A stretch of 64,000 bases of DNA from Candidatus Moraniibacteriota bacterium (lineage in GTDB: Bacteria > Patescibacteriota > Minisyncoccia > Moranbacterales > UBA2206). Where the stretch lies: contig JAUXSK010000018.1 of the NCBI GenBank assembly GCA_030679995.1, positions 121,492 to 185,491 of the forward strand. The letters are read 5' to 3'. The position numbers were made by a program, and so were the translations under genes. Below, one piece after another: positions 1-64,000 of this stretch. How positions within the stretch are numbered: the first letter of the stretch is position 1; every line of letters begins with the position of its first letter. The notes beneath the pieces were generated by a model. It saw only the letters and a program-made list of their open reading frames with translations, did not search any database and was not told the DNA's origin.

Positions 1-683
1 TGTTGTGCAAGTCCGTCCATCCGGCTCCGAGCTTTGTCTTCCACTCCGCCTGATTTGAAAGCGATGATATTCGTTATTACATCGGAAACTTCCCCGGTCA
101 CCTCGCGATATATTTCATGGGAAAGGCGGCGGTATTTGTTCACCTTTGATGATGACCACGTCACATAAATAAATTGAATCAAAACAATCGTAGCCGCGAT
201 CAACCCGACTTGGGGAGATGCGAAAAAGAGCACTATCGGCGGCACAACAAGCGCGATAAAAGACCCCAGGGCCTCGCCTCGAAAGAAGCGAAGTAAAAGC
301 ATGGAGGCATCCAGGTGTTGTCTGAACATACTCGCCAAATAACCGGTTTGGTTATCGCGATAAAATGAGACATCTTTGCCTACTAATTTTTGATAAAAAG
401 CTACCGACAGCTTCGCATATTGCTTGCTTTCCGTATAATTGGACAATATTTCGCCAAGCGTACCGATTATAGCTGCAGCCAGATAGGCAAAGAAAAAATA
501 AAGCGTATATTTTTTTGCAGCATCAAAATTTCCTGAAGCGACATTGGCCGTAACTTGTGCTATGGCGATAGCCATATATACTCTCATAACGGCTATGCGG
601 AAAACCTCAGCGAAAAAACCGATCCATTGTTCAAGGTTATGGCCATAGGTTCGGAATATGAATTTGTAGACTTCTTTGTTCAT
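1..683 (-). CDS. ABC exporter, N-terminal transmembrane domain (MsbA/ABCB-type), 5' part only. The gene runs off the window start; ATG is at 683..681 on the minus strand.
   Basis: Own translation of the minus strand gives MNKEVYKFIFRTYGHNLEQW...FRIAVMRVYMAIAIAQVTANVASGNF...FYQKLVGKDVSFYRDNQTGYLASMF. This is a hydrophobic six-helix ABC exporter TMD pattern. No stop codon occurs before position 1. Confidence 0.55.
   Translation of the reverse strand, partial: MNKEVYKFIFRTYGHNLEQWIGFFAEVFRIAVMRVYMAIAIAQVTANVASGNFDAAKKYTLYFFFAYLAAAIIGTLGEILSNYTESKQYAKLSVAFYQKLVGKDVSFYRDNQTGYLASMFRQHLDASMLLLRFFRGEALGSFIALVVPPIVLFFASPQVGLIAATIVLIQFIYVTWSSSKVNKYRRLSHEIYREVTGEVSDVITNIIAFKSGGVEDKARSRMDGLAQ
343..402. 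repeat. Copy 1 (inside the ABC exporter CDS) of a 58-60 bp imperfect direct repeat; copy 2 is at 1763..1820.
   Basis: ggtttggttatcgcgataaaatgagacatctttgcctactaatttttgataaaaagct is about 90% identical to the 1763..1820 segment. On the minus strand both copies encode AFYQKLVGKDVSFYRDNQTG, so all differences are synonymous. Confidence 0.7.
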
Positions 684-1008
684 CTGGCGCAGCTTATTTG
701 TTTTTTAATAATAACACTTATGCCAAGTTAAGTTAATTCAACGATATGTGTAATACTGCGGCTGCTATGATTTTTTTAAAGCGGTTTTGGCTTCTTCAGG
801 GCTCGGAGTATCTGTATGAAATGGACTCAGCAATCCATTTTTTAATGTGTGGACTTGACTTCTTTTGATTTTATGCTAATTTCTATTGTCATTGTTATTT
901 TAAAAATAAGGCACGAGCTGGCAGTTGAATAATCAAAATTATTGATTGTTCGGCTGTCAGTTTGTGAATATGATTCCAAATAATGTCTACTTCAAGGGAG
1001 GTGTTGAA

Positions 1009-1587
1009 ATGGAATATGATCTAAGTAAGGTTCCGATCAGTGAGCTTGCCAGTGCTTTGTTGGCGCGAGTGGAGGAAATTTTTGGGAATGGAAATTGGTT
1101 AATTCCGGCAGCATTCGCATTATACAAAGCCATGGGCCCGGTGGCTTGCGTGGACGGCATACCATGGCAGCTTAACGAAAGGGGAGAGATGGAGTTGCTG
1201 GCTATGCGACGCCGCACGGGCCCTTATCCTGGGAAGCTTGTCGTGGTGGGAGGAAAGATCGCAATGAAAGAGAGTCTGCAAGACGCGCTTGGCAGGCACT
1301 TTCGGGATGATCTGGGTGTTGAAATTATAATGGCGGAAGAGTCTCTGTGCATGTCCCAATATCGGAAAGACAACCCGAACGATTTGTGGATGCAGGATCC
1401 TGGTAAAGACCATGCAGTCGCGCCCGTGTACCTCGTACAAATCAAGGGTGATGCTCCTTCCCAGAGTCTTCAGGCGGATCCCTTGATGTGGTTTTCTGAA
1501 GACTCCATACCTCCAGCTTTGGAATTTGGCTACGACAATGAACGACTGTACCGCAAGGCCTTTCGTTGCCTTAAAGGAAAGTCTTAA
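1009..1587 (+). CDS. Divergent Nudix-like hydrolase (192 aa from the SD-supported start; the ORF track opens at 946).
   Basis: AGGGAGGTG sits 6 nt before ATG 1009. GGKIAMKESLQDALGRHFRDDLGV fits a degenerate Nudix box G-x5-E-x7-R(E/H)-x-x-(E/D)(E/D)-x-G. A strong terminator follows. Confidence 0.4.
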   Translation: MEYDLSKVPISELASALLARVEEIFGNGNWLIPAAFALYKAMGPVACVDGIPWQLNERGEMELLAMRRRTGPYPGKLVVVGGKIAMKESLQDALGRHFRDDLGVEIIMAEESLCMSQYRKDNPNDLWMQDPGKDHAVAPVYLVQIKGDAPSQSLQADPLMWFSEDSIPPALEFGYDNERLYRKAFRCLKGKS

Positions 1588-1597
1588 GGAATTACAA

Positions 1598-1650
1598 CCC
1601 ACCAGCAGAAAGCAGAAATCCATCTGTGCTGCTAGGTGGGTTTTTTGTTT
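1598..1650 (+). terminator. Rho-independent terminator.
   Basis: cccaccagcag...ctgctaggtggg stem followed by tttttt(g)ttttt. Confidence 0.7.
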
Positions 1651-1762
1651 TTATAAAAATGCGGTTCTGAATTTTTCCATACTTCGGAGCATCACTGGAT
1701 AACTAGAACTAAGAGCTCTAGCTTTTCTTTATTTAAGGGCATTTCAGCTTTGCTAAATAGCC

Positions 1763-1820
1763 TGTTTGATTATCGCGATAAAATGAAACATCTTTGCCTA
1801 CCAGCTTTTGATAAAAAGCT
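1763..1820. repeat. Copy 2 of the ABC-CDS-derived repeat. It is intergenic: an orphan gene fragment.
   Basis: See copy 1. Sequence outside the 58 bp is unrelated. Confidence 0.7.
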
Positions 1821-1915
1821 GTTTATTTATTTGATTTTTACGTATTTTTAATATACAATTAAATCGTGTTAGTCTTTTAAAAGGCAATATTTTAAGCATA
1901 AAAACAGGGGAGAAA

Positions 1916-4900
1916 ATGAAAAAAAATCCAATTTTGTTTTTATTTATTGCAGGCCATATTGTTTTTGGCTTGTTTTTTTTTAAAATAGAGGTCAACAGGA
2001 CGCTAGCTAGTTCTGAATTTGAGGTTAGTGAAAAAACCAGTCCTGTTTTTTCAACGCTAATTCCTGATCAGGCTTTTGTAATTAAGGATGATACTAATTA
2101 CAAGGTCTATTATGCTGGAGATGATTTTATTTCGATTAATCTGGCTCAATCGCCGGATGGTATAAATTGGACACCGTATTCTGGCAATCCTATTGTCAAT
2201 GATGCTCAATATCACGCTAATGTAAAGTTTTTCAATTCCGGATTTTCAGGTGAAAATATTGGAGATAATCCAAGCTCCGACATGATGTATTATAGGATGT
2301 GGTATGCGGGCTTGAATCAAAATAGCATAGCCGGGTGGAGATATGCCGAATCACCGGATGGAATCAGCTGGTATAACCGTATCAATGTTTCACAGTTTGG
2401 ACCGGCGGTATATAGTGCGCAAACAGGAGTGACATATGGAATTGCGGATGTGGTTTATACTGCGGGAGCGTCAAATAGTGGAATGGATTGGACTTTTAGG
2501 ATTTATGCAAATGTACAGTGGGAGGCAGGTGATTTTGCCGGCAAAGAACTCGTTGTGATGGCTTTTTCAAGCGATGGCTATAATTGGACCGGATATGACC
2601 CCACCTCGGTTGGCTATGCAACTCCAGTATTTAAGGGGACTCTTATTAGCGGTGATTTCGACAGTGATCATATTGGCTGGTTTAAGGTTATTAAAAATAA
2701 TCCAACTTTTTGGGAGGCTTTTTATTCTGGTGGAGCCGACACAACCTATCAATCATTGAATGGAATAGGTTATGCCTCATCAACAGATGGAATCAATTGG
2801 ATACGCGGGCAGAAACTATTTTCTACGGAAGATTCAATGTTATGGAGAAAAAGAAGTGTTTGGATGCCTTCAGTGGTAAAAACAGCCTCCAATTATCAAG
2901 TTTGGTTTTTGGGATCGGATAACTCTGATATCGCAAGTTCTGATTGGATTCAGTGGAAATTGGGTTTGGCAAATTTAGTGATGATTGCTCCGATAATATC
3001 TGACACTTCACCGGCAGATGCTGCAATAAATATTTCGACAACCGGAAATATTACTGCCTCCTTTAATGGAATAATGGATTCTTCAACAATAAATTCATCA
3101 ACATTTACTCTGGCCAAAGGCGCGACACCGATTGCTGGATCTGTCAGTTATGCAGGAACAACAGCGACTTTTATGTCGGCAAATGATCTTTTGCCTTTCA
3201 CTGAATATACTGCCACGGTGACAACGGGCGTCAAAGATATTTCCGGAGTAGCATTAAGTTCTGATTATTCGTGGACTTTTACGACCGGCCGATCCTATAT
3301 GGATTGGAATGACCAAGGCGTTGTTTTTACTGCTCCTTCTTCGGGTGACGCATATTATCCCAGTGTTATTTATAATGCCGGCGGATTTGGTGGCATTCAA
3401 CCGGCATATTCTATGTGGTATTCAGACGGATCGGGTGCTGTGTATATAACTAGATCTTCGGATGGTGTAACTTGGGATAATCCGACAGCAACGGTTGGGC
3501 TGGTTGGTGCCCATCATGCGCAGATTTTGTATGATGAAGATTGTTTCGGAACAGTTCCCTGTACGGATGGTACGATAAAATATCGAATTTGGTTTTGGGA
3601 TATTTCAAAATTATATAGTATTTCCGCGATAGCTACGGCTGAATCCGTTGATGGAATGAATTGGACTAACCAGCAATCATTGACTCAAGATGCATCTTTG
3701 AAATTAATTCAGGATCCTGATTCGGGTATCGGTTGGAACAGAGGCAGCTATGGTCCGGTATCTTTATTTTATCAATCGGATGCATCTAATACCGGCAATG
3801 AACCATGGAATTATCGATACGTAATGTATTACAACGGCACAGACGGCAGTTCGGAAGGTACCGGACTTGCATATTCCTCGGATGGCGTGTATTGGTCGGC
3901 ATATTCATCCAATCCAATTTTAGCTGGTTCTTCTGTGGCAGGCTGGGATTGTTTGAGTTCTTCCTATGGAACCGTACTTAGGGATTCTGCGGGTTTCCAC
4001 TATTTTTTTAGCGGTCGCGGCATGGATGATGGTGCGGGGGGTTGCGCCTATCCTTCAAGTTTTGATGGCATTGGCTATGCGTATTCAGTCGATGGTAAAA
4101 CTTGGATCAAAAGTTTGGATAATCCGATATTTCATATAAGCGATGGAGTGGCATATCGTGATGAACGAATTTATACGCCATCTGTCATAAATGACGCTAC
4201 GGGAATTTTAAAAATGTATTTTTCCGCAAAACAAACAGACCAGCCAAAGAAAATCGCTTATGCTACCATAGCACCTTTGAGTGAATCAAAAGCCATTACA
4301 TCTTTTAGTTTTCCGGAGGGAACGGGTGTCATTAATGAAACCGCTTACACAATCGCAGTGGAAGTATCTTCCGGTTCGGATTTAAATGCTCTTGTGCCAA
4401 CGATTGTCATCAGTGGAATATCAATCAGTCCGCGTTCCGACATCGCCCAAGATTTTACTTCGCCGGTCATATATAAAGTCACTGCTGAGAATGGAACGAC
4501 TCAAGAATATCTGGTTACGGTTACGGAAAAAGCTGAAGACGAAGATGAAGACGAAGATGAAGACGAAGACGAAGACGAAGATGAAGACGAAACAAAATCA
4601 TCAGATCATAAAAATAATTCGGATAAGAAAACAAAAAAAAATCCAGCAGCAACAACTACAACAGCCGAGACAATGACAGGCATAGCAGCACTGGAGGCGT
4701 TGGGCATGGGTGAGGCGGCACCGGGAATAACAATTGATGGCATACCTGTGGCATCTAGTGAAAAAAATCCCCTTACGGACGAAAAGTATAAATTTAACTG
4801 GATTTGGGTGATCATAGGTATTGTGTTGTTCATATTGCTGTTGATAATTCTTTTTGCTAAAAAACAAAAGAATAAATTCAAATTTTATTTCGCATCTCCA

Positions 4901-5161
4901 GCAGTTACCGGAATTGTTGATGAAACAGCCAAGACTGTTAAGTTTACTGTGCCTTTCGGCACTAATGTGAGTGCTCTTGTTCCAACAATCAAACTTTCTG
5001 ACGGCGCGTCAATCCGTCCGCGTTCCGACATCGCCCAAAACTTTACTTTGCCGGTCGTATATAAACTCACTGCTAGGGACGGAGTGACTCAATCGTACAC
5101 AGTTACGGCAAAGGTTGCTTCTAGGTCGGAATTCAACGCCAAAACAAAGGGGACAGCCTAA
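1916..5161 (+). CDS. Very large secreted/membrane-anchored multidomain protein (1081 aa). Domains in order: N-terminal signal anchor; about 8 S-x-D-G-x-x-W propeller-blade motifs (GH43/GH130/BNR-like beta-propellers); an Ig-like domain; a duplicated ~75-aa C-terminal module; an (ED)n acidic tract; a late TM helix.
   Basis: GGGGAG SD. N-terminus MKKNPILFLFIAGHIVFGLFFF. Propeller motifs include SPDGINWT, SPDGISWY, SSDGYNWT, STDGINWI, SSDGVTWD, SVDGMNWT, SSDGVYWS and SVDGKTWI. EDEDEDEDEDEDEDEDE is followed by the TM helix WIWVIIGIVLFILLLIILF. The two related modules read ...LVPTIVISGISISPRSDIAQDFTSPVIYKVTAENGTTQEYLVTVT and ...LVPTIKLSDGASIRPRSDIAQNFTLPVVYKLTARDGVTQSYTVTA. Confidence 0.8.
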   Translation: MKKNPILFLFIAGHIVFGLFFFKIEVNRTLASSEFEVSEKTSPVFSTLIPDQAFVIKDDTNYKVYYAGDDFISINLAQSPDGINWTPYSGNPIVNDAQYHANVKFFNSGFSGENIGDNPSSDMMYYRMWYAGLNQNSIAGWRYAESPDGISWYNRINVSQFGPAVYSAQTGVTYGIADVVYTAGASNSGMDWTFRIYANVQWEAGDFAGKELVVMAFSSDGYNWTGYDPTSVGYATPVFKGTLISGDFDSDHIGWFKVIKNNPTFWEAFYSGGADTTYQSLNGIGYASSTDGINWIRGQKLFSTEDSMLWRKRSVWMPSVVKTASNYQVWFLGSDNSDIASSDWIQWKLGLANLVMIAPIISDTSPADAAINISTTGNITASFNGIMDSSTINSSTFTLAKGATPIAGSVSYAGTTATFMSANDLLPFTEYTATVTTGVKDISGVALSSDYSWTFTTGRSYMDWNDQGVVFTAPSSGDAYYPSVIYNAGGFGGIQPAYSMWYSDGSGAVYITRSSDGVTWDNPTATVGLVGAHHAQILYDEDCFGTVPCTDGTIKYRIWFWDISKLYSISAIATAESVDGMNWTNQQSLTQDASLKLIQDPDSGIGWNRGSYGPVSLFYQSDASNTGNEPWNYRYVMYYNGTDGSSEGTGLAYSSDGVYWSAYSSNPILAGSSVAGWDCLSSSYGTVLRDSAGFHYFFSGRGMDDGAGGCAYPSSFDGIGYAYSVDGKTWIKSLDNPIFHISDGVAYRDERIYTPSVINDATGILKMYFSAKQTDQPKKIAYATIAPLSESKAITSFSFPEGTGVINETAYTIAVEVSSGSDLNALVPTIVISGISISPRSDIAQDFTSPVIYKVTAENGTTQEYLVTVTEKAEDEDEDEDEDEDEDEDEDETKSSDHKNNSDKKTKKNPAATTTTAETMTGIAALEALGMGEAAPGITIDGIPVASSEKNPLTDEKYKFNWIWVIIGIVLFILLLIILFAKKQKNKFKFYFASPAVTGIVDETAKTVKFTVPFGTNVSALVPTIKLSDGASIRPRSDIAQNFTLPVVYKLTARDGVTQSYTVTAKVASRSEFNAKTKGTA
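4535..4590 (+). repeat. In-frame tandem hexanucleotide repeat (gaagac/gaagat), about 9 units, encoding the (ED)n tract.
   Basis: gaagacgaagatgaagacgaagatgaagacgaagacgaagacgaagatgaagacgaa. Confidence 0.85.
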
Positions 5162-5230
5162 TAAAAAAACACCTAACACCACCAATCGTTCGATGTAAAT
5201 AATATTTTTTAATTTTAAACAACCAATATT

Positions 5231-6391
5231 ATGAACCAAAAAAGCATTATCGTAATTCTAGGATTTATTATCGTCTTCCTGACAGGCATAGTCGTATATT
5301 TTACAATAATAAATAAAGCGAATCAGCCAATTGATTCATCAGCACAACGTCAATCCATATCTTCACTGGAAAAAAATGAGATCGCATCTACGCAGATATC
5401 CGCGCCTGCTATAAAATTCGAGGGGCGGTATATAGATGTGCATACGCATATCATGCCGTCGGGGATGTCTCTCGAAGAGATGCTTAAAAATATGGATATT
5501 GAAGGTATCGATACTATGATAATAATGGAGACTCCAACGTCGATTTATATGGGAAAATCTCAAGAGGAGTATGGGATTCCAAGCGCTTCAGAAAAATATC
5601 CAAATAGATTCATCTCATTGTACGGAGGAGAGGCGATGACTCTGCTTGATATCGTTATCAAGAAAGGAGGATATACCCAATCACAAGAAGAAAAATACAC
5701 CGCTCTTCTTGAAGACGCAATGAAATCGGGTAAATACAAGGGCTTTGGAGAGATTGCGTTGAGACATATATCGCTTGGAGGAGAAGGAGCTGATGTGACT
5801 ATTCCAGGAGATCATCCATGGATGTTTATTATGAGCGATATCGCAGCTAAGTATGATTTGCCAATTGATATACATATGGATGTTGCAACTGCGAACGAAG
5901 GAATAGCTGGTCTTGAAAAACTTCTTGATCATAATAAAAACACAAAAATTATTTGGTCCCATACAGCTTGGTCAAGGACTGATTATAAATCTGGATCCAT
6001 TGAATTGATGCGGCGGTTATTTGAGAAACATCCGAATTTATATTCAAGCGTCAAAATCCAGACCGAAACTGCATTTATGGATGGCGGGGTGGGGATGAAG
6101 CAGCAGCCGCAAAAGGGAGCGGGCAGGGGAGAAAAACAACTGAGCTCCGGAAATGGCGGGACAAAACCATCACCACAGCAAGGACTAACCAGCGGAATCA
6201 ATCTTGAATGGTTGGCTTTATTCAAAGAATATCCAGAACGCTTTATGATGGGAAGTGATATAAAGCCCGGGGAAAGGCCAAATGAGTTCGCATACATAAA
6301 AGCTCACAGAAAATTTTTGGAACAATTACCCGCTGAAATTCTTAAACAGATTGAAAGAAATAATGCCAAAGAAATTTTTAAAATTAATTGA
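5231..6391 (+). CDS. Membrane-anchored amidohydrolase-2 family (TIM-barrel metal-dependent hydrolase) with a Gly/Gln-rich low-complexity insertion.
   Basis: N-terminal TM helix. The motifs YIDVHTHIMP and DIHMD are metal-binding His/Asp motifs typical of PF04909. The insertion MDGGVGMKQQPQKGAGRGEKQLSSGNGGTKPSPQQG lies at about 6085..6200. Confidence 0.6.
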   Translation: MNQKSIIVILGFIIVFLTGIVVYFTIINKANQPIDSSAQRQSISSLEKNEIASTQISAPAIKFEGRYIDVHTHIMPSGMSLEEMLKNMDIEGIDTMIIMETPTSIYMGKSQEEYGIPSASEKYPNRFISLYGGEAMTLLDIVIKKGGYTQSQEEKYTALLEDAMKSGKYKGFGEIALRHISLGGEGADVTIPGDHPWMFIMSDIAAKYDLPIDIHMDVATANEGIAGLEKLLDHNKNTKIIWSHTAWSRTDYKSGSIELMRRLFEKHPNLYSSVKIQTETAFMDGGVGMKQQPQKGAGRGEKQLSSGNGGTKPSPQQGLTSGINLEWLALFKEYPERFMMGSDIKPGERPNEFAYIKAHRKFLEQLPAEILKQIERNNAKEIFKIN

Positions 6392-6677
6392 GCTTAATTT
6401 GTAAATTTAAAGGCACTGTCGTAATTAGACTGGATTATGGATATCCGACCCCTTTATTTCCGCGGATTTTATCTTCCGCCAGAGCCAAGGTCGCCGAAGC
6501 GATTGTGGAAGGGAAGGCATTAAAAATCGAAGAGTAATGGAAAGTATGCTATAATCTAGCCATACAAACAAGTTAAAAAAGTCACGCCGTTTATTTTTTC
6601 GGTTCCATCCTCTTTTGTTGTCCTATCCGATTGGCGATGTGAAGCAAATAAATTAATAATTATTAAAAAACGAAAAG

Positions 6678-7343
6678 ATGAAAAAAACACTACTGATTGC
6701 TTTTTTCCTGGTGTTTGGAATGGCCGTCCAAGCCCAAGCGTCAAGCGCGAACCCTAACCAAGGTTCGAAGCCGGAGCAGGCTAATCCCCAGGTAAGCCAA
6801 ACTGGGAACGCCGTCCAAGTCCAAGAAAAAAACGAGGTTAAAAACCAAGGGGAAGAAACTCAAATCCAAACCCAAGAACAGAACGAGGTTGTGGCTAAAG
6901 ACAAAAAAGAAAACAAACCCCAGGATGCTGCCGAATTGCACAGGAGTGCGGTGGCTAATTTTGTCCAAGGTTTATTAGCCATAGCTGACAGGGAAGGCGG
7001 AATCGGGCAGGAGGTGAGGGTGATCGCCCAACAGCAAAATGATGTGAAAGATCGGGCGGCCGACTTGATATATGCCGTTGAAAATAGGAGCGATGTGAAA
7101 ACATTCTTCATAGGCACGAGTTATAAAAATTTGGGAGAATTGCGGGGCCAGACGGTCCAAGCCAGGAATCAAATCGAGCAATTGAAGCGGTTGGCTGACA
7201 AGGCGGACAACGAGCAGAACAGGATCGAATTGCAAGCGCAAATCCGGACGCTGGAGCAAGAGCAGGTGAATATCGATAATTTTATCGCTCAAAATGAAAA
7301 CAAATTCAGCGTATTCGGTTGGGCAGTGAGGCTTTTCCGATAA
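6678..7343 (+). CDS. Secreted coiled-coil protein with an N-terminal Q/N/E-rich repetitive region.
   Basis: Signal peptide MKKTLLIAFFLVFGMAVQAQA. Imperfect repeats NAVQVQEKNEVKNQGEETQIQTQEQNEV. Heptad-like C-terminal half. Confidence 0.55.
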   Translation: MKKTLLIAFFLVFGMAVQAQASSANPNQGSKPEQANPQVSQTGNAVQVQEKNEVKNQGEETQIQTQEQNEVVAKDKKENKPQDAAELHRSAVANFVQGLLAIADREGGIGQEVRVIAQQQNDVKDRAADLIYAVENRSDVKTFFIGTSYKNLGELRGQTVQARNQIEQLKRLADKADNEQNRIELQAQIRTLEQEQVNIDNFIAQNENKFSVFGWAVRLFR

Positions 7344-7372
7344 TTCTATCTTTTTGGGATAACCATAAAAAA

Positions 7373-7394
7373 CCGCCGGCAAGGGCGGTTTTTT
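7373..7394 (+). terminator. Rho-independent terminator.
   Basis: ccgccggcaagggcgg followed by tttttt. Confidence 0.75.
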
Positions 7395-7513
7395 GCTGAT
7401 TGGAAGATGGATATGCCAATTTTTTCTCCCGTTGCGGGACATTGTCCGGATAGGGGGCATTCCTCCGTCCGGGCGGTATTTTTTATCCTGAAAAAGTACC
7501 GGTATCCGGACCA

Positions 7514-7542
7514 TTGACATATCCGCCAGGCGGGCGTATCAT
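7514..7542 (+). promoter_or_regulatory. Sigma70-like promoter for the arsR operon.
   Basis: TTGACA, 17 nt spacer, TATCAT. A perfect palindrome GGACAtTGTCC lies about 80 nt upstream and is a candidate operator. Confidence 0.5.
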
Positions 7543-7569
7543 TCTAATATAAATTAGGATGATATACAT

Positions 7570-7878
7570 ATGGAATTCAGATGTTGCGTGAAAAATTCAA
7601 CTGAGGCGGAAGATGTCGGCAAAGCATACGCTTTTTTGCGCGCCGTTTCGGATTCCAACAGACTGAAAATCCTTTGCGTCTTGCAAACCGGCTCAAAATG
7701 CGTTTGCGAAATCGTTCCGGCCGTCGGCATATCGGATAAACTGGCCTCGCATCACCTCAAACAATTGAAAGGCGCCGGACTCCTAGTTGAGAAGAGAGAG
7801 GGTAAATTCATCCGCTACGGTTTGGATAAAAAGGCGATCAATGCATATAAGAAAATTTTTAATCAAGTAATAAAATAA
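7570..7878 (+). CDS. arsR: ArsR/SmtB-family metalloregulator.
   Basis: Winged-HTH signature RLKILCVLQTGSKCVCEIVPAVGISDKLASHHLKQLKGAGLL with a Cys pair in the metal-site position. Confidence 0.8.
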   Translation: MEFRCCVKNSTEAEDVGKAYAFLRAVSDSNRLKILCVLQTGSKCVCEIVPAVGISDKLASHHLKQLKGAGLLVEKREGKFIRYGLDKKAINAYKKIFNQVIK

Positions 7879-7883
7879 ATCAA

Positions 7884-8126
7884 ATGGATATTAAAATTCT
7901 GGGCACCGGTTGTCCTAACTGCCAACGATTGGAACAAAACACGAAGCAAGCCCTGGAGGAGCTGAAGATAGAGGCGGTCGTTGAAAAAGTGACCGATATC
8001 CAAGACATTATCGGTTATGGGATTATGAGTACGCCGGCATTGGTGGTTGATGGGAATGTGCTTTTGGCCGGGATGGTGCCAAGCGTAAATGATATCAAGG
8101 AAAAAATTGAGAACTATATAAAATAA
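7884..8126 (+). CDS. Small thioredoxin-fold redox-active disulfide protein (TM0983-like 'redox-active disulfide protein 2').
   Basis: 80 aa with a CPNC active site (GTGCPNCQ), as commonly found inside ars-type operons. Confidence 0.7.
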   Translation: MDIKILGTGCPNCQRLEQNTKQALEELKIEAVVEKVTDIQDIIGYGIMSTPALVVDGNVLLAGMVPSVNDIKEKIENYIK

Positions 8127-8128
8127 TT

Positions 8129-9019
8129 ATGCATATGCACGATCATAGTGAAAAACGTATCGGCTGGGTCATTTTATTCAATGTGGCTATCGTAATCGCC
8201 GAGTATATCGGCGGCCTGCTTTCCGGGAGTTTGGCGTTGCTTTCTGACGCGGGACATAATTTTTCCGACGTGCTTTCGCTGATTATAAGCTATATTGGAG
8301 AGAGATTTTCCCATAGCGAATCGACGAAACGCCATTCATTCGGTTTCAAGCGCTTTGAAGTCGCCGCGGCCTTTATAAACGCGCTGTCCCTTTGCGTTAT
8401 CGCCATCATCATTATCATCGAGGCGATGGGCAGGCTGGGGTCGGGTCGGGAAATTTCCCTAGGTATTATGCTTCCGGTCGCGATCGCCGGACTTTTGGGT
8501 AATATTTTTTCCGTCGCGTTGCTTGTTAAGGAAAAAGGCAAAAACCTGAATATGAAATCGGCATATCTGCATTTGGCGTATGACGCGCTTTCTTCGGTTT
8601 TTGTAATCATCGCCGCTGTCGCGATCGCCTTGACGCACTTAGCCGTTATCGACGTGGCGATCAGCCTTGTTATCGCGCTGATGATGTTATGGAGCGGGCT
8701 TGGCGTGCTCAAACAAGCGTTGCATATTTTTATGCAGGGAGTGCCGGACGGCATTGATTTCCAAAGCGTCCATAACGACCTGGTTTCTTTGGACGGAGTC
8801 CGAAGCGTGCATGATTTGCATATTTGGTCCGTGAATTCGGAAGATGTTTTTCTTTCCTGCCACGCTTGTTTGGAAGAGAAGCAAGATAGCGATCAAATAA
8901 ACGGACTGATCATAAAAGCGAACGGGGTATTGAAAGAAAAATACGGTATCACGCATAGCGCCATCCAATTCGAATACGCCGGAATTTGCAAGGCTGGCGG
9001 GGTGTGTTGTGAGAAATAA
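8129..9019 (+). CDS. czcD: Cation diffusion facilitator (CDF) family metal efflux transporter.
   Basis: HxH N-terminus, LLSDAGHNFSDV and HLAYDALSS motifs, and the C-terminal HDLHIWS motif. Confidence 0.85.
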   Translation: MHMHDHSEKRIGWVILFNVAIVIAEYIGGLLSGSLALLSDAGHNFSDVLSLIISYIGERFSHSESTKRHSFGFKRFEVAAAFINALSLCVIAIIIIIEAMGRLGSGREISLGIMLPVAIAGLLGNIFSVALLVKEKGKNLNMKSAYLHLAYDALSSVFVIIAAVAIALTHLAVIDVAISLVIALMMLWSGLGVLKQALHIFMQGVPDGIDFQSVHNDLVSLDGVRSVHDLHIWSVNSEDVFLSCHACLEEKQDSDQINGLIIKANGVLKEKYGITHSAIQFEYAGICKAGGVCCEK

Positions 9020-9037
9020 CCATAATCGATAAAACAA

Positions 9038-10009
9038 ATGGACATATTTTATCCTATCCAAATTTTAGCTGACTGGCTGACCTATGTGGTTTTCGGAATC
9101 ATTCCGGGAACTTTGCTGGCGGGCGCAGTCAACTTTTTCATATTCGACACGATCAAGATTTTCCTTCTTTTGCTTGTGATTATTTTTTCAGTCTCGCTTA
9201 TCCGTTCATTCCTGCCTCCGGAAAAAATCAGAAACATCCTTTCTCACGAGAAAAAATATTTCGGCAATATCCTGGCATCGCTTCTCGGAATCATCACTCC
9301 CTTTTGTACCTGTTCGGCGATTCCCTTGTTTTTGGGTTTTTTGGAAGCCGGGGTGCCGCTCGGAACGACTTTTTCGTTCCTTGTCGCTTCGCCGATGATA
9401 AATGAGGTGGCGCTGGTTTTGCTTCTGGGATTGTTCGGTTGGAAAATCGCTTTGCTGTATATCGCCAGCGGGTTGGCCATAGCCATCATCTCGGGAATTA
9501 TTATCGGGCATTTGAAAGTGGAAAATTTAGTGGAGGAGTTCGCATATAAAAGCAAATCCAATGGGCGGTTGCAGCTGCCAGAAATGGATTGGAAACAAAG
9601 GACGGATTATGCCAAAAATTATACAGCGGACATTATTAAAAAAGTTTGGATATATGTAGTCGTCGGCATCGGCATCGGCGCTTGGATACACGGCTATGTG
9701 CCGGCTGATTTCCTGGCCCGATATGCCGGAAGCGGCAAATGGTACGCCGTGCCGCTGGCGGTTTTGGTCGGCATCCCGCTCTATTCAAACGCAGCCGGAG
9801 TCATTCCGTTGGTCGGCGTCCTGACTGAAAAAGGCGTAAGCATCGGCACGAGTCTGGCCTTTATGATGGCGGTCACCGGACTTTCATTGCCGGAATTCTT
9901 GATCCTTAAAAAGGTGATGAAAACGAAACTTATCCTTATTTTCGCAGGCATCGTCGGAATGGGAATCATATTTACGGGCTATCTTTTTAATTTCATATTG
10001 GGACATTAA
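9038..10009 (+). CDS. arsP: ArsP-like permease (DUF318/PF03773) with a TPFCTCS cysteine motif.
   Basis: Polytopic membrane protein. ITPFCTCSAIP matches the conserved TPFcSCS motif of organoarsenical efflux permeases. Confidence 0.6.
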   Translation: MDIFYPIQILADWLTYVVFGIIPGTLLAGAVNFFIFDTIKIFLLLLVIIFSVSLIRSFLPPEKIRNILSHEKKYFGNILASLLGIITPFCTCSAIPLFLGFLEAGVPLGTTFSFLVASPMINEVALVLLLGLFGWKIALLYIASGLAIAIISGIIIGHLKVENLVEEFAYKSKSNGRLQLPEMDWKQRTDYAKNYTADIIKKVWIYVVVGIGIGAWIHGYVPADFLARYAGSGKWYAVPLAVLVGIPLYSNAAGVIPLVGVLTEKGVSIGTSLAFMMAVTGLSLPEFLILKKVMKTKLILIFAGIVGMGIIFTGYLFNFILGH

Positions 10010-10218
10010 GGAGGAGCTTTCTTCGGTCATAGTCAGACCTTTCGGGGAGCGAAGAATATTCCGATAGTCCGTTAACGAACAGGTGGAAATCTCTTTTGGA
10101 ATTTAGGCGGTGTTAATGCGCCATATAGAAATAGGAACGTTCCAAAATTATCCAAAAATAATTCAAGCCATCAGTGTCACTGCACTGATGGCTTAAGGCA
10201 AGTTGATTCAGTCAGGTG

Positions 10219-10377
10219 TTAATATCGGGTATTATTATGCCGTTTCTCATCTGCCTTGATTTGTCGCCTGACAGCGATTTTTTTTGGGACAGGCTTGTCC
10301 CGGCCTTGCGTTTTCAGGCCGCTTCTTCGACTTTTTGATTTTTTACTTTCAATTTTGTTTGTTCCGTGACCAGGCAT
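10219..10377 (-). CDS. Unannotated 52-aa highly basic small protein. It falls below the ORF-track size cutoff.
   Basis: On the minus strand gcGAGGAGGAGGGtcatt precedes ATG 10377..10375. The ORF encodes MPGHGTNKIESKKSKSRRSGLKTQGRDKPVPKKIAVRRQIKADEKRHNNTRY. A hairpin gccatcagtg/cactgatggc plus a T-run follows on the minus strand at about 10160..10190. Confidence 0.35.
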   Translation of the reverse strand: MPGHGTNKIESKKSKSRRSGLKTQGRDKPVPKKIAVRRQIKADEKRHNNTRY

Positions 10378-10514
10378 AATGACCCTCCTCCTCGCATTTT
10401 TTAGTTATAGCCAGGGTTAACAACATTTATATTATAGGGACTATTTCCAATATTGCAAAATTGGCCAGTCGCGATTTTTGTAATCCAGAAAACGCTGGCT
10501 ATTGCATTTTTCCG

Positions 10515-10530
10515 AACTATGCTATAATCA
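10515..10530 (+). promoter_or_regulatory. Extended -10 promoter element (TGcTATAAT) for the metK leader.
   Basis: ctatgctataatc lies about 85 nt upstream of the riboswitch core. Confidence 0.45.
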
Positions 10531-10612
10531 AAAAACAATTGAATACATAGACTCGCCCATAAATAATCTTTTCGCTAAAAACTTCCACTTGAAAAATTAT
10601 TTAGGGACAAGC

Positions 10613-10775
10613 CTATATTTATCAAGAGCGATGGCAGAGCACTGGCTCAGCGACCCATCCGGCAACCATTTTGGAGTGACTTCCAGGAAAGGGTGCCCCT
10701 TCCAGCTCGATTTTTCGGCGCATCGCGCGCCGGCAATTTCCGAGAAGAGATAAATGGTCGATTTCAGATCTCTTT
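10613..10775 (+). promoter_or_regulatory. SAM-I family (possibly SAM-I/IV-type) riboswitch with a downstream hairpin, in the metK leader.
   Basis: UAUUUAUCAAGAGCGAUGGCAGAGCACUGGCUCAGCGACCCAUCCGGCAACC matches the SAM-I core (AUCAAGAG...GG.GAGGGACUGGCCC...CC.GGCAACC). GGGUGCCCC follows. A 12-bp hairpin CCGAGAAGAGAU/AUCUCUUUUCGG lies upstream of the U-run, and the adjacent gene is metK. Confidence 0.6.
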
Positions 10776-10816
10776 TCGGCAAAGGGATTTTTTAATTTTT
10801 AAAACCATATAAGACT

Positions 10817-11863
10817 ATGCTTTATAAACCAAAAACCTATACAGTAGAGAGCGTTACGGCCGGCCATCCCGACAAAGTTTGTGACCAGATTTCCGATGCC
10901 ATCTTGGACGCTTGTCTCAAAGCGGATCCGATGAGTCGCGTGGCGGTGGAAACTTTCGGCGGCCACGGTACGCTGGTCATCGGCGGGGAAGTGACGACCA
11001 AAGCGGATATTGATTTTGAGAAAATCGCGCGGGAAGTGTATAAAAAAATCGGCTACGACCAAGATTTGGATATTTCGGTGCGGATCGTCAAACAATCGCC
11101 GGACATCGCGCAGGGAGTAGATACGGGCGGCGCGGGAGACCAGGGGATAATGTATGGCTACGCGACGGATGAGACGGAGGAATTTATGCCTGAGTCAGTC
11201 GTGAAAGTACATAAGCTGGCGAAAAAAATGGAAGATTTGAGGAATAATGACGCGGATTTCGCTTGGATGCGGCCGGACGGGAAAACGCAGATCAGCGTCC
11301 ATGATGGAAAAATATCCTCCGTGCTGGTGAGTTGCCAGCATGACAAGTCTATCGACAGCGCCCAAATCCGCCAGCAAATCATCGAAGGCGTCATCATACC
11401 GGTAATCGGGGATATTTCTGGAATTGAAATTCTGGTCAATCCGACCGGCAATTTCGTCCAAGGCGGATTTGAAGCAGACACGGGACTGACCGGCCGGAAA
11501 ATCATGGTGGACACATATTGCGGATTGGTGCCGCACGGAGGAGGAGCTTTTTCGGGCAAGGATTCGACCAAGGTCGATCGCAGCGCCGCGTATATGGCCC
11601 GCTATGTGGCCAAACAGATGGTGGCCCAAGGTCTTGCCAAAGAATGCTTGGTGAGCGTGGCCTATGCTATCGGCAAAGCTGAGCCGTTGATGGTGGAAGC
11701 GCTTAATGAAAAAGGAGAAAGCTTAGCGGAAATCGTCAAAAAGAATTTCGATTTCCGTCCGCAAGCGATCATTGAAACTTTAGGCCTCCGGTTGCCGATC
11801 TTTCAAGAGACAGCTGCATATGGGCATTTCGGGAAAGAGGGTTTGCCGTGGGAGCGGATTTAG
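10817..11863 (+). CDS. metK: S-adenosylmethionine synthetase.
   Basis: GHPDKVCDQISDAILDA, GGGAFSGKDSTKVDRSAAY and a glycine-rich loop are canonical MetK signatures. Confidence 0.95.
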   Translation: MLYKPKTYTVESVTAGHPDKVCDQISDAILDACLKADPMSRVAVETFGGHGTLVIGGEVTTKADIDFEKIAREVYKKIGYDQDLDISVRIVKQSPDIAQGVDTGGAGDQGIMYGYATDETEEFMPESVVKVHKLAKKMEDLRNNDADFAWMRPDGKTQISVHDGKISSVLVSCQHDKSIDSAQIRQQIIEGVIIPVIGDISGIEILVNPTGNFVQGGFEADTGLTGRKIMVDTYCGLVPHGGGAFSGKDSTKVDRSAAYMARYVAKQMVAQGLAKECLVSVAYAIGKAEPLMVEALNEKGESLAEIVKKNFDFRPQAIIETLGLRLPIFQETAAYGHFGKEGLPWERI

Positions 11864-12035
11864 TTCCGCGGAATCGGCATATCAAAACAGGATCCATAGG
11901 GATCCTGTTTTTTTCGGGGATGTATTATAGGGCGCCGATGCGGTCGAGGTTCGGAAATGCCGTTCCGTGCTTGACTGGAGCGGTTTTTGATGGTAAGATA
12001 ATCGGATGCTTTTTAATGGATAAATCAATAAAAAT

Positions 12036-13124
12036 ATGATGCGGATAATTAGAGAAAATAGGCGTAAAGTCTTTATTTCCATTTTTTTACTGGGACTGGC
12101 GATTATTCTGGTCTCTTTCCGGGAAGGCGAAAAGAGCCTGGGTGGTTTCGTCGCGGAAAAACAGGCGGTTACGGTGGGTGTTGAAAAAATCGAAGATTTG
12201 AAAGAATCGCGCGATCGGATCAAATATCCGGCGGTTGTCGCCGGCGATCAGGAAATAAATATTATGGCAGGAGCAGGTGGGACGGCGGCCGCGGTGGATT
12301 TCCGCTTGGGTGATCAAGTGGCGCGCGGAAAAATCCTGGTCCGGATCGATGATCCGGCTGGGTTGGTCGGGATAGGCAAAGAAGGGTTTGCCAGCGGCCA
12401 GATCCAACAGTTGGAAAACGCGTTCAAACAAGCCGATGAGGCTTATGACCAGGCTAAACGGAATTATGATAAGGATGATACGAAAGATAATAAGACTGCC
12501 AAGGATATCGCCAAATTACAAAAACAAAACGCGCAGATCGCGCTTGATGCGGCGATGGACAGCCGCTTGGTCAAGGCGCCGATCGCCGGTTATGTGACTG
12601 CTAAAAATATCGCGGTCGGCGATTCGATTTCGGCCGGACAAATTTTGGCAACCGTTTCCAGACCTGAGAAGATTAAGATCAAATTTTATGTGAGCCAGGA
12701 AGAATTGGCGAATGTGAAGGCGGGGGATATGGTAACCGTCGATAACGGCGACAAGGAGGTCCGAGCTAAGATTGCCAATGTTTCCATCCAAGCTGACGCG
12801 GTGACAAAGAGATTTTTGGTAGAGGCGGTGCCGTCTGAGGTCGGCGCTTTGGCTATCGGGACGGTCGTTGATGTTTTTGTCGATGCCCGACGGGAAGTTT
12901 CGGATGATGATTCGATAATATTGCCGCTTTCCGCCGTGACAGTCGGACAGAATGAAACATATCTGTTCATCGCGGAAGACGGGCAAGCCAAGAAGAATCC
13001 TGCGGAAATCGTGAAAATTTTCGGGGAGAATGCCGAAGTGCGGACTGATCTTGCGGCCGGAAGCCTGGTCATTATCGATGGAAGCCGGCTGGTCCAAGAC
13101 GGGAATAAAATAACCATACAATAA
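12036..13124 (+). CDS. RND efflux periplasmic adaptor (HlyD/MFP family).
   Basis: N-terminal TM helix, biotinyl-lipoyl-like and beta-barrel regions, and an interrupted coiled coil. It is immediately followed by the RND pump gene 2 nt downstream. Confidence 0.75.
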   Translation: MMRIIRENRRKVFISIFLLGLAIILVSFREGEKSLGGFVAEKQAVTVGVEKIEDLKESRDRIKYPAVVAGDQEINIMAGAGGTAAAVDFRLGDQVARGKILVRIDDPAGLVGIGKEGFASGQIQQLENAFKQADEAYDQAKRNYDKDDTKDNKTAKDIAKLQKQNAQIALDAAMDSRLVKAPIAGYVTAKNIAVGDSISAGQILATVSRPEKIKIKFYVSQEELANVKAGDMVTVDNGDKEVRAKIANVSIQADAVTKRFLVEAVPSEVGALAIGTVVDVFVDARREVSDDDSIILPLSAVTVGQNETYLFIAEDGQAKKNPAEIVKIFGENAEVRTDLAAGSLVIIDGSRLVQDGNKITIQ

Positions 13125-13125
13125 T

Positions 13126-16100
13126 ATGTCCGAAGGCAACAAATCTTCCGATTATCAATATCTTGAAAAACTGGAATTCCGTCCGGAACTCCGGAAAGGT
13201 TTTTTGAATTTTTTTATCACCAATTTCCGGGTGGTAGTCCTTTTGATGTTGTTGTTGGCCGGCGTGGGAATCTATGCCTATATCGCCTTGCCGGTCGAAT
13301 CCGATCCGGAGGTGAAAATACCGATCGCGGTAGTAACGACGGTTTTCCCCGGGGCGTCGCCGGCTAACGTCGAAGATTTGGTGACAAAGAAATTGGAAAC
13401 GGAAATCGCAGGCCTCAAAGATATCAATAAGGTCACGTCCAATTCTTCCAATTCGATTTCTTCCATCACGGTGGAATTCGATGCTAATGCCGATTTGGAG
13501 GGCAGTATCCGAAAATTGCGGGATGCCGTCAATGATGCCAAAGAAAAAATGCCCGAAGATGCCAATGATCCGGCCGTCACCGAAATATCAGTTGATGATA
13601 CGCCGATTTTTTCCGTTTCGATCGCCGGACCTTATGATGGTTTCGTTTTGCGGGATTTTGCCGAAGACGTCCAAACTGAATTGGAAAAGATTTCCGGCGT
13701 GCGCGAGGTGATGGTTTCAGGCGGGGATGAACGCGAATTTGAAATCGCTTATGATCCGGAAAAGCTGGTTTTTTACGACCTGTCGCCATTGGAGGCTAAT
13801 CGGATCGTGGCGGAAGCTAATTCGCAGATTCCGGGCGGAAATTTCCAGGGAAGCGAATATAATTATGCCATCCGGATAGACGCGCGTTTTTTTGATGCGG
13901 AAGCTTTGGGGAATATCCCGGTTTTCCACACGGCTGACGGCGCGATAGTCTATCTTAAAGATATGGCGGAAGTGCGGGATCGGGCTATCAAAAAAACCGT
14001 TTTTTCCCGGTTTTCCCGCCAGGGGGAAAAGCCGTCCGATAGTGTGAATATCGATATTATCAAAAAGACCGGCGGCTCGATCATCAAGACGGCCGATGCG
14101 TCGAAAACGAAGCTGGATGAGATGATCAAAGACGCTCCGGCCGGCATAACCTATGACATCACTATCGATACGGCCAAGGAAATCAGGAAAAATTTCGACC
14201 AATTGGTGCATGATTTCACATTGACGATCATTTTGGTTTTCGCGATCCTATTTTTGGTCATCGGGCTCAAGGAAGCGCTGGTGGCGAGTTTGGCGATCCC
14301 GCTGGTTTTTTTCGCGACTTTCGGCGTGATGCTCGAGGTCGGAATCAGCTTGAACTTCCTTTCGATGATCTCGCTTATCTTGGCGCTCGGGCTTTTGGTG
14401 GATGACGCGATCGTCGTGGTGAGTGCTACCAAGCAATATCTCCGGACCGGAAAATTCACGCCGGAAGAGGCGGTTCTCCTGGTGTTGAACGATTTCAAAG
14501 TGGTCCTGTTCACTACGACCCTTACGACCGTTTGGGCTTTCTTGCCTTTGCTTTTCGCCAGCGGCATTATGGGACAATATATCCGTTCTATTCCGATTAC
14601 GGTTTCGGTGACGCTCTTGGCGTCCCTGGCTATCGCCCTGGTTATAAACCATCCGTTGGCGGCGGTGCTTGAGCGCGTGCGCCTGACCCGCAAGGCATTT
14701 TTCGCATATTTGGCCCTTGTGATATCCGCGGGAATTTCCAGCTGGTATGTTCCGGACTTGATTGCCAAGACCGGGCTTTTGTCTGTCAGTGCGATTGCGA
14801 CCTATTGGATGCTGGATTGGTATTTCCGGCAAGGGAAAGCCGTGCTGCAAGCCAATGCCGGATTGATGGAACGCGAATGGCGCGACGATGGATTGATCAA
14901 AGAAAAATTGCGGTCCCAAGGCGATCATAAAGACGGCGCGTTTTTGTCGCGGCTGATCCACGGCATCATCCGTTTCGACCGGCTGATTCCGGTTTATGAA
15001 AAATATCTGAGAAAGATTCTGGTTACGAAAAAAAGAAGGTTGATGACGATAATTTCGGTAATCATTTTGTTTTTGGCGGCGGTCGCTTTGCCGATCGTCG
15101 GGGTGGTCAAGAGTGAATTTTTTCCGGTTACGGACGCGGAGCTGATGTTCGTGAATATCGAGGCGCCGGTGGGATTGCGGTTGGAAGAAACCGGCAAAAT
15201 CGTGTCACAAGTGGAAGAGAGGTTGTCCGTTTATCCGGAAATCGTCAGTCTATCCACGGTCATCGGCAGCGGCGGATCCAGCGGTAATTTCGTAAACAGT
15301 TCGGCGAGTCCTTCGCATCGGGCTCAAATCACGATCAAACTCCAAGAAGAAGAGAATCGCAAACTCAAGTCCTATGAATTCGCTGAAGTTGTCCGGCGGG
15401 ATATCGCCGATATCCAAGGGGCGGCTATCACTGTCCAGACCCTAAGCAACGGTCCGCCGTCCGGATCGGCTTTTGAAGCGCAGATTATGGGCGAGGATTT
15501 GGATGTTTTGGACGGCATCGCCCAAGATTTGAAGCCCGTGCTGGCTTCCGTTCCGGGAGTCGTGGACGCGGAAATCTCATTGAAAAATTCCCCGGCTGAT
15601 TATGTTTTCTTGTTAGACCATAATCGGATGGAACTTCTCGGCGTCGATGCTTCGCAAATCGGATTGACGATGCGGATGGCGATTTCCGGCACGGAAGTGA
15701 CTGAGATAATCAAAGGGGGTGATGAGATAAAAGTCGTAGCCCGTTTTGGGGAAGAAAAAATCCCTGATTTGGAAACTTTGCAAAACTTGCAAATAAAAAA
15801 TAATGCCGGAAAATCGATTTTCTTACGGGATGTCGCGCAAATCAGATTGGAGCCGTCAGTCGATAAGATCACTCGCATCAACCAGCGGCGGGCAGTGTTG
15901 CTTTCAGCGGGCGTGAGCGGTGGGACTCCTGCTACTGCCGTTGTCGCGGAATTTCAAAATAAGGCAAAGGATTATGATTTGCCCCAAGGCTACGAGATAG
16001 TCTATGGCGGGGAGAACGAACAGAGTGCCGAATCGGTGCAATCGATTATCCGCGCGATGGTCATCGCATTGATCTTGATCATCGCGACCTTGGTCATCCA

Positions 16101-16524
16101 GTTCAACTCTTTCAAAAAAACTTTCATCGTGCTGGTGACCATCCCGCTGGCGCTTATCGGTGTTTTTTTCGGCCTGGCGCTGTTCGGGGTCAGCCTCAGT
16201 TTTCCGGGCCTCATCGGAATAGTGGCGCTGTTCGGAATCGTGGTCAAAAACGCGATTATCCTGGTGGACAAGATCAATCTTAATATCCGGACCGGCATCG
16301 TTTTTTTCGAAGCGGTCATCGACGCCGGGAAATCGCGTTTGGAAGCGATTTCCATCACTTCCATCTGCACTATCGCCGGCATCACGCCTGTCACGCTTTC
16401 CAATGAAACTTGGCTGGCGATGGGTTCGACCATAATCTTCGGGCTGTTGCTATCTTCCTTTCTGACGCTTTTCGTCATCCCGACCTTGTATGTGATGCTG
16501 GTCGATAATGATCCTGGGCGCTGA
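13126..16524 (+). CDS. RND superfamily efflux permease (AcrB/HAE1-like, 1132 aa).
   Basis: 12-TM topology with two large periplasmic loops. Typical AcrB N-terminus (FFITNFRVVVLLML) and conserved TM4/TM10 regions. No outer-membrane factor gene is nearby. Confidence 0.9.
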   Translation: MSEGNKSSDYQYLEKLEFRPELRKGFLNFFITNFRVVVLLMLLLAGVGIYAYIALPVESDPEVKIPIAVVTTVFPGASPANVEDLVTKKLETEIAGLKDINKVTSNSSNSISSITVEFDANADLEGSIRKLRDAVNDAKEKMPEDANDPAVTEISVDDTPIFSVSIAGPYDGFVLRDFAEDVQTELEKISGVREVMVSGGDEREFEIAYDPEKLVFYDLSPLEANRIVAEANSQIPGGNFQGSEYNYAIRIDARFFDAEALGNIPVFHTADGAIVYLKDMAEVRDRAIKKTVFSRFSRQGEKPSDSVNIDIIKKTGGSIIKTADASKTKLDEMIKDAPAGITYDITIDTAKEIRKNFDQLVHDFTLTIILVFAILFLVIGLKEALVASLAIPLVFFATFGVMLEVGISLNFLSMISLILALGLLVDDAIVVVSATKQYLRTGKFTPEEAVLLVLNDFKVVLFTTTLTTVWAFLPLLFASGIMGQYIRSIPITVSVTLLASLAIALVINHPLAAVLERVRLTRKAFFAYLALVISAGISSWYVPDLIAKTGLLSVSAIATYWMLDWYFRQGKAVLQANAGLMEREWRDDGLIKEKLRSQGDHKDGAFLSRLIHGIIRFDRLIPVYEKYLRKILVTKKRRLMTIISVIILFLAAVALPIVGVVKSEFFPVTDAELMFVNIEAPVGLRLEETGKIVSQVEERLSVYPEIVSLSTVIGSGGSSGNFVNSSASPSHRAQITIKLQEEENRKLKSYEFAEVVRRDIADIQGAAITVQTLSNGPPSGSAFEAQIMGEDLDVLDGIAQDLKPVLASVPGVVDAEISLKNSPADYVFLLDHNRMELLGVDASQIGLTMRMAISGTEVTEIIKGGDEIKVVARFGEEKIPDLETLQNLQIKNNAGKSIFLRDVAQIRLEPSVDKITRINQRRAVLLSAGVSGGTPATAVVAEFQNKAKDYDLPQGYEIVYGGENEQSAESVQSIIRAMVIALILIIATLVIQFNSFKKTFIVLVTIPLALIGVFFGLALFGVSLSFPGLIGIVALFGIVVKNAIILVDKINLNIRTGIVFFEAVIDAGKSRLEAISITSICTIAGITPVTLSNETWLAMGSTIIFGLLLSSFLTLFVIPTLYVMLVDNDPGR

Positions 16525-16554
16525 TTCGGACTGGAGCAATGATAAATTTTCAGA

Positions 16555-16591
16555 GCGGACGGGCGGACAAAAAGTCCGCCCGTTTTTTTTC
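16555..16591 (+). terminator. Rho-independent terminator of the RND operon.
   Basis: gggcggacaaaaagtccgccc followed by gttttttttt. Confidence 0.8.
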
Positions 16592-16633
16592 GCCGCTTCT
16601 GCTTTGACGCCAGGATCGCGGTATGGTATATTT

Positions 16634-16652
16634 ATTGCAACAATGTTGCAAT
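16634..16652 (+). promoter_or_regulatory. Candidate Zur/Fur-type operator: an 8-3-8 perfect inverted repeat.
   Basis: ATTGCAAC-aat-GTTGCAAT lies between a -10-like tatggtat and the start codon of the Fur-family gene. Confidence 0.45.
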
Positions 16653-16659
16653 AGACAAT

Positions 16660-17082
16660 ATGCTGGACATCGATAATATATTTGAAAAAATTAAACTGGA
16701 CGGCCATCGCCTCACCAAAATACGCAAGGCGATGATCGGGATTTTGTTCGCGGATAAATGTTTGCTCTCCGCTTCTGAGATCCGGACGCGCCTGTCAGTG
16801 TCGGGCCTGTCAGCCGACCGCACCACCGTCTATCGCGAGCTGGGTTTTTTGCTCGAAAAAAACATTATCAAGGAAATCAGGATCGCCGATCGTAAAACAT
16901 ATTATGAAATAGTATCGCCGGAACACCATCACCACCTGGTCTGCACCAAATGTAATAGCGTGCAGGAAATCGTTATGGGAAACCATTTGAAGCGGCAGGA
17001 AGACAGGATTTATAAGAAAGCGAGATTCAAGGTTTTGGCCCATTCTTTGGAGTTCTACGGTTTGTGCCGGAACTGCAGATAA
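16660..17082 (+). CDS. zur: Fur-family metalloregulator, probably Zur, given the adjacent znuACB.
   Basis: HTH region, HHHH cluster, CTKC...CRNC zinc-ribbon motifs. It overlaps znuA by 19 nt. Confidence 0.8.
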   Translation: MLDIDNIFEKIKLDGHRLTKIRKAMIGILFADKCLLSASEIRTRLSVSGLSADRTTVYRELGFLLEKNIIKEIRIADRKTYYEIVSPEHHHHLVCTKCNSVQEIVMGNHLKRQEDRIYKKARFKVLAHSLEFYGLCRNCR

Positions 17083-18020
17083 AAAATATGAAAAAAAATA
17101 TCACCATCATTCTTATTATCCTCTGGCTGGCCGTTGCCGGATCGTTTTTTTTGCCGATTAGGAATGACGGGCGGCCTTCCGAGGACGTCGCGGCAAAAAA
17201 ACTTGAGGTAGTCGCCAGTTTTTATCCGCTCTATTTCATAGCCAGCGAAATCGGAGGCGATCGGGCGGTTGTATCCGATATCGTGCCGGCCGGAGCGGAA
17301 CCGCACGAATATGAACCGACTGCCCGGGATATGGCGGAGATGGAGAATAGCCGGCTCATCATTATGAACGGCGCCGGCTTGGAAGCTTGGGGGGAAAATG
17401 TTGAAAAAAATATCGATGCCGGCAAAACGACGGTCATCCGGGCGGGAGAAAGTCTGGCTACGCGGCAGATGGAGCGGGATGGGCAGGTAGAAACGGATCC
17501 CCATATCTGGCTTGATCCGCTGCTGTTCCGGCAGATGGCCGATAAGGTCGCGCAAGGTTTCCAGCAGGCCGATCCGGAGAACGCGGATTATTATGCTTCT
17601 AACGCGGAGCTTCTCAAATCCCGATTGGACGGATTGGATCAGGAATACCGCCAGGGCTTGGGGGATTGCGCGGGAAAAAATATCATCACCGCCCATAACG
17701 CCTTCAGCTATCTGGCTGCGGCCTATGGTTTCAACCAAGTGGCGATCGCCGGCTTGTCTCCCGATGCCGAACCTTCCTTGCGTGACTTGGCTGGAATTTC
17801 CCGTTTCGCCCGGGACAATAGAGTAGAATATATATTTTTTGAAAGCCTGGCAAGTCCCAAACTTTCCGAGACGATCGCCAATGAAGTCGGCGCCAAGACG
17901 CTGGTGCTCAATCCGATCGAAGGGCTCAGTGATGAGGAATTGTCCCAAGGTAAAAATTACCTGACCGTTATGCGGGAAAATCTGGCCAATCTGCGGATCG
18001 CACTGGAGTGCGCAAGATAA
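17064..18020 (+). CDS. znuA: Zinc ABC transporter substrate-binding protein (ZnuA/TroA family).
   Basis: Signal anchor, EPHEYEPT and DPHIWLDP metal-site motifs. Confidence 0.85.
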   Translation: MPELQIKNMKKNITIILIILWLAVAGSFFLPIRNDGRPSEDVAAKKLEVVASFYPLYFIASEIGGDRAVVSDIVPAGAEPHEYEPTARDMAEMENSRLIIMNGAGLEAWGENVEKNIDAGKTTVIRAGESLATRQMERDGQVETDPHIWLDPLLFRQMADKVAQGFQQADPENADYYASNAELLKSRLDGLDQEYRQGLGDCAGKNIITAHNAFSYLAAAYGFNQVAIAGLSPDAEPSLRDLAGISRFARDNRVEYIFFESLASPKLSETIANEVGAKTLVLNPIEGLSDEELSQGKNYLTVMRENLANLRIALECAR

Positions 18021-18040
18021 ATTTTCTTAAAAGATAAAAA

Positions 18041-18832
18041 ATGAAAAAATCCAACAGGGTGGACCATAATAAAAACATCATCGAAGTGGCGGACGTTTAT
18101 TTTTCATATGACGGCCGGGAAGATGTTTTGCAAAACATCACCTTGGAGATCCATCAAGGCGATTATATCGGTTTGGTCGGTCCCAACGGCGCCGGAAAAA
18201 CGACCTTGCTCAAGCTGATGCTCAACTTGCTCGTCCCGCGCTGTGGATCAGTCAGACTGTTCGGCCAGGATATGCGGGATTTCAAAGATTGGCATAAGAT
18301 CGGCTATGTGCCGCAGAAGCTGGCCAACTTCGATGCTAATTTTCCTGCCAGTGTCTTTGAGGTCGTATTGATGGGGCGGTATGATAACAAGCGCCTGTTC
18401 CAGCGCACTACGGAAACGGATAAAAAAGCCGTTCTGGATGCATTGAACCAAGTCGATATGTGGGAATTCAAAGACCGGCTGATCGGCGATCTGTCCGGCG
18501 GACAACAACAGCGGGTGTTCATTGCCCGGGCGCTGGTCAACCGGCCTGAAGTCATTTTTTTGGATGAGCCGACGGCCGCCGTGGACAGGGAGGCTCAGGA
18601 CAGTTTTTTTGCGCTGTTGCAAAAACTCAACCAGGAAGCGGGACTGACTTTGGTGCTGGTGTCACACGACATCCGGCGTTTGACGCAGGAAGTTATGCAC
18701 ATCGCCTGCGTCGACAAGACGCTGACTTGCCACATTTCGCCGGAAGAATATCTGGCTGAAAGCGAGTCTTCGGATATCGGCGGCAAGAAAGTCAAAATCC
18801 TAACTCATCATCATCACAATCAAAATGTTTGA
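18041..18832 (+). CDS. znuC: Zinc ABC transporter ATPase with a C-terminal His-rich tail.
   Basis: Walker A GPNGAGKTT, signature LSGGQQQR, Walker B IFLDEPT, and tail ILTHHHHNQNV. Confidence 0.9.
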   Translation: MKKSNRVDHNKNIIEVADVYFSYDGREDVLQNITLEIHQGDYIGLVGPNGAGKTTLLKLMLNLLVPRCGSVRLFGQDMRDFKDWHKIGYVPQKLANFDANFPASVFEVVLMGRYDNKRLFQRTTETDKKAVLDALNQVDMWEFKDRLIGDLSGGQQQRVFIARALVNRPEVIFLDEPTAAVDREAQDSFFALLQKLNQEAGLTLVLVSHDIRRLTQEVMHIACVDKTLTCHISPEEYLAESESSDIGGKKVKILTHHHHNQNV

Positions 18833-19625
18833 AAATATTTTCCAATACGGTTTCATAATACGGGGACTCGAGGCCGGCATCATTGTCGCCATAATCGCGC
18901 CGCTCATCGGGATTTTTTTGGTGCTGAGGCGTTATTCGCTGATCGCGGATACGCTGGCCCATGTCTCATTGGCGGGCATCGCGATCGGTTTGCTGTTGGG
19001 AATAAACCCCGTATTGACGGCCATCGGCACCGCTGTCGCCGCTTCTTTAGGCATCGAAAAACTGCGGACTTCCAAACGGCTTTTCGGCGAGTCGGCGCTG
19101 GCGCTTTTCCTTTCCGGAAGTCTGGCTCTCGCGGTCGTCATCCTGGGTCTGGCCAACGGTTTCAATGCCAGCCTGCTTAATTATCTGTTCGGAAGCATCG
19201 TAACCGTATCGGCAGCCGACGTGCGTATGATTTTTATCTTGGCGTTCGTGGTGGTCCTGGTTTTGGGAATTTTTTATAAACAATTGATCTATGTCACTTT
19301 CGATGAGGAAGCGGCCAGGATCAGTGGTATTCCGACGCGCCTAGTGAATTCCGTCCTGATCGTCCTGGCCGCTTTGACCGTGGCGCTGGCCATCCCGATC
19401 GTCGGAGTGCTTCTTATCTCGGCTCTCATCGTCATTCCGGTGGTGACGGCGCTTCAGTTCAGGAAGAGTTTCACCCGGACGATCATCTATGCCGAAGCCG
19501 TTTCGCTTTTTTCCGTCATCGCGGGAATCCTGGTCTCTTTCTATTTCAATCTCGCGACCGGCGGATCCATCGTCCTGGTTATGCTGGCGATTTTCGCCGG
19601 CGCGCTCATTGTCCGGCGGCGCTGA
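18825..19625 (+). CDS. znuB: Zinc ABC transporter permease.
   Basis: ABC-3 family 8-TM permease. It overlaps znuC by 8 nt. Confidence 0.85.
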   Translation: MFENIFQYGFIIRGLEAGIIVAIIAPLIGIFLVLRRYSLIADTLAHVSLAGIAIGLLLGINPVLTAIGTAVAASLGIEKLRTSKRLFGESALALFLSGSLALAVVILGLANGFNASLLNYLFGSIVTVSAADVRMIFILAFVVVLVLGIFYKQLIYVTFDEEAARISGIPTRLVNSVLIVLAALTVALAIPIVGVLLISALIVIPVVTALQFRKSFTRTIIYAEAVSLFSVIAGILVSFYFNLATGGSIVLVMLAIFAGALIVRRR

Positions 19626-19800
19626 AAAAGCCCGTGGTTTTGCACAGTCTTGAATTTTTCCGAAATTAAGATATCGGCGATGGACTGAAGAGCGGGTTGC
19701 CAGAGCCAAACATAGAACCTATGTCTCGCGACATTTTTTCTTTAACAATTTTAAAAATTAATCAATTTCCATATGACTCAAAATAAGAGGAGCTGCGGCA

Positions 19801-20172
19801 ATGAAAAATGAAGATGATTATCTGATATTGGATGAGCAGTTTGAACGATTGATGGGAAGCGAGCTATTCGTGCATTATGTGGGTATGTTTTCCCCGCCAA
19901 GGCCGGATATCACCAGATGTATCCTATTGTCCCAGAAGAAGTGCGTTTGTGACGCCCAGTCGCAGAAAGAACTTTTTATGGTGAGGATCGCTGAGTGGAA
20001 CGGGGTGATGTGGTCCATAGTCAGCGTGCGTGCCGAGTATACGGATGTTATAGAAGAGGTCGCGGATAATTGCGATGTCAAAATCATCAAGGGGATTCCG
20101 GTTATGATTGACGATGGCGATATCAGATGGATGTTCCCAGTCGGCAATGGTCGGATTTTCACATTCGTTTGA
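19801..20172 (+). CDS. Hypothetical 123-aa protein.
   Basis: Good SD (aagaggag) and a terminator hairpin tccgccgg...ccggcgga followed by ttttttt at about 20232..20270. No recognisable motif. Confidence 0.4.
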   Translation: MKNEDDYLILDEQFERLMGSELFVHYVGMFSPPRPDITRCILLSQKKCVCDAQSQKELFMVRIAEWNGVMWSIVSVRAEYTDVIEEVADNCDVKIIKGIPVMIDDGDIRWMFPVGNGRIFTFV

Positions 20173-20292
20173 TAGTCCATCGATTGTCATCTGGTACGGA
20201 TGCCGGCGTAAGATCGCCGGCCAGAGCCGATTTGTTCCGATCCGCCGGGCAGTAAACCTGTTCCGGCGGATTTTTTTGATGGTTTGCTAGCC

Positions 20293-20321
20293 TTGATTTT
20301 TTCGGGGCTGGCTGATATGCT
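20293..20321 (+). promoter_or_regulatory. Sigma70-like promoter driving leader RNA copy A.
   Basis: TTGATT, 17 nt spacer, TATGCT. The same hexamers recur before copy B. Confidence 0.5.
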
Positions 20322-20358
20322 GGACATAGTCTGAAGTTTGAAAAAATGTTTAAGAGGA

Positions 20359-20490
20359 CTATGATCCGCGCATTGAGATGAAATTTAGAAAGAATTGATT
20401 GGTCGCTTGCGTTTGCGCGGGGAGTCGAATGGCGAAACCGGTTTAGACCGAAAAGTTGCAAGACTTTTCAGCTTGGCCGGTTTTTTATTT
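20359..20490 (+). ncRNA. Conserved structured leader RNA, copy A, with an intrinsic terminator (candidate riboswitch/attenuator).
   Basis: About 85% identical to copies B and C. It has a long-range helix CCGCGCA/UGCGCGG, a conserved GGGGAGUCGAAUGGCGAAACCGG, and a long terminator hairpin followed by UUUUUU 34 nt before the GT2 start. Confidence 0.6.
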
Positions 20491-20523
20491 GCGGCAATTG
20501 GATTTTTCAATAAATGAAACCTG

Positions 20524-22101
20524 ATGTATATAAGATATCGAAAGGCGCAAACGGCCGGGAATGGTCCGCAAAACAGGACCGGTTTTGAGGAGGATAAAAA
20601 GAGGAAAAAACTGTTGAAAAAACCGATAAACTTCCGCGACTGCGCCTATTCCGGCGCCATCGGAAACGGCATCCGGTATGAAGGAAATTATTTCGTGACG
20701 CACAGCGATTTGCCCCATCGGCATAGTGCCATCCAGACTTGCCAGCCTTGCCAAAAAATATTCCTATTGCTGATAGCCGGCCTGGTTTTGGCGGGAGCCA
20801 TAATTGATATCAAAAGCGCATTGGTTGTTACGGTCGCCATCCTATCCGCTTTTTATTTTTTGGATCTGCTTTTTAATTTTTTCTTGATTATCAAAAGTTT
20901 TCAAAAATCGCGTGAGATAAAAATAACCGCTAGCGAGATAGGGGAGTTGGCTGGCGAAAAGCTTCCGGTATATACGATTTTCTGTCCGCTCTACAAGGAA
21001 TGGCAAGTCATTCCCCAGTTTACGCGGGCCATTTCCAAAATCGATTGGCCGAAAGACAAGCTGGATGTGCAACTTCTCTTGGAAGAGGATGATCCTCAGA
21101 CGATTGCGGAAGCGGAAAAGATGGGGTTGCCCGGTTATTTCCGGATTATCGTCGTGCCACACGGCCATCCGAAGACCAAACCTAAAGCTTGCAATTACGG
21201 ACTGCACCATGCCAAGGGGGAATATGCCGTCATTTTTGACGCGGAAGATATTCCTGATCCGGACCAGCTGAAAAAGGCTTATCTGTCCTTCCGGAAACTT
21301 AGGGGTGAAAAGGTTCTCTGTGTCCAAGCTAAGCTTAATTTCTACAATGCCCGCCAAAATATCCTGACGCGTTTTTTTTCTGCGGAATATGCCTTATGGT
21401 TCAATCTGGTGCTGGTCGGACTCCAATCGATCAAATCGCCGATCCCGCTGGGCGGGACTTCCAACCATTTCCGCACGCGCGATTTGCAATTGCTGAGCGG
21501 CTGGGATCCGTTCAATGTGACGGAGGATTGCGATTTGGGAATCCGGATCGCCAAATTGGGCTATCGCACCGAGATTTTCAATTCCAATACGATGGAAGAG
21601 GCGACCAGCAAAGTCGGTAACTGGATGCGCCAGCGTTCGCGCTGGATCAAAGGCTATATGCAGACCTATCTCGTGCATATGCGCCGGCCGAAGGAATTCG
21701 CGTCGGACCTTAGAAATCCGCAGGTCCTTACATTTCAGTTGGTAGTGGGCGGAAAAGTGCTTTCGATTTTCATCAATCCGTTGATGTGGCTGTTGGTCAT
21801 TTCCTATTTCTCTTTCCGCGCGACGATGGGTCCGATCATTGAGCCTTTGTATCCGAAGCCGGTTTTCTATATCTCTATCTTTTCTTTGATATTCGGGAAT
21901 TTCCTCTACGTCTATTATTATATGATCGGTTGCGCGAAACGGGAGCAGTGGGATTTGGTAAAATATGTCTTTCTGGTGCCGGTGTATTGGCTGATGATGA
22001 GCGTCGCTTCCTGGAAAGCGCTGTGGCAATTGATTTTCAAACCTCATTATTGGGAAAAGACGGTGCATGGTTTCCATTTGGCAATCAAAAAAAATGCTTA
22101 G
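20524..22101 (+). CDS. Processive family-2 glycosyltransferase (cellulose/curdlan-synthase-like) with N- and C-terminal TM segments.
   Basis: DAED (D,D,D class) and QRSRWIKG (QxxRW) motifs. Confidence 0.75.
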   Translation: MYIRYRKAQTAGNGPQNRTGFEEDKKRKKLLKKPINFRDCAYSGAIGNGIRYEGNYFVTHSDLPHRHSAIQTCQPCQKIFLLLIAGLVLAGAIIDIKSALVVTVAILSAFYFLDLLFNFFLIIKSFQKSREIKITASEIGELAGEKLPVYTIFCPLYKEWQVIPQFTRAISKIDWPKDKLDVQLLLEEDDPQTIAEAEKMGLPGYFRIIVVPHGHPKTKPKACNYGLHHAKGEYAVIFDAEDIPDPDQLKKAYLSFRKLRGEKVLCVQAKLNFYNARQNILTRFFSAEYALWFNLVLVGLQSIKSPIPLGGTSNHFRTRDLQLLSGWDPFNVTEDCDLGIRIAKLGYRTEIFNSNTMEEATSKVGNWMRQRSRWIKGYMQTYLVHMRRPKEFASDLRNPQVLTFQLVVGGKVLSIFINPLMWLLVISYFSFRATMGPIIEPLYPKPVFYISIFSLIFGNFLYVYYYMIGCAKREQWDLVKYVFLVPVYWLMMSVASWKALWQLIFKPHYWEKTVHGFHLAIKKNA

Positions 22102-23380
22102 AAAAACAAGTACAATCAAATCATTATTCACGGATGAATTCGCCAGAAGCAGTTCAATCTTCTTTTTCAGTTCCGTTGCTGCCGCTTTTTTGAATTATCT
22201 GTACCATCCTATTTTGGGACGGTTGATGGATGTGGCGGATTTCGGCGAAGCGCAGGCGGCTATCTCGCTGTTTTTGCAATTCGGCGTTTTGGCGTCCGTC
22301 TTTTCTTTTTTCACTATCAGTCTGACTTCCAATGCTGAGGCTGGGAAATCCAGGGAAGCGTCTTTCGTTATCGCTGAGTTCCGGAAATTTGCCGTGCTGG
22401 CAATTCTGGCATTGGCTGTCGGCCTGGTTTTATTTCATCAATCAGTCAAAGAGTTTTTGAATTTTTCTTCTATCTATCCGTTACTGATCCTGATGCTGCT
22501 GCTATTGGCCAATGTGTTGTTTTCTTTCCGCCGGGCCTATCTGCAGGGAGTGCGGAAAATCAAAAGCGTGTCCGCGGCGGATTTGATTTTTTCCGCGTCC
22601 CGCTTGTTTTTCGCGGTCGCTTTCGTGTATGCCGGCTGGCGTTCGTCCGGAGCGGTCGCCGGTCTTCTAGTCGGACAACTTATCGCCTTGGCGTATGTTT
22701 TTTCCAAAACCAAAGATGTCCTGGCTTCGGAAAACTGGAGCCTGCTGCCTCGCTGGCGGAATCCTGCGTTCAGGAGGGAATTCAAATTCGGCTTGTTGGT
22801 ATTGGTATCGGTTTTTTGCGTGACATTTTTTTATGCGAGCGATATCATTTTTGTGCGGCACTACTTTCCGGCGGAGGAAGCTGGTTTATACGGCGGCATA
22901 GCGACGGTGGCCAGGATAATTTTTTTCGCTACCAGCCCGATAGTTATGGTGATGCTACCGATGGTCAAGTTGAAAAATATCCCGGAAAAAAACGAGGCGC
23001 TTTTCCGGAAAGCGTTCATAACGGTGGCCGTGCTCGGACTGGCCATAACGCTGGTCTTGCAAATTTTTCCAGCGCTCGTCATCAAGATTTTGATCGGCGG
23101 ACGTTATGCCGTTTTCGCGCCGATCTTGCCGCGGTTGGGCTGGATGCTTTTTGCCGCTTCGTTGGCCAATCTGCTTTCCGCCTATTTCATCGCACTTAGG
23201 AAATATGCGCTGATCCCGATATCCCTCGCGTCCGTTTTTCTCACCGCAGTCCTGGCATTTTTTTTCCATAGCGATCCGCTTCAGATAATAAACGGTTTCA
23301 TCTGCGGACTGGTTCTCATAATTTTTTTATCATCCATAATATATGCGCAAAAAGATTTCTATCGTAATACCGGTCTATAA
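22067..23380 (+). CDS. Polysaccharide flippase/transporter (Wzx/MOP superfamily).
   Basis: About 12 TM helices. It overlaps the upstream GT2 by 35 nt. Confidence 0.6.
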   Translation: MVSIWQSKKMLRKTSTIKSLFTDEFARSSSIFFFSSVAAAFLNYLYHPILGRLMDVADFGEAQAAISLFLQFGVLASVFSFFTISLTSNAEAGKSREASFVIAEFRKFAVLAILALAVGLVLFHQSVKEFLNFSSIYPLLILMLLLLANVLFSFRRAYLQGVRKIKSVSAADLIFSASRLFFAVAFVYAGWRSSGAVAGLLVGQLIALAYVFSKTKDVLASENWSLLPRWRNPAFRREFKFGLLVLVSVFCVTFFYASDIIFVRHYFPAEEAGLYGGIATVARIIFFATSPIVMVMLPMVKLKNIPEKNEALFRKAFITVAVLGLAITLVLQIFPALVIKILIGGRYAVFAPILPRLGWMLFAASLANLLSAYFIALRKYALIPISLASVFLTAVLAFFFHSDPLQIINGFICGLVLIIFLSSIIYAQKDFYRNTGL

Positions 23381-24281
23381 TGAAGAAGAAAATATCCGGC
23401 CGGTCTATGCCAGGATGAAAGAAACCATCCGGGCCATCCCTGACTACGAGTTCGAAGTCATTTTTGTCAATGACGGCAGTTCGGACGGGACTTGGGCGGA
23501 AATATCCGGGCTGGCTGAAAGTGAAAATGGGATCAAGGCTTTGAATTTCAGCCGCAACTTCGGACACCAGGCCGCGATCGAAGCCGGACTGGCCAATGCC
23601 GGAGGGGAGGCGGCGATAACTATGGACGGGGATATGCAACATCCGCCGGAAATTATTCCTGAATTGATCAGCAAATGGGAACAAGGTTTTGAAATCGTGA
23701 ACACCAAGCGGGAAGAAACCGAAGGCATCTCTTTTTTCAAAAAGATCGCTTCCGGCATTTTCTATCGTTTGATAAACAGCATTTCCGAAGTGCATATCGA
23801 AAGCGGCTCGGCCGATTTCAGATTGGTCGGCCGGCGGGCGATGGATGAATTGAACAGATTGACGGAAAAAAACAAATTCTACCGGGGATTGATCAGTTGG
23901 ATCGGATTTGAAAGCGCTACCGTGAAATACAAGGCGGAAAAAAGACTGGGCGGAAAATCCTCTTATACTTTCAACAAGATGCTGTCGTTGGCCAGGGTCG
24001 GCATAACTTCTTTCAGTATGTTGCCGATGAAAGTGATTCTCCTGTTCGGCGCGCTGCTTTTTTTCGGCGGATTTTTGCTGACGGCCGGGATGGTCTTTTG
24101 GCGGTATTGCATCGGGTCGGCGCTGTTCAGCGGGACGGGGATATTAGCGGCTTTCATCATAATGAATAATGGGTTGTTTATGGTGATGCTTGGAATCGTT
24201 TCGATGTATCAGATCAATATGTGCAAAGAATTGCAGAATCGGCCGAATTATATCATTACTGAAAAAATAAATCTCAGCTGA
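23343..24281 (+). CDS. GT2 polyprenyl-phosphate sugar synthase (DPM1/GtrB/ArnC-like) with two C-terminal TM helices.
   Basis: ISIVIPVYNEEENI...VNDGSSDGT...DGDMQHPPE and a C-terminal membrane hairpin. Confidence 0.75.
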   Translation: MRKKISIVIPVYNEEENIRPVYARMKETIRAIPDYEFEVIFVNDGSSDGTWAEISGLAESENGIKALNFSRNFGHQAAIEAGLANAGGEAAITMDGDMQHPPEIIPELISKWEQGFEIVNTKREETEGISFFKKIASGIFYRLINSISEVHIESGSADFRLVGRRAMDELNRLTEKNKFYRGLISWIGFESATVKYKAEKRLGGKSSYTFNKMLSLARVGITSFSMLPMKVILLFGALLFFGGFLLTAGMVFWRYCIGSALFSGTGILAAFIIMNNGLFMVMLGIVSMYQINMCKELQNRPNYIITEKINLS

Positions 24282-24305
24282 CTATTAATCATTAAGATCA
24301 GTATT

Positions 24306-25124
24306 ATGGATGAAAAAAATCCGAAAGTTTCCGTCCTGATGTCCGCCTATAATGAAGAGCGGTATGTCGGCGCCGCCATCGAAAGCATCCTGGACCAAAC
24401 CTACCATGATTTTGAATTGATCATCATCGATGACCGCAGTCAGGACGCGACCTGGGAATTGATCTCCGGGTATGCCGGACGCGATCCGCGGGTGAGGGCG
24501 TCCAGGAATGAAAAGAATCTGGGAATTTCCGGCGCGCTCAACAGAGGGCTCGTGCTGGCCCGCGGGGAATATGTCGTCAAGATGGACGCGGACGACTGGT
24601 CCTATCCGGACCGGCTGGAAAAGCAAGTCGGGTTTATGGAAAAAAATCCCCAAGTCGCCATCAGCGGCGGCACGATGGAAGTTTGCGATGAGAATCTGGC
24701 GGTCCTGAACAAACGGGCCTATAATCTGACCGACCGGGAGATACGCCGGAAAATTTTCCGGTACAATCCGTTCTGCCATCCGGCCGTGATCTACCGGACG
24801 GACATCGCCAAGGATGTCGGCGGCTATTGCCTGATCGATTCGGCCGGCGATTATGAATTATATTTCAAACTCGGATTGCACGGGGAGTTCGCCAACTTGC
24901 CGGACACCCTTTTGAAATACCGGGTCAATCGCGGCTCCATTTCCGTTTATAAGGCGAGAAGCCAGGAATGCGACACATTATATGTGCGGCTCAAGGCGGT
25001 TTTTGAATACGGCTACAAGATGCGCCCGGTCGATAAATTATATTTCGCCTGCCAGTTTTTGAGTATGTATCTCATCCCACAACGGATCAAAGCCTGGATA
25101 TTTAACCGATTAAGAAGCAGTTAA
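24306..25124 (+). CDS. Family-2 glycosyltransferase.
   Basis: VSVLMSAYNEERYV...IIIDDRSQDAT...VVKMDADD. Confidence 0.75.
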   Translation: MDEKNPKVSVLMSAYNEERYVGAAIESILDQTYHDFELIIIDDRSQDATWELISGYAGRDPRVRASRNEKNLGISGALNRGLVLARGEYVVKMDADDWSYPDRLEKQVGFMEKNPQVAISGGTMEVCDENLAVLNKRAYNLTDREIRRKIFRYNPFCHPAVIYRTDIAKDVGGYCLIDSAGDYELYFKLGLHGEFANLPDTLLKYRVNRGSISVYKARSQECDTLYVRLKAVFEYGYKMRPVDKLYFACQFLSMYLIPQRIKAWIFNRLRSS

Positions 25125-25129
25125 CCATT

Positions 25130-26806
25130 ATGGCCCGATTTTTTAAAAAAATCAGCGCGTCATTCCGCGAAAACATACTGCCGGTCACTTTGATCCTGGC
25201 GGCTTCTTTCAGTCTGGCGAGTTTCCTTTTTTTCTATTTGGACGGACAACAAAATACCACCTATTTCGACGCGCAATCCCATCTGAATATGTCCCGTAAA
25301 ATCGTGGACAATCTGAATCCCGGTCTGGGCCAACTCGGCGGTTTGTGGCTGCCGCTTTTGCACTTGCTGATGGTGCCGTTCATCTGGAGCGATTTTATGT
25401 GGCGTTCCGGCTGGGCAGGGGCTTGCGTTTCAATGCCGGCTTTCGTCCTGTCGGTCTATTTCGTTTTCAAGACCGTCGAGTTTCTTTTCCGCGATCGGAC
25501 GGCGGCTTTTCTCGGAGCTTTGGTATATATGGCCAGTATGAATATGCTTTTGCTCCAGAGTATGGCGATGATGGAGCCGCTATTTAATCTGACGATCATC
25601 GGCAGTATCTACTATCTTTCCCGTTGGGCCCGGACGGATAATTTAGCGGATCTGTCCATCGGGGCTTTCTTCGTTTTTTTGAGCACACTGACCCGCTATG
25701 AAGGCTATGCGGTTCTGGCGGCATCCGCCGCCGCCGTGCTCATCGTCACTTTCATAAAAAATTTCAACGCACGCCACTGGTATCGGATCGTGGAAGGCAA
25801 ATTCCTGATCTTTATGACACTGGCGTCTTTTGGCGTCTTACTGTGGCTGGCCTACTCGTTGGTGATTTTCGGCGATCCGTTGCATTGGACTCATCCTAAT
25901 ACTCGGGATGTGTCGGCGGTTATTGAAACCGTTCAAGATGGAAATCCGGCCGGACTTTTGCGCGGGGATCCCACGGACTATTACCGCCACGATTTATCCA
26001 GGGCGCTTCTGACATTCTGGTGGACCGCGGCCATCGGTAATGGTCTGATAGTTTTTTTAGCGGGCATAATAGGCTTCCTATCACTCCTGTGGTTTTGCGT
26101 GAAAAATAGCCGCTATGCCTATCTGTTCATTCCGGCCGTGCTGATTTCTGTCGCATTCCCGCTGTTCATCATAGCGCTGATGTATTTTGGACAGGTTTCG
26201 CTCTTGCCACCATTCCTCGGTTTCACCGGTATCTTCGACAAGGGGAATAATCTGGCCGACGAAGCCGGCATCCGTTACACTCTCGCGATGCTGCCTTTCG
26301 TCGCGATTTTTATGGGCTGGCTGGCCGCGGGCGGAGCCTATCGGAAAATCACCATCCTCCTGCTCATCGTTTTCCAAACAGGCTCCTTTTTTTTCGGTCC
26401 GCTGTTTCTGACCTATGATCTTTCCTTGAAATGGAAAGGCGTGTATGGACAGGAAAACCGTTCGGTGGAATGGTTCAAGAAAAATTATTCCGGCGGCCTC
26501 ATCCTGGAGAGCGCGTTGTCCCACGAGGCGGAGATGTTCCAGAACGGATTGGCATACAAGAACTATATCCACGAAGGGACGGGCCACTATTGGGAGGAAT
26601 CTTTGAAAAACCCGGTGCGCTACGCGACTTGGATAATTATGAACAAGAGCGCCAAGACCGACACGTCCGGCATTTGGGGGCAAGATATCTTGACCGACAA
26701 ATTCCGCGACTCGAAGATCTTGCGGAACAATTTCAATCTGGTTTATGACGACGGCAAAATCCTGATTTACAAAATAAAGTCCGGCAAGGATTTGCTCCGT
26801 TCTTGA
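25130..26806 (+). CDS. GT-C fold membrane glycosyltransferase (ArnT/PMT-like, about 12 TM).
   Basis: Polytopic N-terminal domain with a first extracytoplasmic loop carrying DAQSHL, plus a soluble C-terminal domain. It lies next to the DPM1-like GT2 that would make a lipid-linked donor for it (inference). Confidence 0.5.
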   Translation: MARFFKKISASFRENILPVTLILAASFSLASFLFFYLDGQQNTTYFDAQSHLNMSRKIVDNLNPGLGQLGGLWLPLLHLLMVPFIWSDFMWRSGWAGACVSMPAFVLSVYFVFKTVEFLFRDRTAAFLGALVYMASMNMLLLQSMAMMEPLFNLTIIGSIYYLSRWARTDNLADLSIGAFFVFLSTLTRYEGYAVLAASAAAVLIVTFIKNFNARHWYRIVEGKFLIFMTLASFGVLLWLAYSLVIFGDPLHWTHPNTRDVSAVIETVQDGNPAGLLRGDPTDYYRHDLSRALLTFWWTAAIGNGLIVFLAGIIGFLSLLWFCVKNSRYAYLFIPAVLISVAFPLFIIALMYFGQVSLLPPFLGFTGIFDKGNNLADEAGIRYTLAMLPFVAIFMGWLAAGGAYRKITILLLIVFQTGSFFFGPLFLTYDLSLKWKGVYGQENRSVEWFKKNYSGGLILESALSHEAEMFQNGLAYKNYIHEGTGHYWEESLKNPVRYATWIIMNKSAKTDTSGIWGQDILTDKFRDSKILRNNFNLVYDDGKILIYKIKSGKDLLRS

Positions 26807-26830
26807 TTATCCTAAGGATATCTGTTATGC
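26803..26830 (+). promoter_or_regulatory. Sigma70-like promoter driving leader RNA copy B.
   Basis: TTGATT, 16 nt spacer, TATGCT. Confidence 0.5.
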
Positions 26831-26871
26831 TGTGGATAGTTGAATATTGATAGAACGCCATACTTTGAAAG

Positions 26872-27009
26872 GCTATGATCCGTGCATTGAGATGAAATTT
26901 TGAGAGAGTTGATTGGTTGCTTACGTTTGCACGAGGAGTCGAATGGCAAAACCGGTTTGAACCAAAAAGTTGTGAGACTTTTTGGTTTAAGTCGGTTTTT
27001 ATTTTTTTT
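26872..27009 (+). ncRNA. Conserved structured leader RNA, copy B.
   Basis: Same motif as copy A. P1 carries a compensatory change (CCGUGCA/UGCACG versus CCGCGCA/UGCGCGG). The terminator stem ACCAAAAAGU/ACUUUUUGGU also covaries. U-run. Confidence 0.6.
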
Positions 27010-27057
27010 CTTTTTTTAGTCAGCTTCACCTAACTTTTTAATGGAATATTTTTTTCC

Positions 27058-29145
27058 ATGGTTTTTAATTATAAAATATTTATTATAGCTTTTGTTTTGA
27101 TCCTCTTTTTTATAGGGGGATTCAATATTTATTTTTCAAGAAAAAATATTGTAAAAAACAATCAAGTATCTGTCGAGCAATCAGATATATATCAAAAAAT
27201 AATAAATGAAGATATAAATAAATTAGAGCAAAAAACTGCCTTGACGGGCAAGATATATGTCGATGATCCTAATATCCCAGCGCCCACCAACCAGTGGTTC
27301 AGCTCAGTGATATTTGAAAAGACATCGCAACCTATATTCGCTTATCCGATGGCTGTGAAAATGAATAATGATGGGTTTGGGTTTTCCTATCCATCGGTTG
27401 TTTCAACGCAAGATACTGTTTTCGCTTCGTATAAATCTGATTTGAAAGTAGTTTTTCAAAAAAATGAGCTTGTTTCTAGTGTTTCATCTTTTGATGATAT
27501 GTCAGTCGGTGTTTTGCAAAAAAACGGAGAAAATACCATTTCAAAACTTAAAATTACGCACGGATCTCCTTTCGTATATATTTCGGTGTTGCCAGGCGAG
27601 TCTTTTAATATCCAATCAGAAGAGTTGATTTTAATGGATAAAAGTGCGGATTATTTTGTGTTTGCGTCTGGTGGAAAATTTTTCGCATTTTTCCCATCTT
27701 TAAATGAAATGTCTGTGAAAAAAAATGATGATCACTCGATTACCGTTTCCAATGTCCGCAAAGAAGCTCTTATTTCAATCGCTGTTTTGCCAAATCTTGA
27801 ATGTCTGGATATTTTCAGCCAGTATGCATTGGATCCGATAATTGGCACAAACGTTGATTTTAATGTGACGGATAATCGGATCAGCACTAAATACGAAATT
27901 GTTACGAAGAGCGGAGGAAAAACACTTTTTGCTTTGTTGCCAAACAGTTACGATTCTTTTGAACAACAGTTGAAAAATCAGAATCCAATTGGGGAGTATG
28001 ACACACTCAGGGGTAAACAGTTATTGTACCAGGGAAGGATCTTTGATTTTTCAGAGGAAGCTGGGCCTATTCCACGACAACTGGAAGTGTCATTTTTATC
28101 GCATTCTGACAAGGAAAATTTACGTAATTTTATTAAGACAGATGCAGATAGGTTAACAGTCACTGAGAATGATACCTATTTTGTTGGAAAAAAACTTTTT
28201 GCTATGGCGAATGTCTTGGATATAGCGGAGCAGCTTGGTATGGAAAGAGAATCGGATATTTTGAAAATAAAATTAAAAACTGAGTTAGAAACATGGAAAA
28301 ATAATACGCTGGCTGGCGGACAGCAGAAAAAATATTTTTACTATGATCCGATAATCAAAGGAATCGTGGGGGAGACGGCTAGTTTCGGCAGTGAGTTATT
28401 TAATGATCATAATTTTCATTACGGATATTTTATCTATGCGGCAAGCATACTCTCGCGCTATGACAATAAATATCTGTCGGATAACCAAACTTTTATCAAT
28501 CTGCTGGTGAAGGATATCGCCAATAATGACCGCGATGACAAAACATTTCCGTATCTGAGGGGTTTTGATGCTTATGAGGGACATAGTTGGGCTTCAGGCT
28601 TTGGGATGTTTGCTGACGGCAATAATCAGGAATCAAGTTCCGAGGCAGTCAACGCATGGTACGCATTGTATTTGTGGAGCGATATTATCGGAAATAAAAA
28701 TCTCAAGGAGACGGCGGAATATTTATATTTTAAGGAATCATCAAGCGCATTGGATTATTGGCTCAATATTGATAAGGGGGATTTGCGTTTTGAAAATTTC
28801 CAACATTCCATGGTAGCGCTTGTTTGGGGTGGAAAATTGGATTTTGCGACTTGGTTCAGTCCGCATCCAGAGGCTATGCTGGGAATCCAATTGATTCCGT
28901 TCAGTCCCGCTAGCGGTTATTTGGGGCGTGATGCGGGGCGTGTCCAGGAAAATTTGTCGTCAGAAAACGCTTTTCAGAGTCCCGCACTATTCAAGGATTA
29001 TCTGGCGATGTACCGGGCGTTTTATGATGTTACCGGAGCAAGGCAAATGATAGATAAATTGAAGCCAACAGACATCGATAGCGCGAATTCAAGGAGTTTT
29101 ATGGAGGCTTGGTTGCTTGTTCTCGAAAATAAGGAAAATCATTAA
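27058..29145 (+). CDS. Membrane-anchored GH81-like endo-beta-1,3-glucanase.
   Basis: N-terminal TM helix. NDHNFHYGYFIYAAS and NNQESSSEAVNAWYALYLW resemble the GH81 catalytic-region motifs (DHHFHYGY; E-x-S-S-E pair) as I recall them. Confidence 0.55.
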   Translation: MVFNYKIFIIAFVLILFFIGGFNIYFSRKNIVKNNQVSVEQSDIYQKIINEDINKLEQKTALTGKIYVDDPNIPAPTNQWFSSVIFEKTSQPIFAYPMAVKMNNDGFGFSYPSVVSTQDTVFASYKSDLKVVFQKNELVSSVSSFDDMSVGVLQKNGENTISKLKITHGSPFVYISVLPGESFNIQSEELILMDKSADYFVFASGGKFFAFFPSLNEMSVKKNDDHSITVSNVRKEALISIAVLPNLECLDIFSQYALDPIIGTNVDFNVTDNRISTKYEIVTKSGGKTLFALLPNSYDSFEQQLKNQNPIGEYDTLRGKQLLYQGRIFDFSEEAGPIPRQLEVSFLSHSDKENLRNFIKTDADRLTVTENDTYFVGKKLFAMANVLDIAEQLGMERESDILKIKLKTELETWKNNTLAGGQQKKYFYYDPIIKGIVGETASFGSELFNDHNFHYGYFIYAASILSRYDNKYLSDNQTFINLLVKDIANNDRDDKTFPYLRGFDAYEGHSWASGFGMFADGNNQESSSEAVNAWYALYLWSDIIGNKNLKETAEYLYFKESSSALDYWLNIDKGDLRFENFQHSMVALVWGGKLDFATWFSPHPEAMLGIQLIPFSPASGYLGRDAGRVQENLSSENAFQSPALFKDYLAMYRAFYDVTGARQMIDKLKPTDIDSANSRSFMEAWLLVLENKENH

Positions 29146-29154
29146 TAACATAAT

Positions 29155-31215
29155 TTGAAAACATTTATGCAACAACTAATTAAAAATAAAAACATATCCA
29201 GGATAGCGGCATACCTGTGGTTGGTTTTGGGTGAGATGTCTACGCTTGCGGCGATTATCGCTGTCGGATGGTTTTTGATTGGTTATTATGCGCATTTCGA
29301 ATTTTTGCAAACTGGCTATCAGGATTGGATTTATCATGCCTTTCGAGTTCAGGATATTTCTCAGTTCGGTATCGCTTCCTGGGATCATATTTGGAGCGGC
29401 GGTATAAATCATTGGCGAGCGTTTCAATATATTGAGCATATGCTTACTTATGGCGTGGTAAACCTAACTGGAATGTCTATTACGCATGCCATGCTTTGGA
29501 TATCGATAGTTGTTTTTATCGCATTACGTGTTTTTATGTATGGGGTACTCAGGTATTTGAAAATAAGCCGCTTGTTTAGCGCTGTCGCTGTTATTGTTTC
29601 ATTTGCATTTTCTCAACAGTGGACGGCCCTAAAGGAGTTTTCTATTTTTGTGGGTTTTATCGTGGTTCCGTTATATGTGTTGCTTTGGATTGCGACTTTA
29701 AAATCAATGCGCTATGTTTTTTTGCTTGCCGCTATCACCGGAGCGTCTTGGTCGATACACCCTGTCGTAGGTTATAGTATGTCCGGTATGCTCCTATTTC
29801 TCGTGCTTGCTAATAATCTCAAAAAGGACATAAGAAAATTGATGCTGGTTGTATTAGTATATTTCGTCAGTTCAATGCCATTCACAATACCGTATTTTTT
29901 TTCGGGATACAGCGTCAGTAATTTATTTTATGTTACGCCGCAGTTTTTGCGAATGTTGCTTGTTCCTGAATATTTTGGATTGAGCCTGCTCTATTTTATT
30001 TTGCTTGCTGTGAGTTGGGTAATTATGGTTGTAAAATCAAGCGAATCACCTCGCTGGGCAAAAATACTACTCTTGTATTGCACGGTTTATTTGTGCTTTA
30101 TTTATTTTGGTTTATTGGGATATTTTCCAGTTTTTATCAATAAATTTCAATTCTCGCGTGCCATTCCATTTATTGCTTTGGTATTACCTTTTTGTTTTGC
30201 TGCTTTTTTTCAGACCGCTCTTCCAAATATTCGATCGCGTATGGCGTACGCGATATTTATTGTATTGATAGCTATTGGCATTTCACAATCGATTGAAATT
30301 GCGACACGATATTCCGGTCAGCCGATAGACTCGATTCAAGACCCGGTGGCAATATATTTTGCAAACAAAGAAGTGCCATATGGAAGCATATATTTCAAAG
30401 ATGTTACTGAGGCAAGTTATTTAGGGAAAACCGGGTTGCGTTTTATAACATCGTACAATCAGCATTTATTACCCAATCCGTACTCTATGCGCTTCGACGG
30501 ACTTATGAAAACTGACATTTCTTATACTGGCGTAACGGAACGTCAGATAAAAATGATCAATGATTATAGTCTTGTTTTGGGAGTCGAATATGTCTTCATT
30601 CCTAAACTCTCTCCGCTTGTGAATGGTTTGACTGTCAGTCAAGGGGATTTTGACGCTCTATTTGAAAATTTGGGAGAAGTCAATGTGCCTTCGGATGTTT
30701 TTGCAGTTTTGCGTAATCGCCAGCCGATTGCAAATGCGTATGCTTTCGATAAAAATAATATGGATAATTTTCTTCGTTTTTCGGAGATACCCAAACCGAC
30801 ATTGCAAATTGATTCATATAAGCTGTGGGATGACGAAATCAGTCGTATGGCGCAATTGATACGGTCAGGACAAATGAAATCATTGCCGATGAGCTTTGTT
30901 TGGCCAAATAAACTTGTGGTGGATGCGAAAGAAATTCAAGATATGAATCAGCCAAGTTTGTTGTTAACTCAGAGTTATGATCAGAATTGGACTATAGAAA
31001 ATGAAAAGTCAGCGATTAAACCGACAAATTTGCGATTTATGTCAGTCAATCTTCCCAAGGAAAAAATTTCTGATAAGGTGGTCTTATCGAACAACTGGCC
31101 GCGTTGGCACTGGCCTATCCAATCACTCGGCCTGGTTATGATTGTTGTCACCGGAATTATTGCGATATTTCGAAGGCATAAAATAATAAATTCTACTAAT
31201 AGGACTAATTTATGA
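29155..31215 (+). CDS. Large polytopic membrane protein with a C-terminal extracytoplasmic domain and a final TM helix, function unknown (synthase accessory subunit?).
   Basis: About 10 TM helices in the first 380 aa, then a ~280-aa soluble domain, then the TM helix LGLVMIVVTGIIAIF. A 4-nt overlap (ATGA) with the downstream GT2 synthase implies translational coupling. Confidence 0.6.
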   Translation: MKTFMQQLIKNKNISRIAAYLWLVLGEMSTLAAIIAVGWFLIGYYAHFEFLQTGYQDWIYHAFRVQDISQFGIASWDHIWSGGINHWRAFQYIEHMLTYGVVNLTGMSITHAMLWISIVVFIALRVFMYGVLRYLKISRLFSAVAVIVSFAFSQQWTALKEFSIFVGFIVVPLYVLLWIATLKSMRYVFLLAAITGASWSIHPVVGYSMSGMLLFLVLANNLKKDIRKLMLVVLVYFVSSMPFTIPYFFSGYSVSNLFYVTPQFLRMLLVPEYFGLSLLYFILLAVSWVIMVVKSSESPRWAKILLLYCTVYLCFIYFGLLGYFPVFINKFQFSRAIPFIALVLPFCFAAFFQTALPNIRSRMAYAIFIVLIAIGISQSIEIATRYSGQPIDSIQDPVAIYFANKEVPYGSIYFKDVTEASYLGKTGLRFITSYNQHLLPNPYSMRFDGLMKTDISYTGVTERQIKMINDYSLVLGVEYVFIPKLSPLVNGLTVSQGDFDALFENLGEVNVPSDVFAVLRNRQPIANAYAFDKNNMDNFLRFSEIPKPTLQIDSYKLWDDEISRMAQLIRSGQMKSLPMSFVWPNKLVVDAKEIQDMNQPSLLLTQSYDQNWTIENEKSAIKPTNLRFMSVNLPKEKISDKVVLSNNWPRWHWPIQSLGLVMIVVTGIIAIFRRHKIINSTNRTNL

Positions 31216-32744
31216 GCATAAAACTATTGAAACAATACGTGCCGCACGCACGCATCACGTCCGCTAAAATTCTCAGTATGACCACAGTCTTTCTTTTGGG
31301 CGCCCCGATGGTCGTGATTTATTATGGAGCTTTTGTTTTTAATCCTGCCAATGCGGATAATGTCTTTATGTATATAATCCAGGTGGTTGCGGATATTATC
31401 GCGATTATAGCGTTGCTTGGACTTTGGGTGACGGTTCTTATGGATGTGATAACCCAGCAACATCATCGCTCGCATCATTTTGATCCAGGTGATTTTCTTG
31501 TTGAAAAAAAACCGACTATAGATATATTCGTGACTGCTATGGGTGAATCTTTAGAGACTCTTGAAGAAACTCTTACAGCAGCGATAAATATGGATTATCC
31601 GCATAACACTTTTATTTTGGATGATGGTAAATCCGATGCTTTAAAGAAGTTTGCACAATCATTGGGCGTGATATATGTTGTTCGTCCAGACAGGAGGCAT
31701 GCTAAGGCAGGGAATGTCAATAATGGACTAAGATTCAGCAAAAGTGAATTTTTCGCAATTTTTGATGCGGATCAAGTGCCTAAAAAAGATTTTATTACCA
31801 GGTTGTTGCCATACATGAAAGATTCGAAAATGGCAATGGTCCAATCTCCCCAATATTTCGCCAATACGCATTCTTTCATTGCGGCTGGAACATCACAGGC
31901 CCAAGAAGTTTTTTATAAATATGTTTGTCCGGCAAAAAATATCTCTAACTCAGCTTTTTGTGTCGGGACGAATGTTGTTTTCAGGCGTAGCGCCATCGAA
32001 GATATCGGCGGGATAGCCCGCAACAATTCGGAGGATATCTGGACATCATACCAGCTTCATGAAAATGGCTGGCACACGATTTTTGTGAATGAGGTATTGG
32101 CAATCGGCGAGGCTCCGGCGACGGTAGTTTCATATTTCAAACAGCAAAGGCGCTGGGCTAAGGGAGGGCTTTCGATGCTTTTTACGAAAAATCCGCTTCG
32201 ATCAAAAAAATTAAATCTTGATCAAAAAATGCAATATTTTATTTCCAATTCATTTTTTCTAGTCGGTGTGTCCATCTTTGTTTATGTGCTTTTTCCGATC
32301 CTGTATCTTCTCTTCGGCATCAAGCCTCTTGATACCGAAAATGGCATCGTTTGGGTACTTCATTACGTTCCTTATTTTGCTTTGTATTATTCTTTGACGT
32401 ATTTATTTTTAGGCAGTATTCGGTTGGAAACTCTTTCGACAGCATTGGCAAGTTTTTACCCATATCTGCTTGGACTTTTTTCAGCTCTTTTCGATACGGA
32501 GCAAGTATGGGTGGCAACGACTTCAAGAAAAAATACGGAAGACGCTTTTATGAAATGGGCGTGGCCGCATGTGTTTATAATTTTTCTTTCTCTGTTTAGC
32601 CTGGTTGTCGGATGGTATAATCCATATAATTTTTGGACGACAGTATTCAATACGGCATGGGTTGTTTTGAATGCCTATTTGCTCTTTTTGTTTATAACTG
32701 GAGAAAAAAGAATTGTTAAAAATAGAAATAATATAATTCAATAA
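31212..32744 (+). CDS. Processive GT2 beta-glycan synthase (cellulose/curdlan/chitin-synthase-like).
   Basis: ILDDGKSD, FDADQVP and QQRRWAKGG (QxxRW) motifs; N- and C-terminal TM bundles. Confidence 0.75.
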   Translation: MSIKLLKQYVPHARITSAKILSMTTVFLLGAPMVVIYYGAFVFNPANADNVFMYIIQVVADIIAIIALLGLWVTVLMDVITQQHHRSHHFDPGDFLVEKKPTIDIFVTAMGESLETLEETLTAAINMDYPHNTFILDDGKSDALKKFAQSLGVIYVVRPDRRHAKAGNVNNGLRFSKSEFFAIFDADQVPKKDFITRLLPYMKDSKMAMVQSPQYFANTHSFIAAGTSQAQEVFYKYVCPAKNISNSAFCVGTNVVFRRSAIEDIGGIARNNSEDIWTSYQLHENGWHTIFVNEVLAIGEAPATVVSYFKQQRRWAKGGLSMLFTKNPLRSKKLNLDQKMQYFISNSFFLVGVSIFVYVLFPILYLLFGIKPLDTENGIVWVLHYVPYFALYYSLTYLFLGSIRLETLSTALASFYPYLLGLFSALFDTEQVWVATTSRKNTEDAFMKWAWPHVFIIFLSLFSLVVGWYNPYNFWTTVFNTAWVVLNAYLLFLFITGEKRIVKNRNNIIQ

Positions 32745-32755
32745 GATAAAATAAT

Positions 32756-33544
32756 ATGCCAAGGACAATATTCGCAGAAATCAAACAATGGTTAATAAAT
32801 AGCGCGTATTTCGTCGCAGTCTTTGTATTGGCCTTTGGAATCGCGACACAAGCATTGGTACGGCGAGTGAATGGTTATGAGGCGACCAAGAAGCCCCTAT
32901 TTTTTTCTATAAACAAGGAAAATATTATATTGTCAAATTCTGTTGCTGGAAGAATCGAAAATGTCGCAGTTTCAACGGGTGAACATGTGCACAAAGGGGA
33001 TCTGCTTGTTAGCATAGTGGATGATTCTATGACGCAGCGCATCATTGCTTTGAAGGGATTGGCTAATAATAATATTTCCGCTGAAACGGAATTGGAAACG
33101 CTCAAATCGCGCGTGGGGGAATATGAAATTCGTGCGCCTCGAGACGGGGTGATTTATTACATTTCGGCGGCTGAAGGAAGTTATTTAAATGCCAGTTCTC
33201 CGATTTTGACTATGTTTGCGGATAGCAATGTAAAAATTATGGGTATGGTAAATCAGGAACAATATACAAAAATACAACAAAACAAAGAAATCGATGTCTA
33301 TAGCCCTCGATTTGAGCAGGTGTATAAAATAATTTTTACAGGTGTCGGGCGCGTACAAGCAGCAACAAATTATGAAGAGAGTAAGTTCGAAATCCAATTC
33401 CGTTTTGCAGATGAAGAGAATGGCGCAGCTTTCATCGAGGGTGAGCAACTTGAAATGATAGCCAGAAATGATACCGATGATGCTGCTTTAAAGCCGTCTT
33501 TTCGCATCGCTAAATTGTGGAATAATATGATTTTAGGGGATTAA
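32756..33544 (+). CDS. HlyD/biotin-lipoyl-like membrane-fusion-type protein with a single N-terminal TM.
   Basis: TM anchor then GRIENVAVSTGEHVHKGDLLVSI, a lipoyl-like hairpin typical of MFPs. Confidence 0.5.
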   Translation: MPRTIFAEIKQWLINSAYFVAVFVLAFGIATQALVRRVNGYEATKKPLFFSINKENIILSNSVAGRIENVAVSTGEHVHKGDLLVSIVDDSMTQRIIALKGLANNNISAETELETLKSRVGEYEIRAPRDGVIYYISAAEGSYLNASSPILTMFADSNVKIMGMVNQEQYTKIQQNKEIDVYSPRFEQVYKIIFTGVGRVQAATNYEESKFEIQFRFADEENGAAFIEGEQLEMIARNDTDDAALKPSFRIAKLWNNMILGD

Positions 33545-33588
33545 ATCGCTTTATTTTCAGCCATTTGCCAGATTTCCGATTGTCTGAT

Positions 33589-33597
33589 ATTATCTGG
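33589..33597 (+). promoter_or_regulatory. Extended -10 (TGaTATTAT) about 39 nt upstream of leader RNA copy C.
   Basis: Same -10-to-element spacing as in copies A and B (38-42 nt). Confidence 0.4.
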
Positions 33598-33635
33598 GCA
33601 ACAGCAGAATCTTAAAAATAGCATACTTAAAAAGA

Positions 33636-33770
33636 TTATGATCCGCGCATTGTGATGAAATTTCGAGAGAGTTTCTTGGTCACTTATGTTTGTGCGGGGA
33701 GTCTAATAGTGAAACCGGTTTGGGCCGAAAAGTTGTGAGACTTTTCAGTTTGGACCGGTTTTTTATTTTT
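33636..33770 (+). ncRNA. Conserved structured leader RNA, copy C.
   Basis: Same motif. P1 has a G-U variant (UGUGCGG). The terminator is followed by UUUUUUAUUUUU. It lies 134 nt before the first TasA-like gene. Confidence 0.6.
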
Positions 33771-33903
33771 GGAAAAACAACCCAATTTTAATATATATAA
33801 AGGTCGAGGCGGAAACTGCCTAAAGTTTCAAAATTTTTATTCCGATTCATAAAATAGGAATAAAAAATAATTTTAATCAGCGTTTAATAAATAATAAAAA
33901 ACT

Positions 33904-35088
33904 ATGAAAAAAATGATCAAAAGCGGACTCATCGTGCTCGCGGTCGCTGCAATTGCCGGGTATGGAACATACTCTTTCTTTAGCGACACAGAAACGTCTT
34001 CGGGAAACAATTTTACCGCAGGAGAAATCGACCTGACCGTGACCAATACTGGCAGCGCTACGGACGGCGCTTGTACGTTTGATAATACGCCAGGCGGACC
34101 GATTTTTAATTGTACTGATGTGAAGCCTGGAGACAATGGTGAAAGCACATTGAACTTCAACCTTACAAGCAATCCTGCTTGGGCTTGTATGTATGTGGAC
34201 AATGTTGTTGATAGTGATAATGGGTGCAACGATCCGGAATTGGCTGCTGAATCAGTTTGTACGGAAGATGGAAATGGTGAATTAGACAACGCTCTAATGC
34301 TGACTGTTTGGGTTGATGACGGCGCTGGAGATGGCGGAACAGCATGTAATAATATCCGAGACGGATCAGAAGAGGTAATTATAGGCAATCAGGCGTTAAG
34401 CTCTTTTGTGTTGCCAACGGGAGGCTATGTCCTTCCTATTTCAGACGCAAGTGCTGATTCTATGATGACCGCTCCAGTCCAACCGGGTGACCATTGTGTC
34501 GGTGTCGCGTGGAGTGTCGATCCAACAACAGGAAACGAAGTGCAGACAGATAAATTAGGTGGTGATCTGACCTTCTATGTTGAACAGGCAAGAAACAATG
34601 ATGGATTCACATGCGCGGCACATTTCACGCCTGCGGAAGGAGTGCAAACATTGACTCTTGAAAATGAGATACAGAATCCGACAGGACCTTGGACACCGAT
34701 TACCGGTGACGGGATACAAGGAACATTAGTTTGGCAAGGAGATGGAGATACATTTGATTACACTCTAACTGCGCAAGGATTACCTGCTAATTCATCATAC
34801 AGTTTGATTTATTATGCTGATCCTTACCCAGGTAATAATCCAGGTAAATTAATCGGAACACACATGACCGATGGAGATGGCGAAATCGATGCTGCTGGAA
34901 ATCCAGATTTAGGAATGGATTTGCCAGATCCTGCAGATGCTAACTTCGGGACTGGTGCTAAGATTTGGTTGATTCCAAGCAGTGCATATGATGCTGCGAG
35001 CAGTAGTATCATTTCTTGGACACCAGATACTACTACCTGGTTGTTCGAAGGTAATGTTTACATCCATTACAACGATACGAATAACTAA
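33904..35088 (+). CDS. TasA/camelysin-like secreted protein with a SipW-cognate signal peptide (paralog 1).
   Basis: MKKMIKSGLIVLAVAAIAGYGTYSFFSDTETSSGNNFTAGEIDL matches the SipW-cognate class motif. A paralog-conserved DVKPGDNGE...AWACMYVD block follows. Confidence 0.75.
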   Translation: MKKMIKSGLIVLAVAAIAGYGTYSFFSDTETSSGNNFTAGEIDLTVTNTGSATDGACTFDNTPGGPIFNCTDVKPGDNGESTLNFNLTSNPAWACMYVDNVVDSDNGCNDPELAAESVCTEDGNGELDNALMLTVWVDDGAGDGGTACNNIRDGSEEVIIGNQALSSFVLPTGGYVLPISDASADSMMTAPVQPGDHCVGVAWSVDPTTGNEVQTDKLGGDLTFYVEQARNNDGFTCAAHFTPAEGVQTLTLENEIQNPTGPWTPITGDGIQGTLVWQGDGDTFDYTLTAQGLPANSSYSLIYYADPYPGNNPGKLIGTHMTDGDGEIDAAGNPDLGMDLPDPADANFGTGAKIWLIPSSAYDAASSSIISWTPDTTTWLFEGNVYIHYNDTNN

Positions 35089-35199
35089 ACAAGATGTAGT
35101 CTTTTACTTCCGCTCATTTTCAAAATGGGCGGGAGAATAAAGATCTAAGGATAATTAATTACTTGCATAAGTAAGTACCTAAGTAAGTATTAAAACAAT

Positions 35200-36543
35200 A
35201 TGATGAAAATATTGAAAAGCCTTGCAATCGTCATTGCCATCGCGGCTATCGCGGGGGGAGCATCCTATTCGTTTTTCTCTGACACGGAAATGTCAGCTGG
35301 CAATATGTTCACGGCGGGAGTTATTAATTTAAAAATTGATAATTCAAGTTATGCCATAGATTCTGTTATTCCTGGGTTTGATGATCCGGTGGGAGATTTG
35401 GTTGCGAGTCCGCACAATACCTGGTCCTATGACAACCTCACCGATCAACTATTTTTCAATTTTGAAGATTTGAAACCGGGGGATATAGGGGAAGACACGA
35501 TCGGTTTGCAGGTTTCCAGTAATGACGCTTGGGCGTGTATGAAGGTGGACATAACGGACACTCCTGAAAATGATTTGATAGATCCGGAAGCAGAAGCAGG
35601 GGACAAGACAGAAAAGAACGGGGAACTTCAAGATGAGCTAAGTTTCGCTTTTTGGGCGGATGACGGGGACAATGTATATGAAGATGAGGAAGTCACGCTT
35701 GATGATGGCAATCCGGGCATATTTTTAGAGGGAAAAGCCGCAGATATTTTCAAAAATAAATTTATTACGCTGGCTGATTCAATGGCTGATGTGTGGCCTG
35801 GCGGCAATGGCCGTCCGATAATCGCGGGTGAAAATTATTATATTGCTAAGGTTTGGTGCTTTGGAAAATTGACTCCGGCACCTGTCTCATCCGGAGACGG
35901 AGATCCTCTCCATCGCGGAACTGGATTTTTATGTGATGGAGATTCAGTTTCTAGCGCGTCTCAAACGGATGGGATAAAAGCGGACGTGACATTCTACTCT
36001 GAGCAAGCTAGAAATAATCCGCACTTCGTCTGTAATCAGCAGGAGTGCTTGGCTGATACTGTCTATACTTCAGAAGTCGAAAGCAATGTCCAAGGTACGC
36101 TCAATGATGGCACTCCTGTGATTGATCCGGATCGGACTGACCCAAGTGAGGCTAATGGTCCGCCAGATTGGGTTAGTGGAACTGGCACGAACTTCTATAG
36201 TCTGGGTAAAGGTGGGACAGTGACTCTGAAATTTGCCGATGTCGTCGGTAATGGGAATGGAAATGACCTCGCTGTCTATGAAGCGACCAACGGGCGCGAT
36301 TCATATCCGCTGGAAAGTGCGGATGTGGAAGTGAGCCTCAATGGAAAGGCTTGGTATCCTGTTGGCATAGCCACAAGCGAACCTGGTGGGGATGGCGTTT
36401 CATATTTTGATATATCTTCCACTCCTCTTTCAATGTTCAAATATGTAAGACTGACTGATTCGACTGATTTCTCTTTGCACAACAGTATCTCCGACGGATT
36501 TGATTTGGACGCGGTTGGTGGTGTCTACGGAGAGTGCGAATAA
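35200..36543 (+). CDS. TasA/camelysin-like secreted protein (paralog 2).
   Basis: MMKILKSLAIVIAIAAIAGGASYSFFSDTEMSAGNMFTAGVINL, then DLKPGDIGEDTIGLQVSSNDAWACMKVD. Confidence 0.75.
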   Translation: MMKILKSLAIVIAIAAIAGGASYSFFSDTEMSAGNMFTAGVINLKIDNSSYAIDSVIPGFDDPVGDLVASPHNTWSYDNLTDQLFFNFEDLKPGDIGEDTIGLQVSSNDAWACMKVDITDTPENDLIDPEAEAGDKTEKNGELQDELSFAFWADDGDNVYEDEEVTLDDGNPGIFLEGKAADIFKNKFITLADSMADVWPGGNGRPIIAGENYYIAKVWCFGKLTPAPVSSGDGDPLHRGTGFLCDGDSVSSASQTDGIKADVTFYSEQARNNPHFVCNQQECLADTVYTSEVESNVQGTLNDGTPVIDPDRTDPSEANGPPDWVSGTGTNFYSLGKGGTVTLKFADVVGNGNGNDLAVYEATNGRDSYPLESADVEVSLNGKAWYPVGIATSEPGGDGVSYFDISSTPLSMFKYVRLTDSTDFSLHNSISDGFDLDAVGGVYGECE

Positions 36544-36592
36544 TTATTGTTAAATATGTGATGTCCATCGCGTGCTATAAGAATACATTCTA

Positions 36593-37675
36593 ATGAATAA
36601 GATTATAACAAAATTTTCTAGAAACCTGATCATAGCCGTTTTTATTTTAGCTATGGGGGGATATGAGACGTATGCTTGTGTCGTGCAAGGCAAGGAGCTT
36701 TTTTGGCATAACTTTCCCGATAAGAAATTGGATTTGGAGATAAGCTATGCCGGATATTATAATAAGGATGCCGACAATCATCCCAATGCGGGAAGCTGGC
36801 GGCAACAGGACCTGACTACGCAGAAATTTTTTGATTTCTATGATATCAAACCGGGCGATTTCGGTGAGGGCACAATCGGCTTGCGCCTCAAGCACCAAGA
36901 TGCTTGGGGTTGTGCCACCATCCGTCCGACCGAAAATGATGATAATGGCTCCACTGAACCGGAATTGTTCGAGGATGCGCAAAATGTGGCAGCTGATAAA
37001 TGGGATGGCGAGTTGGCGAAAAAAATTAATTTTAAGATCTGGGCCGATGTTTGTTCGAAAAGATATGTGAAAGCGGGCGATAATGTTTTTCAGCCTGATT
37101 GCGATCGGCTTATAACCAGCGGTACCGGTCCGTTGCAGGAGCTTGACTTAGTTTTGGCTGACACTGAAAATCCGAATGTTTTCAACGGGAATATGGGACC
37201 GCTCAAAAAAAACAAAAACTATTATATAGGCGTAGATTGGAATATCGATTCGGATGTCGGCAATATCATCCAAACTGATTCATATAAGGCAGACATAACT
37301 TTTTTTGTCCAGCAGTCGGTTGGCAACCAGGACTTCCGTTGCGCTGATATCCGTAATGATGATCCGGATAAATGCTCGGATGGCGCCATACGCAATTGTT
37401 ATTCAGGTGATTTCGATAAAATCGATATCGGCATCTGTCGAAGCGGGACTGAAGCTTGCGTTCAAGGAAACTGGGGAAATTGTTCCGGAGAGATTTTTCC
37501 TGACAAGGAAATCTGCAAAGACAATCTGGATAACGACTGTGACGGGCAAATCGATGAAGGATGCCCGCCAATATGCCAGCGCGTGAGTGATTGCGACGAC
37601 CACAATTCAAAAACCGATGACAACTGCGTGAATAAAGAATGCGTGCATACGGAGAAAAAGAATTTAAAACGGTAA
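36593..37675 (+). CDS. Divergent TasA-like paralog 3 with a C-terminal cysteine-rich MopE-like/EGF-like metal-binding domain.
   Basis: DIKPGDFGEGTIGLRLKHQDAWGCATI is conserved with paralogs 1 and 2. C-terminus: CSDGAIRNCYSGDFDKIDIGICRSGTEACVQGNWGNCSGEIFPDKEICKDNLDNDCDGQIDEGCPPICQRVSDCDDHNSKTDDNCVNKEC. Confidence 0.65.
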   Translation: MNKIITKFSRNLIIAVFILAMGGYETYACVVQGKELFWHNFPDKKLDLEISYAGYYNKDADNHPNAGSWRQQDLTTQKFFDFYDIKPGDFGEGTIGLRLKHQDAWGCATIRPTENDDNGSTEPELFEDAQNVAADKWDGELAKKINFKIWADVCSKRYVKAGDNVFQPDCDRLITSGTGPLQELDLVLADTENPNVFNGNMGPLKKNKNYYIGVDWNIDSDVGNIIQTDSYKADITFFVQQSVGNQDFRCADIRNDDPDKCSDGAIRNCYSGDFDKIDIGICRSGTEACVQGNWGNCSGEIFPDKEICKDNLDNDCDGQIDEGCPPICQRVSDCDDHNSKTDDNCVNKECVHTEKKNLKR

Positions 37676-37698
37676 TACATAAAATAATATGAAAAGAT

Positions 37699-38355
37699 AT
37701 GACGGATAAAATTTTAAAAATTTTAAAAAATCTCATTTGGACGGCAATCGTCGTATTCCTGATTTTGATCGGTATAACATTCATTCCGATCAAAGGAAAT
37801 TACAAGGTTTATACGGTACAATCAGGTTCGATGGAGCCAGCTATCCATACCGGCAGTTTAATTTTTGTTAAAAGTCAGGAAAGTTACAGTGTAGATGATA
37901 TTGTAACGCGGGCGACCAAAGGCTCAAGAGCGACTGTCACGCATCGTATCATTTCTAAAAAAACGGAAGGTAGCAAGGTAATATTTGAAACCAAGGGAGA
38001 TGCTAATGAGGATCCAGATAGGGAAAGCGTGAGTCAAGATACGATTATTGGTAAGAAATTTTTTCAAATACCATATATCGGCTATCCAGTCGGATACGCT
38101 CGGACGATGCCGGGATTCATCCTTCTTATAATTATCCCAGCCGTAATTATCGTTTATGAAGAGATTAGGAAAATCAAAGAAGAAATCGTGAATATCTGGA
38201 AAAAGAAAAATGGGAAAGAAAATTTGCTTGTGGAAGATAATTTATCGGAAAAAAAATATACCCGAGTGTTAGCAGAGAATAATATCACGAATATAGGTCT
38301 TGAAACCAAAGAAGGCCTTATTAAGAAAGAAAAAATCAGTCGGAAAAAAGGATAA
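37699..38355 (+). CDS. sipW: Signal peptidase I, SipW type (S26B, archaeal/eukaryal-like).
   Basis: VQSGSMEPAIHTGSLIFVK carries the catalytic Ser. There is a C-terminal TM helix and a K/E-rich tail. Confidence 0.8.
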   Translation: MTDKILKILKNLIWTAIVVFLILIGITFIPIKGNYKVYTVQSGSMEPAIHTGSLIFVKSQESYSVDDIVTRATKGSRATVTHRIISKKTEGSKVIFETKGDANEDPDRESVSQDTIIGKKFFQIPYIGYPVGYARTMPGFILLIIIPAVIIVYEEIRKIKEEIVNIWKKKNGKENLLVEDNLSEKKYTRVLAENNITNIGLETKEGLIKKEKISRKKG

Positions 38356-38360
38356 TTTTT

Positions 38361-38828
38361 TTGAAGAGGTTGCATAGTCTGTATAAAAAACATTCAAATA
38401 TGAAAGCGATTTTAAAATCATTGACACGGATTTTCATCGTAACCTTTCTGGTTGTTTTTGTCTTTGATATGAATCGTATTATCGGCACTGATTCTTCTTT
38501 TAGTGATATGGAATTGTCTTCAGATAATTCGTTTGTTGCTGGAAAGTGGGAGGAAAAAACAGATGTAATACTCAAAATAAAAGAGCTTAGATTGCCTGAA
38601 GAAAAACAGGACACGGTAATTTCTCCTACGATAAGCGAGCAAGTTGATAGTCCGCCATCTGAGCCATCTTTGCCTGTGGATGATGATATTCAGGACCAAG
38701 AAGAGGTTCCTGATGAAGAGGTTCGGAACGTTCTTGGTATTGAAGATCCGGTAGGGCAGGAGCAACCTTTGTCATCGGATGAGTCGGACTCTCCGACTGT
38801 GGATGGAGAGGGACAGGAATCATTGTGA
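38361..38828 (+). CDS. Small secreted acidic protein with a SipW-cognate-like motif (TapA-like accessory?).
   Basis: TM/signal region then GTDSSFSDMELSSDNSFVAGKWEE, followed by a D/E/P/S-rich tail. The start may be the TTG at 38361 or the ATG at 38400. Confidence 0.5.
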   Translation: MKRLHSLYKKHSNMKAILKSLTRIFIVTFLVVFVFDMNRIIGTDSSFSDMELSSDNSFVAGKWEEKTDVILKIKELRLPEEKQDTVISPTISEQVDSPPSEPSLPVDDDIQDQEEVPDEEVRNVLGIEDPVGQEQPLSSDESDSPTVDGEGQESL

Positions 38829-39015
38829 TAAACACTCGCAATATAATCCAGGATATCTATTCGCTGGGAAATGGATCGGATAGGGCTGCTGTAACAATCG
38901 GCAATCAATGTCGGTTTTTTTGTCTTTTCCGCTTTTGTTGACAAACCAAGCCGGTTGGGATAGCTTGTAAACAACTAAAAAAATCAAAATACAACTGAAA
39001 TAGAGGAGGTGCAGA

Positions 39016-40209
39016 ATGAAGGGAATTGAAAGGGTTTATTGTGATTTCGCGATCCGGACCGTTTTGGGTGCCGCATTGGATTTGATGCAAACCCCCGTGG
39101 CGGAGGTCCTGAAAAAGCAAAAAATCGGCAAAAGAGACACATTGGGAATGGATGCCGTGCCTGAAAACAGCATCCGTGAAGCGGTCGACGGTTTTTTTAT
39201 CAATCCGGTGTTGGTGACGGAGGAAACGGACCACATCACCAGGAAACACTGGCCTGAGGATTCCGATCCCGACAAACAGCCGTTGATGTTCTTTTCCGAT
39301 CCATTGGATCGGTCGGCCAAATTCGGGCGGTTCCTGAGGACTTTCCCGGACATTTGCGGGAAAAGTGAAATCGATTTGGTCGGTGATGTCATCGCTTGCC
39401 CGGAGGCGAACAGCTATTGGGAGAAGGAGATCGACAACATTTCGCCGATTATGATTTCCGGCGCGACCATCTCACTCACTTGCGTAAACCGGGGTAACAT
39501 AGTCGTTTCCGTGGTGATGAATATTATGACCCGGACGATTTTTGTCGCCTGTCTCAGTGGCACCTATGCGTTCTGTGTCCGTGGAGATGTGGATCAGATA
39601 GGCAAGATCCACTCCACGATCAATTTGAAAGCGGTTGAACGGAAGGGGAAAAAAATCAGCTTTTGTTCCAGCAAAAATAGATGCGAGAACCGGGAGGATT
39701 TTCTCAGATTCGTTTCTTTCGTCGGTAAAACCGGCTATGAGGAAAACCTGACCAATAGCGGTATCTTGCCGGACTATCGATCGCATTTATATCATGATTG
39801 TCCCGGTGGTCCTTCCAGAATCCTGTTTCTTTCCGATTTCCAGTCTGCCAAATCGCCGATCGGGTTTATTATGGCTAATGGGGAAAAAATCGGTGAATGG
39901 ATCCATTGGTTGGCGTATGTCAAATTCGCCAAAGATATCCAAGGCAAAAACAGCTTCAATATCTATGAGGTAAGTTTGGCGCAAACATTGGCTAAAGAGA
40001 GTATTCTGATGTCCCCGTTACCGCCGTATTCGATTTTCCGGCACAAGAGCAACAGCGCCAGAAGTTCGTTTTTGAATATCAGCCGTCTGCGCGATTTGGA
40101 CCGGCCGAGCAATTTCCGATCGACGGTCATCGTGACCAAGGCGGACAATATGCGGGTCAAAAACATTATGTACGGCAAAGGCTTCCATGATGTCAGCGCG
40201 TCGCTTTGA
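39016..40209 (+). CDS. Hypothetical 397-aa protein with possible IMPase/FBPase-superfamily metal-site motifs.
   Basis: VLVTEETDH followed 25 residues later by FFSDPLDRSAKF, compared with the IMPase pattern EE...DP(I/L)DG(T/S).F. No C-terminal WDxAAG-type motif is seen. The SD is GAGGAGGTG. Confidence 0.4.
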   Translation: MKGIERVYCDFAIRTVLGAALDLMQTPVAEVLKKQKIGKRDTLGMDAVPENSIREAVDGFFINPVLVTEETDHITRKHWPEDSDPDKQPLMFFSDPLDRSAKFGRFLRTFPDICGKSEIDLVGDVIACPEANSYWEKEIDNISPIMISGATISLTCVNRGNIVVSVVMNIMTRTIFVACLSGTYAFCVRGDVDQIGKIHSTINLKAVERKGKKISFCSSKNRCENREDFLRFVSFVGKTGYEENLTNSGILPDYRSHLYHDCPGGPSRILFLSDFQSAKSPIGFIMANGEKIGEWIHWLAYVKFAKDIQGKNSFNIYEVSLAQTLAKESILMSPLPPYSIFRHKSNSARSSFLNISRLRDLDRPSNFRSTVIVTKADNMRVKNIMYGKGFHDVSASL

Positions 40210-40213
40210 TCAA

Positions 40214-40322
40214 ACGGATCCGCCCGCCCGCAACCCGCCCTGTTTTTTTTCACAGGGCGGGTTATTTTATTCCAAAACAAAAAGGGATGACCGAAAGGTA
40301 TCCCTTTTATTTTTTTGTCGAA
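40214..40322. terminator. Convergent terminator pair.
   Basis: cccgccctg-ttttttttt-cagggcggg, then aagggat...atccctttt followed by attttttt, between the converging genes 39016(+) and 40333(-). Confidence 0.7.
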
Positions 40323-40332
40323 ACCTGTTTTG

Positions 40333-41505
40333 CTAATCCGCGGAGTCGATCAATTCCAGATTGCGCGTGTGCCAATTCAGGACGGCTGTTTTTTTGATCA
40401 TCAACTTGAACATATCAGGATGTTCCTTTTCGATGACTTCCGAAGCGTATTGGCTCAAAAATTGCGATTTCAATTCAGCTCTGGCTTTGTCCACGCCGAT
40501 TTCCGAATAGGGGGCCGAGGTCAGGAGCAAAAAACCGTCTTTGGGAATCATCCCGCGTTCCATATTCGATTTTATGATGCTAGCCGCGGTTTTGATCGGT
40601 CCGCTGATGTCGGGGCTGTAGGGGCCGATGATGAGCGCGATATTGGGCACGTGCAGAAAATCGAAACCGCGTCCGATGCAGATGATCCATTCGCGATGCA
40701 CCGAATCCAGTTCCAGATTGCGGTGGGCGTTGCGGATATCGGAGATATGTTCGATGTTGCCGGTGACCAATGGCAATAAATCGCGCAACACTTGGTCGGG
40801 CATATCCGGATACATCGCGCGCAATTTGTTGGTCAGAAATTCTTTGGAAGAATCCGTGCTTTCGGCCAGATTGAAAATTTCCTTGTTTTCCCCGTCGTGG
40901 AGGATCATCGCGTCTTCGTCCGTTTCGATCCCGCAAATCAGCGGATAGACGGCCTGGTGGTTTTGGCCGAAAATATATTCCGCTTGTTTTTTGACTTCAA
41001 AGACATGTTTGATGGCGGCATCGCAATCATATTTGAAACCGGCGCAGCCGCGGTGTCCATCGCCTTTGGAATAGTGATAGGTGATGATCATCAACACCCG
41101 GCGGGAATCTTCGATGGCGGCGTTGACCGTGTTATACAGCACTTCACCTAGATACGGCCAGCCAAGATTGAACATCCCGCCGATATTGCGGAAAGGTTTG
41201 ATGATGCCCAATGGGGTCTTGGTCGCGTAGGGCAGATGGATCCGGCCATCCATACATTTCAAGGCGATTATCATCGTCGGATGTTTAGCGGAATATCTTT
41301 TGCGAGAAAGATAGGCTTCGGAAGAGCAATAGGCGTTGGAATGTTTCTTGCTTAAGTCCAAGAGCCAGTCGATCCGTTCCTGGATCGGCATATGGTAGAT
41401 GTCCGCCTCGCGGGCGTCGATATATTTGTTGATTTCTTTCATATACGTGGATTGAATAATATTATTGCCTGCTTTAAAGTATAGTTCCTGGTCCAGCAAA
41501 GTCAA
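40333..41505 (-). CDS. Hypothetical 390-aa protein with a beta-carbonic-anhydrase-like Cys/His pattern.
   Basis: MIIALKCMDGRIH (C84-x-D86-x-R88) and ITYHYSKGDGHRGCAGF (H151-x-x-C154), compared with the beta-CA pattern CxDxR...HxxCG. The rest of the protein is unrecognised. Confidence 0.4.
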   Translation of the reverse strand: MTLLDQELYFKAGNNIIQSTYMKEINKYIDAREADIYHMPIQERIDWLLDLSKKHSNAYCSSEAYLSRKRYSAKHPTMIIALKCMDGRIHLPYATKTPLGIIKPFRNIGGMFNLGWPYLGEVLYNTVNAAIEDSRRVLMIITYHYSKGDGHRGCAGFKYDCDAAIKHVFEVKKQAEYIFGQNHQAVYPLICGIETDEDAMILHDGENKEIFNLAESTDSSKEFLTNKLRAMYPDMPDQVLRDLLPLVTGNIEHISDIRNAHRNLELDSVHREWIICIGRGFDFLHVPNIALIIGPYSPDISGPIKTAASIIKSNMERGMIPKDGFLLLTSAPYSEIGVDKARAELKSQFLSQYASEVIEKEHPDMFKLMIKKTAVLNWHTRNLELIDSAD

Positions 41506-41589
41506 TATTGGACAAGCTGTTCCGGATTATGATAAAATTGCCACTTAACGGGGGTAGCTTAACAATAAAATCAGACCGGTGAGGTTCGT

Positions 41590-42045
41590 ATGTTGAAATC
41601 GAAACTTGTTAAATTAGGAGCGGATGAAAAAAGCTTTGCGATTGTCAGTCGCGATTTGACGGAACTGCCAGATGGCATACTTAAAGCGGAGGGTCTATTA
41701 TGGAATCTTTGGGATATCGGAGTAAAATTCGGCCAAGAATATCCTAACGGCATCCGGCTCAATGCCGAACCTTTGATCCTGGATCTGTATGACTTTCGCG
41801 GTGCCAGGAATAGCAATTTCGGATTTTCAGTCGGGCGGACGGACAAGATCGGAACCGTAGCCCGGATATTAGTATTTGATTTGATGAACGGTATGCAAAT
41901 TTTTTGGGATTCAGGGCTGGGCGTTCCGGAAGTCCGGCAAGTCATCGAGGAGATCGACGCATATGCGGACTCCCAAAGTCTTGTTAAAGATGGTATCCGG
42001 CTGATGGACTACAATGGTTCTTTCGGTGTGAGGGATACGGAATGA
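41590..42045 (+). CDS. Hypothetical 151-aa protein.
   Basis: ORF only; no motif recognised. Confidence 0.4.
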   Translation: MLKSKLVKLGADEKSFAIVSRDLTELPDGILKAEGLLWNLWDIGVKFGQEYPNGIRLNAEPLILDLYDFRGARNSNFGFSVGRTDKIGTVARILVFDLMNGMQIFWDSGLGVPEVRQVIEEIDAYADSQSLVKDGIRLMDYNGSFGVRDTE

Positions 42046-42257
42046 ATTTTTCCGGAAAAATCGTCTATGCTTCAAGGGAGCATAGGCGCAAAAGAGGGGT
42101 GGCCGGTCATTGACCGATCACCCTGATTTTTTGTTTTGGGATGGCGATAGATATTTGACATTAGCCTTAAAACAAGCCATCATAAGCAATAATATAAACC
42201 CGGTTCTTTCAAAACGACAGGCTTCAAAAAATCGGAAGCCTGTTTTTACACATCCAA

Positions 42258-43172
42258 TTGGAAAAGGAGAAAAATATGATTGGAAAACCAGTTGTTCAGA
42301 CGAATTTTGGTGATCTGCGTTTGCTTCATCGCGGCAAGGTCCGCGATATCTATGAAGTGGAGGATAAGTTGCTGATAGTGGCGACCGATCGCGTTTCCGC
42401 CTTTGATGTGGTGATGGATGAACCCATTCCCAATAAAGGAGCGGTGCTGACCGGTCTTTCCATTTTTTGGTTCGATTATCTGCGGGATATCGTGCCGAAC
42501 CATCTCATTTCCGTTAACCCTGAGTATTATCCGGAAGTCTGCGCCCCGTACCGGGAGCAGCTGCGTGGTCGCAGTATGCTGGTGAAAAAAGCTAATCCCT
42601 TGCCGGTGGAATGCATCGTGCGCGGCTATCTGTCCGGCTCGTTTTGGAAAGCCTACCAAAAAAATACTACGGTGTGCGGATTTGCGCTGCCCTCCGGCAT
42701 GCGGGAGTCGGAAAGGCTGCCGGAAGTTATCTTTACCCCGTCCACCAAGGCGGAGCTGGGGACTCATGATGAGAATATTTCGCTGGCCAAGATGGCGGAA
42801 CTGGTCGGGCAGCCGGAGACGGAAAAAATCGCCGCTATCTGCAAGGCGCTCTACTGCAAAGCGGCTGATTATGCTCGTAAGCGCGGCATTATCATCGCCG
42901 ATACGAAATTCGAGCTGGGCTGGTATGAGGGCGAGCTGATACTTATCGACGAAGTACTTACGCCGGACTCGTCGCGTTTCTGGCCGGCATATGAATATGA
43001 GGTCGGTAAGGGCCAACCTAGTTTCGATAAGCAGTTCTTGCGGGACTATCTTTCTTCCTTGGACTGGAATCAGGCTCCGCCGGCTCCTGTTTTGCCGCCG
43101 GAAATCATCGACAAGACCAAGACCCGCTATCAGGAGGCTTTCCTGTATCTGACGGGTCATAACATCACGTAA
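42258..43172 (+). CDS. purC: Phosphoribosylaminoimidazole-succinocarboxamide (SAICAR) synthase.
   Basis: [25 protein letters not shown] and GSFWKAYQ are canonical PurC motifs. The start may be the internal MIGKP at 42276. Confidence 0.9.
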
Positions 43173-43184
43173 TGGAGGTTGCTA

Positions 43185-43463
43185 ATGTTTAGCCTTAATG
43201 TCGAGGTGCATGGATACGGATATTCAAAAAATATCGGAATCCAGATCAAGGATGAGATTTTCGCTCTTTTTGCAGATTGGGAAATTGATGAGTTGGCGGT
43301 CACCTTGTATGATGATAAGAGTGACCGCCCAAAATTCATCAGTACCCCGTTCTTACGGGTGTATCATAACGGCGGGGATAAATTACAGGAGGTCATTGAC
43401 AAGCTCGGGAAGTTGAAATATAGGATAGAACTTGTCAAAGTCGAATTCATCATTCCTGTCTGA
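43185..43463 (+). CDS. Hypothetical small protein (92 aa from the SD-supported ATG).
   Basis: GGAGG sits 7 nt upstream of ATG 43185. The terminator hairpin ggagtat...atactcc is followed by ttttatttttttt at about 43478..43525. Confidence 0.45.
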   Translation: MFSLNVEVHGYGYSKNIGIQIKDEIFALFADWEIDELAVTLYDDKSDRPKFISTPFLRVYHNGGDKLQEVIDKLGKLKYRIELVKVEFIIPV

Positions 43464-43696
43464 ATGGCGAAGGCCGGGAGTATTTGCTGCACGCTTGTGG
43501 CAGATACTCCTTTTATTTTTTTTGACTTTTTCGCGCTATGGAGTATCATCAAGTTATGGATAAGATGATTTTTTCGGAAACAAACATTTGCTGTCGCAGA
43601 CCTTGATTTCCAAGAGGGTGTTTTATCTACTGCAAAAATTCCAGCCTATGAAATACTCTCACCCGAGGGTTTTTTAATTCCAATGAAAGTTAAAAT

Positions 43697-44587
43697 ATGT
43701 TGCATCAAAATATCCTAAGCCTGATCGGTGATACGCCGGTCATCAAAGTCAGTAAAATCAATCCGAACCCAAAGGTTAATTTATACATAAAACTGGAAGG
43801 CCAAAATCCCAGCGGATCTATCAAAGACAGGATCGCCTTGGCGATGATCAAATCGGGGGAAAAAAGCGGCGAGCTGACCAGGGACAAAATTATTCTCGAG
43901 CCGACCTCCGGCAATACTGGGATCGGTTTGGCGATGGTCGCGGCGCTCAAAGGCTATCGAGTGGTCTTAACAATGTCGGCGGGTATGAGCGAAGAGCGGA
44001 GAAGGATCTTGAAAGCCTACGGGGCGGAAATAGTCCTGACACTCGAAGAGCAGGGGACTGACGGGGCGATAATGGAGGCCCACCGGATGGTGGCCGGAAG
44101 CCCGGGCAAATATTGGATGCCGAACCAATTCGCCAATCCGGAAAATCCAGAAATCCACTATCGGGTGACGGCCGAAGAAATCCTGGCCGACGTACCGGAT
44201 ATCACCCACTTTGTGGCCGGACTGGGGACATCCGGCACCTTGATGGGCATCAGCCGTAAATTGAAAGAAAAAAACAAAGCCATCAGGGTCATCGCCGTCG
44301 AACCCGCGCTCGGGCACAAGTTGCAAGGTTTGAAAAATATGCAAGAAGCGATTATGCCGGAAATCTATGATCCGGAAATGTTCGACGAAAAAATCAATGT
44401 CAGTGATGAAGACGCCTGCAGCGCGATCCGGAAAATAGCCAGGGAAGAAGGGATATTTTTGGGTATGAGTTCCGGCGCCGCTTTGCACGCGGCTTTGGAA
44501 TTAGCTAAGACATTGGAAGCCGGCGATATCGTCATCATATCTCCCGATCGGGGAGAGAAATACGCAAGTACGAATTTATTCAACTAA
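43697..44587 (+). CDS. cysK: Cysteine synthase (O-acetylserine sulfhydrylase), PLP-dependent.
   Basis: IGDTPVIKV, EGQNPSGSIKDR (PLP lysine), TSGNTGIGLA, GTSGT. Confidence 0.9.
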   Translation: MLHQNILSLIGDTPVIKVSKINPNPKVNLYIKLEGQNPSGSIKDRIALAMIKSGEKSGELTRDKIILEPTSGNTGIGLAMVAALKGYRVVLTMSAGMSEERRRILKAYGAEIVLTLEEQGTDGAIMEAHRMVAGSPGKYWMPNQFANPENPEIHYRVTAEEILADVPDITHFVAGLGTSGTLMGISRKLKEKNKAIRVIAVEPALGHKLQGLKNMQEAIMPEIYDPEMFDEKINVSDEDACSAIRKIAREEGIFLGMSSGAALHAALELAKTLEAGDIVIISPDRGEKYASTNLFN

Positions 44588-44596
44588 CGCTTATAT

Positions 44597-45394
44597 ATGA
44601 AAAAAAGATATTTATTGGTAATCATATTTGTTTTTACGGTTCTTGGTGGAGGCTGTATTTTAGTTGTGTTGAAGACTGGTTTCACGATGCGGACAGGCGC
44701 GCCGGTTAATTTTCAAAATGCCGATATTCCGGAAACTACGAGTGATCCGCAACCGATCGAAACGGCGCCAAGCGGACAGGCGCTTCCGGAAAATTCCGCG
44801 GATAAGCTGATACGATACCGCGTGCCTTTCGTGGTCCAGGCTCCGACTGCGAATTGGGATGATCTTGTTTTTCAGAACGCCTGCGAAGAAGCGTCGGTTA
44901 TTATGGCGATGGGCTGGGTCAATGGAACAGAATCAATATCGTCATCCGATGCGCAAAAGCAAATATCGGATATCGATGATTTTGAAATGGAAACTTTCGG
45001 TTACAGTTATGATACGGATGTCTTTGATGTGAAGCGCATTTTTGAGCAATATTTTAAGTATAATAATGTTTCAATCCAAGAAAATATTAGTATTGACGAT
45101 ATAAAAAGAGAATTGCAAGCTGGTAATCTCGTGTTGGTTCCGGCTTTCGGCCAGGCATTGGGAAATCCCAATTATACCTATCCCGGCCCGGTCGTGCATA
45201 TGCTGGTCATTACTGGTTATGATCCGGCCGCCCGGGAATTCATCACTAACGATCCGGGAACCAGACGGGGAGGCGGATATCGCTATGATGGGAATGTCCT
45301 GATGGATGCCGTTTGGCAATATCCGAGCGGTCAGGATGTCCCGTCTGTCCCTCTGGGAAGTCTCAAAAAGGCGATGATAATCGTCGGGAAATAA
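44597..45394 (+). CDS. Membrane-anchored papain-like (peptidase C39-like) domain protein.
   Basis: N-terminal TM. Cys in NACEEASVIMAMG and His in HMLVITGYD...NDPG sit in C39_2-like positions. Confidence 0.45.
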   Translation: MKKRYLLVIIFVFTVLGGGCILVVLKTGFTMRTGAPVNFQNADIPETTSDPQPIETAPSGQALPENSADKLIRYRVPFVVQAPTANWDDLVFQNACEEASVIMAMGWVNGTESISSSDAQKQISDIDDFEMETFGYSYDTDVFDVKRIFEQYFKYNNVSIQENISIDDIKRELQAGNLVLVPAFGQALGNPNYTYPGPVVHMLVITGYDPAAREFITNDPGTRRGGGYRYDGNVLMDAVWQYPSGQDVPSVPLGSLKKAMIIVGK

Positions 45395-45416
45395 ATCGTG
45401 GATTTGAAAAAACATA

Positions 45417-45447
45417 GAAAAAACGCATCCGCTGGATGCGTTTTTTA
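45417..45447. terminator. Bidirectional terminator.
   Basis: aaaaaacgcatccgctggatgcgtttttt between convergent genes. Confidence 0.8.
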
Positions 45448-45469
45448 ACATCGCTATTTTTGTGATCGG

Positions 45470-45922
45470 TCAGATATCGCATTTTTCCATTTCCTTGGTG
45501 AGCATCTCAATGTGTTGTTCGGTTTCAGCGTTCATTTGCTGGAATAATTCTTTGATGGTCGTGTTCGCCGGCATAAGCATATCGAAACATTTTTTTTCCA
45601 AGATGGATCGTTCCACGCGCAAGGCGGTTTGCAGAGCATCGAAGTGCGTGATATCGTCTTTTTCCGCGCGCCGGATTTCCTCCAATACGAAATCCATCAC
45701 ATATCTGACGACGCCTCGGGAAAATTTATTTTCGATGATGGAATGCGCCGGATCGATCAGCGCGCTGCCGTTTCCCAGGGATGAGGCGTGGGAAATTTCC
45801 TCGTTGGAAAGTTGTTCCCAAAAGGCGCCCTTGTGCGGAATCTTCCGCGCGTATAGCGAATAGAGCGATGAAATATTCAGCTCATTTTCTTCCAGCAGCA
45901 GGAGGATGGGTTTGTCATTCAT
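45470..45922 (-). CDS. Hypothetical all-helical 150-aa protein (possibly ferritin-like).
   Basis: Helical repeats carrying EEISHA and ETEQHIE. The fold assignment is weak. Confidence 0.4.
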   Translation of the reverse strand: MNDKPILLLLEENELNISSLYSLYARKIPHKGAFWEQLSNEEISHASSLGNGSALIDPAHSIIENKFSRGVVRYVMDFVLEEIRRAEKDDITHFDALQTALRVERSILEKKCFDMLMPANTTIKELFQQMNAETEQHIEMLTKEMEKCDI

Positions 45923-45958
45923 ATTTTATTTTTTATATATTTATCGTCCTAACGGCCC

Positions 45959-46726
45959 CTAAACTTCAATTTTGGAAAAGAGATAACTGCCGATAGCCAA
46001 AGTCGCTATTACGAAAATAAGGAGGACGGAAAAGTCGGTATGGAAGTTGAAATGCATCTGGCCGGAAAGCATACCTCTGATTCCATCCACTCCGTAGGAT
46101 AACGGATTGGCATAGGTGATTAATTGGATGGTTTTTGGCAGGCCGCTTAGCGGGAAAAGAGCGCCTGAAAGGAAGAAGAGGGGCATTATTAGAAAATTTA
46201 TGATAATCGGGAAAGCTTGCATATCCTCCATTTTTGAAGCGATGGCTGTTCCGAAAGCGGTGAAGAAAAAAGCTATCAAAACCATATAGATGATCGCTAA
46301 CGGAGCCAGGAAGATATTTTCCGGTCTGAAACCGACAAGTAACGCGATGAAAAAAACCACTATGCCTTGGATGGTCGCCACTGTCGCTCCTCCGAAAGTC
46401 CGGCCCAGCATAATCGTCCAGCGGGGGACTGGAGCGACCAGTGTTTCCTTAAGGAAGCCGAACTGGCGGTCATAGATGACTTCTATGCCGGTAAACATAG
46501 CAGTAAAGATGATGCTCATAGCGATGATTCCAGGCGCGATGAATTGGATATAATTTCCACCTCCCGCTTTTTGGTAGATCGGTCCGAATCCGAAGCCGAG
46601 CGCCACCAAAAAAAGCACCGGCTGGGCTAGGGCGCCTATCATCCTGGCGCGCGAACGGTAATATCTTTTGAGCTGTCTCAGCCAAAGGATATAGATTATT
46701 TTGGAATATCGGTTTATCTTTTCCAT
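45959..46726 (-). CDS. ABC-2 type exporter permease.
   Basis: 6-TM ABC-2 pattern. It overlaps the upstream ATPase gene by 13 nt. Confidence 0.75.
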   Translation of the reverse strand: MEKINRYSKIIYILWLRQLKRYYRSRARMIGALAQPVLFLVALGFGFGPIYQKAGGGNYIQFIAPGIIAMSIIFTAMFTGIEVIYDRQFGFLKETLVAPVPRWTIMLGRTFGGATVATIQGIVVFFIALLVGFRPENIFLAPLAIIYMVLIAFFFTAFGTAIASKMEDMQAFPIIINFLIMPLFFLSGALFPLSGLPKTIQLITYANPLSYGVDGIRGMLSGQMHFNFHTDFSVLLIFVIATLAIGSYLFSKIEV

Positions 46727-47541
46727 ACGCGTCGCATAGTTCTTAATTTATCGATGCCTTTGGCGCCCTCCTCGCGGATTTCCTTACCGGTGAGTTTGAG
46801 GAAAGCGTCTTCCAGCGTTTGGGAATCCGTTTCCTCCTTGAGTTTTTGGGCAGTGCCTTCAGCGACTATTTTTCCATTGTCGATTATGGCGATCCGGTCC
46901 GCCATCCTGTCAGCTTCTTCCATATAATGGGTGCTGAAAAAGACCGTTATGTTTTCTTTCTGGTTCATATCTTTGATGTAGCTCCAAAGATGGTTGCGGG
47001 TTTGCGGATCAAGCCCGAGAGTCGGTTCATCCAGGAAGATTATTTCCGGATGGTGCAGAAGTCCGCGGGCGATTTCCAGGCGTCTTTTCATTCCGCCGGA
47101 AAATTCTTTCACTAAATCATCCTTGCGTTTTTCCAGTTCCACTAACCGAAGCAATTCGGTTATCCTTTCGCGGCGGACCTCTTTCGGGATATCATATAAT
47201 ACCCCATGGAATTCCAAATTTTCAAAAGCGGTAAGATCATCATCCAAGCTGGGATCTTGGAAAATTATACCGAATGAACGACGGACGTCATTAGGGTCGG
47301 TAACTGGATCAAATCCATTAATCAGGATTTTCCCGCTGGTCGGTTGGAGGAGGGTGGTGAACATTTTGATCGTCGTGGTTTTGCCGGCGCCGTTCGGGCC
47401 GAGGAATGCGAATATCTCACCTTTTTCCACTTCGAAGGAAACATCGTCAACAGCCGTGATGTCGTCGAATTTTTTTACCAGATTTTTAACTTTGATGATG
47501 TCCATAATCCTAATTAAAACATACATCCGGACATCCATCAA
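46714..47541 (-). CDS. ABC transporter ATP-binding protein (DrrA/NatA-like).
   Basis: Walker A GPNGAGKTT, signature FSGGMKRR, Walker B IFLDEPT. Confidence 0.9.
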   Translation of the reverse strand: MMDVRMYVLIRIMDIIKVKNLVKKFDDITAVDDVSFEVEKGEIFAFLGPNGAGKTTTIKMFTTLLQPTSGKILINGFDPVTDPNDVRRSFGIIFQDPSLDDDLTAFENLEFHGVLYDIPKEVRRERITELLRLVELEKRKDDLVKEFSGGMKRRLEIARGLLHHPEIIFLDEPTLGLDPQTRNHLWSYIKDMNQKENITVFFSTHYMEEADRMADRIAIIDNGKIVAEGTAQKLKEETDSQTLEDAFLKLTGKEIREEGAKGIDKLRTMRRVWKR

Positions 47542-47672
47542 ACTTTCAGGCTAGTTGCCTGAGGTCAATCTGGCGGGAATGAATTGCCATATATCCGGAT
47601 TTGGTACTATAATCGGGTAGTGGCTGATTGGATAGCCACTTATCCGTTTAATCATTTATTTGTAATAAAATT

Positions 47673-48134
47673 ATGCTTGACGTAAAACCCTATCGGCAAA
47701 AACCCGGATTTTGCGGGCCGGCTTCCCTGAAGATGGTGTTGGATTTTTATGGCGTGGAAAAAAGCGAGGAGGAGCTGGGGAAAATCACCAAGTGCGATCC
47801 GGATAAAGGCATCACCGGCTTGGCTATCGTCAAAGCGGCTGAAAAACTTGGTTTTGCCGGGTTTCTGAAGGATTATGCCAAATTGGAAGATATTAAAAAA
47901 TTTTTAACTAAAAAAATCCCCGTTATCGTAGAGTGGTTTTCAGTGGATGACGGACATTTTTCCGTGGTAGTGGAAATGGATAAAAAATATATTTATCTGC
48001 AGGATCCGGAATTAGCCGGCGTGCGCAAGATCGATTTGGAAACTTTCGAGCGTATCTGGTTCAGTTTCGATACCAAAACCATACGCAAAGAAAGGGATTT
48101 GGTTTTGCGCCGGATGGTCGTGATTGAAAAGTAA
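47673..48134 (+). CDS. Peptidase C39-like domain protein (standalone).
   Basis: YRQKPGFCGPASLKMVL carries the catalytic Cys context; the His is in DGHFSVVVE. An extended -10 tactataat is present upstream. Confidence 0.6.
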   Translation: MLDVKPYRQKPGFCGPASLKMVLDFYGVEKSEEELGKITKCDPDKGITGLAIVKAAEKLGFAGFLKDYAKLEDIKKFLTKKIPVIVEWFSVDDGHFSVVVEMDKKYIYLQDPELAGVRKIDLETFERIWFSFDTKTIRKERDLVLRRMVVIEK

Positions 48135-48162
48135 AATTAAAAACTGCTGTCCTCGGGATAGC
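48096..48162. repeat. Copy 1 of a 67-bp direct repeat: the 3' end of the C39-like gene plus, on the minus strand, a remnant C-terminus (...YPEDSSF*) of a homolog of gene 55516..56109.
   Basis: gatttggttttgcgccggatggtcgtgattgaaaagtaaaattaaaaactgctgtcctcgggatag is about 88% identical to 55472..55540. Confidence 0.75.
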
Positions 48163-48311
48163 GACGATTTTTAAATTGGGAGCTTTGAATTACGGTTATA
48201 ATGCCGATGTTTCCGATATGCAGCACGTCTTTGAATGATATCTCCGAATAATATCCAAAGTGTTTTTTGGCGGCATTTATGCTATTATGGAGCTATAAAC
48301 ATTTGGAAAAT

Positions 48312-50600
48312 ATGCCTAAAAACAAAAAAAAACGGCAACAAGGCGGAATTGATCGGCAAGTGGCAAATGCGCCTCATTTTTTTAACTTTTTTTCCAAGAC
48401 GCGGATTGAAAAAGCCATCAAATTGCTGCTATTTATTTTTCCTTTCGTTCCCTTGGCTAGTTATAGCGGTTTTTTCTTTCCATATATTTCAATCAAGCTT
48501 TTCATAATCTATATCTTGTGCGAAGCGGTTTTTGGCTTATATCTGATCCTGTGTTTTTTAGACAGGAGCTACTGGCCGAATCTCTATCGCAAAAACGGAC
48601 AGGGCGGGAAAAGCGTAAATTGGATCTGGATCAGCTTGGCGGCGTATATGGCGGTTTTGATCTTGACCACTTTTTTTTCCGTGGACATCGCCAAAAGTTT
48701 TTTCGGCAGTATCGGGTTTATGAACGGACTGCTGACATTGCTGCATTTTTTCTTGCTGTTTATGGTGTTTTCGCAGGCGTTTCTCGACCGGAAATTCTGG
48801 ATTCTTTTTTTCCGTCTCAATATGTCAGTCGGAATTTTCATTTCCGCCTATGCGTTGGTCCAAAAGATAGGCGGCGCCGCGGCGCCGATGGCGACTTTCG
48901 GAAATCAGGCCTATCTTTCCGGCTACTTGGTTTTTATCATCTTCCAGGCTTTGACTTTGTTTTGGTGGGATAATAAAAACAATTGGAAGATTTTACATTC
49001 GGTGGCTGGAGCCGCCAGTCTGCTGGCGATCTTCCTGGCGACCGATATCCGCGGTTCCAAATTAGGTGTCGCGGCCGGATTGCTTGCGATAATCCTGCTG
49101 TACGGTTTGGCAAATGAAAAGGAAAAGATTAGAAAATCTTTCCGTTGGTTAATCGTATTGGGGTTGGCAGTCGGGGTGTCGGTTTGTGTCTACGCTATCA
49201 AATCAGGCAAAATTTATTCCGCTTTTGAACGGTCTTATACTGTCAAAACCCGTTTGGTGGCTTGGGAGGCAGGACTGCGCGGTTTCGGCGATAAATTCTT
49301 GACCGGCTATGGCTTGGAAAATTATACGGTGCCGTTTGAAAAATATTTCCAGCCGACTTATTACAACCAGGGCCGGGGCAGTTCCACTGAATTTGGCGCG
49401 GATTCCCCGCATAATAAAATCATTGAGGTGGCGGTTTCGAATGGGGTTTTCGGGCTGTTTGCTTATCTGGGAATATTCGTAGCTGTTTACCAGCTGATTT
49501 ATGCGCGGTATCGAGCTTCGCATCAGAAAATTTTTCTGGGATTGGCCGGACTTTTCGGCGCCTACCTGGCGCATCTGCTTTTCATATTTGATACGGTAGT
49601 CACTTTACTGCTGTTTTTCCCGTCCGTGGCCTTTTTGATTTTCATATCGTATGCGGATGGGACCGGGCCGGCGGAAAAAGAAGAGAAGGTTGGGATTGCT
49701 TTCGGCAAAATGGTTTCTATCGCGGGAGTTGTCGCGATTATTTTCTGTACCTCGGTTTTCTATTTCGTCTGGAAGCCGGCCAAGGCGGTTTGGTATGCCA
49801 ATCAGGCTATAAATTCAGCTAAAGCTGGAAAGTATGCTGAAACATCGGATAATTTGGACAGTTTGCACCGGGAAAATGTCTATTCGGTGGAGGAAAGCGC
49901 GATTTTGGAAATCGGTAAGATTACCCAGATAAATTTCTTTGATAAAATCGATTTCACGCAGGATGATAAAAAATATTTTGAAAAAATAATCGGCTTGGCG
50001 GAGTATAATTTACAACGCAATCCTGACAACCTGCATTATTTCATCGAGCTGGCCTCGCTGTATGACCGGGCCGGCCGGTATGATCAAAATTATTATGCGA
50101 AAAATATCGAGCTTCTAGAAAGGGATCTGCAACGCGGCACTAAACGGATGGAAGCTTATATGATGCTGGCTGACGCTTATGGCGCAACTGGCAACCGGAC
50201 TAGGGCGGAAGAATTGGGCCTGGCCGGCGTGGCGCTGGATCCGACCTATGGCTACGGCTATTTTTTGCTGGGCAATATTTATTTCTACAAACTGGGGGAT
50301 GCAGCCAGGGCCAACGAAAATTTCGAAAAAGCTTTCGAATACGGATATAAAAACGTGAATTCGTTGAAATCCTACGCGGACGTGAATGTGAAAACCGATA
50401 ATTTGCCCAAAGCCATTGCCGCTTTCGAAGACTTGATCAAGCTCAATCCGAAGGACCCGCAGCAATATGCCAATCTCGTTATGTTATATTACAATAATAA
50501 GGACTACCAAAAAGCACGGGATATGGCGGAAAAAACCAAAAAGAAATTTCCCGGCACCCAGGCCCGGATCGACGCTTTCCTAAAAATAATTCCAAAATAA
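48312..50600 (+). CDS. O-antigen ligase/polymerase-family membrane protein (Wzy_C-like) fused to C-terminal TPR repeats. The ORF track opens at 48267.
   Basis: About 11 TM helices with a large loop, then multiple TPR-like helical repeats (LGNIYFYKLGDAARANENFEKAFEYGYKN...). Confidence 0.65.
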   Translation: MPKNKKKRQQGGIDRQVANAPHFFNFFSKTRIEKAIKLLLFIFPFVPLASYSGFFFPYISIKLFIIYILCEAVFGLYLILCFLDRSYWPNLYRKNGQGGKSVNWIWISLAAYMAVLILTTFFSVDIAKSFFGSIGFMNGLLTLLHFFLLFMVFSQAFLDRKFWILFFRLNMSVGIFISAYALVQKIGGAAAPMATFGNQAYLSGYLVFIIFQALTLFWWDNKNNWKILHSVAGAASLLAIFLATDIRGSKLGVAAGLLAIILLYGLANEKEKIRKSFRWLIVLGLAVGVSVCVYAIKSGKIYSAFERSYTVKTRLVAWEAGLRGFGDKFLTGYGLENYTVPFEKYFQPTYYNQGRGSSTEFGADSPHNKIIEVAVSNGVFGLFAYLGIFVAVYQLIYARYRASHQKIFLGLAGLFGAYLAHLLFIFDTVVTLLLFFPSVAFLIFISYADGTGPAEKEEKVGIAFGKMVSIAGVVAIIFCTSVFYFVWKPAKAVWYANQAINSAKAGKYAETSDNLDSLHRENVYSVEESAILEIGKITQINFFDKIDFTQDDKKYFEKIIGLAEYNLQRNPDNLHYFIELASLYDRAGRYDQNYYAKNIELLERDLQRGTKRMEAYMMLADAYGATGNRTRAEELGLAGVALDPTYGYGYFLLGNIYFYKLGDAARANENFEKAFEYGYKNVNSLKSYADVNVKTDNLPKAIAAFEDLIKLNPKDPQQYANLVMLYYNNKDYQKARDMAEKTKKKFPGTQARIDAFLKIIPK

Positions 50601-51988
50601 TGTTTTATAGCGATCGATTATTGATGCGAAAAATAATCCTGTTGGCAGGTGACGTTGCGCTGTTTTTCTTTGCGCTTTTTTTGGCGCTTTCCATCCGGCA
50701 GGTGCGGGTGGTTTCTGCGGACTATTATCAGATAAATCTGCAGGTTTTTTGGCCGATTTTCGCGATGTCCGTTGTAATATATTTCCTATTTGACTTGTAT
50801 AACATCAAAATGCTGCAAAAAATATACCGTTCGGTCTACTTTCTTTTTTTGGCGGTGGCAACCAACATCCTGCTGGCCGTTTCGTTCTGGTATGTTTTTT
50901 ATTCGGAAACCGAGGTGACGCCAAAGACCGGATTGCTCCTCTATGGAGCGCTGGTGTTCTTATTGACGGTCGTCTGGCGCTTCCTCTATCATGACCTATT
51001 TTTCAATAACAGCAGATATCAAAAAAGAATCGTGATAGTCGGCGGGGAAGAGCAAAATGAAGAATTGCTGAAAATTGCCAATCCGCCGCAAGGAGCGGAC
51101 TATAAAATCGTCGGCTATATTTCCCAAACGGCTGGCCAGGATTCGATGGTTTTCCAAAGCATACCATATTTGGGAAATTTCCATGATATCCAGAAAATCA
51201 TCCGCGAACAGAAAGTCGAGGAATTGATCGTAGCTTTCGATTACCGCCGTAACCGTGAATGCGTGAAAGAGTTGTCCGACTCTTTGAATTTCGGGATCAA
51301 AATTTTCGAATGGCCGGTTTTCTTCGAACAGGTCTTCCAGAAAGTCCCTACTAATCAGATAGATCATTTTTGGTTCATCTATGGCTTGGGTGATGCGGAT
51401 AGAAAGCTGTACGAAAGGATAAAAAGACTGCTGGATATGCTGGTCGCGGTGGTCGGCCTGATTTTTTCAGCGTGCGTCTTGCCTTTGGTCGCGATCGCGG
51501 TAAAATCAACATCACGTGGTCCGATTTTCTATCGGCAAAAAAGGATGGGATTCAATGGCAAGTTGTTCACTTTGATAAAATTCCGCACGATGGAGAATCA
51601 AGCTGAAAAAAATGGAGTCCAATGGGCCTCCAAGAATGATGCCAGGGTGACAATGGTCGGCCGATTTTTACGCCGGACGCGTCTGGATGAAATTCCGCAA
51701 TTCATAAATATCTTGAAAGGTGAAATGAGTCTGGTCGGACCGCGGCCTGAGCGGCCGGAATTTTTGGAAACCCTCTCTGAAAAAATCCCGTTCTATTACA
51801 AAAGGAATATGGTTCTGCCGGGGCTGACCGGTTTCGCCCAAATAATGTATCCCTATGCGGCGACCGTCGAAGATTCACTGGAAAAAGTCGGCTATGACCT
51901 CTATTACATCAAAAACCGATCACTCTTCCTTTATTTGAAAATAGTCTTATTGACAGTGAGGACGGCACTGTCCTTTAGCGGCCGGTAA
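50600..51988 (+). CDS. Polyprenyl-phosphate sugar phosphotransferase (WbaP/CpsE 'bacterial sugar transferase' family): an initiating glycosyltransferase.
   Basis: C-terminal PF02397 signature [25 protein letters not shown]...[22 protein letters not shown]-terminal TM bundle. A 1-nt overlap with the upstream gene. Confidence 0.85.
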
Positions 51989-51990
51989 TC

Positions 51991-53256
51991 CTATCTGAAA
52001 AATAACTCATTTAAGGAAATATTTTGTTTTTGGTTCAATATCACGGAATATCTTAAATTAAAAAAGACAAAAAGCGATAAGGACAGAACAATTATGGTAA
52101 AAATAAATTTCCTCAAGACAGGGGATTTTATTTTTTCCTGGATGAACTTCACGCCATAAAAAGTGAAAAAAGCGGCGATGAGATATGTCAGCGGCCAGAG
52201 CAGGATAAGCGAACGAAAAGCATAATAATTGACTGAAGAAAAAATTGTAAAAATGAAAGAGGCTGAGAAAATGGCGAGTATTTTGTATTGCTTGTAGTAT
52301 GCCAGTATGAGCAGAAGCATTGAAAAAATGGCGGCTGCTGACCAATGGGGAAACATAAATTTGAAATAATCCCTTTCAAGAAAAATCATTCCCGGGAAAA
52401 TGCCTGGGCTGGCTACGTTTTCCATTTTGTCTTGGGAGATATGGCTTCCATTTTTGATTATCTGGGCAGTCGATTCCTTGGAAAGACCAGACGGTCCATA
52501 TGGATTATTTTTATAAAACATCGATGGGGCGATGTAGGACAAAAATAACAAAAACAAGACGAACGCGGTTTTTTTGATGATCGTCCATTCTATCCTTTTG
52601 GATAATATGCTGTAGAAAAAACAAAAAGCAATTAAAATAAAAGAGAAATATACCCCGATGGTATGCGAATAAACCATCGCAGGTATGACCAGCAGTGAAA
52701 AAATTTTCCAATGCTTGTTATCGTCAAGTATCAATGCGAATAGGAGCAAGAAAAGCAGCAGCGCGAAAAAGCTCGGAACGACCCAAAAAAAACCATGATA
52801 AGTGCCGGCGCCGTTGAATAGCGCTAGAAAAAATATTGCTAGCGCCGTTAGATTTTTGTTGTCGCTGAATTGCTTTACGAAATAAACCAAGACTGGCAGC
52901 AGCAGGATCGTTCCGATGTAAAAATTCAGCTTGAATGCTTGATAAGATGTTATATCGAGAATTTTTGCCAGCGAACCCAGCGGCAGCCTGTATGTTAGAT
53001 GTTCCCAGAAAACATACCTATTCGGCGTAAAGTTGTCTGTGCTGCAAAAAATGAAGCTAGGGCAATTTTTTACGGATTCAATGTGCCGTACGTATGATGC
53101 GATGTCATCTGCCGATCCGGGGGCATTCAAGCCGTTGCTTAAAAAAATACCTATTAAAAAAAATTTCCAGGCGATGAAAAAAAATATCGCAGCGATGAGC
53201 CATTTGTTTTCATTGATAAATAATCGCAGTTGTCCATTTTTGAAATAATTATTCAT
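51991..53256 (-). CDS. Polytopic membrane protein (candidate Wzy-type polymerase/EpsG-like).
   Basis: About 11 TM helices with no soluble domain. It is embedded in the glycan cassette. Confidence 0.5.
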   Translation of the reverse strand: MNNYFKNGQLRLFINENKWLIAAIFFFIAWKFFLIGIFLSNGLNAPGSADDIASYVRHIESVKNCPSFIFCSTDNFTPNRYVFWEHLTYRLPLGSLAKILDITSYQAFKLNFYIGTILLLPVLVYFVKQFSDNKNLTALAIFFLALFNGAGTYHGFFWVVPSFFALLLFLLLFALILDDNKHWKIFSLLVIPAMVYSHTIGVYFSFILIAFCFFYSILSKRIEWTIIKKTAFVLFLLFLSYIAPSMFYKNNPYGPSGLSKESTAQIIKNGSHISQDKMENVASPGIFPGMIFLERDYFKFMFPHWSAAAIFSMLLLILAYYKQYKILAIFSASFIFTIFSSVNYYAFRSLILLWPLTYLIAAFFTFYGVKFIQEKIKSPVLRKFIFTIIVLSLSLFVFFNLRYSVILNQKQNISLNELFFR

Positions 53257-53260
53257 AGTT

Positions 53261-54214
53261 TTATTTATTATAAAGCTTGATGTATTTGCCGGTTATTTTA
53301 GTCCAAGAAAAATTTTTAGCAATCCGGATGGCTTCCGCCCCGCCCCGTTTCCTTTCTTCCTTCGAGGTGATGAATTTTTTCAGGATTGCCTGATAATCCT
53401 CATCAGTGCGGGCGATATGTCCCTCCATCTGTCCAGTTAGGATTTCTTCAATCGATCCGACGACGTTGCTTATTACCGGCAAGCCGAAAGCCATCGCCTC
53501 AAGCACGGCCAGTGGTTGGTTATCAAGCATCGAATAATAAGCGAATATGTCGATCCGGTTAAAGAGATCTTCTTTTTCGCAATAGCCTAAAAACTCAGTG
53601 TTGGCATGGATTTCCAGGATAGTTTTTTTGTATGCTTCGAAAAAAACCCCGCCGCCTCCGATAACGAGCGTCGCTTCGGGAGAAACGGCCTCGATTATTC
53701 TGGCGAGCTTTACGGTTCCGTCAGCTTTTTTCCGGAAATTGAAATTGGTCAGAATCCCTAATTTAGGATTTTTTGAATCGAGGTCATAGGTCGTTTTGGT
53801 CGTTTCGGGGATATTTACGCCGTTGGGAATGACGAGAATTTTTTTAATTCCCAAGGTTTTTTTGAGGAAATTTGAAGGTGTGGTGGTGAAATCGGCTTGT
53901 TGGATGATTAATGGATAAAAAAATCGGCCCAAGTGCTTTTCGGCTTTGAAATTGCCATGGATAGTCAAAATATATTTTTTGCAAAATAAATTCGGTACCG
54001 GTACGCAGGAATGGACGATGTCGTAGCGTTGGAACATTTGTTTGAGGTAGGCTTTTCTGCCCCAAATCACCGTGACAGCATAACCACGCTTTTCCAAATG
54101 TTTGGCTAAATTTTGCGCCCAGACATACGGCCCGCCTTGGGAAAAAGTGATAATGAGTACGGTTTTTTTCTTTGATGACATAAAAAGCTCGGTTACTTCA
54201 TAAGTATTTACCAT
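53261..54214 (-). CDS. GT4 (GT1-fold) glycosyltransferase.
   Basis: EAMAFGLPVISNVVGSIEEIL is the C-terminal GT4 EX7E-region motif. Confidence 0.8.
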   Translation of the reverse strand: MVNTYEVTELFMSSKKKTVLIITFSQGGPYVWAQNLAKHLEKRGYAVTVIWGRKAYLKQMFQRYDIVHSCVPVPNLFCKKYILTIHGNFKAEKHLGRFFYPLIIQQADFTTTPSNFLKKTLGIKKILVIPNGVNIPETTKTTYDLDSKNPKLGILTNFNFRKKADGTVKLARIIEAVSPEATLVIGGGGVFFEAYKKTILEIHANTEFLGYCEKEDLFNRIDIFAYYSMLDNQPLAVLEAMAFGLPVISNVVGSIEEILTGQMEGHIARTDEDYQAILKKFITSKEERKRGGAEAIRIAKNFSWTKITGKYIKLYNK

Positions 54215-54291
54215 TATACACTTTTTCGCTTTTTTCCGCCTCTGTTTCGTGATATATTTAGGATAGCTTATGGAAAATCGGCTTAAATTCT

Positions 54292-55398
54292 ATGAAAAAG
54301 GCAAAAATCCTCTATATTATCACCCAATCCGACTGGGGAGGGGCCCAGAAGTACGTTTTTGACTTAGCGAACGGTCTCAAGGGCGAATTTGAGGTCTCAG
54401 TGGCTTTTGGCGGCAAGGGCAGGCTGAGTGATCGATTGCAGGCGATAGGCATCAGAACCCATCGGTTGGAGAATTTGGTGCGGGAAATCCATCCTTGGAA
54501 AGACTTTTTGGTTTTTTGGGAAATCTACCGTCTGATTAAAAAAGAAAAACCGGATATCGTGCACACCAATTCCTCCAAGGCGGAAATTCTGGGTAATATC
54601 GCGGCAAGGCTCGCCGGAGTCGAAAGAGTCGTTTTTACGGCACACGGTTTCGTTTTTAATGAGAATCTTGGTTTTTGGAAAAAAACCTTTTTTATTTTTT
54701 GGGAAAGATTGGCTGGACTTTTCGCTACACGGATAATTTGCGTGTCGGATTTTGATCGTAAGTCAGCGCTGAAAAATAAAATATCTCCAGCTAGAAAATT
54801 GTGCGTCATCCACAATGGTATTGAAATCCCGGCAGGAAATTTAGCGCGTGTTGAAAGGGCGGGTAGAAAAATCATCATCGGCACGATTGCCAACTTCTAT
54901 CGCAACAAAGGACTGGAGTTTCTGGTCCAAGCGGCGGCGGAATTGAATAAAAAATTTCCCAATTTGGAATTCCGGGTGGCCGGCGATGGAGGAGAAAGGC
55001 GCAATATCGAAGATGCCATAAAGAAACAGCGGTTGCAAAATTTCAAACTGCTGGGTTTTCAAGAAGAACAATATGATTTTTTGCGGCAGCTGGATATTTT
55101 TGTTTTGCCGTCACTCAAAGAAGGTTTGCCGTACGCGCTTCTAGAGGCGTTGTCGCTGGGTGTGCCGGCGGTAGCTAGCAAGGTTGGCGGTATTCCGGAG
55201 ATAATTTCCGATGGGGAAAATGGTTTTTTGGTGGAACCGAAAAATTCCAAGATGCTGGCGGAAAAAATCAACCTTCTGCTTGGGAATGAAAGGCTGAAGG
55301 CGGAATTTTCCCGGTCAGGACGGGAAATAATCCAGGCGGAATTTTCCCTGGGATGGATGCTGGCGCGGACACAGGAAGCGTATATCGGGATAGTCTGA
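54292..55398 (+). CDS. GT4 (GT1-fold) glycosyltransferase.
   Basis: EALSLGVPAVASKVGGIPEII...GFLVEP. Confidence 0.8.
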   Translation: MKKAKILYIITQSDWGGAQKYVFDLANGLKGEFEVSVAFGGKGRLSDRLQAIGIRTHRLENLVREIHPWKDFLVFWEIYRLIKKEKPDIVHTNSSKAEILGNIAARLAGVERVVFTAHGFVFNENLGFWKKTFFIFWERLAGLFATRIICVSDFDRKSALKNKISPARKLCVIHNGIEIPAGNLARVERAGRKIIIGTIANFYRNKGLEFLVQAAAELNKKFPNLEFRVAGDGGERRNIEDAIKKQRLQNFKLLGFQEEQYDFLRQLDIFVLPSLKEGLPYALLEALSLGVPAVASKVGGIPEIISDGENGFLVEPKNSKMLAEKINLLLGNERLKAEFSRSGREIIQAEFSLGWMLARTQEAYIGIV

Positions 55399-55471
55399 AG
55401 GAGCCTTTTTATTTTTTACAAAAATACGTTAGACGTGAAACCTTTTTGACAGTGAATTTATGCGGATCAAG

Positions 55472-55540
55472 GATGATTTGGTTTCGCGCCGGATGGTCGT
55501 GATCGAAAAGGAAAATTAAAAACCGCTGTCCTTGGGATAG
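55472..55540. repeat. Copy 2 of the 67-bp direct repeat. It holds an orphan 19-codon remnant (MRIKDDLVSRRMVVIEKEN*) of a C39-like gene 3' end on the plus strand, and the true 3' end of gene 55516..56109 on the minus strand.
   Basis: ggatgatttggtttcgcgccggatggtcgtgatcgaaaaggaaaattaaaaaccgctgtccttgggatag. Confidence 0.75.
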
Positions 55541-56109
55541 TGTCCGAAGCCGTCGTTCCTGCGGGCGGCTTTTTCGGTCGCGAGCGAGAAGTCGTGGGCA
55601 TTGTCATAGCTCGTGCCTTTTTCCATCAGTTTGGCTTCGTGCAGTTCGTGGAGCAATGTGTATTTGATTTCCCTGCCGTCCTGGGCGTCATCGATCCAAA
55701 TTTCGTTTTTTGGGACATAATCATATATCAGATTATGTCCGCCCAGGAAAAAATCCGGATCCAGCTTTGCGCGCACTTCCCGGCCGGATACCAAGAATAT
55801 TTTGAAGCCCGAAGATTTTCCAAGCGGTTTTATTTTGAACGGTTCTGTTTTTATGCCGGCCGTCTTCTTAGCTGCGTCGGTGATTCTTCGGCGGACAAAA
55901 GCGCCATATTTTTCGGCGCCAAGTTCGGTTTTCAATTTCCGGTCGGCCAGGAAGCTTTGCACGATCCGGTCTTTTTCGGCCAAATAACTTTTTTCCAGCC
56001 AGAGTTCGCCCTTGGGAACGTAGGTCTGGCTCTGGCTGTCTTCGATAGCGCAGAAATTTGGGTCAAGGGTGTTTCTGATTTCGAAGCCGTCGACGATTTT
56101 GATTTTCAT
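55516..56109 (-). CDS. Hypothetical protein with an internal tandem duplication and an HExxH motif (possible small zincin-like metalloprotein).
   Basis: Repeat 1 GFEIRNTLDPNFCAIEDSQSQTYVPKGELWLEK is paralleled by repeat 2 GREVRAKLDPDFFLGGHNLIYDYVPKNEIWIDD. HELHE lies at residues 154-158. Confidence 0.5.
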   Translation of the reverse strand: MKIKIVDGFEIRNTLDPNFCAIEDSQSQTYVPKGELWLEKSYLAEKDRIVQSFLADRKLKTELGAEKYGAFVRRRITDAAKKTAGIKTEPFKIKPLGKSSGFKIFLVSGREVRAKLDPDFFLGGHNLIYDYVPKNEIWIDDAQDGREIKYTLLHELHEAKLMEKGTSYDNAHDFSLATEKAARRNDGFGHYPKDSGF

Positions 56110-56309
56110 AAGTTTCGCGTTAATGTGATAAGTCTGGGGTTATTCTAACACGGCAGGCGGAAAACCGGCAAAGTTCCGCGGAGAATGCGGGTCTGGCAAT
56201 TTTTGGAAATTATGGGATAATTGTTTGTACTATATGCGATCAGCAGATCGGAATATTTGTCTGATTGAAATCGGTGATGATGTTTTTTTAAAATCAATGA
56301 GGAGGAAGT

Positions 56310-56681
56310 ATGATGTCTACGAGAATCGTTTACTGGAAGCCTGCGGCGAAAAAAAGAGCCACCTGCCGCATAAATCCAATCGCGAAATGGGGTGAGGCAT
56401 ATTGTTCTTTATGTCAGACGAAGTTGACGCAAGAAGAGGAGCGTGCAGGAATAGAATTTCATTTCAATTGCGTCCTGCTGAGATGTAAAACGCTTTTGAA
56501 GAGGCATGATATTTCCGTCCCATCGCAAGGAACGGAGAAATTTCTTAAGCACCTGTTTTTTTCTAATGAAATTACGGAAGGAAAAGCGGTGATAGCGGAG
56601 GGGACTTTTTTCTTTCTGAGCGCGACAGATCCGTTTTTTTCATTCAACCGGCTTCGTCGTGAAGCGGAGGCGTTCGGATAG
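56310..56681 (+). CDS. Hypothetical 123-aa protein.
   Basis: Strong SD (GAGGAGGAAG) before the ATG. Cys pairs CRINP...CSLCQ. No homology recognised. Confidence 0.4.
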   Translation: MMSTRIVYWKPAAKKRATCRINPIAKWGEAYCSLCQTKLTQEEERAGIEFHFNCVLLRCKTLLKRHDISVPSQGTEKFLKHLFFSNEITEGKAVIAEGTFFFLSATDPFFSFNRLRREAEAFG

Positions 56682-56843
56682 TATTGCTATCCGTATTGAG
56701 TTTGTCCATTCAACTGTAATGGACAAGCTCTTTTTTATGATTTTGAAGCTGGCAGGAAAGCCATTATTGCCAGAAACGCTTCCCAAAAACAAAAATATGT
56801 TGTACCATAGAAACTCGATATTATTTTTTTATCCTATCCGGCT

Positions 56844-58295
56844 ATGGCGAATGATAACGTGGCGGTCAGATTCAATAAGGTGTCCTTCGAATACGGACGC
56901 GACAAGCCTATTTTAGACGAGGCGTCTTTCGCGTTGCGCCGCGGTTCGAAAATCACCCTGATGGGCCAGAACGGAGCCGGCAAGAGCACGATCCTTAATA
57001 TGATCACTGGGGAATTGAAAGTGCACGACGGTTCTATCTATGTCGATCCGGGTTTGAGGATCGCCTATGCCAAACAAGTCATTCCGCGCGAACAAATGCC
57101 GCTGACTATGCGGGAATTTTTCGCGGCTTGTTTTTCTGGAAAAGATTATGAGCTTGACCGGCAAATTGAAGATGTTTTGGAAGTGGTCAACTTGAAGGCG
57201 CCGTCCGACCGGCTGATCAAAGACTTTTCCGGCGGGCAACAGGCACGTTTGCTCTTGGCTTCCGCTTTGATCCAGAATCCGGACATTTTGATTTTGGACG
57301 AGCCGACCAATAACCTGGACCGGGCCGGCATCGAACATTTGACCCAATTTTTGATAATGTATGATAAGACTTGCATCGTCATTTCGCACGATGCGGACTT
57401 TTTGAATATGTTCACCGACGGCGTGCTGTATCTGGATGTTTTCACGAAAAAAATCGACCAATATATCGGCGACTACTATGTGGTGGTGGCGGAAATCGCG
57501 GCTCGCATTGAAAAGGAAGAGCGCAAGAACGCGCAATATGAAAAAGAAATCATCGCTAACAAAGAAAAAGCTAATTTTTTCGCCAACAAGGGAGGCGGTA
57601 TGCGTTTGGTAGCTAAGAAGATGCGCGAAAAAGCGGCGGCTATGGAGGAGGCCAAAGTGGACGTGCGGCGGGAGGACAAGGCGATCCGGGAATTTGAGAT
57701 TCCGGTCCAAGAGGGATTGGGCGGGGAAATATTGAACATCTCGTCTTTTACGATTATGCAGGATCATAAACTGGTTGAAAAAAAAGCTAACATTTCCTTG
57801 AAGAAAAGGAGCCATCTTTTGATTTCAGGACCAAACGGTATCGGCAAAAGTACTTTGATCGAGGCGATGGCGTTAGACAAAGCAGCGGGCGCCAAAATCA
57901 CTGAGGATATGCGCGTGGGTTATTATCGCCAAGATTTCTCGACTTTGAATTTCGACCACACCGTGCGTGAATCGTTGTTTTCCGTGATGCGTTCTGAGGA
58001 TGAGGAGCGGATGCGCAGCGTGGCTTCCGGTTTTTTGTTGACCAAGGAGGTCATCAATGCCAGGATCGGAACCTTGTCCGAAGGCCAGAAAGGCCTAGTA
58101 GCTTTCGCGCAACTGGTGCTTCTGGAGCCGGGGCTTTTGATTTTGGACGAGCCGACCAATCATATCAACTTCCGCCATTTGCCGGTCATCGCCAATGCTT
58201 TGGATAGATTCGAAGGCGCGATGATTTTGGTTTCCCATGTGCCGGAATTCGTGGAACAGATCCGGATCGACGAAGTGCTGGATTTGGAAAAATAG
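56844..58295 (+). CDS. ABC-F family ATPase (two tandem ABC domains, no TMD).
   Basis: Two Walker A sites (GQNGAGKST, GPNGIGKST), two signatures (FSGGQQARL, LSEGQKGLV), a linker with a K/E-rich helix. At 483 aa it is short for the family. Confidence 0.8.
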   Translation: MANDNVAVRFNKVSFEYGRDKPILDEASFALRRGSKITLMGQNGAGKSTILNMITGELKVHDGSIYVDPGLRIAYAKQVIPREQMPLTMREFFAACFSGKDYELDRQIEDVLEVVNLKAPSDRLIKDFSGGQQARLLLASALIQNPDILILDEPTNNLDRAGIEHLTQFLIMYDKTCIVISHDADFLNMFTDGVLYLDVFTKKIDQYIGDYYVVVAEIAARIEKEERKNAQYEKEIIANKEKANFFANKGGGMRLVAKKMREKAAAMEEAKVDVRREDKAIREFEIPVQEGLGGEILNISSFTIMQDHKLVEKKANISLKKRSHLLISGPNGIGKSTLIEAMALDKAAGAKITEDMRVGYYRQDFSTLNFDHTVRESLFSVMRSEDEERMRSVASGFLLTKEVINARIGTLSEGQKGLVAFAQLVLLEPGLLILDEPTNHINFRHLPVIANALDRFEGAMILVSHVPEFVEQIRIDEVLDLEK

Positions 58296-58365
58296 TTTTT
58301 GATTTTTTTAGGTTATGGCGCAGGGCGCAAGCCAGGTACTTTTTATCTTAATAACGGGGGGCGGG

Positions 58366-58644
58366 ATGAGAAAAACCAGATTGTTTTTTTGGGTGGTAAT
58401 ATTGATTTTTTTCGGGGCTATGTTGGAAGAAAGAAGGGTTGGCTTGAGGATTATCCCATTCCAATTCGCTTCGGATGCGGTATGCCTGATTCCGGCGGAG
58501 GCGGAATTGGTGGAAGCGGATTACGCTCTGGCGGGTTGCTACTATTATATCGGCGGAAAAAAGCATTTTTCTGCCGGATATGTCGTTGGCGATGCGGAAC
58601 CGCAGCGTAAAAACGCCTTTAAAATCGCGTTCAGCCAGCCGTAG
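58366..58644 (+). CDS. Possible small membrane protein (low confidence).
   Basis: ORF with a hydrophobic N-terminus (RLFFWVVILIFFGAML). A strong terminator lies immediately downstream. Confidence 0.25.
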   Translation: MRKTRLFFWVVILIFFGAMLEERRVGLRIIPFQFASDAVCLIPAEAELVEADYALAGCYYYIGGKKHFSAGYVVGDAEPQRKNAFKIAFSQP

Positions 58645-58653
58645 CGGGTTTAT

Positions 58654-58696
58654 AGCCTATGGTTCCCTTTTGTGGAACCATAGGCTGATTTTTTTG
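58654..58696 (+). terminator. Rho-independent terminator.
   Basis: agcctatggttcc-cttttgt-ggaaccataggct followed by gattttttt. Confidence 0.85.
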
Positions 58697-58830
58697 TCCC
58701 GCAGGCACCCCTTTACAAAGCGCGCAGGGTATGCTATAGTGGTTTTAATCACAGTAGCGTGCAGCAGTAGCGTAGTCGAACTTTCTTTGCATTGCGGTAT
58801 GTGTATTTAATTAATTTGTACTATATCAAA

Positions 58831-59031
58831 ATGGCACAAGGAACAATCAAACGATTGACTGATCGTGGATTCGGATTCATCACACAAGATGGTGAAGACA
58901 AGGATCTATTCTTTCATGCAAAAGAACTACAAGGTGTAGAATTCAATGACCTGAAGGAAGGCGACCGTGTTCAATTCGAAGTTAGCGAAAGCCCGAAAGG
59001 ACCAAACGCTACCAACGTATCAAGAGTCTAG
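58831..59031 (+). CDS. cspA: Cold-shock protein (CspA family).
   Basis: MAQGTIKRLTDRGFGFITQDGEDKDLFFHAKEL contains the RNP1/RNP2 motifs. An extended -10 tgctatagt sits upstream with a long 5' UTR. Confidence 0.9.
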   Translation: MAQGTIKRLTDRGFGFITQDGEDKDLFFHAKELQGVEFNDLKEGDRVQFEVSESPKGPNATNVSRV

Positions 59032-59043
59032 TTCGATTCGCGA

Positions 59044-59079
59044 ACAAAAAAAAGCTCCGCTTCACGCGGAGCTTTTTTT
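59044..59079. terminator. Bidirectional rho-independent terminator.
   Basis: aaaaaaaa-gctccgc-ttcac-gcggagc-ttttttt. Confidence 0.85.
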
Positions 59080-59224
59080 GTTTGCCAAGAGGTATTGATT
59101 AATTGGATAAAACGGAGTAAGATGCTAGGATTGCAATATTAGGAAAATCTGTATGGTTGTCATCCGAACTGAGCAATGCGGATTCCGGATCAAGTCCGGA
59201 ATGACAATTTTAGATAATATTATT

Positions 59225-60553
59225 ATGAAAAGCAAAATTGAAAAATTCGATATCATGGTGATCGGCGGCGGGCCGGCCGGTATGATGGCGGCCGGACGGG
59301 CGGCTGAACTCGGCGCACACGTGGCCTTGCTTGAAAAAAACGGCAGTCTGGGCAGGAAACTGTTGATTACCGGCAAAGGGCGCTGTAATCTGACGCAGGC
59401 GGAATTCGATGATAAGGAAATCATCAAGAAATTCGGCAGGAATGGAAAATTTTTATTTTCTGCTTTGGCCGCTTTCGGCCCGGAAGAAGTAATCAGATTT
59501 TTCGAAGACCGGACAGTGCCGGTCAAAATCGAAAGGGGCGGGCGGGTTTTCCCGAAATCGGATCGGGCGCAGGATGTGTTGCGGGCGTTGGAAAGATATC
59601 TGGAAACCAGGCCTGTCGGAAATCCGGAAAACAAAGTGGAAATAATTTATGACGCCGATGTGGCTGGCTTTGATGTGGCGCCAGCGGCCAGCGGGGGAAA
59701 AATTGCCAGCGTGAAATTGGCTGAGAAGGGATATATGTCGGCGGAAAAACAAGCTATGATGCCGGCAAGAAGGATTTACGCGGATAAATTCATTATCTGC
59801 ACCGGCGGAAAATCTTATCCGGCGACCGGTTCGACAGGGGATGGTTATCAGTGGGCTAAAAATTTGGGTCACAAAATAATCCCGCCTGCGCCGGCGCTGG
59901 TGCCGGTCAAAACCAAGGAGGCTTGGGTCAAGGATGTGCAGGGATTAAGCTTGAAAAACGTAACCATCGATTTATGGCAGGATAATAAAAAACAAGATTC
60001 GCGTTTCGGCGAAATGATGTTCGCGCATTTCGGTCTGACCGGCCCGATCGTGCTGGATCTCAGCAAGAAGATCGGCGAGCTGATGGAAAAGGGCGAGGTT
60101 GCCATCGCTATCGATTTGAAGCCGGCGCTGGACCACGACCAATTGGACGCGCGTTTGCAAAGGGATTTTAAGGAAAACAGCAATAAGGATTTCATCAATT
60201 ATCTGCCGGAATTGTTGCCGCAAAAAATTATCGCCATCATCATAAATTTGTCCGGCATCGATCCGCGCAAAAAAATAAATTCAGTCACCAAAGAAGAGCG
60301 GAAAAAATTGGTCGGATTGCTCAAGGACCTGCGTCTGACGGCCGATGGCACGACCGGTTACAACCAGGCCATCGTTACTAGCGGCGGCGTGGATACTAAG
60401 GAAGTGGATCCTAAGACGATGCGTTCGCGGATTGTCGACAATCTTTTCTTGGCCGGCGAGATTCTGGATTTGGACGGGCCGACCGGCGGATATAATTTGC
60501 AGATGTGCTGGAGCACGGGTTACGCGGCCGGGACATACGCGGCAAGGCCTTGA
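59225..60553 (+). CDS. HI0933-like FAD-dependent flavoprotein (aminoacetone-oxidase-family dehydrogenase).
   Basis: MKSKIEKFDIMVIGGGPAGMMAAGRAAELG is a Rossmann GxGxxG motif. The C-terminal GEILDLDGPTGGYNLQ is typical of the family. Confidence 0.8.
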   Translation: MKSKIEKFDIMVIGGGPAGMMAAGRAAELGAHVALLEKNGSLGRKLLITGKGRCNLTQAEFDDKEIIKKFGRNGKFLFSALAAFGPEEVIRFFEDRTVPVKIERGGRVFPKSDRAQDVLRALERYLETRPVGNPENKVEIIYDADVAGFDVAPAASGGKIASVKLAEKGYMSAEKQAMMPARRIYADKFIICTGGKSYPATGSTGDGYQWAKNLGHKIIPPAPALVPVKTKEAWVKDVQGLSLKNVTIDLWQDNKKQDSRFGEMMFAHFGLTGPIVLDLSKKIGELMEKGEVAIAIDLKPALDHDQLDARLQRDFKENSNKDFINYLPELLPQKIIAIIINLSGIDPRKKINSVTKEERKKLVGLLKDLRLTADGTTGYNQAIVTSGGVDTKEVDPKTMRSRIVDNLFLAGEILDLDGPTGGYNLQMCWSTGYAAGTYAARP

Positions 60554-60687
60554 GGCGATTTTGCGCCGCAGGCCAGCCGATGTCCGGACGCGGATATGCG
60601 ATATGTCCGGCATTGTATTTTTTTTGCGGAAATGGTAGATTGAATAGGTTATTTTTCTTTTGATATTACGAGCGGCATAGATGGGAT

Positions 60688-62484
60688 ATGCGTCTCCGCT
60701 TGCAGGTATCGCTAAAACAAATGGATAAAAATATTAGAAACTATTTAGTGGCCGCTTTGGGAATTTCAGCGGTCTGGTCTGTCTCCAATTTCGGAGGAAG
60801 GATTTATCAGGCCTTGGAACACAATCACGAACATGGGATGTTAGTCGCCTTTTTCGTTTTAGCGGCTTTGTTTATGTTGAGCTTCATAGTTTTCTATCTG
60901 TCACATCTGGTCAAATTGCCGTCTTTCATTTTGGCGATTTTCTTGGGCTTGGCAGCTAAACCATTATTGACGCCCATACTCGATAATGATGAGCTTTTGG
61001 GTGTGATCGTGAGTTTCGGCGCCACTCTGATATTGTTCGCGGGAGGATTGGAAACGCCTTTCGCCAACTTCAAAAAATTGATTTGGAAAATATTTTCCGT
61101 TTCATTCGTCGGCCTGCTTGTCACGGCTTTCCTGTTTTCCTGGACCATCTGGTTCTTAGGGGGGATTTTCGGATTGGAAATATCCGTCCTGGCTTCCGTC
61201 CTGCTTGGAGCTTTGTTGGCTTCGACTGATCCAGCGGCGATTATTCCGGTTTTGAAAAGGCTGCGTTTCCATAACCGCTCTATCAAAGATATCATCGTTT
61301 CGGAAAGCGCCGTTACGGATGTGGTGGGCACTTTACTGACGGTGGTTTTTTTGTCGTTGGCGGTAGGCGGAGGCCTTTCCGGCGGGATCAATCAATGGTA
61401 TCAGGCTATTTTCAACTATGGAAGCATGGTAGTATTGGCAGCCCAACTTTTTTTCGGGGCGTTGCTGGGTTTGGCGGGTTATTTTTTTCTGGAACTTCTT
61501 TTGCGCGCCAAGCACCTGTATGGGGAAGAATTTGAAGCGGATGCCGCTTTTTTCATCTCGGTGCCGGTCATCATTTTTACCGGCGCTATCTTTTTCGGCG
61601 GCAGCGGATATTTGGCTGCTTTCATAGCGGGATTGATTTTCCATATCACCGAACATTTGAGCGAGACTGAGAGATTTTTTAATAACCTAGTGGATGGTTT
61701 CCTGAAGCCGATCATATTCATCCTATTGGGAGCTTTGGTCGATCCGGTGCAGCTGCTGACATATGCGCCGATCGGCATCGTGGCCGCCTTGATATTCATG
61801 TTCATCATCCGTCCCGTAGCGGTATTCGTTTCCTTGGGCGGCTTCCATTTTTTCGGACGGGAAAAATTGAGTTGGCGTGACCTGCTGTTCATTTCTTTCG
61901 TGCGTGAGACTGGCGCCATCCCGGCCGTGTTGATGGTGACCATCATCAGCTTGGGATTGGCAGGTATGCGGGGCTTAGTCGAGATAGGTATGTGGACGAT
62001 CCTCCTGACTTTGATCATCGAGCCGTTGCTGACGCCGTTCGTCGCTAAATATCTCCAGGTGGCCGAAGAAATGAAGGACCGGACCAAGGCGCCTTTGAAT
62101 AAAAAATCCACAGTCGTTTTGGTTACGCGAGGCGAATCTTTCCTGGACAGGATGCCGTATGTGGCCAAATGGGCCTCGAAACATTCGATCAGTGATGTCG
62201 CGGTTATGCTATGTTTGGAAAATAAATATTCGGCCGCGCTGGAGAAAGATATCAAAGCGAAAGCGCAAGTGGCTTTCGCGCGGGAAACCGGAGAACTTAA
62301 GAAAAAATCCTTGGATCATATCGATTTCACTTTCATAAGCCGCAAGGGGTCGCTGCATGAAAACATCGACAATCTGGCGAAGACCGATAATAAGGTCGTG
62401 GCTATATTTGTAGGTAAGAAGATGCTTGATTACCGCTTGTCCGAGATAAAACAATTGGCCGTCCCGTTCTACTTTATGGATTAA
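60688..62484 (+). CDS. Monovalent cation:proton antiporter (CPA1/NhaP-like) with a C-terminal cytoplasmic domain.
   Basis: About 12 TM helices with a LASTDPAAIIPVL-type motif, then a ~150-aa soluble tail. The start is possibly MDKNIRNYL at 60721. Confidence 0.7.
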   Translation: MRLRLQVSLKQMDKNIRNYLVAALGISAVWSVSNFGGRIYQALEHNHEHGMLVAFFVLAALFMLSFIVFYLSHLVKLPSFILAIFLGLAAKPLLTPILDNDELLGVIVSFGATLILFAGGLETPFANFKKLIWKIFSVSFVGLLVTAFLFSWTIWFLGGIFGLEISVLASVLLGALLASTDPAAIIPVLKRLRFHNRSIKDIIVSESAVTDVVGTLLTVVFLSLAVGGGLSGGINQWYQAIFNYGSMVVLAAQLFFGALLGLAGYFFLELLLRAKHLYGEEFEADAAFFISVPVIIFTGAIFFGGSGYLAAFIAGLIFHITEHLSETERFFNNLVDGFLKPIIFILLGALVDPVQLLTYAPIGIVAALIFMFIIRPVAVFVSLGGFHFFGREKLSWRDLLFISFVRETGAIPAVLMVTIISLGLAGMRGLVEIGMWTILLTLIIEPLLTPFVAKYLQVAEEMKDRTKAPLNKKSTVVLVTRGESFLDRMPYVAKWASKHSISDVAVMLCLENKYSAALEKDIKAKAQVAFARETGELKKKSLDHIDFTFISRKGSLHENIDNLAKTDNKVVAIFVGKKMLDYRLSEIKQLAVPFYFMD

Positions 62485-62501
62485 CATATTTGGGTTCTTG
62501 A

Positions 62502-62530
62502 TTGACAACTGTTGGCGCGATAGCTATACT
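62502..62530 (+). promoter_or_regulatory. Sigma70-like promoter for the ECF sigma gene.
   Basis: TTGACA, 17 nt spacer, TATACT. Confidence 0.55.
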
Positions 62531-62570
62531 CGACCGTTGTAACCATTAAGCTGGCGCAGGCGAAGCCAAT

Positions 62571-63158
62571 TTGGCAAGTTTCCGCCATAAACCGGCAAAA
62601 ACAATGGAGAAAGAAGATCGACAATTGATTGCGGATTTTCTGGGCGGGGAAGACGCGGCTTTCGAACGGCTGGTCGGCCGTTATTTGAAACCGGTTTACA
62701 ATTTTTTATATCAATTCACCCAGGACAGGGACTCGCTGGACGATTTGGCGCAGGAAACTTTCATCAAGGCTTGGAAGAATATCAAAAAATTCGATCCGGA
62801 AAAAGGTTTCAAAACCTGGATTTTCATTATCGCCAAAAACACGGCCTATGATTTTTTTAAAAAGAAAAAAACCTTGCCATTTTCCAATTTTATTGATGGG
62901 GAAGGAAATAATAAATTGGAAAATATAGTCGAGGACGGTCCTCGACTGGAAGAAGTCTTGGCTGGCAATGATTCGGCGCGAGAGCTGGAAAAGAAGTTGC
63001 AAGAAATTCCGGATAATTACCGTGTCCTTCTGATGATGCGGTACAAGGATGATTTTTCCTTGCAAGAAATCGCCCAAATTCTTGACCTGCCTTACAATAC
63101 CGTCAAAAGCCAGCACGCCAGGGCCTTGGCGAGCCTCAAGAAGATCTGGCCGGCCTGA
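62571..63158 (+). CDS. ECF-type sigma-70 family RNA polymerase sigma factor.
   Basis: Region 2 (YNFLYQFTQDRDSLDDLAQETFIKAW) and region 4 (FSLQEIAQILDLPYNTVKSQHARALASLKK). Confidence 0.85.
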   Translation: MASFRHKPAKTMEKEDRQLIADFLGGEDAAFERLVGRYLKPVYNFLYQFTQDRDSLDDLAQETFIKAWKNIKKFDPEKGFKTWIFIIAKNTAYDFFKKKKTLPFSNFIDGEGNNKLENIVEDGPRLEEVLAGNDSARELEKKLQEIPDNYRVLLMMRYKDDFSLQEIAQILDLPYNTVKSQHARALASLKKIWPA

Positions 63159-63201
63159 TCTATCGATCCGTAAAATTCGACCGATCCGAAATTTTCCCAA
63201 C

Positions 63202-63235
63202 GTGTCATCTTCACACGGCCGTGCGAAGATGACAC
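63202..63235. repeat. 34-bp near-perfect palindrome.
   Basis: GTGTCATCTTCaCACGGCCGTGcGAAGATGACAC has two symmetric mismatches. It generates the mirror-image ORF pair in the track (SSHGRAKMTH / SSHGRVKMTR). Confidence 0.8.
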
Positions 63236-63482
63236 ATCGATTAAAAAGGCTGAAAGCCGGATTGCCAAACGGGCGAAAAGAAGATGTGTGTCCTTTGCGG
63301 GCGCATTTTTTCTTTTTATTCTGGATGGGATTGGAACTTTTCGCATGTTGCATAAATACAAACATCTGCTATGATAGAGGACTGCTTTTGGGCAGGATGT
63401 ATTTTTAAAAATTGAGGCTTAAAACAACTGCTTTTCAGATATGAAATAAATCATCGATCAAGAACATCAAGAGGAGGGCAAA

Positions 63483-63920
63483 ATGATTGCGGAAAAATTG
63501 CTTGAAAGGGTTATCGCGGAAGGCAAAGTTTTTAAAGTTGGAAATAGTTTCTTTTTTGCCGCGCAAATACCGGACGATTCGGTGGGATGTAGCGGTTCTC
63601 GTTGTTCATGTTGCAATGGCAAAGTAGCTTATTGCAATCATGTGTGCAAACATTGCGGATTGCCTTTTGTCGGTCCGTGTGGTTTTCCGCAATTGCCGCA
63701 TTGGGAGGCTATGTCTATCGATATGAGGATAGATATGGTCGAGATGGTTTTTAATCAAAAAGATAGAAGAGGACGTCTTGAATATGCAGGGGTCAAATTT
63801 TTTCCACTAACCCCCAGCGAATTGCTTGAGGTTGAGGATCCGGATAAGCAAGCCGCCTGGTCATTTCATGATATCCATGGCGTGTATCCGTATGAGATCA
63901 GGGCAAAACTTATGGGTTGA
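63483..63920 (+). CDS. Cysteine-rich hypothetical protein (9 Cys in 40 residues). Possible zinc-binding partner of the ECF sigma.
   Basis: Strong SD (AAGAGGAGGG). CSGSRCSCCNGKVAYCNHVCKHCGLPFVGPCGF. Own extended -10 tgctatgat. Confidence 0.5.
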   Translation: MIAEKLLERVIAEGKVFKVGNSFFFAAQIPDDSVGCSGSRCSCCNGKVAYCNHVCKHCGLPFVGPCGFPQLPHWEAMSIDMRIDMVEMVFNQKDRRGRLEYAGVKFFPLTPSELLEVEDPDKQAAWSFHDIHGVYPYEIRAKLMG

Positions 63921-63977
63921 ATCAGCCGAACTGACCGTTCAACACAAGATTAAAACAATAATATTGAGGAGGTTAAG

Positions 63978-64000
63978 ATGTATAGTCTGGAAAACATAAG
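63978..64000 (+). CDS. Start of an unknown gene (window edge).
   Basis: GAGGAGG SD then ATG at 63978; only 7 codons are visible. Confidence 0.25.

What the first reader, a model, noticed from the sequence alone, without database searches (positions are those of the whole stretch)
343..1820. 58-bp coding fragment of the ABC exporter duplicated 1.4 kb away with only synonymous differences; a Nudix-like gene sits between the copies
Segment 343..402 lies inside the ABC exporter CDS (minus strand). Segment 1763..1820 is intergenic. They differ at about 6 positions, and every difference is synonymous in the exporter reading frame (both encode AFYQKLVGKDVSFYRDNQTG). Sequence outside the 58 bp is unrelated. 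A random duplication followed by drift would not preserve codon synonymy. The second copy therefore looks like a leftover of a homologous, allelic ABC gene: the scar of a recombination or replacement event that brought in the 1009..1587 Nudix-like gene together with its own terminator.
Basis: seen in the sequence. Interest (0 to 1): 0.5.

Follow-up and report, generated by a model that had tools for sequence, protein, structure and literature searches.

The report
Orphan ABC-exporter gene fragment
A 72-base piece of a related strain's version of the neighbouring ABC exporter gene sits stranded between two genes in a Moranbacteria genome; it is most likely an ordinary leftover of gene shuffling, not a working element.

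Summary
Window 333-404 lies inside an intact 584-aa ABC exporter gene on the minus strand (codons 94-117). Window 1751-1822 is intergenic. Both are 24-codon copies of the same segment, in direct orientation, 1418 nt apart. They differ by 9 synonymous bases plus one Thr/Val codon.

The orphan copy is not a copy of the resident gene. Its 24-aa translation is identical only to the two closest orthologues (P0001, P0002). It differs from them by 8 and 7 bases, all synonymous, against 11 from the resident gene. So it came from another allele that was coding until recently.

A relative about 80% identical (L002) has the ABC gene at the syntenic position. The stretch upstream of it differs there, with no Nudix gene and no fragment. 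The fragment therefore lies in a cassette-turnover hotspot.

Its flanks show no ABC similarity. No integrase, att-like identity, DGR pattern or RNA family was found. None of 7 relatives carries such a fragment.

Best reading: a relic of a second, foreign or displaced ABC allele, trimmed by deletions. The link to the arrival of the Nudix gene is unproven. Interest is low to moderate.

The parts
1..683 (-). 5' part (codons 1-227) of an intact 584-aa ABC subfamily-B exporter gene (TMD+NBD). The rest of the gene lies left of the window.
   Evidence: Translation; Pfam ABC_membrane 1.7e-13; full gene in L001 590-2344; orthologues at 60-89% identity across Patescibacteria.
333..404 (-). Copy A: codons 94-117 of the resident exporter (VAFYQKLVGKDVSFYRDNQTGYLA).
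684..738 (-). Leader and promoter-proximal stretch that travels with the ABC gene. Similarity to the relatives' ABC loci ends between 711 and 738, depending on the relative.
   Evidence: blastn to L002, L005 and L020 extends 36-38 nt upstream of their start codons.
1009..1587 (+). Nudix-like DUF4916 gene (192 aa). GC is about 53% against about 40% in the flanks. The Nudix box is degenerate: G-x5-E-x7-R is present, but the REUxEE glutamates read H, D, D.
   Evidence: Pfam; composition; only 10 homologues, in unrelated contexts; box read directly from the translation.
1599..1655 (+). GC-rich hairpin plus T-run: intrinsic terminator of the Nudix gene, conserved with the Nudix module in L013 and L011.
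   Evidence: blastn similarity to L013/L014 spans 995-1681.
1751..1822 (-). Copy B: orphan 24-codon fragment (TAFYQKLVGKDVSFYRDNQTGYLA) of a P0001/P0002-type allele of the exporter. Non-coding here.
1802..1840 (+). Perfect 8-bp palindromic hairpin (CAGCTTTT-GATA-AAAAGCTG) formed by the end of copy B, followed by a T-rich run. It is terminator-like, and its base coincides with the right boundary of the fragment.
   Evidence: sequence read. The fold of 1650-1845 is not unusual (z = -1.0).
1831..1859 (+). Sigma-70-like promoter match (TTGATT-17-TACAAT) ahead of gene 1916-5161.
   Evidence: consensus match only.
1916..5161 (+). 1081-aa secreted or surface protein (Big_5, DUF5018) that bounds the fragment on the right. 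It lies in the same variable block.
   Evidence: Pfam; nearest homologues at most 62% identical over most of its length, in other phyla.

Best explanation
Copy B is a non-functional relic of a second copy of the exporter gene, of the allele type seen in the closest relatives (P0001/P0002). That copy once lay, whole or in part, in the variable region upstream of the resident ABC gene.

The region between the ABC gene and the conserved 221-aa gene is a hotspot where unrelated cassettes are gained and lost. Here these are the Nudix gene, the large surface-protein gene and an amidohydrolase gene.

Inferred sequence of events:
1. DNA from a related Moranbacteria lineage carrying part of its ABC orthologue entered this hotspot. 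The likely route is recombination anchored in ABC homology at one end with an illegitimate join at the other (homology-facilitated illegitimate recombination), which leaves a partial duplicate of the anchor gene.
2. The redundant 5' stub was then trimmed by deletion. One deletion end point lies at the base of a perfect 8-bp palindrome, and 24 codons remain.

Shown: the fragment's allelic origin, its recent loss of coding status, its non-coding state, the hotspot, and the absence of the fragment in relatives.

Inferred: the recombination mechanism, the order of events, and which neighbouring cassette (if any) arrived with it.
For: (1) The repeat is real and far beyond chance.
(2) Copy B translates to the exact 24-aa peptide of P0001 and P0002. 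Only these two of the 120 best family members have Thr before AFYQ....
(3) Base differences are 8 against P0001 and 7 against P0002, all synonymous. Against the resident copy A there are 9 synonymous differences plus the Thr/Val codon.
(4) Only 22% of random single changes in this tract would be synonymous. P(all synonymous) is about 1e-6 to 3e-5 if the changes arose in non-coding DNA, and 0.01-0.03 if half did.
(5) No base of B is unique among six alleles, so there has been little decay since it stopped coding.
(6) The resident gene is the vertical orthologue. It is 82.3% identical to L002 over 1812 nt, like the syntenic 221-aa gene (80.1%) and the HTH_5 gene (80.4%). The stretch between the ABC gene and the 221-aa gene is unrelated in the two genomes.
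(7) The Nudix gene and the surface-protein gene each have homologues only in unrelated contexts, and the Nudix GC is atypical.
(8) A second orphan gene-end fragment in the same window (55475-55540, copying 48096-48161) shows that such relics recur in this genome.
(9) An analogous displacement that leaves stubs of the anchor gene is proposed for T6SS effector-immunity arrays and Rhs loci (PMC5361080, read).
Against: No donor or intermediate state was found. No sampled genome has a longer ABC remnant or an ABC orthologue next to a close homologue of either flanking cassette. At least two events are needed, because both flanks of B lack any ABC similarity. The tract is short (about 17 synonymous sites), so distance comparisons among alleles are weak. 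B's very short private branch could also mean conservation rather than youth. The exact coincidence of the fragment's end with a hairpin plus T-run leaves room for co-option.
Confidence: 0.6

Rival explanations
1. Local duplication. A piece of the resident ABC gene was copied 1.4 kb upstream by slippage or templated repair. The differences then accumulated mainly in the coding copy, where only synonymous changes survive.
For: The repeat is direct and close. Changes on the coding branch would be synonymous by selection, so all-synonymous is not impossible (0.012 for 9 differences if half fell on the non-coding copy).
Against: B is closer to P0001 and P0002 (8 and 7 differences) than to the resident copy (11). 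It carries their Thr codon rather than the resident Val. A neutral copy old enough to allow 9 synonymous changes in A should show its own non-synonymous-type changes, and it shows none. Relatives with the same locus lack it.
Confidence: 0.1
2. Co-opted element. The fragment is kept because it does something: it acts as an extra terminator or insulator between the Nudix cassette and the surface-protein gene, or it acts as a plus-strand RNA antisense to codons 94-117 of the exporter mRNA.
For: The end of B forms a perfect 8-bp hairpin followed by a T-run on the plus strand, while copy A forms only a 5-bp A-T stem there. The fragment's boundary sits at the hairpin base. B shows no private substitutions. 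On the plus strand it is 88% complementary to the exporter mRNA, with perfect runs of 17, 15 and 14 nt.
Against: No plus-strand promoter match lies between the strong Nudix terminator and B. No Rfam family matches. The fold is not better than shuffles (z = -1.0). The fragment is absent from all 7 relatives examined, so no conservation can be shown. The hairpin is largely a by-product of the codons A-F-Y-Q-K-L and is near-perfect in the coding alleles P0001 and P0002 too.
Confidence: 0.1
3. Attachment-site duplication. An integrative element inserted into the exporter gene carrying its own version of the target segment, as e14 does with icd and icdC. Copies A and B would then be attR and attL.
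For: Direct repeats of a coding segment that differ by synonymous changes are the e14/icd signature (PMC13626634).
Against: The segment between the repeats is 1.35 kb and holds no integrase, only the ABC 5' end, its leader and a Nudix gene. In that model B must be followed by the displaced original codons 1-93, but its flank has stops and no ABC similarity. The longest identical run is 17 nt and there is no third copy in 64 kb. There is no match to phage, plasmid or viral collections.
Confidence: 0.04
4. Assembly artefact. Reads from a co-occurring strain's ABC allele were stitched into the contig.
For: The source is a metagenome-assembled genome, and P0001/P0002-type alleles exist in nature.
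Against: A chimeric join would switch into continuing ABC sequence on one side. Here 72 nt are flanked on both sides by non-ABC sequence, which would need two joins with no shared k-mers. Two assemblies (the NCBI MAG and Logan SRR13727519) are identical over 4576 nt including B, though they may share reads.
Confidence: 0.05

Closest known systems
Displaced stubs or 'orphans' left by homology-facilitated illegitimate recombination next to a conserved anchor gene (Rhs C-terminal displacement; T6SS effector-immunity arrays in Vibrio cholerae, PMC5361080)
   Same: A short piece of a conserved gene, of a different allele, lies next to the intact gene in the same orientation, in a locus where foreign modules are added successively. 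HFIR needs no site-specific recombinase, and none was found here.
   Different: There the stub is the end of the constant 5' region attached to a displaced 3' toxin tip and its immunity gene, and the arrays recur in many strains. Here the stub is an internal 24-codon piece upstream of the gene, attached to nothing. It is seen in one genome only, and the exporter is not a polymorphic toxin.
e14 / phage 21 integration into icd of E. coli, leaving the icdC pseudogene fragment (Hill et al. 1989, as described in PMC13626634)
   Same: A coding fragment is duplicated as a direct repeat, the copies differ mostly synonymously, and one copy is an orphan.
   Different: icdC runs to the end of the gene and bounds a 15-kb prophage with an integrase. 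Here there is no integrase, the block between the repeats is 1.35 kb, and the orphan lacks the gene end that the model requires.
Ordinary pseudogene relics after xenologous gene displacement or loss of a redundant paralogue in streamlined genomes (general knowledge)
   Same: A short, frame-preserved fragment with no start codon and stops on both sides, lying in a variable region.
   Different: It is unusually small and clean, with no indels and no non-synonymous change against its nearest alleles. This implies very recent truncation.
DGR template/variable repeat pairs (common in CPR genomes; from my own knowledge)
   Same: A non-coding near-copy of a coding segment lies close to the gene.
   Different: The mismatches are not confined to adenines of one copy: the B bases at mismatches are A, C, G, C, G, T, T, A, C, A, A. 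All but one mismatched codon are synonymous, whereas DGRs diversify amino acids. No reverse transcriptase lies nearby.

Membership tests
Gene relic (orphan fragment) of the CPR ABC subfamily-B exporter | Significant homology to an internal part of the gene, colinear and in one frame | tested here: met
   tblastn E = 3e-10 to P0001 and P0002 residues 94-119; blastn 90% over 72-77 nt to L002 and L020.
Gene relic (orphan fragment) of the CPR ABC subfamily-B exporter | Not part of any intact reading frame | tested here: met
   Stops flank the tract on both sides and there is no in-frame start. No further ABC similarity in the flanks.
Gene relic (orphan fragment) of the CPR ABC subfamily-B exporter | Derived from a gene copy distinct from the resident one | tested here: met
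   The Thr codon and the nearest-allele distances (7-8 against 11 differences) point to a P0001/P0002-type source. The tract is short, so support is moderate.
Gene relic (orphan fragment) of the CPR ABC subfamily-B exporter | Evolving neutrally (no conservation across genomes) | not testable with these tools
   No second genome carries the fragment.
att duplication by an integrative element (e14-icd type) | Integrase or recombinase gene within the bounded element | tested here: not met
   Between the repeats lie only the ABC 5' end, its leader and the Nudix gene. The neighbours scanned (p147, the surface protein, the amidohydrolase) have no recombinase domain. The 221-aa gene (6678-7343) was scanned against PADLOC only; its L002 orthologue has no Pfam hit on record.
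att duplication by an integrative element (e14-icd type) | The orphan copy continues into the displaced original end of the target gene | tested here: not met
   The sequence 5' of copy B (1823-1915) has stops and scores no better than shuffled sequence against ABC modules.
att duplication by an integrative element (e14-icd type) | Identical core shared by both copies | tested here: inconclusive
   The longest identical run is 17 nt (TTATCGCGATAAAATGA). No independent att site is available for comparison.
Product of homology-facilitated illegitimate recombination | One homologous and one illegitimate (microhomology) junction, identified by comparison with donor and recipient | not testable with these tools
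   Neither donor nor pre-event recipient was sampled. The resident gene shows no identity break against P0001.
DGR template/variable repeat pair | Mismatches restricted to adenines of the template repeat and concentrated in codon positions 1-2 | tested here: not met
   The mismatched bases are of all four kinds, and 9 of 11 are synonymous third- or first-position Leu changes.
Nudix hydrolase superfamily (gene 1009-1587) | Nudix-fold domain match above the curated cutoff | tested here: met
   PF00293 scores 30.9 bits (cutoff 21.1) and PF16262 DUF4916 scores 39.7 bits (cutoff 27).
Nudix hydrolase superfamily (gene 1009-1587) | Canonical Nudix box G-x5-E-x7-R-E-U-x-E-E-x-G-U | tested here: not met
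   The box reads GKIAMKESLQDALGRHFRDDLGV, so the RE and EE glutamates are replaced by H, D, D (translation). Catalytic competence is uncertain.

The most novel reading that the evidence does not exclude
The fragment is not junk. It would be a domesticated piece of the exporter gene, working in one of two ways. In the first, it is a plus-strand antisense RNA and terminator module that ties expression of the upstream cassette to repression of the ABC exporter mRNA. In the second, it is a retained homology anchor that lets related Patescibacteria swap cassettes at this hotspot without a recombinase, analogous to Rhs or T6SS orphan arrays but upstream of a transporter gene.
Probability: 0.08. Interest if true: 0.55.

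Novelty: new member of a known kind. Interest (0 to 1): 0.22.

Why it matters
If the reading is right, this is a small, datable footprint of horizontal exchange between related Moranbacteria at a defined hotspot next to a conserved ABC exporter. It shows that even tiny CPR genomes pick up and trim partial foreign gene copies without integrases. That is useful as an example for annotation: a conserved-looking 24-codon match that should not be called a gene or a regulatory motif. It is also useful for studies of recombination in uncultivated bacteria. It does not reveal a new mechanism or function.

Tried and rejected
- Mosaic test of the resident ABC gene against P0001, P0004 and P0008 in 60-codon windows: no identity break at the repeat.
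- Search for further ABC remnants in B's flanks and across the window: none. Other hits are NBDs of unrelated ABC genes.
- Orphan TMD fragments in 7 relatives' loci: none.
- Degenerate back-translated pattern scans: JGI metagenomes gave only the P0001 contig, and viral contigs gave none.
- Contexts of Nudix homologues and of surface-protein homologues: no ABC neighbour and no close donor.
- Nudix gene in viral contigs: none. The 684-1915 stretch against phages and plasmids: no match.
- Rfam on 1-2200 at E up to 1 and on the whole window at gathering score: nothing credible. No tRNA that could serve as an att site.
- RNA fold of 1650-1845: z = -1.0.
- PADLOC: only generic ATPase and Nudix hits.
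- DGR pattern: rejected on the mismatch spectrum.
- The 12-bp palindrome TTATCGCGATAA as an operator: rejected. About 16 palindromic 12-mers are expected by chance in 64 kb, and it is not conserved in orthologues.
- My first synonymy table was in the wrong frame and was redone.

Full report
**Observation.** The window begins inside a minus-strand ABC exporter gene. Its first 227 codons occupy 683-1 (Pfam ABC_membrane). The repeat finder reports a two-copy direct repeat, 334-402 and 1752-1820, 69 nt, 61/69 identical. A 32-nt core occurs exactly twice in 64 kb and never in 100 shuffles.

Read in the exporter's frame, the homologous tract is 24 complete codons. Copy A is 404-333 and encodes VAFYQKLVGKDVSFYRDNQTGYLA. 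Copy B is 1822-1751 and encodes TAFYQKLVGKDVSFYRDNQTGYLA. They differ by nine bases in synonymous codons plus two bases in the first codon, GTA against ACA.

Copy B has TAA directly 5' of the tract, another TAA six codons after it, and no in-frame start, so it is non-coding. Its flanks (1588-1750 and 1824-1915) score no better than shuffled sequence against five ABC gene modules that included 150 nt of upstream DNA.

**Context.** An exact-protein look-up recovered a Logan contig (L001) that is 100% identical to window 1-4576 and adds 1661 nt to the left. The exporter gene is complete and intact at 584 aa, and it is followed by a convergent 147-aa gene. The source is a Candidatus Moranbacteria MAG with a 196-kb contig.

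The 1.35 kb between the copies is therefore not an insert in the exporter. It contains the exporter's own first 93 codons, its leader (to about 738) and a divergently transcribed Nudix-like gene at 1009-1587. That gene matches DUF4916 and NUDIX, has about 53% GC against about 40% around it, and has a strong terminator of its own. To the right of copy B lie a promoter-like site and a 1081-aa surface-protein gene.

**Where copy B came from.** The exporter belongs to a family conserved at 60-89% identity across Patescibacteria. I fetched DNA for eight alleles.

- Copy B aligns at 90% over 72-77 nt to the two closest orthologues, P0001 (L002) and P0002 (L020).
- Its 24-aa translation, including the Thr that the resident gene lacks, is identical to those two proteins alone among the 120 best family members.
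- It differs from P0001 by 8 bases and from P0002 by 7, all synonymous, and from the resident copy by 11.
- Every base of copy B is present in at least one other allele.
- Only 22% of random single-base changes in this tract would be synonymous. If the differences had arisen in non-coding DNA, the chance that all are synonymous is about 1e-6 to 3e-5. If half had, it is 0.01-0.03.

The fragment therefore comes from a separate allele of the P0001/P0002/window clade that was under coding constraint until shortly before it was truncated. It is not a drifted copy of the resident gene. The tract is short, so the distance argument alone is modest. The Thr codon and the absence of any non-synonymous change carry most of the weight.

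**The locus is a turnover hotspot.** L002 is a genuine relative of the window genome.

- The ABC gene is 82.3% identical over 1812 nt.
- A 221-aa gene (window 6636-7441) is 80.1% identical.
- An HTH_5 gene (window 7514-7736) is 80.4% identical.
- All three are in the same order and orientation.

So the resident exporter looks vertically inherited. It shows no identity break at the repeat: 83.9, 83.3 and 82.7% for codons 1-93, 94-117 and 118-end.

Between the exporter's leader and the 221-aa gene the two genomes are unrelated. The window has the Nudix gene, copy B, the surface-protein gene and an amidohydrolase (739-6635). L002 has RsgA and a 177-aa gene. The Nudix gene has only ten homologues in 5.8 billion proteins, all in unrelated contexts without an ABC neighbour. 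The shared Nudix module ends near 1670-1690, about 60 nt before copy B. The surface protein's best full-length homologues are at most 62% identical and sit in other phyla. None of seven relatives' loci holds an orphan piece of the transmembrane domain.

**Mechanism.** The best-supported reading is a relic. A second, partial or complete, copy of the exporter of another allele type once lay in this hotspot and has been cut down to 24 codons.

A plausible route, which is inferred and not shown, is homology-facilitated illegitimate recombination. Incoming DNA from a related lineage pairs with the resident exporter at one end and joins illegitimately at the other. This leaves a partial duplicate of the anchor gene. 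A later deletion then removes the promoter-bearing stub.

This is the mechanism proposed for the stubs and orphans at Rhs and T6SS effector-immunity loci (PMC5361080). The right end of the fragment coincides with the base of a perfect 8-bp palindrome (1802-1821), a likely deletion end point. A second orphan gene-end fragment elsewhere in the window shows that such relics recur in this genome: 55475-55540 copies the 3' end of the C39-peptidase-like gene at 48096-48161 and carries non-synonymous and stop-codon changes.

**Rivals.**

- *Local duplication with drift.* This is disfavoured by the allele affinities and by the lack of any non-synonymous-type change.
- *An e14/icd-type att duplication (PMC13626634).* This fails two defining features: there is no integrase, and the displaced gene end is not adjacent to the orphan.
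- *A DGR template/variable pair.* This is excluded by the mismatch spectrum.
- *Co-option as a terminator or antisense RNA.* This cannot be excluded. The hairpin plus T-run is real, and the fragment has no private substitutions. However, there is no upstream promoter match, no Rfam family, no unusual fold and no conservation to test. The hairpin is also largely inherent to the codons A-F-Y-Q-K-L.
- *An assembly chimera.* This would need two joins without shared k-mers. Two assemblies agree, although they may share reads.

**Verdict.** The idea of an allelic leftover is supported. The claims that the event delivered the Nudix gene, and that it was a replacement or att-mediated event, are not supported. 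This is a new instance of a known kind of feature, a gene relic in a recombination hotspot, in an uncultivated Moranbacteria genome. Interest is low to moderate.

Noticed in passing
window 20345-20493, 26859-27007, 33622-33770 (+ strand): Three copies, 77-80% identical, of a roughly 150-nt element. Each lies just upstream of a plus-strand gene: a GT2 glycosyltransferase (20524), a GH81 glucanase (27058) and a camelysin/M73-like protein (33904). The predicted consensus fold is a multi-stem domain plus a long terminator-like hairpin with a T-run, and 3 pairs show compensatory changes. No Rfam family matches. This is a candidate leader or attenuator RNA for cell-surface or glycan genes.
   Followed up: partly
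window 48096-48161 and 55475-55540: A second orphan gene fragment. The last 13 codons plus 27 nt downstream of a Peptidase_C39-like gene (47673-48134) recur at 92% identity in an intergenic spot 7.4 kb away. The changes include Leu to Ser and stop to Glu, which fits a decaying relic.
   Followed up: partly
window 739-6635 and 7442-7513, compared with L002 5769-7962 and 225-4972: Two variable segments lie between conserved genes shared with the P0001 genome. The second is 72 nt in the window but 4.7 kb in L002, where it holds a glyoxalase, a 137-aa gene and a pair of ABC exporter genes. Gene content at this locus turns over quickly between genomes that are about 80% identical.
   Followed up: partly
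window 1009-1587: The DUF4916/Nudix protein has a degenerate Nudix box (RHFRDD in place of REUxEE). It has only about 10 homologues in 5.8 billion proteins, all in Patescibacteria-like contexts, and its GC is about 13 points above its surroundings.
   Followed up: partly
window 4421-4520 / 5009-5108 and 4518-4595: The 1081-aa surface protein contains an internal 100-nt repeat (81% identical, DUF5018-type domains) and an acidic (GAAGAY)n tract that encodes poly-Glu/Asp.
   Followed up: no
L002/L005 loci (relatives of the ABC gene): The exporter orthologue repeatedly sits beside small resistance-type genes (glyoxalase/bleomycin-resistance-like, RibD_C, 3-demethylubiquinone methyltransferase-like, SAM methyltransferase) in different arrangements. 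This suggests a detoxification or efflux island that moves among CPR lineages.
   Followed up: no

Follow-up and report, generated by a model that had tools for sequence, protein, structure and literature searches.

A predicted Moranbacteria surface protein with a length-variable acidic stalk and a second Ig-like module beyond its membrane helix

In this study, we examined a gene of a Candidatus Moraniibacteriota bacterium whose product raises a question of topology: why should a protein that looks like a helix-anchored surface protein carry a second copy of one of its outside domains beyond the membrane helix, where it would come to lie in the cytoplasm? The gene is located in a stretch of 64,000 nt (the window, to which all nucleotide positions refer) and is a complete, uninterrupted forward-strand ORF of 1081 aa (1916..5161), the TAA stop of which is directly followed by a second TAA. 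An earlier note on this DNA spoke of a giant protein; at this length it is better described as large. We favour, with a probability of roughly 0.6, the reading that it is a Sec-exported, helix-anchored Moranbacteria surface protein, presumably a glycan-handling one, with a slippage-prone stalk, and that the domain past the helix, module 2, is a young, lineage-specific cytoplasmic appendage carried along as a tolerated passenger.

The proteins encoded on either side are identical to entries of a Candidatus Moranbacteria MAG, and their NCBI accessions, MDP1833902 and MDP1833904, leave exactly one protein number between them, which fits a single CDS. MetK is 86% identical to that of a Moraniibacteriota MAG; the gene order is not shared with the closest GTDB MAG (L003, MetK 86% identical). 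A look-up of the full 1081-aa protein and of its ArsR-like neighbour returned no exact record, peptide patterns from the protein retrieved no relative among the GTDB representative genomes, and a search of JGI metagenomes with all coding versions of WIWVIIGIVLFI gave zero matches. Both a tRNA scan and an Rfam scan of the window were empty. A promoter-like site, TTGATT-17-TACAAT, is present on the forward strand at 1831..1859, a consensus match only, in a region where the number of such matches does not exceed the shuffle expectation. Two terminator-like hairpins (1614-1645 and 1802-1821) are seen just 5' of this site.

The predicted ectodomain and its structural relatives

The protein starts with a putative export signal or signal anchor (1916..2014, forward strand), in which MKKN is followed by PILFLFIAGHIVFGLFFF; its hydropathy rises to 2.33 over residues 6-24, AF2 models residues 5-22 as a helix, TLA/SS is a possible cleavage site, and the N-termini of homologues are likewise signal-like. 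The earlier note described about 800 aa of propeller and Ig-like domains. This holds for the N-terminal 790 aa, which can now be specified as two paralogous five-bladed beta-propellers split by a Big_5 domain. Two AF2 models, with pLDDT values of 74.6 and 82.6, were used here. Propeller 1 (2018..2965, forward strand, aa ~35-350) is modelled with a glycoside-hydrolase-like fold at a pLDDT of ~80-95, and propeller 2 (3293..4285, forward strand, aa ~460-790), found in the AF2 N-terminal structure, is its paralogue with 26% identity (E 2e-17). The Ig-like domain between them (2984..3286, forward strand, aa 357-457) belongs to Big_5 (PF13205, E 3.3e-19), its score of 70 bits being above the cutoff of 23.6.

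What the propellers share with characterized enzymes is the five-bladed fold. In Foldseek, propeller 1 matched GH137 (BT_0996), GH130, GH43, GH32 and GH62 structures with target-normalised TM-scores of ~0.6 (0.5-0.66 for GH137, GH130, GH43 and GH62) and E values of ~1e-9 to 1e-7, but identity to these is only 12-16% and no family model reaches its cutoff. No Pfam GH family matched the protein at E<=1, the NCBIfam model for beta-1,2-mannobiose phosphorylase stayed below its cutoff (25.7 bits versus 450), residues 275-333 of propeller 1 resemble GH130 weakly in sequence, and homologues gave only 'faint' Glyco_hydro_43_rel matches. For GH130 and GH43 the fold is therefore present while the sequence-family HMM cutoff is not reached. 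A further difference from the GH propeller enzymes is the presence of two propellers in one chain.

The propellers are followed by module 1 (4292..4528, forward strand, aa 793-871), a DUF5018-type Ig-like beta-sandwich that is predicted to be extracellular. The earlier note had recognized a duplicated module, and a domain search bears this out: both copies match Pfam DUF5018 (PF16410; 77 bits versus a cutoff of 38.2, in two stretches, the best being 988-1070). Structure prediction gave Ig-like folds for both, with pLDDT values of 90-97 across the two modules (~95 for module 1 and ~90 for module 2), and Foldseek matches to 8aa2_G, 3hbz and 8a9y_G place them in the DUF5018 fold. The Ig domains of BT1761 (8A9Y/8AA0/8AA2), BT_2081 (3HBZ), 4JRL and 4HET form the same beta-sandwich (Foldseek E 2e-12 to 4e-04, 25-30% identity, rmsd 1.6-3 A); those of the levan-binding protein BT1761 and of BT_2081 are the matches of module 1. 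In the literature searched, DUF5018 is mentioned only in passing. In Bacteroides surface glycan-binding proteins and putative glycoside hydrolases, DUF5018/DUF4960-associated Ig domains act as spacers or in presentation beside carbohydrate-active domains. These Bacteroides proteins, however, are outer-membrane lipoproteins with all domains outside, whereas in the present protein one copy lies past a membrane helix; by predicted topology module 1 keeps the extracytoplasmic location of DUF5018 domains and module 2 does not.

The acidic stalk and the membrane helix

Module 1 gives way to an acidic tract, (GAAGAY)9GAA (4535..4591, forward strand), which encodes (ED)9E, that is EDEDEDEDEDEDEDEDEDE, and forms the start of the stalk. 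Its residues had been counted as 18 alternating Glu and Asp in a perfect tandem repeat; the count is 19, and the repeat is perfect at the GAAGAY level and not beyond it. Every unit is either GAAGAC or GAAGAT, and TRF reads 4535-4591 with a period of either 6 nt (9.5 copies, 88% matches) or 12 nt (5.2 copies, 94%). The gene is also present in a second Moranbacteria strain, represented by another MAG (L084), where it is 99.1% identical to that in the window. There the tract has 69 nt instead of 57 and encodes (ED)11E; its units follow each other in another order, and one codon is GAG. Over the remaining 1831 nt, only 3 sites differ, and the sole amino-acid difference is S1071P in the C-terminal tail. 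Copy number therefore differs between close strains with conserved flanks, as in length-variable dipeptide-repeat stalks, and the earlier suggestion of a variable-length spacer holds true between strains. Replication slippage is the probable process by which GAAGAY units are added and removed. In SRR13727519, the Logan contigs are interrupted within the tract. Acidic runs of >=8 residues were absent from all 240 homologues inspected.

The arrangement is reminiscent of the staphylococcal Clf/Sdr proteins with their Ser-Asp dipeptide repeat stalks (PMC3794999), the length variation of which has been discussed previously (PMC3025037). In both cases, acidic dipeptides are repeated between ligand-binding domains and a C-terminal anchor, the underlying DNA is a short, degenerate tandem repeat, and the resulting spacer varies in length by strain. 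The present tract differs in being made of Glu-Asp rather than Ser-Asp and in having 9-11 units as opposed to tens to hundreds; the protein has no LPXTG motif, its predicted anchor is a retained membrane helix, an extra module lies past this anchor, and no glycosylation system is implied.

The tract continues into a Lys/Thr/Ala-rich linker (4592..4798, forward strand, aa 893-961), modelled as disordered with a pLDDT of 30-50, which contains an NPLTD motif (4766-4780, aa 951-955) six residues N-terminal of the helix. This disordered stalk of ~85 residues would hold the ectodomain, with its two glycoside-hydrolase-like propellers, the Big_5 domain and one DUF5018-type module, off the membrane. 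The predicted transmembrane helix (4799..4858, forward strand, aa 962-981) is extremely hydrophobic. On the Kyte-Doolittle scale, its segment IWVIIGIVLFILLLIILFA (963-981) averages 3.42 over 19 residues, and apart from the N-terminal peak there is no other in the protein. In a Hessa-type sum, the helix comes to -7.1 kcal/mol, as compared with +0.1 for the segment at the N-terminus, and everything else lies at +7 or above. AF2 places a helix at 956-982, and homologues are anchored by similar helices. Directly after it comes the basic cluster KKQKNK (4859..4876, forward strand, aa 982-987), which holds an A6 run at 4859-4864, and the flanks are asymmetric in charge, with a net charge of 0 on the N-terminal side against five Lys in 15 residues on the C-terminal side. 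The protein thus has the sequence features of a bitopic, type I-like stop-transfer protein, namely an export signal and one C-proximal helix of ~20 residues with a positive C-terminal side. The proposal that helix and KKQKNK act as a stop-transfer signal agrees with hydrophobicity, AF2 model and charge asymmetry alike, and these properties lead to the prediction that module 2 is cytoplasmic. The 20-residue helix and the basic cluster would halt translocation and leave module 2 and a 14-residue tail inside the cell.

The module beyond the helix

After KKQKNK, 94 residues remain before the C-terminus. They comprise module 2 (4877..5116, forward strand, aa 988-1067), recognized by Pfam, our custom profile and AF2 as an intact DUF5018-type Ig-like domain, and the C-terminal tail ASRSEFNAKTKGTA with the stop codon (5117..5161, forward strand). 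The peptides FYFASPAVTGIVDETAK and SDIAQNFTLPVVYK are found within module 2. It had been suggested that this last module arose by duplication and is decaying, but neither a simple duplication nor decay is supported. With a custom profile built from 296 homologue modules, module 2 scores 104.0 bits and module 1 101.4 bits, the fold is predicted with confidence, and the 95 codons of the region are free of stops, which has a chance probability of ~0.007. The modules are 56% identical at the protein level (E 6e-27), yet their DNA is close only over the 3'-terminal ~100 nt, where 4421..4520 in module 1 and 5009..5108 in module 2 (both on the forward strand) are 81% identical, reaching 90-97% across the central ~20 codons. 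The 5' halves are saturated at synonymous sites (pS 0.77), as against a dS of 0.32 and a dN of 0.27 in the 3' halves. Close kinship that is limited to the 3' halves looks like a gene-conversion tract.

Other possibilities were considered. A tandem duplication of the whole module-linker-helix unit followed by truncation found no support, as 5109-5232 does not resemble the stretch that follows module 1 (local score 17, shuffle mean 19). A MAFFT alignment hinted at the linker as a decayed third module; this was rejected, since the linker scored -0.3 bits with the profile, and a search of all six frames of 4520-4890 with the module profile found nothing. The repeat families D4 and D6, A-rich 20-27-mers, were judged to be due to chance. 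A tblastn search of the window revealed no further module copies or paralogues that could have been donors of module 2. In the reading we favour, module 2 was probably placed by recombination among module-coding repeats, may since have swapped the short conversion tract with module 1, and would be dispensable for anchoring.

Each of the 30 homologues that have a C-terminal helix terminates 2-22 residues past it, and none of the 270 sampled module-bearing proteins has a module C-terminal to a membrane helix; the earlier remark that it is unusual for the same domain to lie on either side of the membrane is, on predicted topology, well founded. The sample covers a few hundred of at least 7477 clusters, mostly long multi-module proteins, and is one of architectures and not a census, so the arrangement may occur elsewhere. 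The Patescibacteria and Dehalococcoidia metagenome homologues (P0175, P0171, P0019, P0020-P0041) share the propeller family and/or DUF5018-type modules and have a single C-terminal hydrophobic helix with an N/W-W start followed by basic residues; unlike the present protein, they have neither an acidic dipeptide tract nor a post-helix domain. In P0175 and P0171, both from Patescibacteria, modules are followed by the helix, an 18-aa basic tail and the stop, and similar C-terminal anchors (NWWF...LRR, then stop) are found among the homologues. Over the first 790 aa, homologues are ~60% identical while their tails interchange between SLH, PG_binding_1, dockerin-like and membrane-helix types.

It is most likely that module 2 is a young tolerated passenger and not a working cytoplasmic domain. 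A useless appendage should eventually decay, however, and module 2 shows no decay, which counts against the passenger view. The same observation speaks for the rival that survives best, in which module 2 is at work in the cytoplasm, in clustering, as a tether or by coupling binding outside to an event inside. Module 2 is undamaged throughout, with a profile score a little above that of module 1, its 5' half still fits the family consensus despite its ancient divergence from module 1, the architecture is retained in two strains, and coding up to 5161 leaves 70 nt to the next gene where there would otherwise be 355 nt. On the other hand, the arrangement is absent from all other sampled proteins and all structural relatives are domains of extracellular lipoproteins. 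Retention says little here: module 2 has no nucleotide substitution in the second strain, and with two strains that are 99% identical its conservation is uninformative and selection not measurable. Within the recently shared tract dN/dS is ~0.8, a value drawn from only ~26 changes and from a comparison of paralogues, not orthologues, and it argues against a working domain. On balance we regard such a role as unlikely. More speculative still is the idea that the protein deliberately has the same Ig-like module on both membrane faces, the inner copy being a folded handle for partner pairing or clustering.

We think it improbable that the region before the helix is a sorting signal, at which a sortase-like cut in NPLTD would link the ectodomain to the wall and discard helix and module 2, a fate that would make the appendage harmless. 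The motif has a suitable position ahead of the helix, homologue P0019 has NPATF at a similar position, and we take NPLTD to resemble the NPxTx motifs of the SrtB type. It is non-canonical, though, with a final D instead of G or N, and a five-residue motif picked post hoc is weak evidence; the Dehalococcoidia and Patescibacteria homologue anchors have no NPLTD, and scanning of 30 window ORFs gave zero sortase domains. There is no canonical LPXTG/NPQTN-type signal, in which a short basic tail closes the protein; only NPLTD is present, and the basic cluster is followed by 94 further residues.

Very unlikely is a frameshift artefact, in which the true gene would stop just past the helix, leaving 4877-5161 as a remnant that is not translated or as a gene in its own right. 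A run of A7 in place of A6 would produce a canonical anchor end, ...LFAKKTKE and a stop (986 aa), as in 30 homologues, but an off-frame stop within five codons has a chance of ~25% in such AT-rich DNA. The earlier note had held that its reading would fall if 4860-5161 became a separate gene through a frameshift. Logan contig L091 is identical to the window over 1916-4576 and L090 over 4552-5161; A6 and the reading frame recur unchanged in L090, which comes from a different assembler, and in the second strain, which also has the same helix-to-module-2 junction. The frame is therefore intact in three assemblies, of independent origin, which makes the artefact so unlikely; moreover, module 2 comes with neither a start codon nor a ribosome-binding site nor a signal, yet its 95-codon frame is open. 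That A6 now and then causes a -1 slip, during either translation or transcription, and so yields a short ...KKTKE anchor besides the long form, the -1 frame reaching a stop after four codons, is pure inference and just as improbable, since T AAA AAA C departs in this frame from the canonical X XXY YYZ heptamer and A6 is short for transcriptional slippage.

Implications for CPR surface proteins

The lifestyle of CPR bacteria is one of attachment to other cells, for which surface proteins are likely to be the tools; to our knowledge, almost none of these proteins has been characterized. The family described here, with its propellers, appears to exchange its anchoring tails freely, between SLH, peptidoglycan-binding, dockerin-like and membrane-helix types, and the length of the acidic stalk shifts between near-identical strains. 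The present gene suggests in addition that recombination among module-coding repeats can strand a normally extracellular type of domain on the inner, wrong side of the membrane. Should the folded-handle idea prove true, a surface protein that binds or cuts glycans would be coupled, mechanically or informationally, to the interior of a tiny CPR cell, and a domain family hitherto known exclusively from the cell exterior would have acquired a new use. If the inner copy is functional, the protein would represent a new architecture; if it is not, it would be a natural example of modular surface-gene rearrangement and of how long a misplaced domain can survive.

Domain layout and predicted topology

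The gene at 1916-5161 (+) is an unbroken open reading frame of 1081 amino acids, and the features that an earlier note had read from its sequence were all found in place, far above chance. Pfam searches returned the DUF5018 and Big-like domains suggested there: DUF5018 (PF16410) with 77 bits (cutoff 38.2) in two stretches, of which module 2 (988-1070) is the better match, and Big_5 (PF13205) with 70 bits at residues 357-457. In an AlphaFold2 model of residues 1-795 (alignment with 16 homologues, mean pLDDT 82.6), the Big_5 sandwich lies between two paralogous beta-propellers (26% identity). Foldseek matched these propellers in the PDB to five-bladed glycoside hydrolases and phosphorylases (BT_0996, GH130 enzymes, GH43, GH32 and GH62) with target-normalised TM-scores of about 0.6 at 12-16% identity, and the only glycoside hydrolase hit in sequence searches was a weak GH130-like match at residues 275-333. 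On these grounds we regard the five-bladed glycoside-hydrolase-like fold as established, but not membership of a glycoside hydrolase family or catalysis.

In a second AlphaFold2 model (residues 781-1081, mean pLDDT 74.6), both copies of the repeated module, singled out for structure prediction in the earlier note, fold confidently as beta-sandwiches with a shared strand order (pLDDT 90-97). Module 1 (residues 793-871) and module 2 (988-1067) resemble Ig-like domains of a Bacteroides levan-binding surface protein of the utilisome (8A9Y, 8AA0, 8AA2) and BT_2081 (3HBZ), all of which are extracellular. The Glu-Asp tract and the linker between the modules are disordered (pLDDT 30-50) and are followed by a single long helix at residues 956-982. 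Only two hydrophobic peaks are present in a Kyte-Doolittle plot with a 19-residue window, at residues 6-24 (2.33) and 963-981 (3.42); a Hessa-type sum gave -7.1 kcal/mol for 963-981, +0.1 for 6-24 and at least +7 for all other windows. KKQKNK follows the helix directly, and the flanks carry five lysines on the C-terminal side versus net zero charge on the N-terminal side.

According to this layout, the N-terminal signal would send the protein for export, and the propellers, Big_5 and module 1 would end up outside. The disordered segment, acidic at first and then rich in Lys/Thr, would serve as a spacer, comparable in function to the Ser-Asp stalk of the staphylococcal Clf/Sdr proteins (PMC3794999, PMC3025037). 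Transfer would be halted by the helix and its Lys-rich C-terminal flank, and module 2, made last, would stay in the cytoplasm.

Tails of homologous proteins

Metagenomes commonly contain proteins with about 60% identity across the first ~790 residues, and these end in different tails: SLH repeats, PG_binding_1, a dockerin-like pair, other Ig domains or a C-terminal membrane helix. Tail swapping is thus the norm in this propeller family. Searches with the whole protein and with its tail gave 240 homologues, of which 30 have a C-terminal hydrophobic helix, and all 30 stop 2-22 residues later in Arg/Lys-rich tails, as in the Dehalococcoidia proteins ending in NWWFIVGVTAIILLAIALLIALRR and the Patescibacteria protein P0175, which consists of modules and then a helix and ends in ILKGNKKKVKKEVKQEPLIK. 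Acidic runs of at least eight residues and dipeptide repeats are absent from all 240. With residues 945-1081 as the query, an exhaustive HMMER search showed the DUF5018-type module itself in 7477 clusters or more. Many of the 270 module-bearing proteins examined have a module behind an N-terminal signal or lipoprotein peptide, and in none does a module follow an internal helix. Judged against these sequences, the membrane anchor is canonical, whereas the ~94 residues beyond it are not.

Several homologues show further features. The C-termini of the Dehalococcoidia proteins P0020-P0041 are very regular, P-x-N-T-N-W-W-F-(I/V)-G...L-I-A-L-R-R and then stop, which makes them look less like a generic helix than like a conserved signal for sorting or anchoring. 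P0175 (MAG JAQUOF010000015.1; 1166-6257 of contig L083) has an N-terminal part that is cohesin-like by eye, two DUF5018 modules and the C-terminal helix, and it comes directly after a 1267-aa protein in which DUF5018 and Dockerin_1 domains are combined. The homologue P0007 has a C-terminal dockerin-like DxNGDGxxD pair. These sequences give a hint that CPR bacteria may have surface scaffolds of the cohesin-dockerin type.

Reading frame, repeat tract and genomic surroundings

If the A6 run at 4859-4864 were one A longer, the protein would end in LFAKKTKE, a textbook anchor, and an indel artefact therefore had to be weighed. Independent assemblies were located by searching with the downstream amidohydrolase and then retrieving the contigs on which its close relatives lie. 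Two Logan contigs of sample SRR13727519 are identical to the window, L091 up to 4576 and L090 over 4552-7554. A 3475-bp contig (L084) of another Candidatus Moranbacteria MAG (GCA_034366505.1) shares 99.1% identity over 3463 nt. It covers the final 632 residues, in which module 1, Glu-Asp tract, linker, helix, KKQKNK, module 2 and stop follow one another in the same order, and its module 2 is nucleotide-identical. The A6 run is the same in L090 and L084, which speaks against the frameshift, named earlier as a refuting condition, that would make 4860..5161 a separate gene. Given the agreement of the independent assemblies, and as module 2 has neither a start codon nor a ribosome-binding site or signal to itself, it is very unlikely that the frame is an artefact of a frameshift or that module 2 forms a gene of its own.

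For several flanking proteins, NCBI has identical entries from a Candidatus Moranbacteria MAG; MetK is 86% identical to that of a Candidatus Moraniibacteriota MAG, and its next matches are from other Patescibacteria. This makes the host a CPR bacterium. In the first MAG the flanking genes are numbered MDP1833902 and MDP1833904, and the one free number between them would fit annotation as a single protein-coding gene. The neighbours are in the protein database, but exact look-up and homology search (best match 62%) did not find the expected MDP1833903, which may reflect a gap in the database.

The hexanucleotide array at 4535-4591 comprises, according to Tandem Repeats Finder, 9.5 copies of the unit (88% matches); with a 12-nt unit the count is 5.2 copies (94%). 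Its units are GAAGAC or GAAGAT without exception, and it encodes EDEDEDEDEDEDEDEDEDE, so that the alternating Glu/Asp tract described earlier is present, with 19 residues rather than 18. The variable length proposed for it was borne out between strains: the tract is 57 nt, (ED)9E, in the window (GAC, GAT, GAC, GAT, GAC x3, GAT, GAC) and 69 nt, (ED)11E, in L084 (GAC x3, GAT, GAC x2, GAT x3, GAGGAT, GAC). As only three sites differ in the other 1831 nt of the gene, the tract evolves much faster than the sequence around it, in a pattern that bears the signature of slippage. Within the one sample, L091 ends and L090 begins inside the tract with an overlap of 25 nt, the longest exact repeat there being only 24 nt; such a break is compatible with, but does not prove, disagreement among reads. 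Length polymorphism of this kind is an ordinary tandem-repeat phenomenon.

In the adjacent membrane-anchored amidohydrolase (5231-6391; 1970-3130 of L084), 22 of 1161 nt and 12 amino acids differ, versus only the three non-repeat differences in the neighbouring 1.8 kb, which suggests either that recombination had a boundary near 5161-5244 or that the amidohydrolase is under relaxed constraint. L085, from an assembly with an 89%-identical amidohydrolase, has no relative of the large gene upstream of it and starts (1-30) with GGTTCGAATCC, by eye the 3' end of a putative tRNA gene. The gene is also missing here in L086, a 72%-identical relative, and thus appears to be confined at this locus to this species-level lineage.

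Elsewhere in the window, a camelysin/Peptidase_M73-like protein (33904-35088) lies near a Peptidase_S24 signal-peptidase-like membrane protein (37699-38355), with unannotated ORFs between, a pairing reminiscent of TasA/SipW. At 27058-32744, a GH81 (beta-1,3-glucanase family) gene, a 686-aa ORF with no Pfam match and a GT2/cellulose-synthase-like gene have a GC content of 38-41% versus 47-51% around them. RND pumps are probably uncommon in CPR genomes; at 12036-16524, an HlyD-type membrane-fusion protein and an AcrB-type RND transporter adjoin ZnuA/ABC zinc-uptake, cation-diffusion-facilitator, ArsR and ArsP genes. A 390-aa ORF at 40333-41505 (-) weakly matches CsoSCA_cat, the carboxysome-shell carbonic anhydrase catalytic domain (27 bits, cutoff 21.5).

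Integrity and origin of the second module

It had been proposed that the last module arose by duplication and is decaying. Against a profile built from 296 homologue modules, module 2 scores 104.0 bits and module 1 101.4, and module 2 is by this measure intact. The two are 56% identical at the protein level (E 6e-27), no closer than to modules of unrelated organisms (54-63%), and share the unusual signatures PRSDIAQ and YK.TA. The similarity is a mosaic: the 5' 37 codons have 54% nucleotide identity and saturated synonymous sites (pS 0.77), and the 3' 37 codons 77% identity (dS 0.32, dN 0.27), rising to 90-97% in a core of about 20 codons. The pattern is unlike a recent whole-module duplication and looks like a short gene-conversion tract between long-diverged modules. 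The dN/dS of ~0.8 in the 3' tract, from ~26 changes between paralogues, hints at relaxed constraint. No further module copies were found in the window. The linker as a degenerate module was rejected, with no profile match in any frame, as was a tandem duplication of the module together with linker and helix, the DNA after module 2 having no similarity to that after module 1.

We favour, with a probability of roughly 60%, the reading that recombination among module repeats gave rise to module 2 as a young by-product, which is tolerated. That the module has a real function in the cytoplasm is possible but unlikely, its intactness being the sole point in favour. Sortase-like cleavage at NPLTD (951-955) is a minor possibility, with no sortase found among the 30 window ORFs scanned, and programmed slippage on the A6 run and an artefact are likewise minor. 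The building blocks of the protein are all of known kinds, and the one unusual point would be an intact extracellular-type module past a stop-transfer anchor, for which roughly 300 sampled relatives offer no precedent. As it stands, the placement of module 2 is a curiosity of modular gene evolution.

Follow-up and report, generated by a model that had tools for sequence, protein, structure and literature searches.

Three copies of a leader RNA with a divergent c-di-GMP-II fold, each a probable transcriptional ON riboswitch, precede envelope and matrix operons in Candidatus Moranbacteria

Which kind of element recurs in front of three cell-surface operons in this genome, and what might it sense? 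In the window, i.e. the whole 64-kb stretch that was analysed, a repeat search revealed one three-member direct-repeat family, of which copies A (20345-20493), B (26859-27007), and C (33622-33770) all lie on the plus strand and share 77-80% identity with the reference copy. When a covariance model was derived from them, as had been proposed earlier, and run over the window without filters, it matched exactly these three sites (122-132 bits, with E from about 1e-33 to 1e-36; 121.9 bits for copy B and 124.9 bits for copy C); the runner-up scored 14.8 bits, and neither strand of the window contained a further copy. The three plus-strand leaders claimed by a previous sequence-only reading were thus retrieved, with spans slightly wider than given there. 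All copies are located within 13.5 kb. Each has the same layout, namely a promoter-like site, a structured element of about 100 nt, a long terminator, and then an envelope or matrix operon.

According to Pfam, operon A (20524-26806, plus strand) encodes a GT2 protein, a Polysacc_synt flippase, two further GT2 proteins, and a PMT_2-like membrane protein. Operon B (27058-33544, plus strand) encodes a GH81 glucanase, an unknown membrane protein of 686 aa, a cellulose-synthase-like GT2, and an HlyD-like protein; because of the presence of GH81, it is probably a beta-1,3-glucan-type exopolysaccharide system. Operon C (33904-38355, plus strand) encodes three TasA/camelysin-like proteins (33904-35088, 35200-36543, and 36593-37675) and a SipW-like S24/S26 signal peptidase (37699-38355); an identical operon C protein is named 'TasA family protein' at NCBI (MDP1833927.1). 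This gene content confirms the three envelope/matrix operons described earlier and, together with the shared leader, supports the small regulon of cell-surface/matrix operons proposed for them. Promoter elements in front of each copy were as described before, all on the plus strand: a TTGATT -35 (20293-20298), N17, and a TGn-extended -10 TATGCT (20316-20321) for copy A (20293-20321); TTGATT-N17-TATGCT, whose -35 overlaps the preceding gene's stop codon, for copy B (26803-26831); and TTGCCA-N17-TG-extended TATTAT for copy C (33565-33593). As a generic promoter scan was not enriched over shuffles (31 sites found versus 29.9 expected), the promoter call rests on conservation. Indeed, the TTGnnn-N17-TGnTATnnT layout, with its TGn extended -10, was present in all six aligned orthologous and paralogous leaders of the Candidate Phyla Radiation (CPR), suggesting that these sites are used as promoters.

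An Rfam search of the three copies yielded no match reaching a gathering score. Below threshold, copy A matched the full RF03169 model (31 bits, E=3.5e-4; cut-off 40 bits), and copies B (18.1 bits) and C (22.5 bits, E=0.019) matched RF01786 (cut-off 53.5 bits), all three aligning end to end to the c-di-GMP-II clan models. Orthologous leaders scored 38.0 and 34.9 bits against RF03169, and non-CPR relatives 48.3 bits against RF01786 and 39.6 bits against RF03169; all leaders and relatives stay below the cut-offs, with scores systematically between both families. With sub-threshold matches only, these leaders are missed by standard, automatic annotation. Because of the full-length clan alignments and the presence of a kink-turn, P2, and an AA-bulged pseudoknot, the leader aptamer is assigned, on sequence grounds, to the known c-di-GMP-II fold, as a divergent variant, and not to a new riboswitch class. 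The novel riboswitch of the sequence-only reading, which had considered c-di-GMP-II and reported no match to any riboswitch consensus, is not supported by copies that align full-length to these models and share their fold anatomy. A match to a known Rfam family, which that reading had named as evidence against itself, does exist, but always below the gathering threshold; its alternative of an attenuator found no support.

The aptamer consists of P1, a standard kink-turn (a C-stem of 3 bp, a bulge of 3 nt, and G.A pairs in tandem), P2, and a pseudoknot of the H type, in which the P2 loop (GGUCGCU) pairs with the 3' tail (GCGA-AA-CC) and leaves two adenines bulged. In copy A (20348-20448, plus strand), delimited by the RF03169 sub-threshold match and pair counts, P1 is formed by 20348-20354/20442-20448, the kink-turn by the C-stem (20357-20359/20424-20426), the UAU bulge (20360-20362), and the G.A pairs (20363-20364/20422-20423), P2 by 20365-20372/20414-20421, and the pseudoknot by 20401-20407 with 20431-20439, A20436 and A20437 being bulged. 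The other two aptamers, also on the plus strand, were delimited by their RF01786 sub-threshold matches, the covariance model, and a compensatory pseudoknot change each. Copy B (26862-26962) contains P1 (26864-26869/26956-26961), P2 (26879-26886/26928-26935, with one C.A mismatch), and a pseudoknot of GGUUGCU (26915-26921) with GGCAAAACC (26945-26953), in which a C-G pair has become U-A. Similarly, copy C (33625-33725) contains P1 (33626-33631/33719-33724), P2 (33642-33649/33691-33698), and a pseudoknot of GGUCACU (33678-33684) with AGUGAAACC (33708-33716), in which a G-C pair has become A-U. The core once called invariant is hence not so, being GAGGAGUCGAAUGGCAAAACCGG in copy B and GGGGAGUCUAAUAGUGAAACCGG in copy C, and its differences are compensated in the pseudoknot. 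P1 is weak, rich in A-U and G-U pairs, and of variable register between copies. The pseudoknot, which the Rfam model does not score as pairs, was 100% paired in 14 sequences, the changes in copies B and C being its two compensatory ones. Family-wide, 88.7% of the cells were paired and 15 pairs were changed on both sides; none of 500 shuffles matched these values and slid registers reached only 33-45%. Pair counts also bore out the compensatory changes noted earlier in P2 and the terminator, and helix conservation and covariation support a cis-acting leader that is selected for RNA structure and has a terminator as its expression platform.

The long hairpin and U-run said to close each copy were recovered by folding and a terminator scan. 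On the plus strand, the terminators lie at 20435-20486 in copy A (-22.7 kcal/mol in MFE folds, U-run included, and in the RNAalifold consensus), at 26949-27000 in copy B (a perfect 20-bp stem plus U-run, -27.7 kcal/mol, found by the terminator scan), and at 33712-33764 in copy C (-27.0 kcal/mol in MFE folds, U-run included), and end 34-134 nt upstream of the start codons at 20524, 27058, and 33904. In six leaders, the terminator helix was kept in 94% of the cells. Its 5' arm begins at AAACCGG, within the aptamer, and in copy A this arm (AAACCGGUUUAGACC...) comprises the 3' strands of the pseudoknot and of P1; the overlap is present in every non-CPR relative too. The modelled pairings show aptamer and terminator to be mutually exclusive, so that a bound aptamer should block termination, which would make the element an ON switch.

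We consider it rather probable that all three copies act as transcriptional ON riboswitches with a divergent c-di-GMP-II-fold aptamer and c-di-GMP as their most likely ligand. Transcription would start about 25 nt upstream, from the conserved promoter. In the ligand-free state, the very stable terminator (-23 to -28 kcal/mol) would take up the 3' strands of pseudoknot and P1, so that the transcript would stop at the U-run after only about 160 nt. If a ligand occupies the pocket enclosed by P1, the C-stem, and the pseudoknot, the aptamer would retain these strands; only the upper terminator hairpin, distant from the U-run, could then form and RNA polymerase would enter the operon. High levels of c-di-GMP, a biofilm signal, would thereby jointly induce the TasA-fibre/SipW operon and both exopolysaccharide operons. 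If true, this represents a c-di-GMP-driven matrix and attachment regulon in an ultra-small CPR bacterium, Candidatus Moranbacteria. Several observations weigh against this reading, namely Rfam scores that all stay below the gathering threshold, the altered C68 contact, the longer joining strand, the weak P1, the orphan status of the Rfam model closest to copy A, the lack of c-di-GMP enzyme genes in the sequence covered (see below), and orthologous GH81 operons in other Moranbacteria that are conserved without such a leader.

As to the ligand, the contacts in PDB 3Q3Z, a c-di-GMP-II crystal structure from Clostridium acetobutylicum, are A13, A14, U37, G39, U60, A61, and C68-A74 (PMC7288161), a numbering that corresponds to the Rfam consensus with an offset of -1. 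The Rfam alignments of copies A and C show U37, G39, A61, A69, A70, C71, C72, and G73 to be kept, making c-di-GMP the most likely ligand and the tentative earlier guess to that effect probably right. Besides the helical plan and both bulged adenines, the copies share with RF01786 the conserved UGA...GGAG kink-turn signature, the UUGG and AA-CCG pocket strands, a position in 5' leaders of surface or biofilm genes, and a predicted positive regulation as in C. difficile, where four out of four c-di-GMP-II riboswitches activate pilin, adhesin, and surface-protein genes (PMC3649979). They differ from it by their low scores (18-31 bits, cut-off 53.5), a host belonging to the CPR, a P1 that is not G-C closed, about 25 extra P2-loop nucleotides, probably a 6-bp P2 extension, the replacement of pseudoknot pairs G40-C68 by U-A and A42-U66 by G-C, and a joining (J) strand NAAU, one nucleotide longer than AGU.

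These differences leave room for the same fold and ON mechanism with another ligand, an unlikely though not negligible reading in which a 'GAA-type' pocket (G67-A68-A69 versus canonical G-C-A) has shifted in specificity, e.g. towards another cyclic dinucleotide, a linear dinucleotide such as pGpG, or the signal of the orphan GAG/GCG variants. In its favour, contact C68 is A in every member, paired with U and not G, the J strand is longer, the scores fall between two Rfam families, and the pseudoknot is GGUCGC/GCGA (with ..CC following), as in the RF03169 consensus, and not the canonical GGGCAC/GUGC. Also, neither the 64-kb window nor additional loci totalling about 375 kb yielded any GGDEF, EAL, or HD-GYP gene. 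RF03169, c-di-GMP-II-GAG, was reportedly described as an orphan variant by Weinberg et al. in PNAS in 2017. It is the best Rfam match of copy A and of the orthologs L029 and L026 (31-38 bits, cut-off 40), and the literature searched contained no reported ligand for it. However, its consensus is GCGAGACC, whereas the copies and all relatives have GCGAAACC, its defining G being replaced by the canonical adenine at the A69 equivalent, and most members carry the extra J nucleotide. Moreover, both bulged adenines, the following CCG, the UUGG strand, and A61 are canonical, the change of C68 to A is compensated by a partner G-to-U change, as for a structural pair, and the associated genes are classic c-di-GMP targets.

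A protein-dependent attenuator or antiterminator, with a kink-turn-binding (L7Ae/YbxF-like) or other RNA-binding protein choosing between terminator and read-through, is very improbable. The leaders do contain a consensus kink-turn, and L7Ae-family proteins bind such motifs (PMC5061560), but the kink-turn is an integral part of the aptamer in 3Q3Z, the whole element, pocket nucleotides included, matches a small-molecule aptamer fold, and no candidate regulator gene linked to the three loci was found. Least probable of all is a non-regulatory repeat, be it MITE-like, a promoter-terminator cassette that was duplicated, or a gene for a small RNA that precedes the operons incidentally. The proximity of three similar copies fits it, as does a promoter followed by a terminator, which would also give a discrete small RNA. 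Furthermore, operon B and its leader are both absent from a close relative (L041), indicating that the cassette moved or was duplicated at least once. Against this, every copy is on the coding strand, immediately 5' of an operon, inverted termini and target duplications are lacking at the copies, compensatory changes occur, and homology links the element to a riboswitch fold. Orthologous leaders also occur in two related Parcubacteria/Moranbacteria genomes, operon A with its leader in L015/L041 and, on a third contig, in L029, and the copy C ortholog upstream of TasA in L026/L041; in the second genome, both A-type and C-type leaders keep their orthologous positions, although a flanking protein is only 72% identical. 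The non-regulatory reading is largely refuted, and a MITE-like repeat is rejected by orientation, synteny across genomes, and covariation.

Beyond these genomes, the GCGAAACC core was found in 'GAA-type' relatives from other metagenomes and a Thermanaerothrix MAG (L017, L024, L027/L034, and L037-L039), upstream of exopolysaccharide (Wzz/BY-kinase), sortase, surface-protein (CARDB), and response-regulator (OmpR) genes. They share with the copies an identical 3' core (GGGGAGC-NAAU-RGCGAAACCGG), the kink-turn, P2, the UGGUCGCU pseudoknot strand, and a terminator starting from ACCGG, but have a P1 closed by GG/CC, higher Rfam scores (up to 48.3 bits), and an additional hairpin on the 3' side of the pseudoknot strand in place of the insertion that is specific to the CPR copies and lies on its 5' side. 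EAR RNA gave no Rfam match in the leader search. In Bacillus subtilis, SinR/SlrR repress the eps and tapA-sipW-tasA operons, and EAR RNA lies inside eps. Exopolysaccharide and TasA/SipW fibre operons would likewise form one matrix regulon here; control in Bacillus is exerted by repressor proteins and a processive-antitermination RNA, whereas in the present genome every operon follows its own copy of one leader aptamer.

The leader repeats of this Moranbacteria window (Candidate Phyla Radiation, CPR) form one direct family of three copies, A, B and C (20345-20493, 26859-27007 and 33622-33770), all on the plus strand and 77-80% identical, which confirms the repeat described in the sequence-only reading. 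When the copies were turned into a covariance model and the window was searched unfiltered, exactly these three were recovered at 122-132 bits, all other matches of this model scoring at most 15 bits. Alignment of the copies showed that the conserved stretch runs from a promoter-like site through a core of about 100 nt to a hairpin with a U-run. The promoter-like hexamers were present where that reading had placed them, and all six leaders, orthologous and paralogous, retain a TTGnnn-N17-TGnTATnnT layout. The promoter call rests on this conservation, since a generic promoter scan of the window performed no better than on shuffles. The envelope and matrix functions assigned earlier to the three downstream operons were found by Pfam as well, namely GT2, flippase, GT2, GT2 and PMT_2-like proteins in operon A (start 20524), GH81, an unknown membrane protein, a cellulose-synthase-like GT2 and an HlyD-like protein in operon B (start 27058), and three TasA-camelysin-like proteins and an S24/S26 signal peptidase in operon C (start 33904). 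Homologues of the GH81 protein occur mostly in MAGs of Moranbacteria and Saccharibacteria. A second block of similarity between A-type and C-type leaders (ATATATAAG..GGCG.AAAC.GCC; window positions ~20524-20560 and ~33790-33825) follows the terminator; in copy A this block overlaps the annotated GT2 start codon, so that the start may need revision or the block may form a second regulatory hairpin.

No matches were obtained in the window at the Rfam gathering thresholds. At relaxed thresholds, every copy (aptamers 20348-20448, 26862-26962 and 33625-33725) aligned to a model of the c-di-GMP-II clan along the entire model, the best clan match of copy A being RF03169, the orphan variant c-di-GMP-II-GAG (31 bits, E=3.5e-4; gathering threshold 40 bits), and copies B and C matching RF01786, the c-di-GMP-II riboswitch, with 18.1 and 22.5 bits, respectively (gathering threshold 53.5 bits). 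The aptamer starts with helix P1, as in the c-di-GMP-II fold, the innermost pairs being A-U in the CPR copies and G-C in other organisms. At sequence level, P1 and P2 are separated by a consensus kink-turn that reads GAC-UAU-GA ... GGA-GUC in all copies and consists of a C-stem (GAC/GUC), a UAU bulge and tandem G.A. Across 14 sequences, pairing in the C-stem amounts to 95%, its distal pair being G-C, A-U or U-A. Helix P2 is formed by the strands UCCGCGCA/UGCGCGGG. The GGUCGCU of the P2 loop forms a pseudoknot with GCGA-AA-CC in the 3' tail, leaving two bulged adenines. Over the 14 sequences, all cells of its seven pairs are paired and the bulged AA is invariant. Moreover, copy B carries a compensatory change from C-G to U-A in this pseudoknot (GGUUGC/GCAAAACC) and copy C one from G-C to A-U (GGUCAC/GUGAAACC). 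As a covariance model cannot score a pseudoknot as pairs, these observations constitute independent evidence.

In the family alignment of 14 sequences, from which variable loops were excised, 88.7% of the cells pair and 15 of the 24 pairs change on both sides, with strong covariation in P2 and the C-stem. None of 500 shuffles reached these values, and registers shifted in the slide control were only 33-45% paired. Independently, RNAalifold recovered P2 and the terminator from the six CPR leaders. This element is a real, functional-looking feature and is very probably homologous to the c-di-GMP-II fold. A CPR-specific insertion of about 25 nt is found in the P2 loop (window positions 20373-20400, 26887-26914 and 33650-33677), whereas the non-CPR relatives display an extra hairpin 3' of the pseudoknot strand instead. 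RNAalifold weakly suggests that the insertion forms a 6-bp extension of P2, pairing UUGAGA with UUUAGA, the changes in these pairs being one-sided and none double.

The intrinsic terminator is mutually exclusive with the ligand-bound aptamer, with which it shares strands. The terminator (-23 to -28 kcal/mol) starts at AAACCGG (position 20435 onward in copy A), and its 5' arm takes up both bulged adenines, the pseudoknot's CC and all of the 3' strand of P1. The same overlap was found in every non-CPR relative. The terminator helix is kept in 94% of the cells over six leaders and contains two compensatory pairs; the shuffle control was not significant for this helix, in which most changes are G-U tolerant, and the evidence in its favour consists of the slide control and the two compensatory pairs. 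The pseudoknot duplex amounts to approximately -6 to -8 kcal/mol, and the competing helices of the aptamer are far weaker than the terminator, so that termination would be the default. In the absence of ligand, the terminator would form and transcription would end; a ligand-stabilised aptamer would allow read-through. An ON switch is therefore the probable mechanism under this model of competing helices. This direction agrees with that of the four c-di-GMP-II riboswitches of C. difficile, which all act positively on genes for pilins, adhesins and surface proteins (PMC3649979).

Several other explanations for a repeated leader had to be considered. Three similar copies could stem from a MITE or another mobile repeat, a reading that the sequence-only reading had already argued against. 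Orientation and synteny led to its rejection, as the copies number only three, all lie on the plus strand and upstream of operons, and their orthologous positions are kept in other genomes; neither terminal inverted repeats, nor a target-site duplication, nor copies scattered in two orientations were found. Leader-peptide attenuation was likewise not favoured, no leader ORF having been noticed on unsystematic inspection. Antitermination of the EAR/LoaP type was rejected too, for it gave no Rfam match and the fold is otherwise explained. Finally, the earlier suggestion of a novel riboswitch has to be revised, as the sub-threshold, full-length Rfam matches indicate a divergent, unannotated variant of the c-di-GMP-II fold rather than a new class.

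The nature of the ligand was approached via the contacts of c-di-GMP in the crystal structure 3Q3Z, which involve A13, A14, U37, G39, U60, A61, C68, A69, A70, C71, C72, G73 and A74 (PMC7288161, a review); the letters of these contacts agree with the RF01786 consensus at an offset of -1. According to the cmscan alignments, U37, G39, A61, the bulged A69 and A70, C71, C72 and G73 are kept in the window copies, and C68 is replaced by A, its partner G being replaced by U. The A14-U60 pair is G-C and A74 is G in these copies, both as in the Rfam consensus. The equivalent of A13 is ambiguous in the 5' joiner of 1-2 nt (AG, AA or GA), and a joiner is one nucleotide longer in the window copies (NAAU versus AGU). 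Where the first nucleotide is bulged in the 3' strand of the pseudoknot, the RF03169 consensus, GCGAGACC, has a G, to which the family name GAG presumably refers, and the alignment of copy A has an A there. All 14 family members read GCGAAACC, or GCAAAACC or GUGAAACC, and not the RF03169 consensus; they therefore lack the nucleotide that distinguishes the orphan GAG variant. Judged from these letters, the pocket appears intermediate, with G-A-A between the canonical G-C-A and the G-A-G of the variant.

On this basis, c-di-GMP is somewhat favoured as the ligand. Alternatively, the GCGAAACC ('GAA-type') RNAs might represent a distinct specificity class of the c-di-GMP-II fold, between canonical and GAG/GCG, that senses a signal other than c-di-GMP and acts in these Moranbacteria as a master switch for attachment through TasA fibres and two exopolysaccharides. 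No paper naming a ligand for the GAG variant was found in a literature search. A regular-expression search for GGDEF, EAL, HD-GYP and PilZ motifs gave nothing credible, and thus no GGDEF, EAL or HD-GYP gene, in the window and in approximately 375 kb of loci collected for comparison, a result that is uninformative on the whole genome. According to one paper, ultra-small MAGs that are attached to sediment have diguanylate cyclase genes more commonly (PMC9938205). Taken as a whole, the proposal of a 'GAA-type' class is unlikely; if true, it would reveal an uncharacterised second-messenger pathway in CPR bacteria.

Relatives of the leader were sought in other genomes and metagenomes. A pattern scan of species-representative genomes gave ten matches, two of which were backed by the covariance model; the other eight look like chance pattern matches. 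One of the two, L015 (a MAG of a 'Parcubacteria group bacterium'), is an orthologue of copy A, with a flanking protein that is 72% identical and a leader that is ~86% identical (mean column identity in a four-sequence aptamer alignment). The other, L017 (a Thermanaerothrix MAG), contains a related element. When metagenomes were scanned with the 24-nt 3' core, 20 loci resulted, and the model recovered the whole architecture in 11 of them. These encompassed a third A-type leader (L029), the A-type copy of the L015 genome (L028) and its C-type copy upstream of a TasA gene (L026), as well as elements of other organisms, namely L024 (two elements), L027/L030/L031 and L034 (two each), L037, L038 and L039. 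As a negative control, viral contigs scanned with a 21-nt core gave 38 chance matches, none with the fold.

All relatives are sub-threshold in Rfam, reaching up to 48.3 bits versus 53.5 for RF01786 and 39.6 bits versus 40 for RF03169, the latter in the non-CPR element L027b; the orthologues L029 and L026 scored 38.0 and 34.9 bits with RF03169. The genes controlled in the relatives code for Wzz/BY-kinase, a sortase, a CARDB protein, a P/T-rich secreted protein and OmpR-type regulators, so that the target theme is surface and matrix, as in the window. In L027, two GCGAAACC-type elements lie back to back (3629-3726 on the minus strand and 3959-4062 on the plus strand), an arrangement also present in L030, L031 and L034. 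Such pairs drive divergent genes, for a Wzz/BY-kinase exopolysaccharide co-polymerase and a P/T-rich secreted protein. One element of the L027 pair has a 3-nt joiner, the motif ACCGA and 39.6 bits versus the RF03169 threshold of 40.

Comparison of these loci sheds light on how the regulon arose. In the close relative represented by L041, a locus of the L015 genome, the 558-aa gene of operon A directly precedes a C-type leader and the TasA operon, and both the GH81 operon and leader B are missing (window positions 26803-33544 versus 7999-10001 in L041). Operon B (GH81/GT2/HlyD) hence looks like an insertion to which the leader cassette was copied. In more distant Moranbacteria, the GH81 operon is located elsewhere and without the leader. 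Indeed, the GH81 operons of L002, L005 and L007-L009 (55-61% protein identity) have different upstream regions without a covariance-model match, and three orthologous GH81 loci gave no match at the Rfam gathering thresholds. As no leader occurs at the orthologous GH81 operons, the leader is lineage-specific for this operon. The upstream regions of approximately 200 nt in L002 (9799-10000), L005 (9788-10000) and L007 (9779-10000) are unrelated to the window leader and match no Rfam family; the GH81-GT2-HlyD operons behind them lie on Moranbacteria-like contigs. Aptamer identity is 69-82% and about equal between orthologous and paralogous leaders. A-type and C-type orthology is defined by the flanks, indicating that the duplication predates the split of these genomes and that each copy has been kept since. 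Promoter, aptamer and terminator were copied to new operons together, as an entire cassette.

Regulation in CPR/Patescibacteria is almost unknown, and a search of the available literature found no paper on a native riboswitch or c-di-GMP signalling in these bacteria. One aptamer that precedes both the TasA fibre genes and two polysaccharide operons offers a concrete, testable model of a switch to an attached state. In addition, these RNAs make up a coherent c-di-GMP-II-like subgroup (CPR, the Thermanaerothrix MAG and metagenomic contigs) that is missed by genome annotation because it consistently falls just under the cut-offs of both RF01786 and RF03169. The subgroup shares the pseudoknot core of the GAG consensus and differs in the pocket at one adenine, which makes it a natural comparison for finding what the GAG/GCG variants bind. 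Recruitment of the cassette to an exopolysaccharide operon that has no leader in sister lineages clearly exemplifies how a regulon can grow when a riboswitch is duplicated.

Other features were noted in the window and its relatives. Upstream of the regulon, a metal-homeostasis cluster (8129-19625) encompasses a CDF transporter, an ArsP-like permease, a SAM synthetase, HlyD with an AcrB-type RND pump, Fur and ZnuABC. A 100-nt direct repeat (4421-4520 and 5009-5108), 81% identical, lies inside an ORF of 1081 aa (1916-5161), which suggests a large surface protein with domains repeated in tandem. Two-copy repeats also occur at 334-402/1752-1820 (88% identical), which look like paralogous N-termini of minus-strand genes, and at 48096-48161/55475-55540 (92% identical), which span a gene end and downstream hairpin-like sequence. 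In a related Moranbacteria MAG (L005, 1-1394), the gene for UvrB contains an intein that has a LAGLIDADG endonuclease domain, according to precomputed Pfam families. Lastly, an ORF on the minus strand (40333-41505) has a weak match (27 bits) to CsoSCA_cat, the catalytic domain of carboxysome-shell carbonic anhydrase, which is unexpected in a CPR genome; the ORF adjoins the TasA operon in L041 too.
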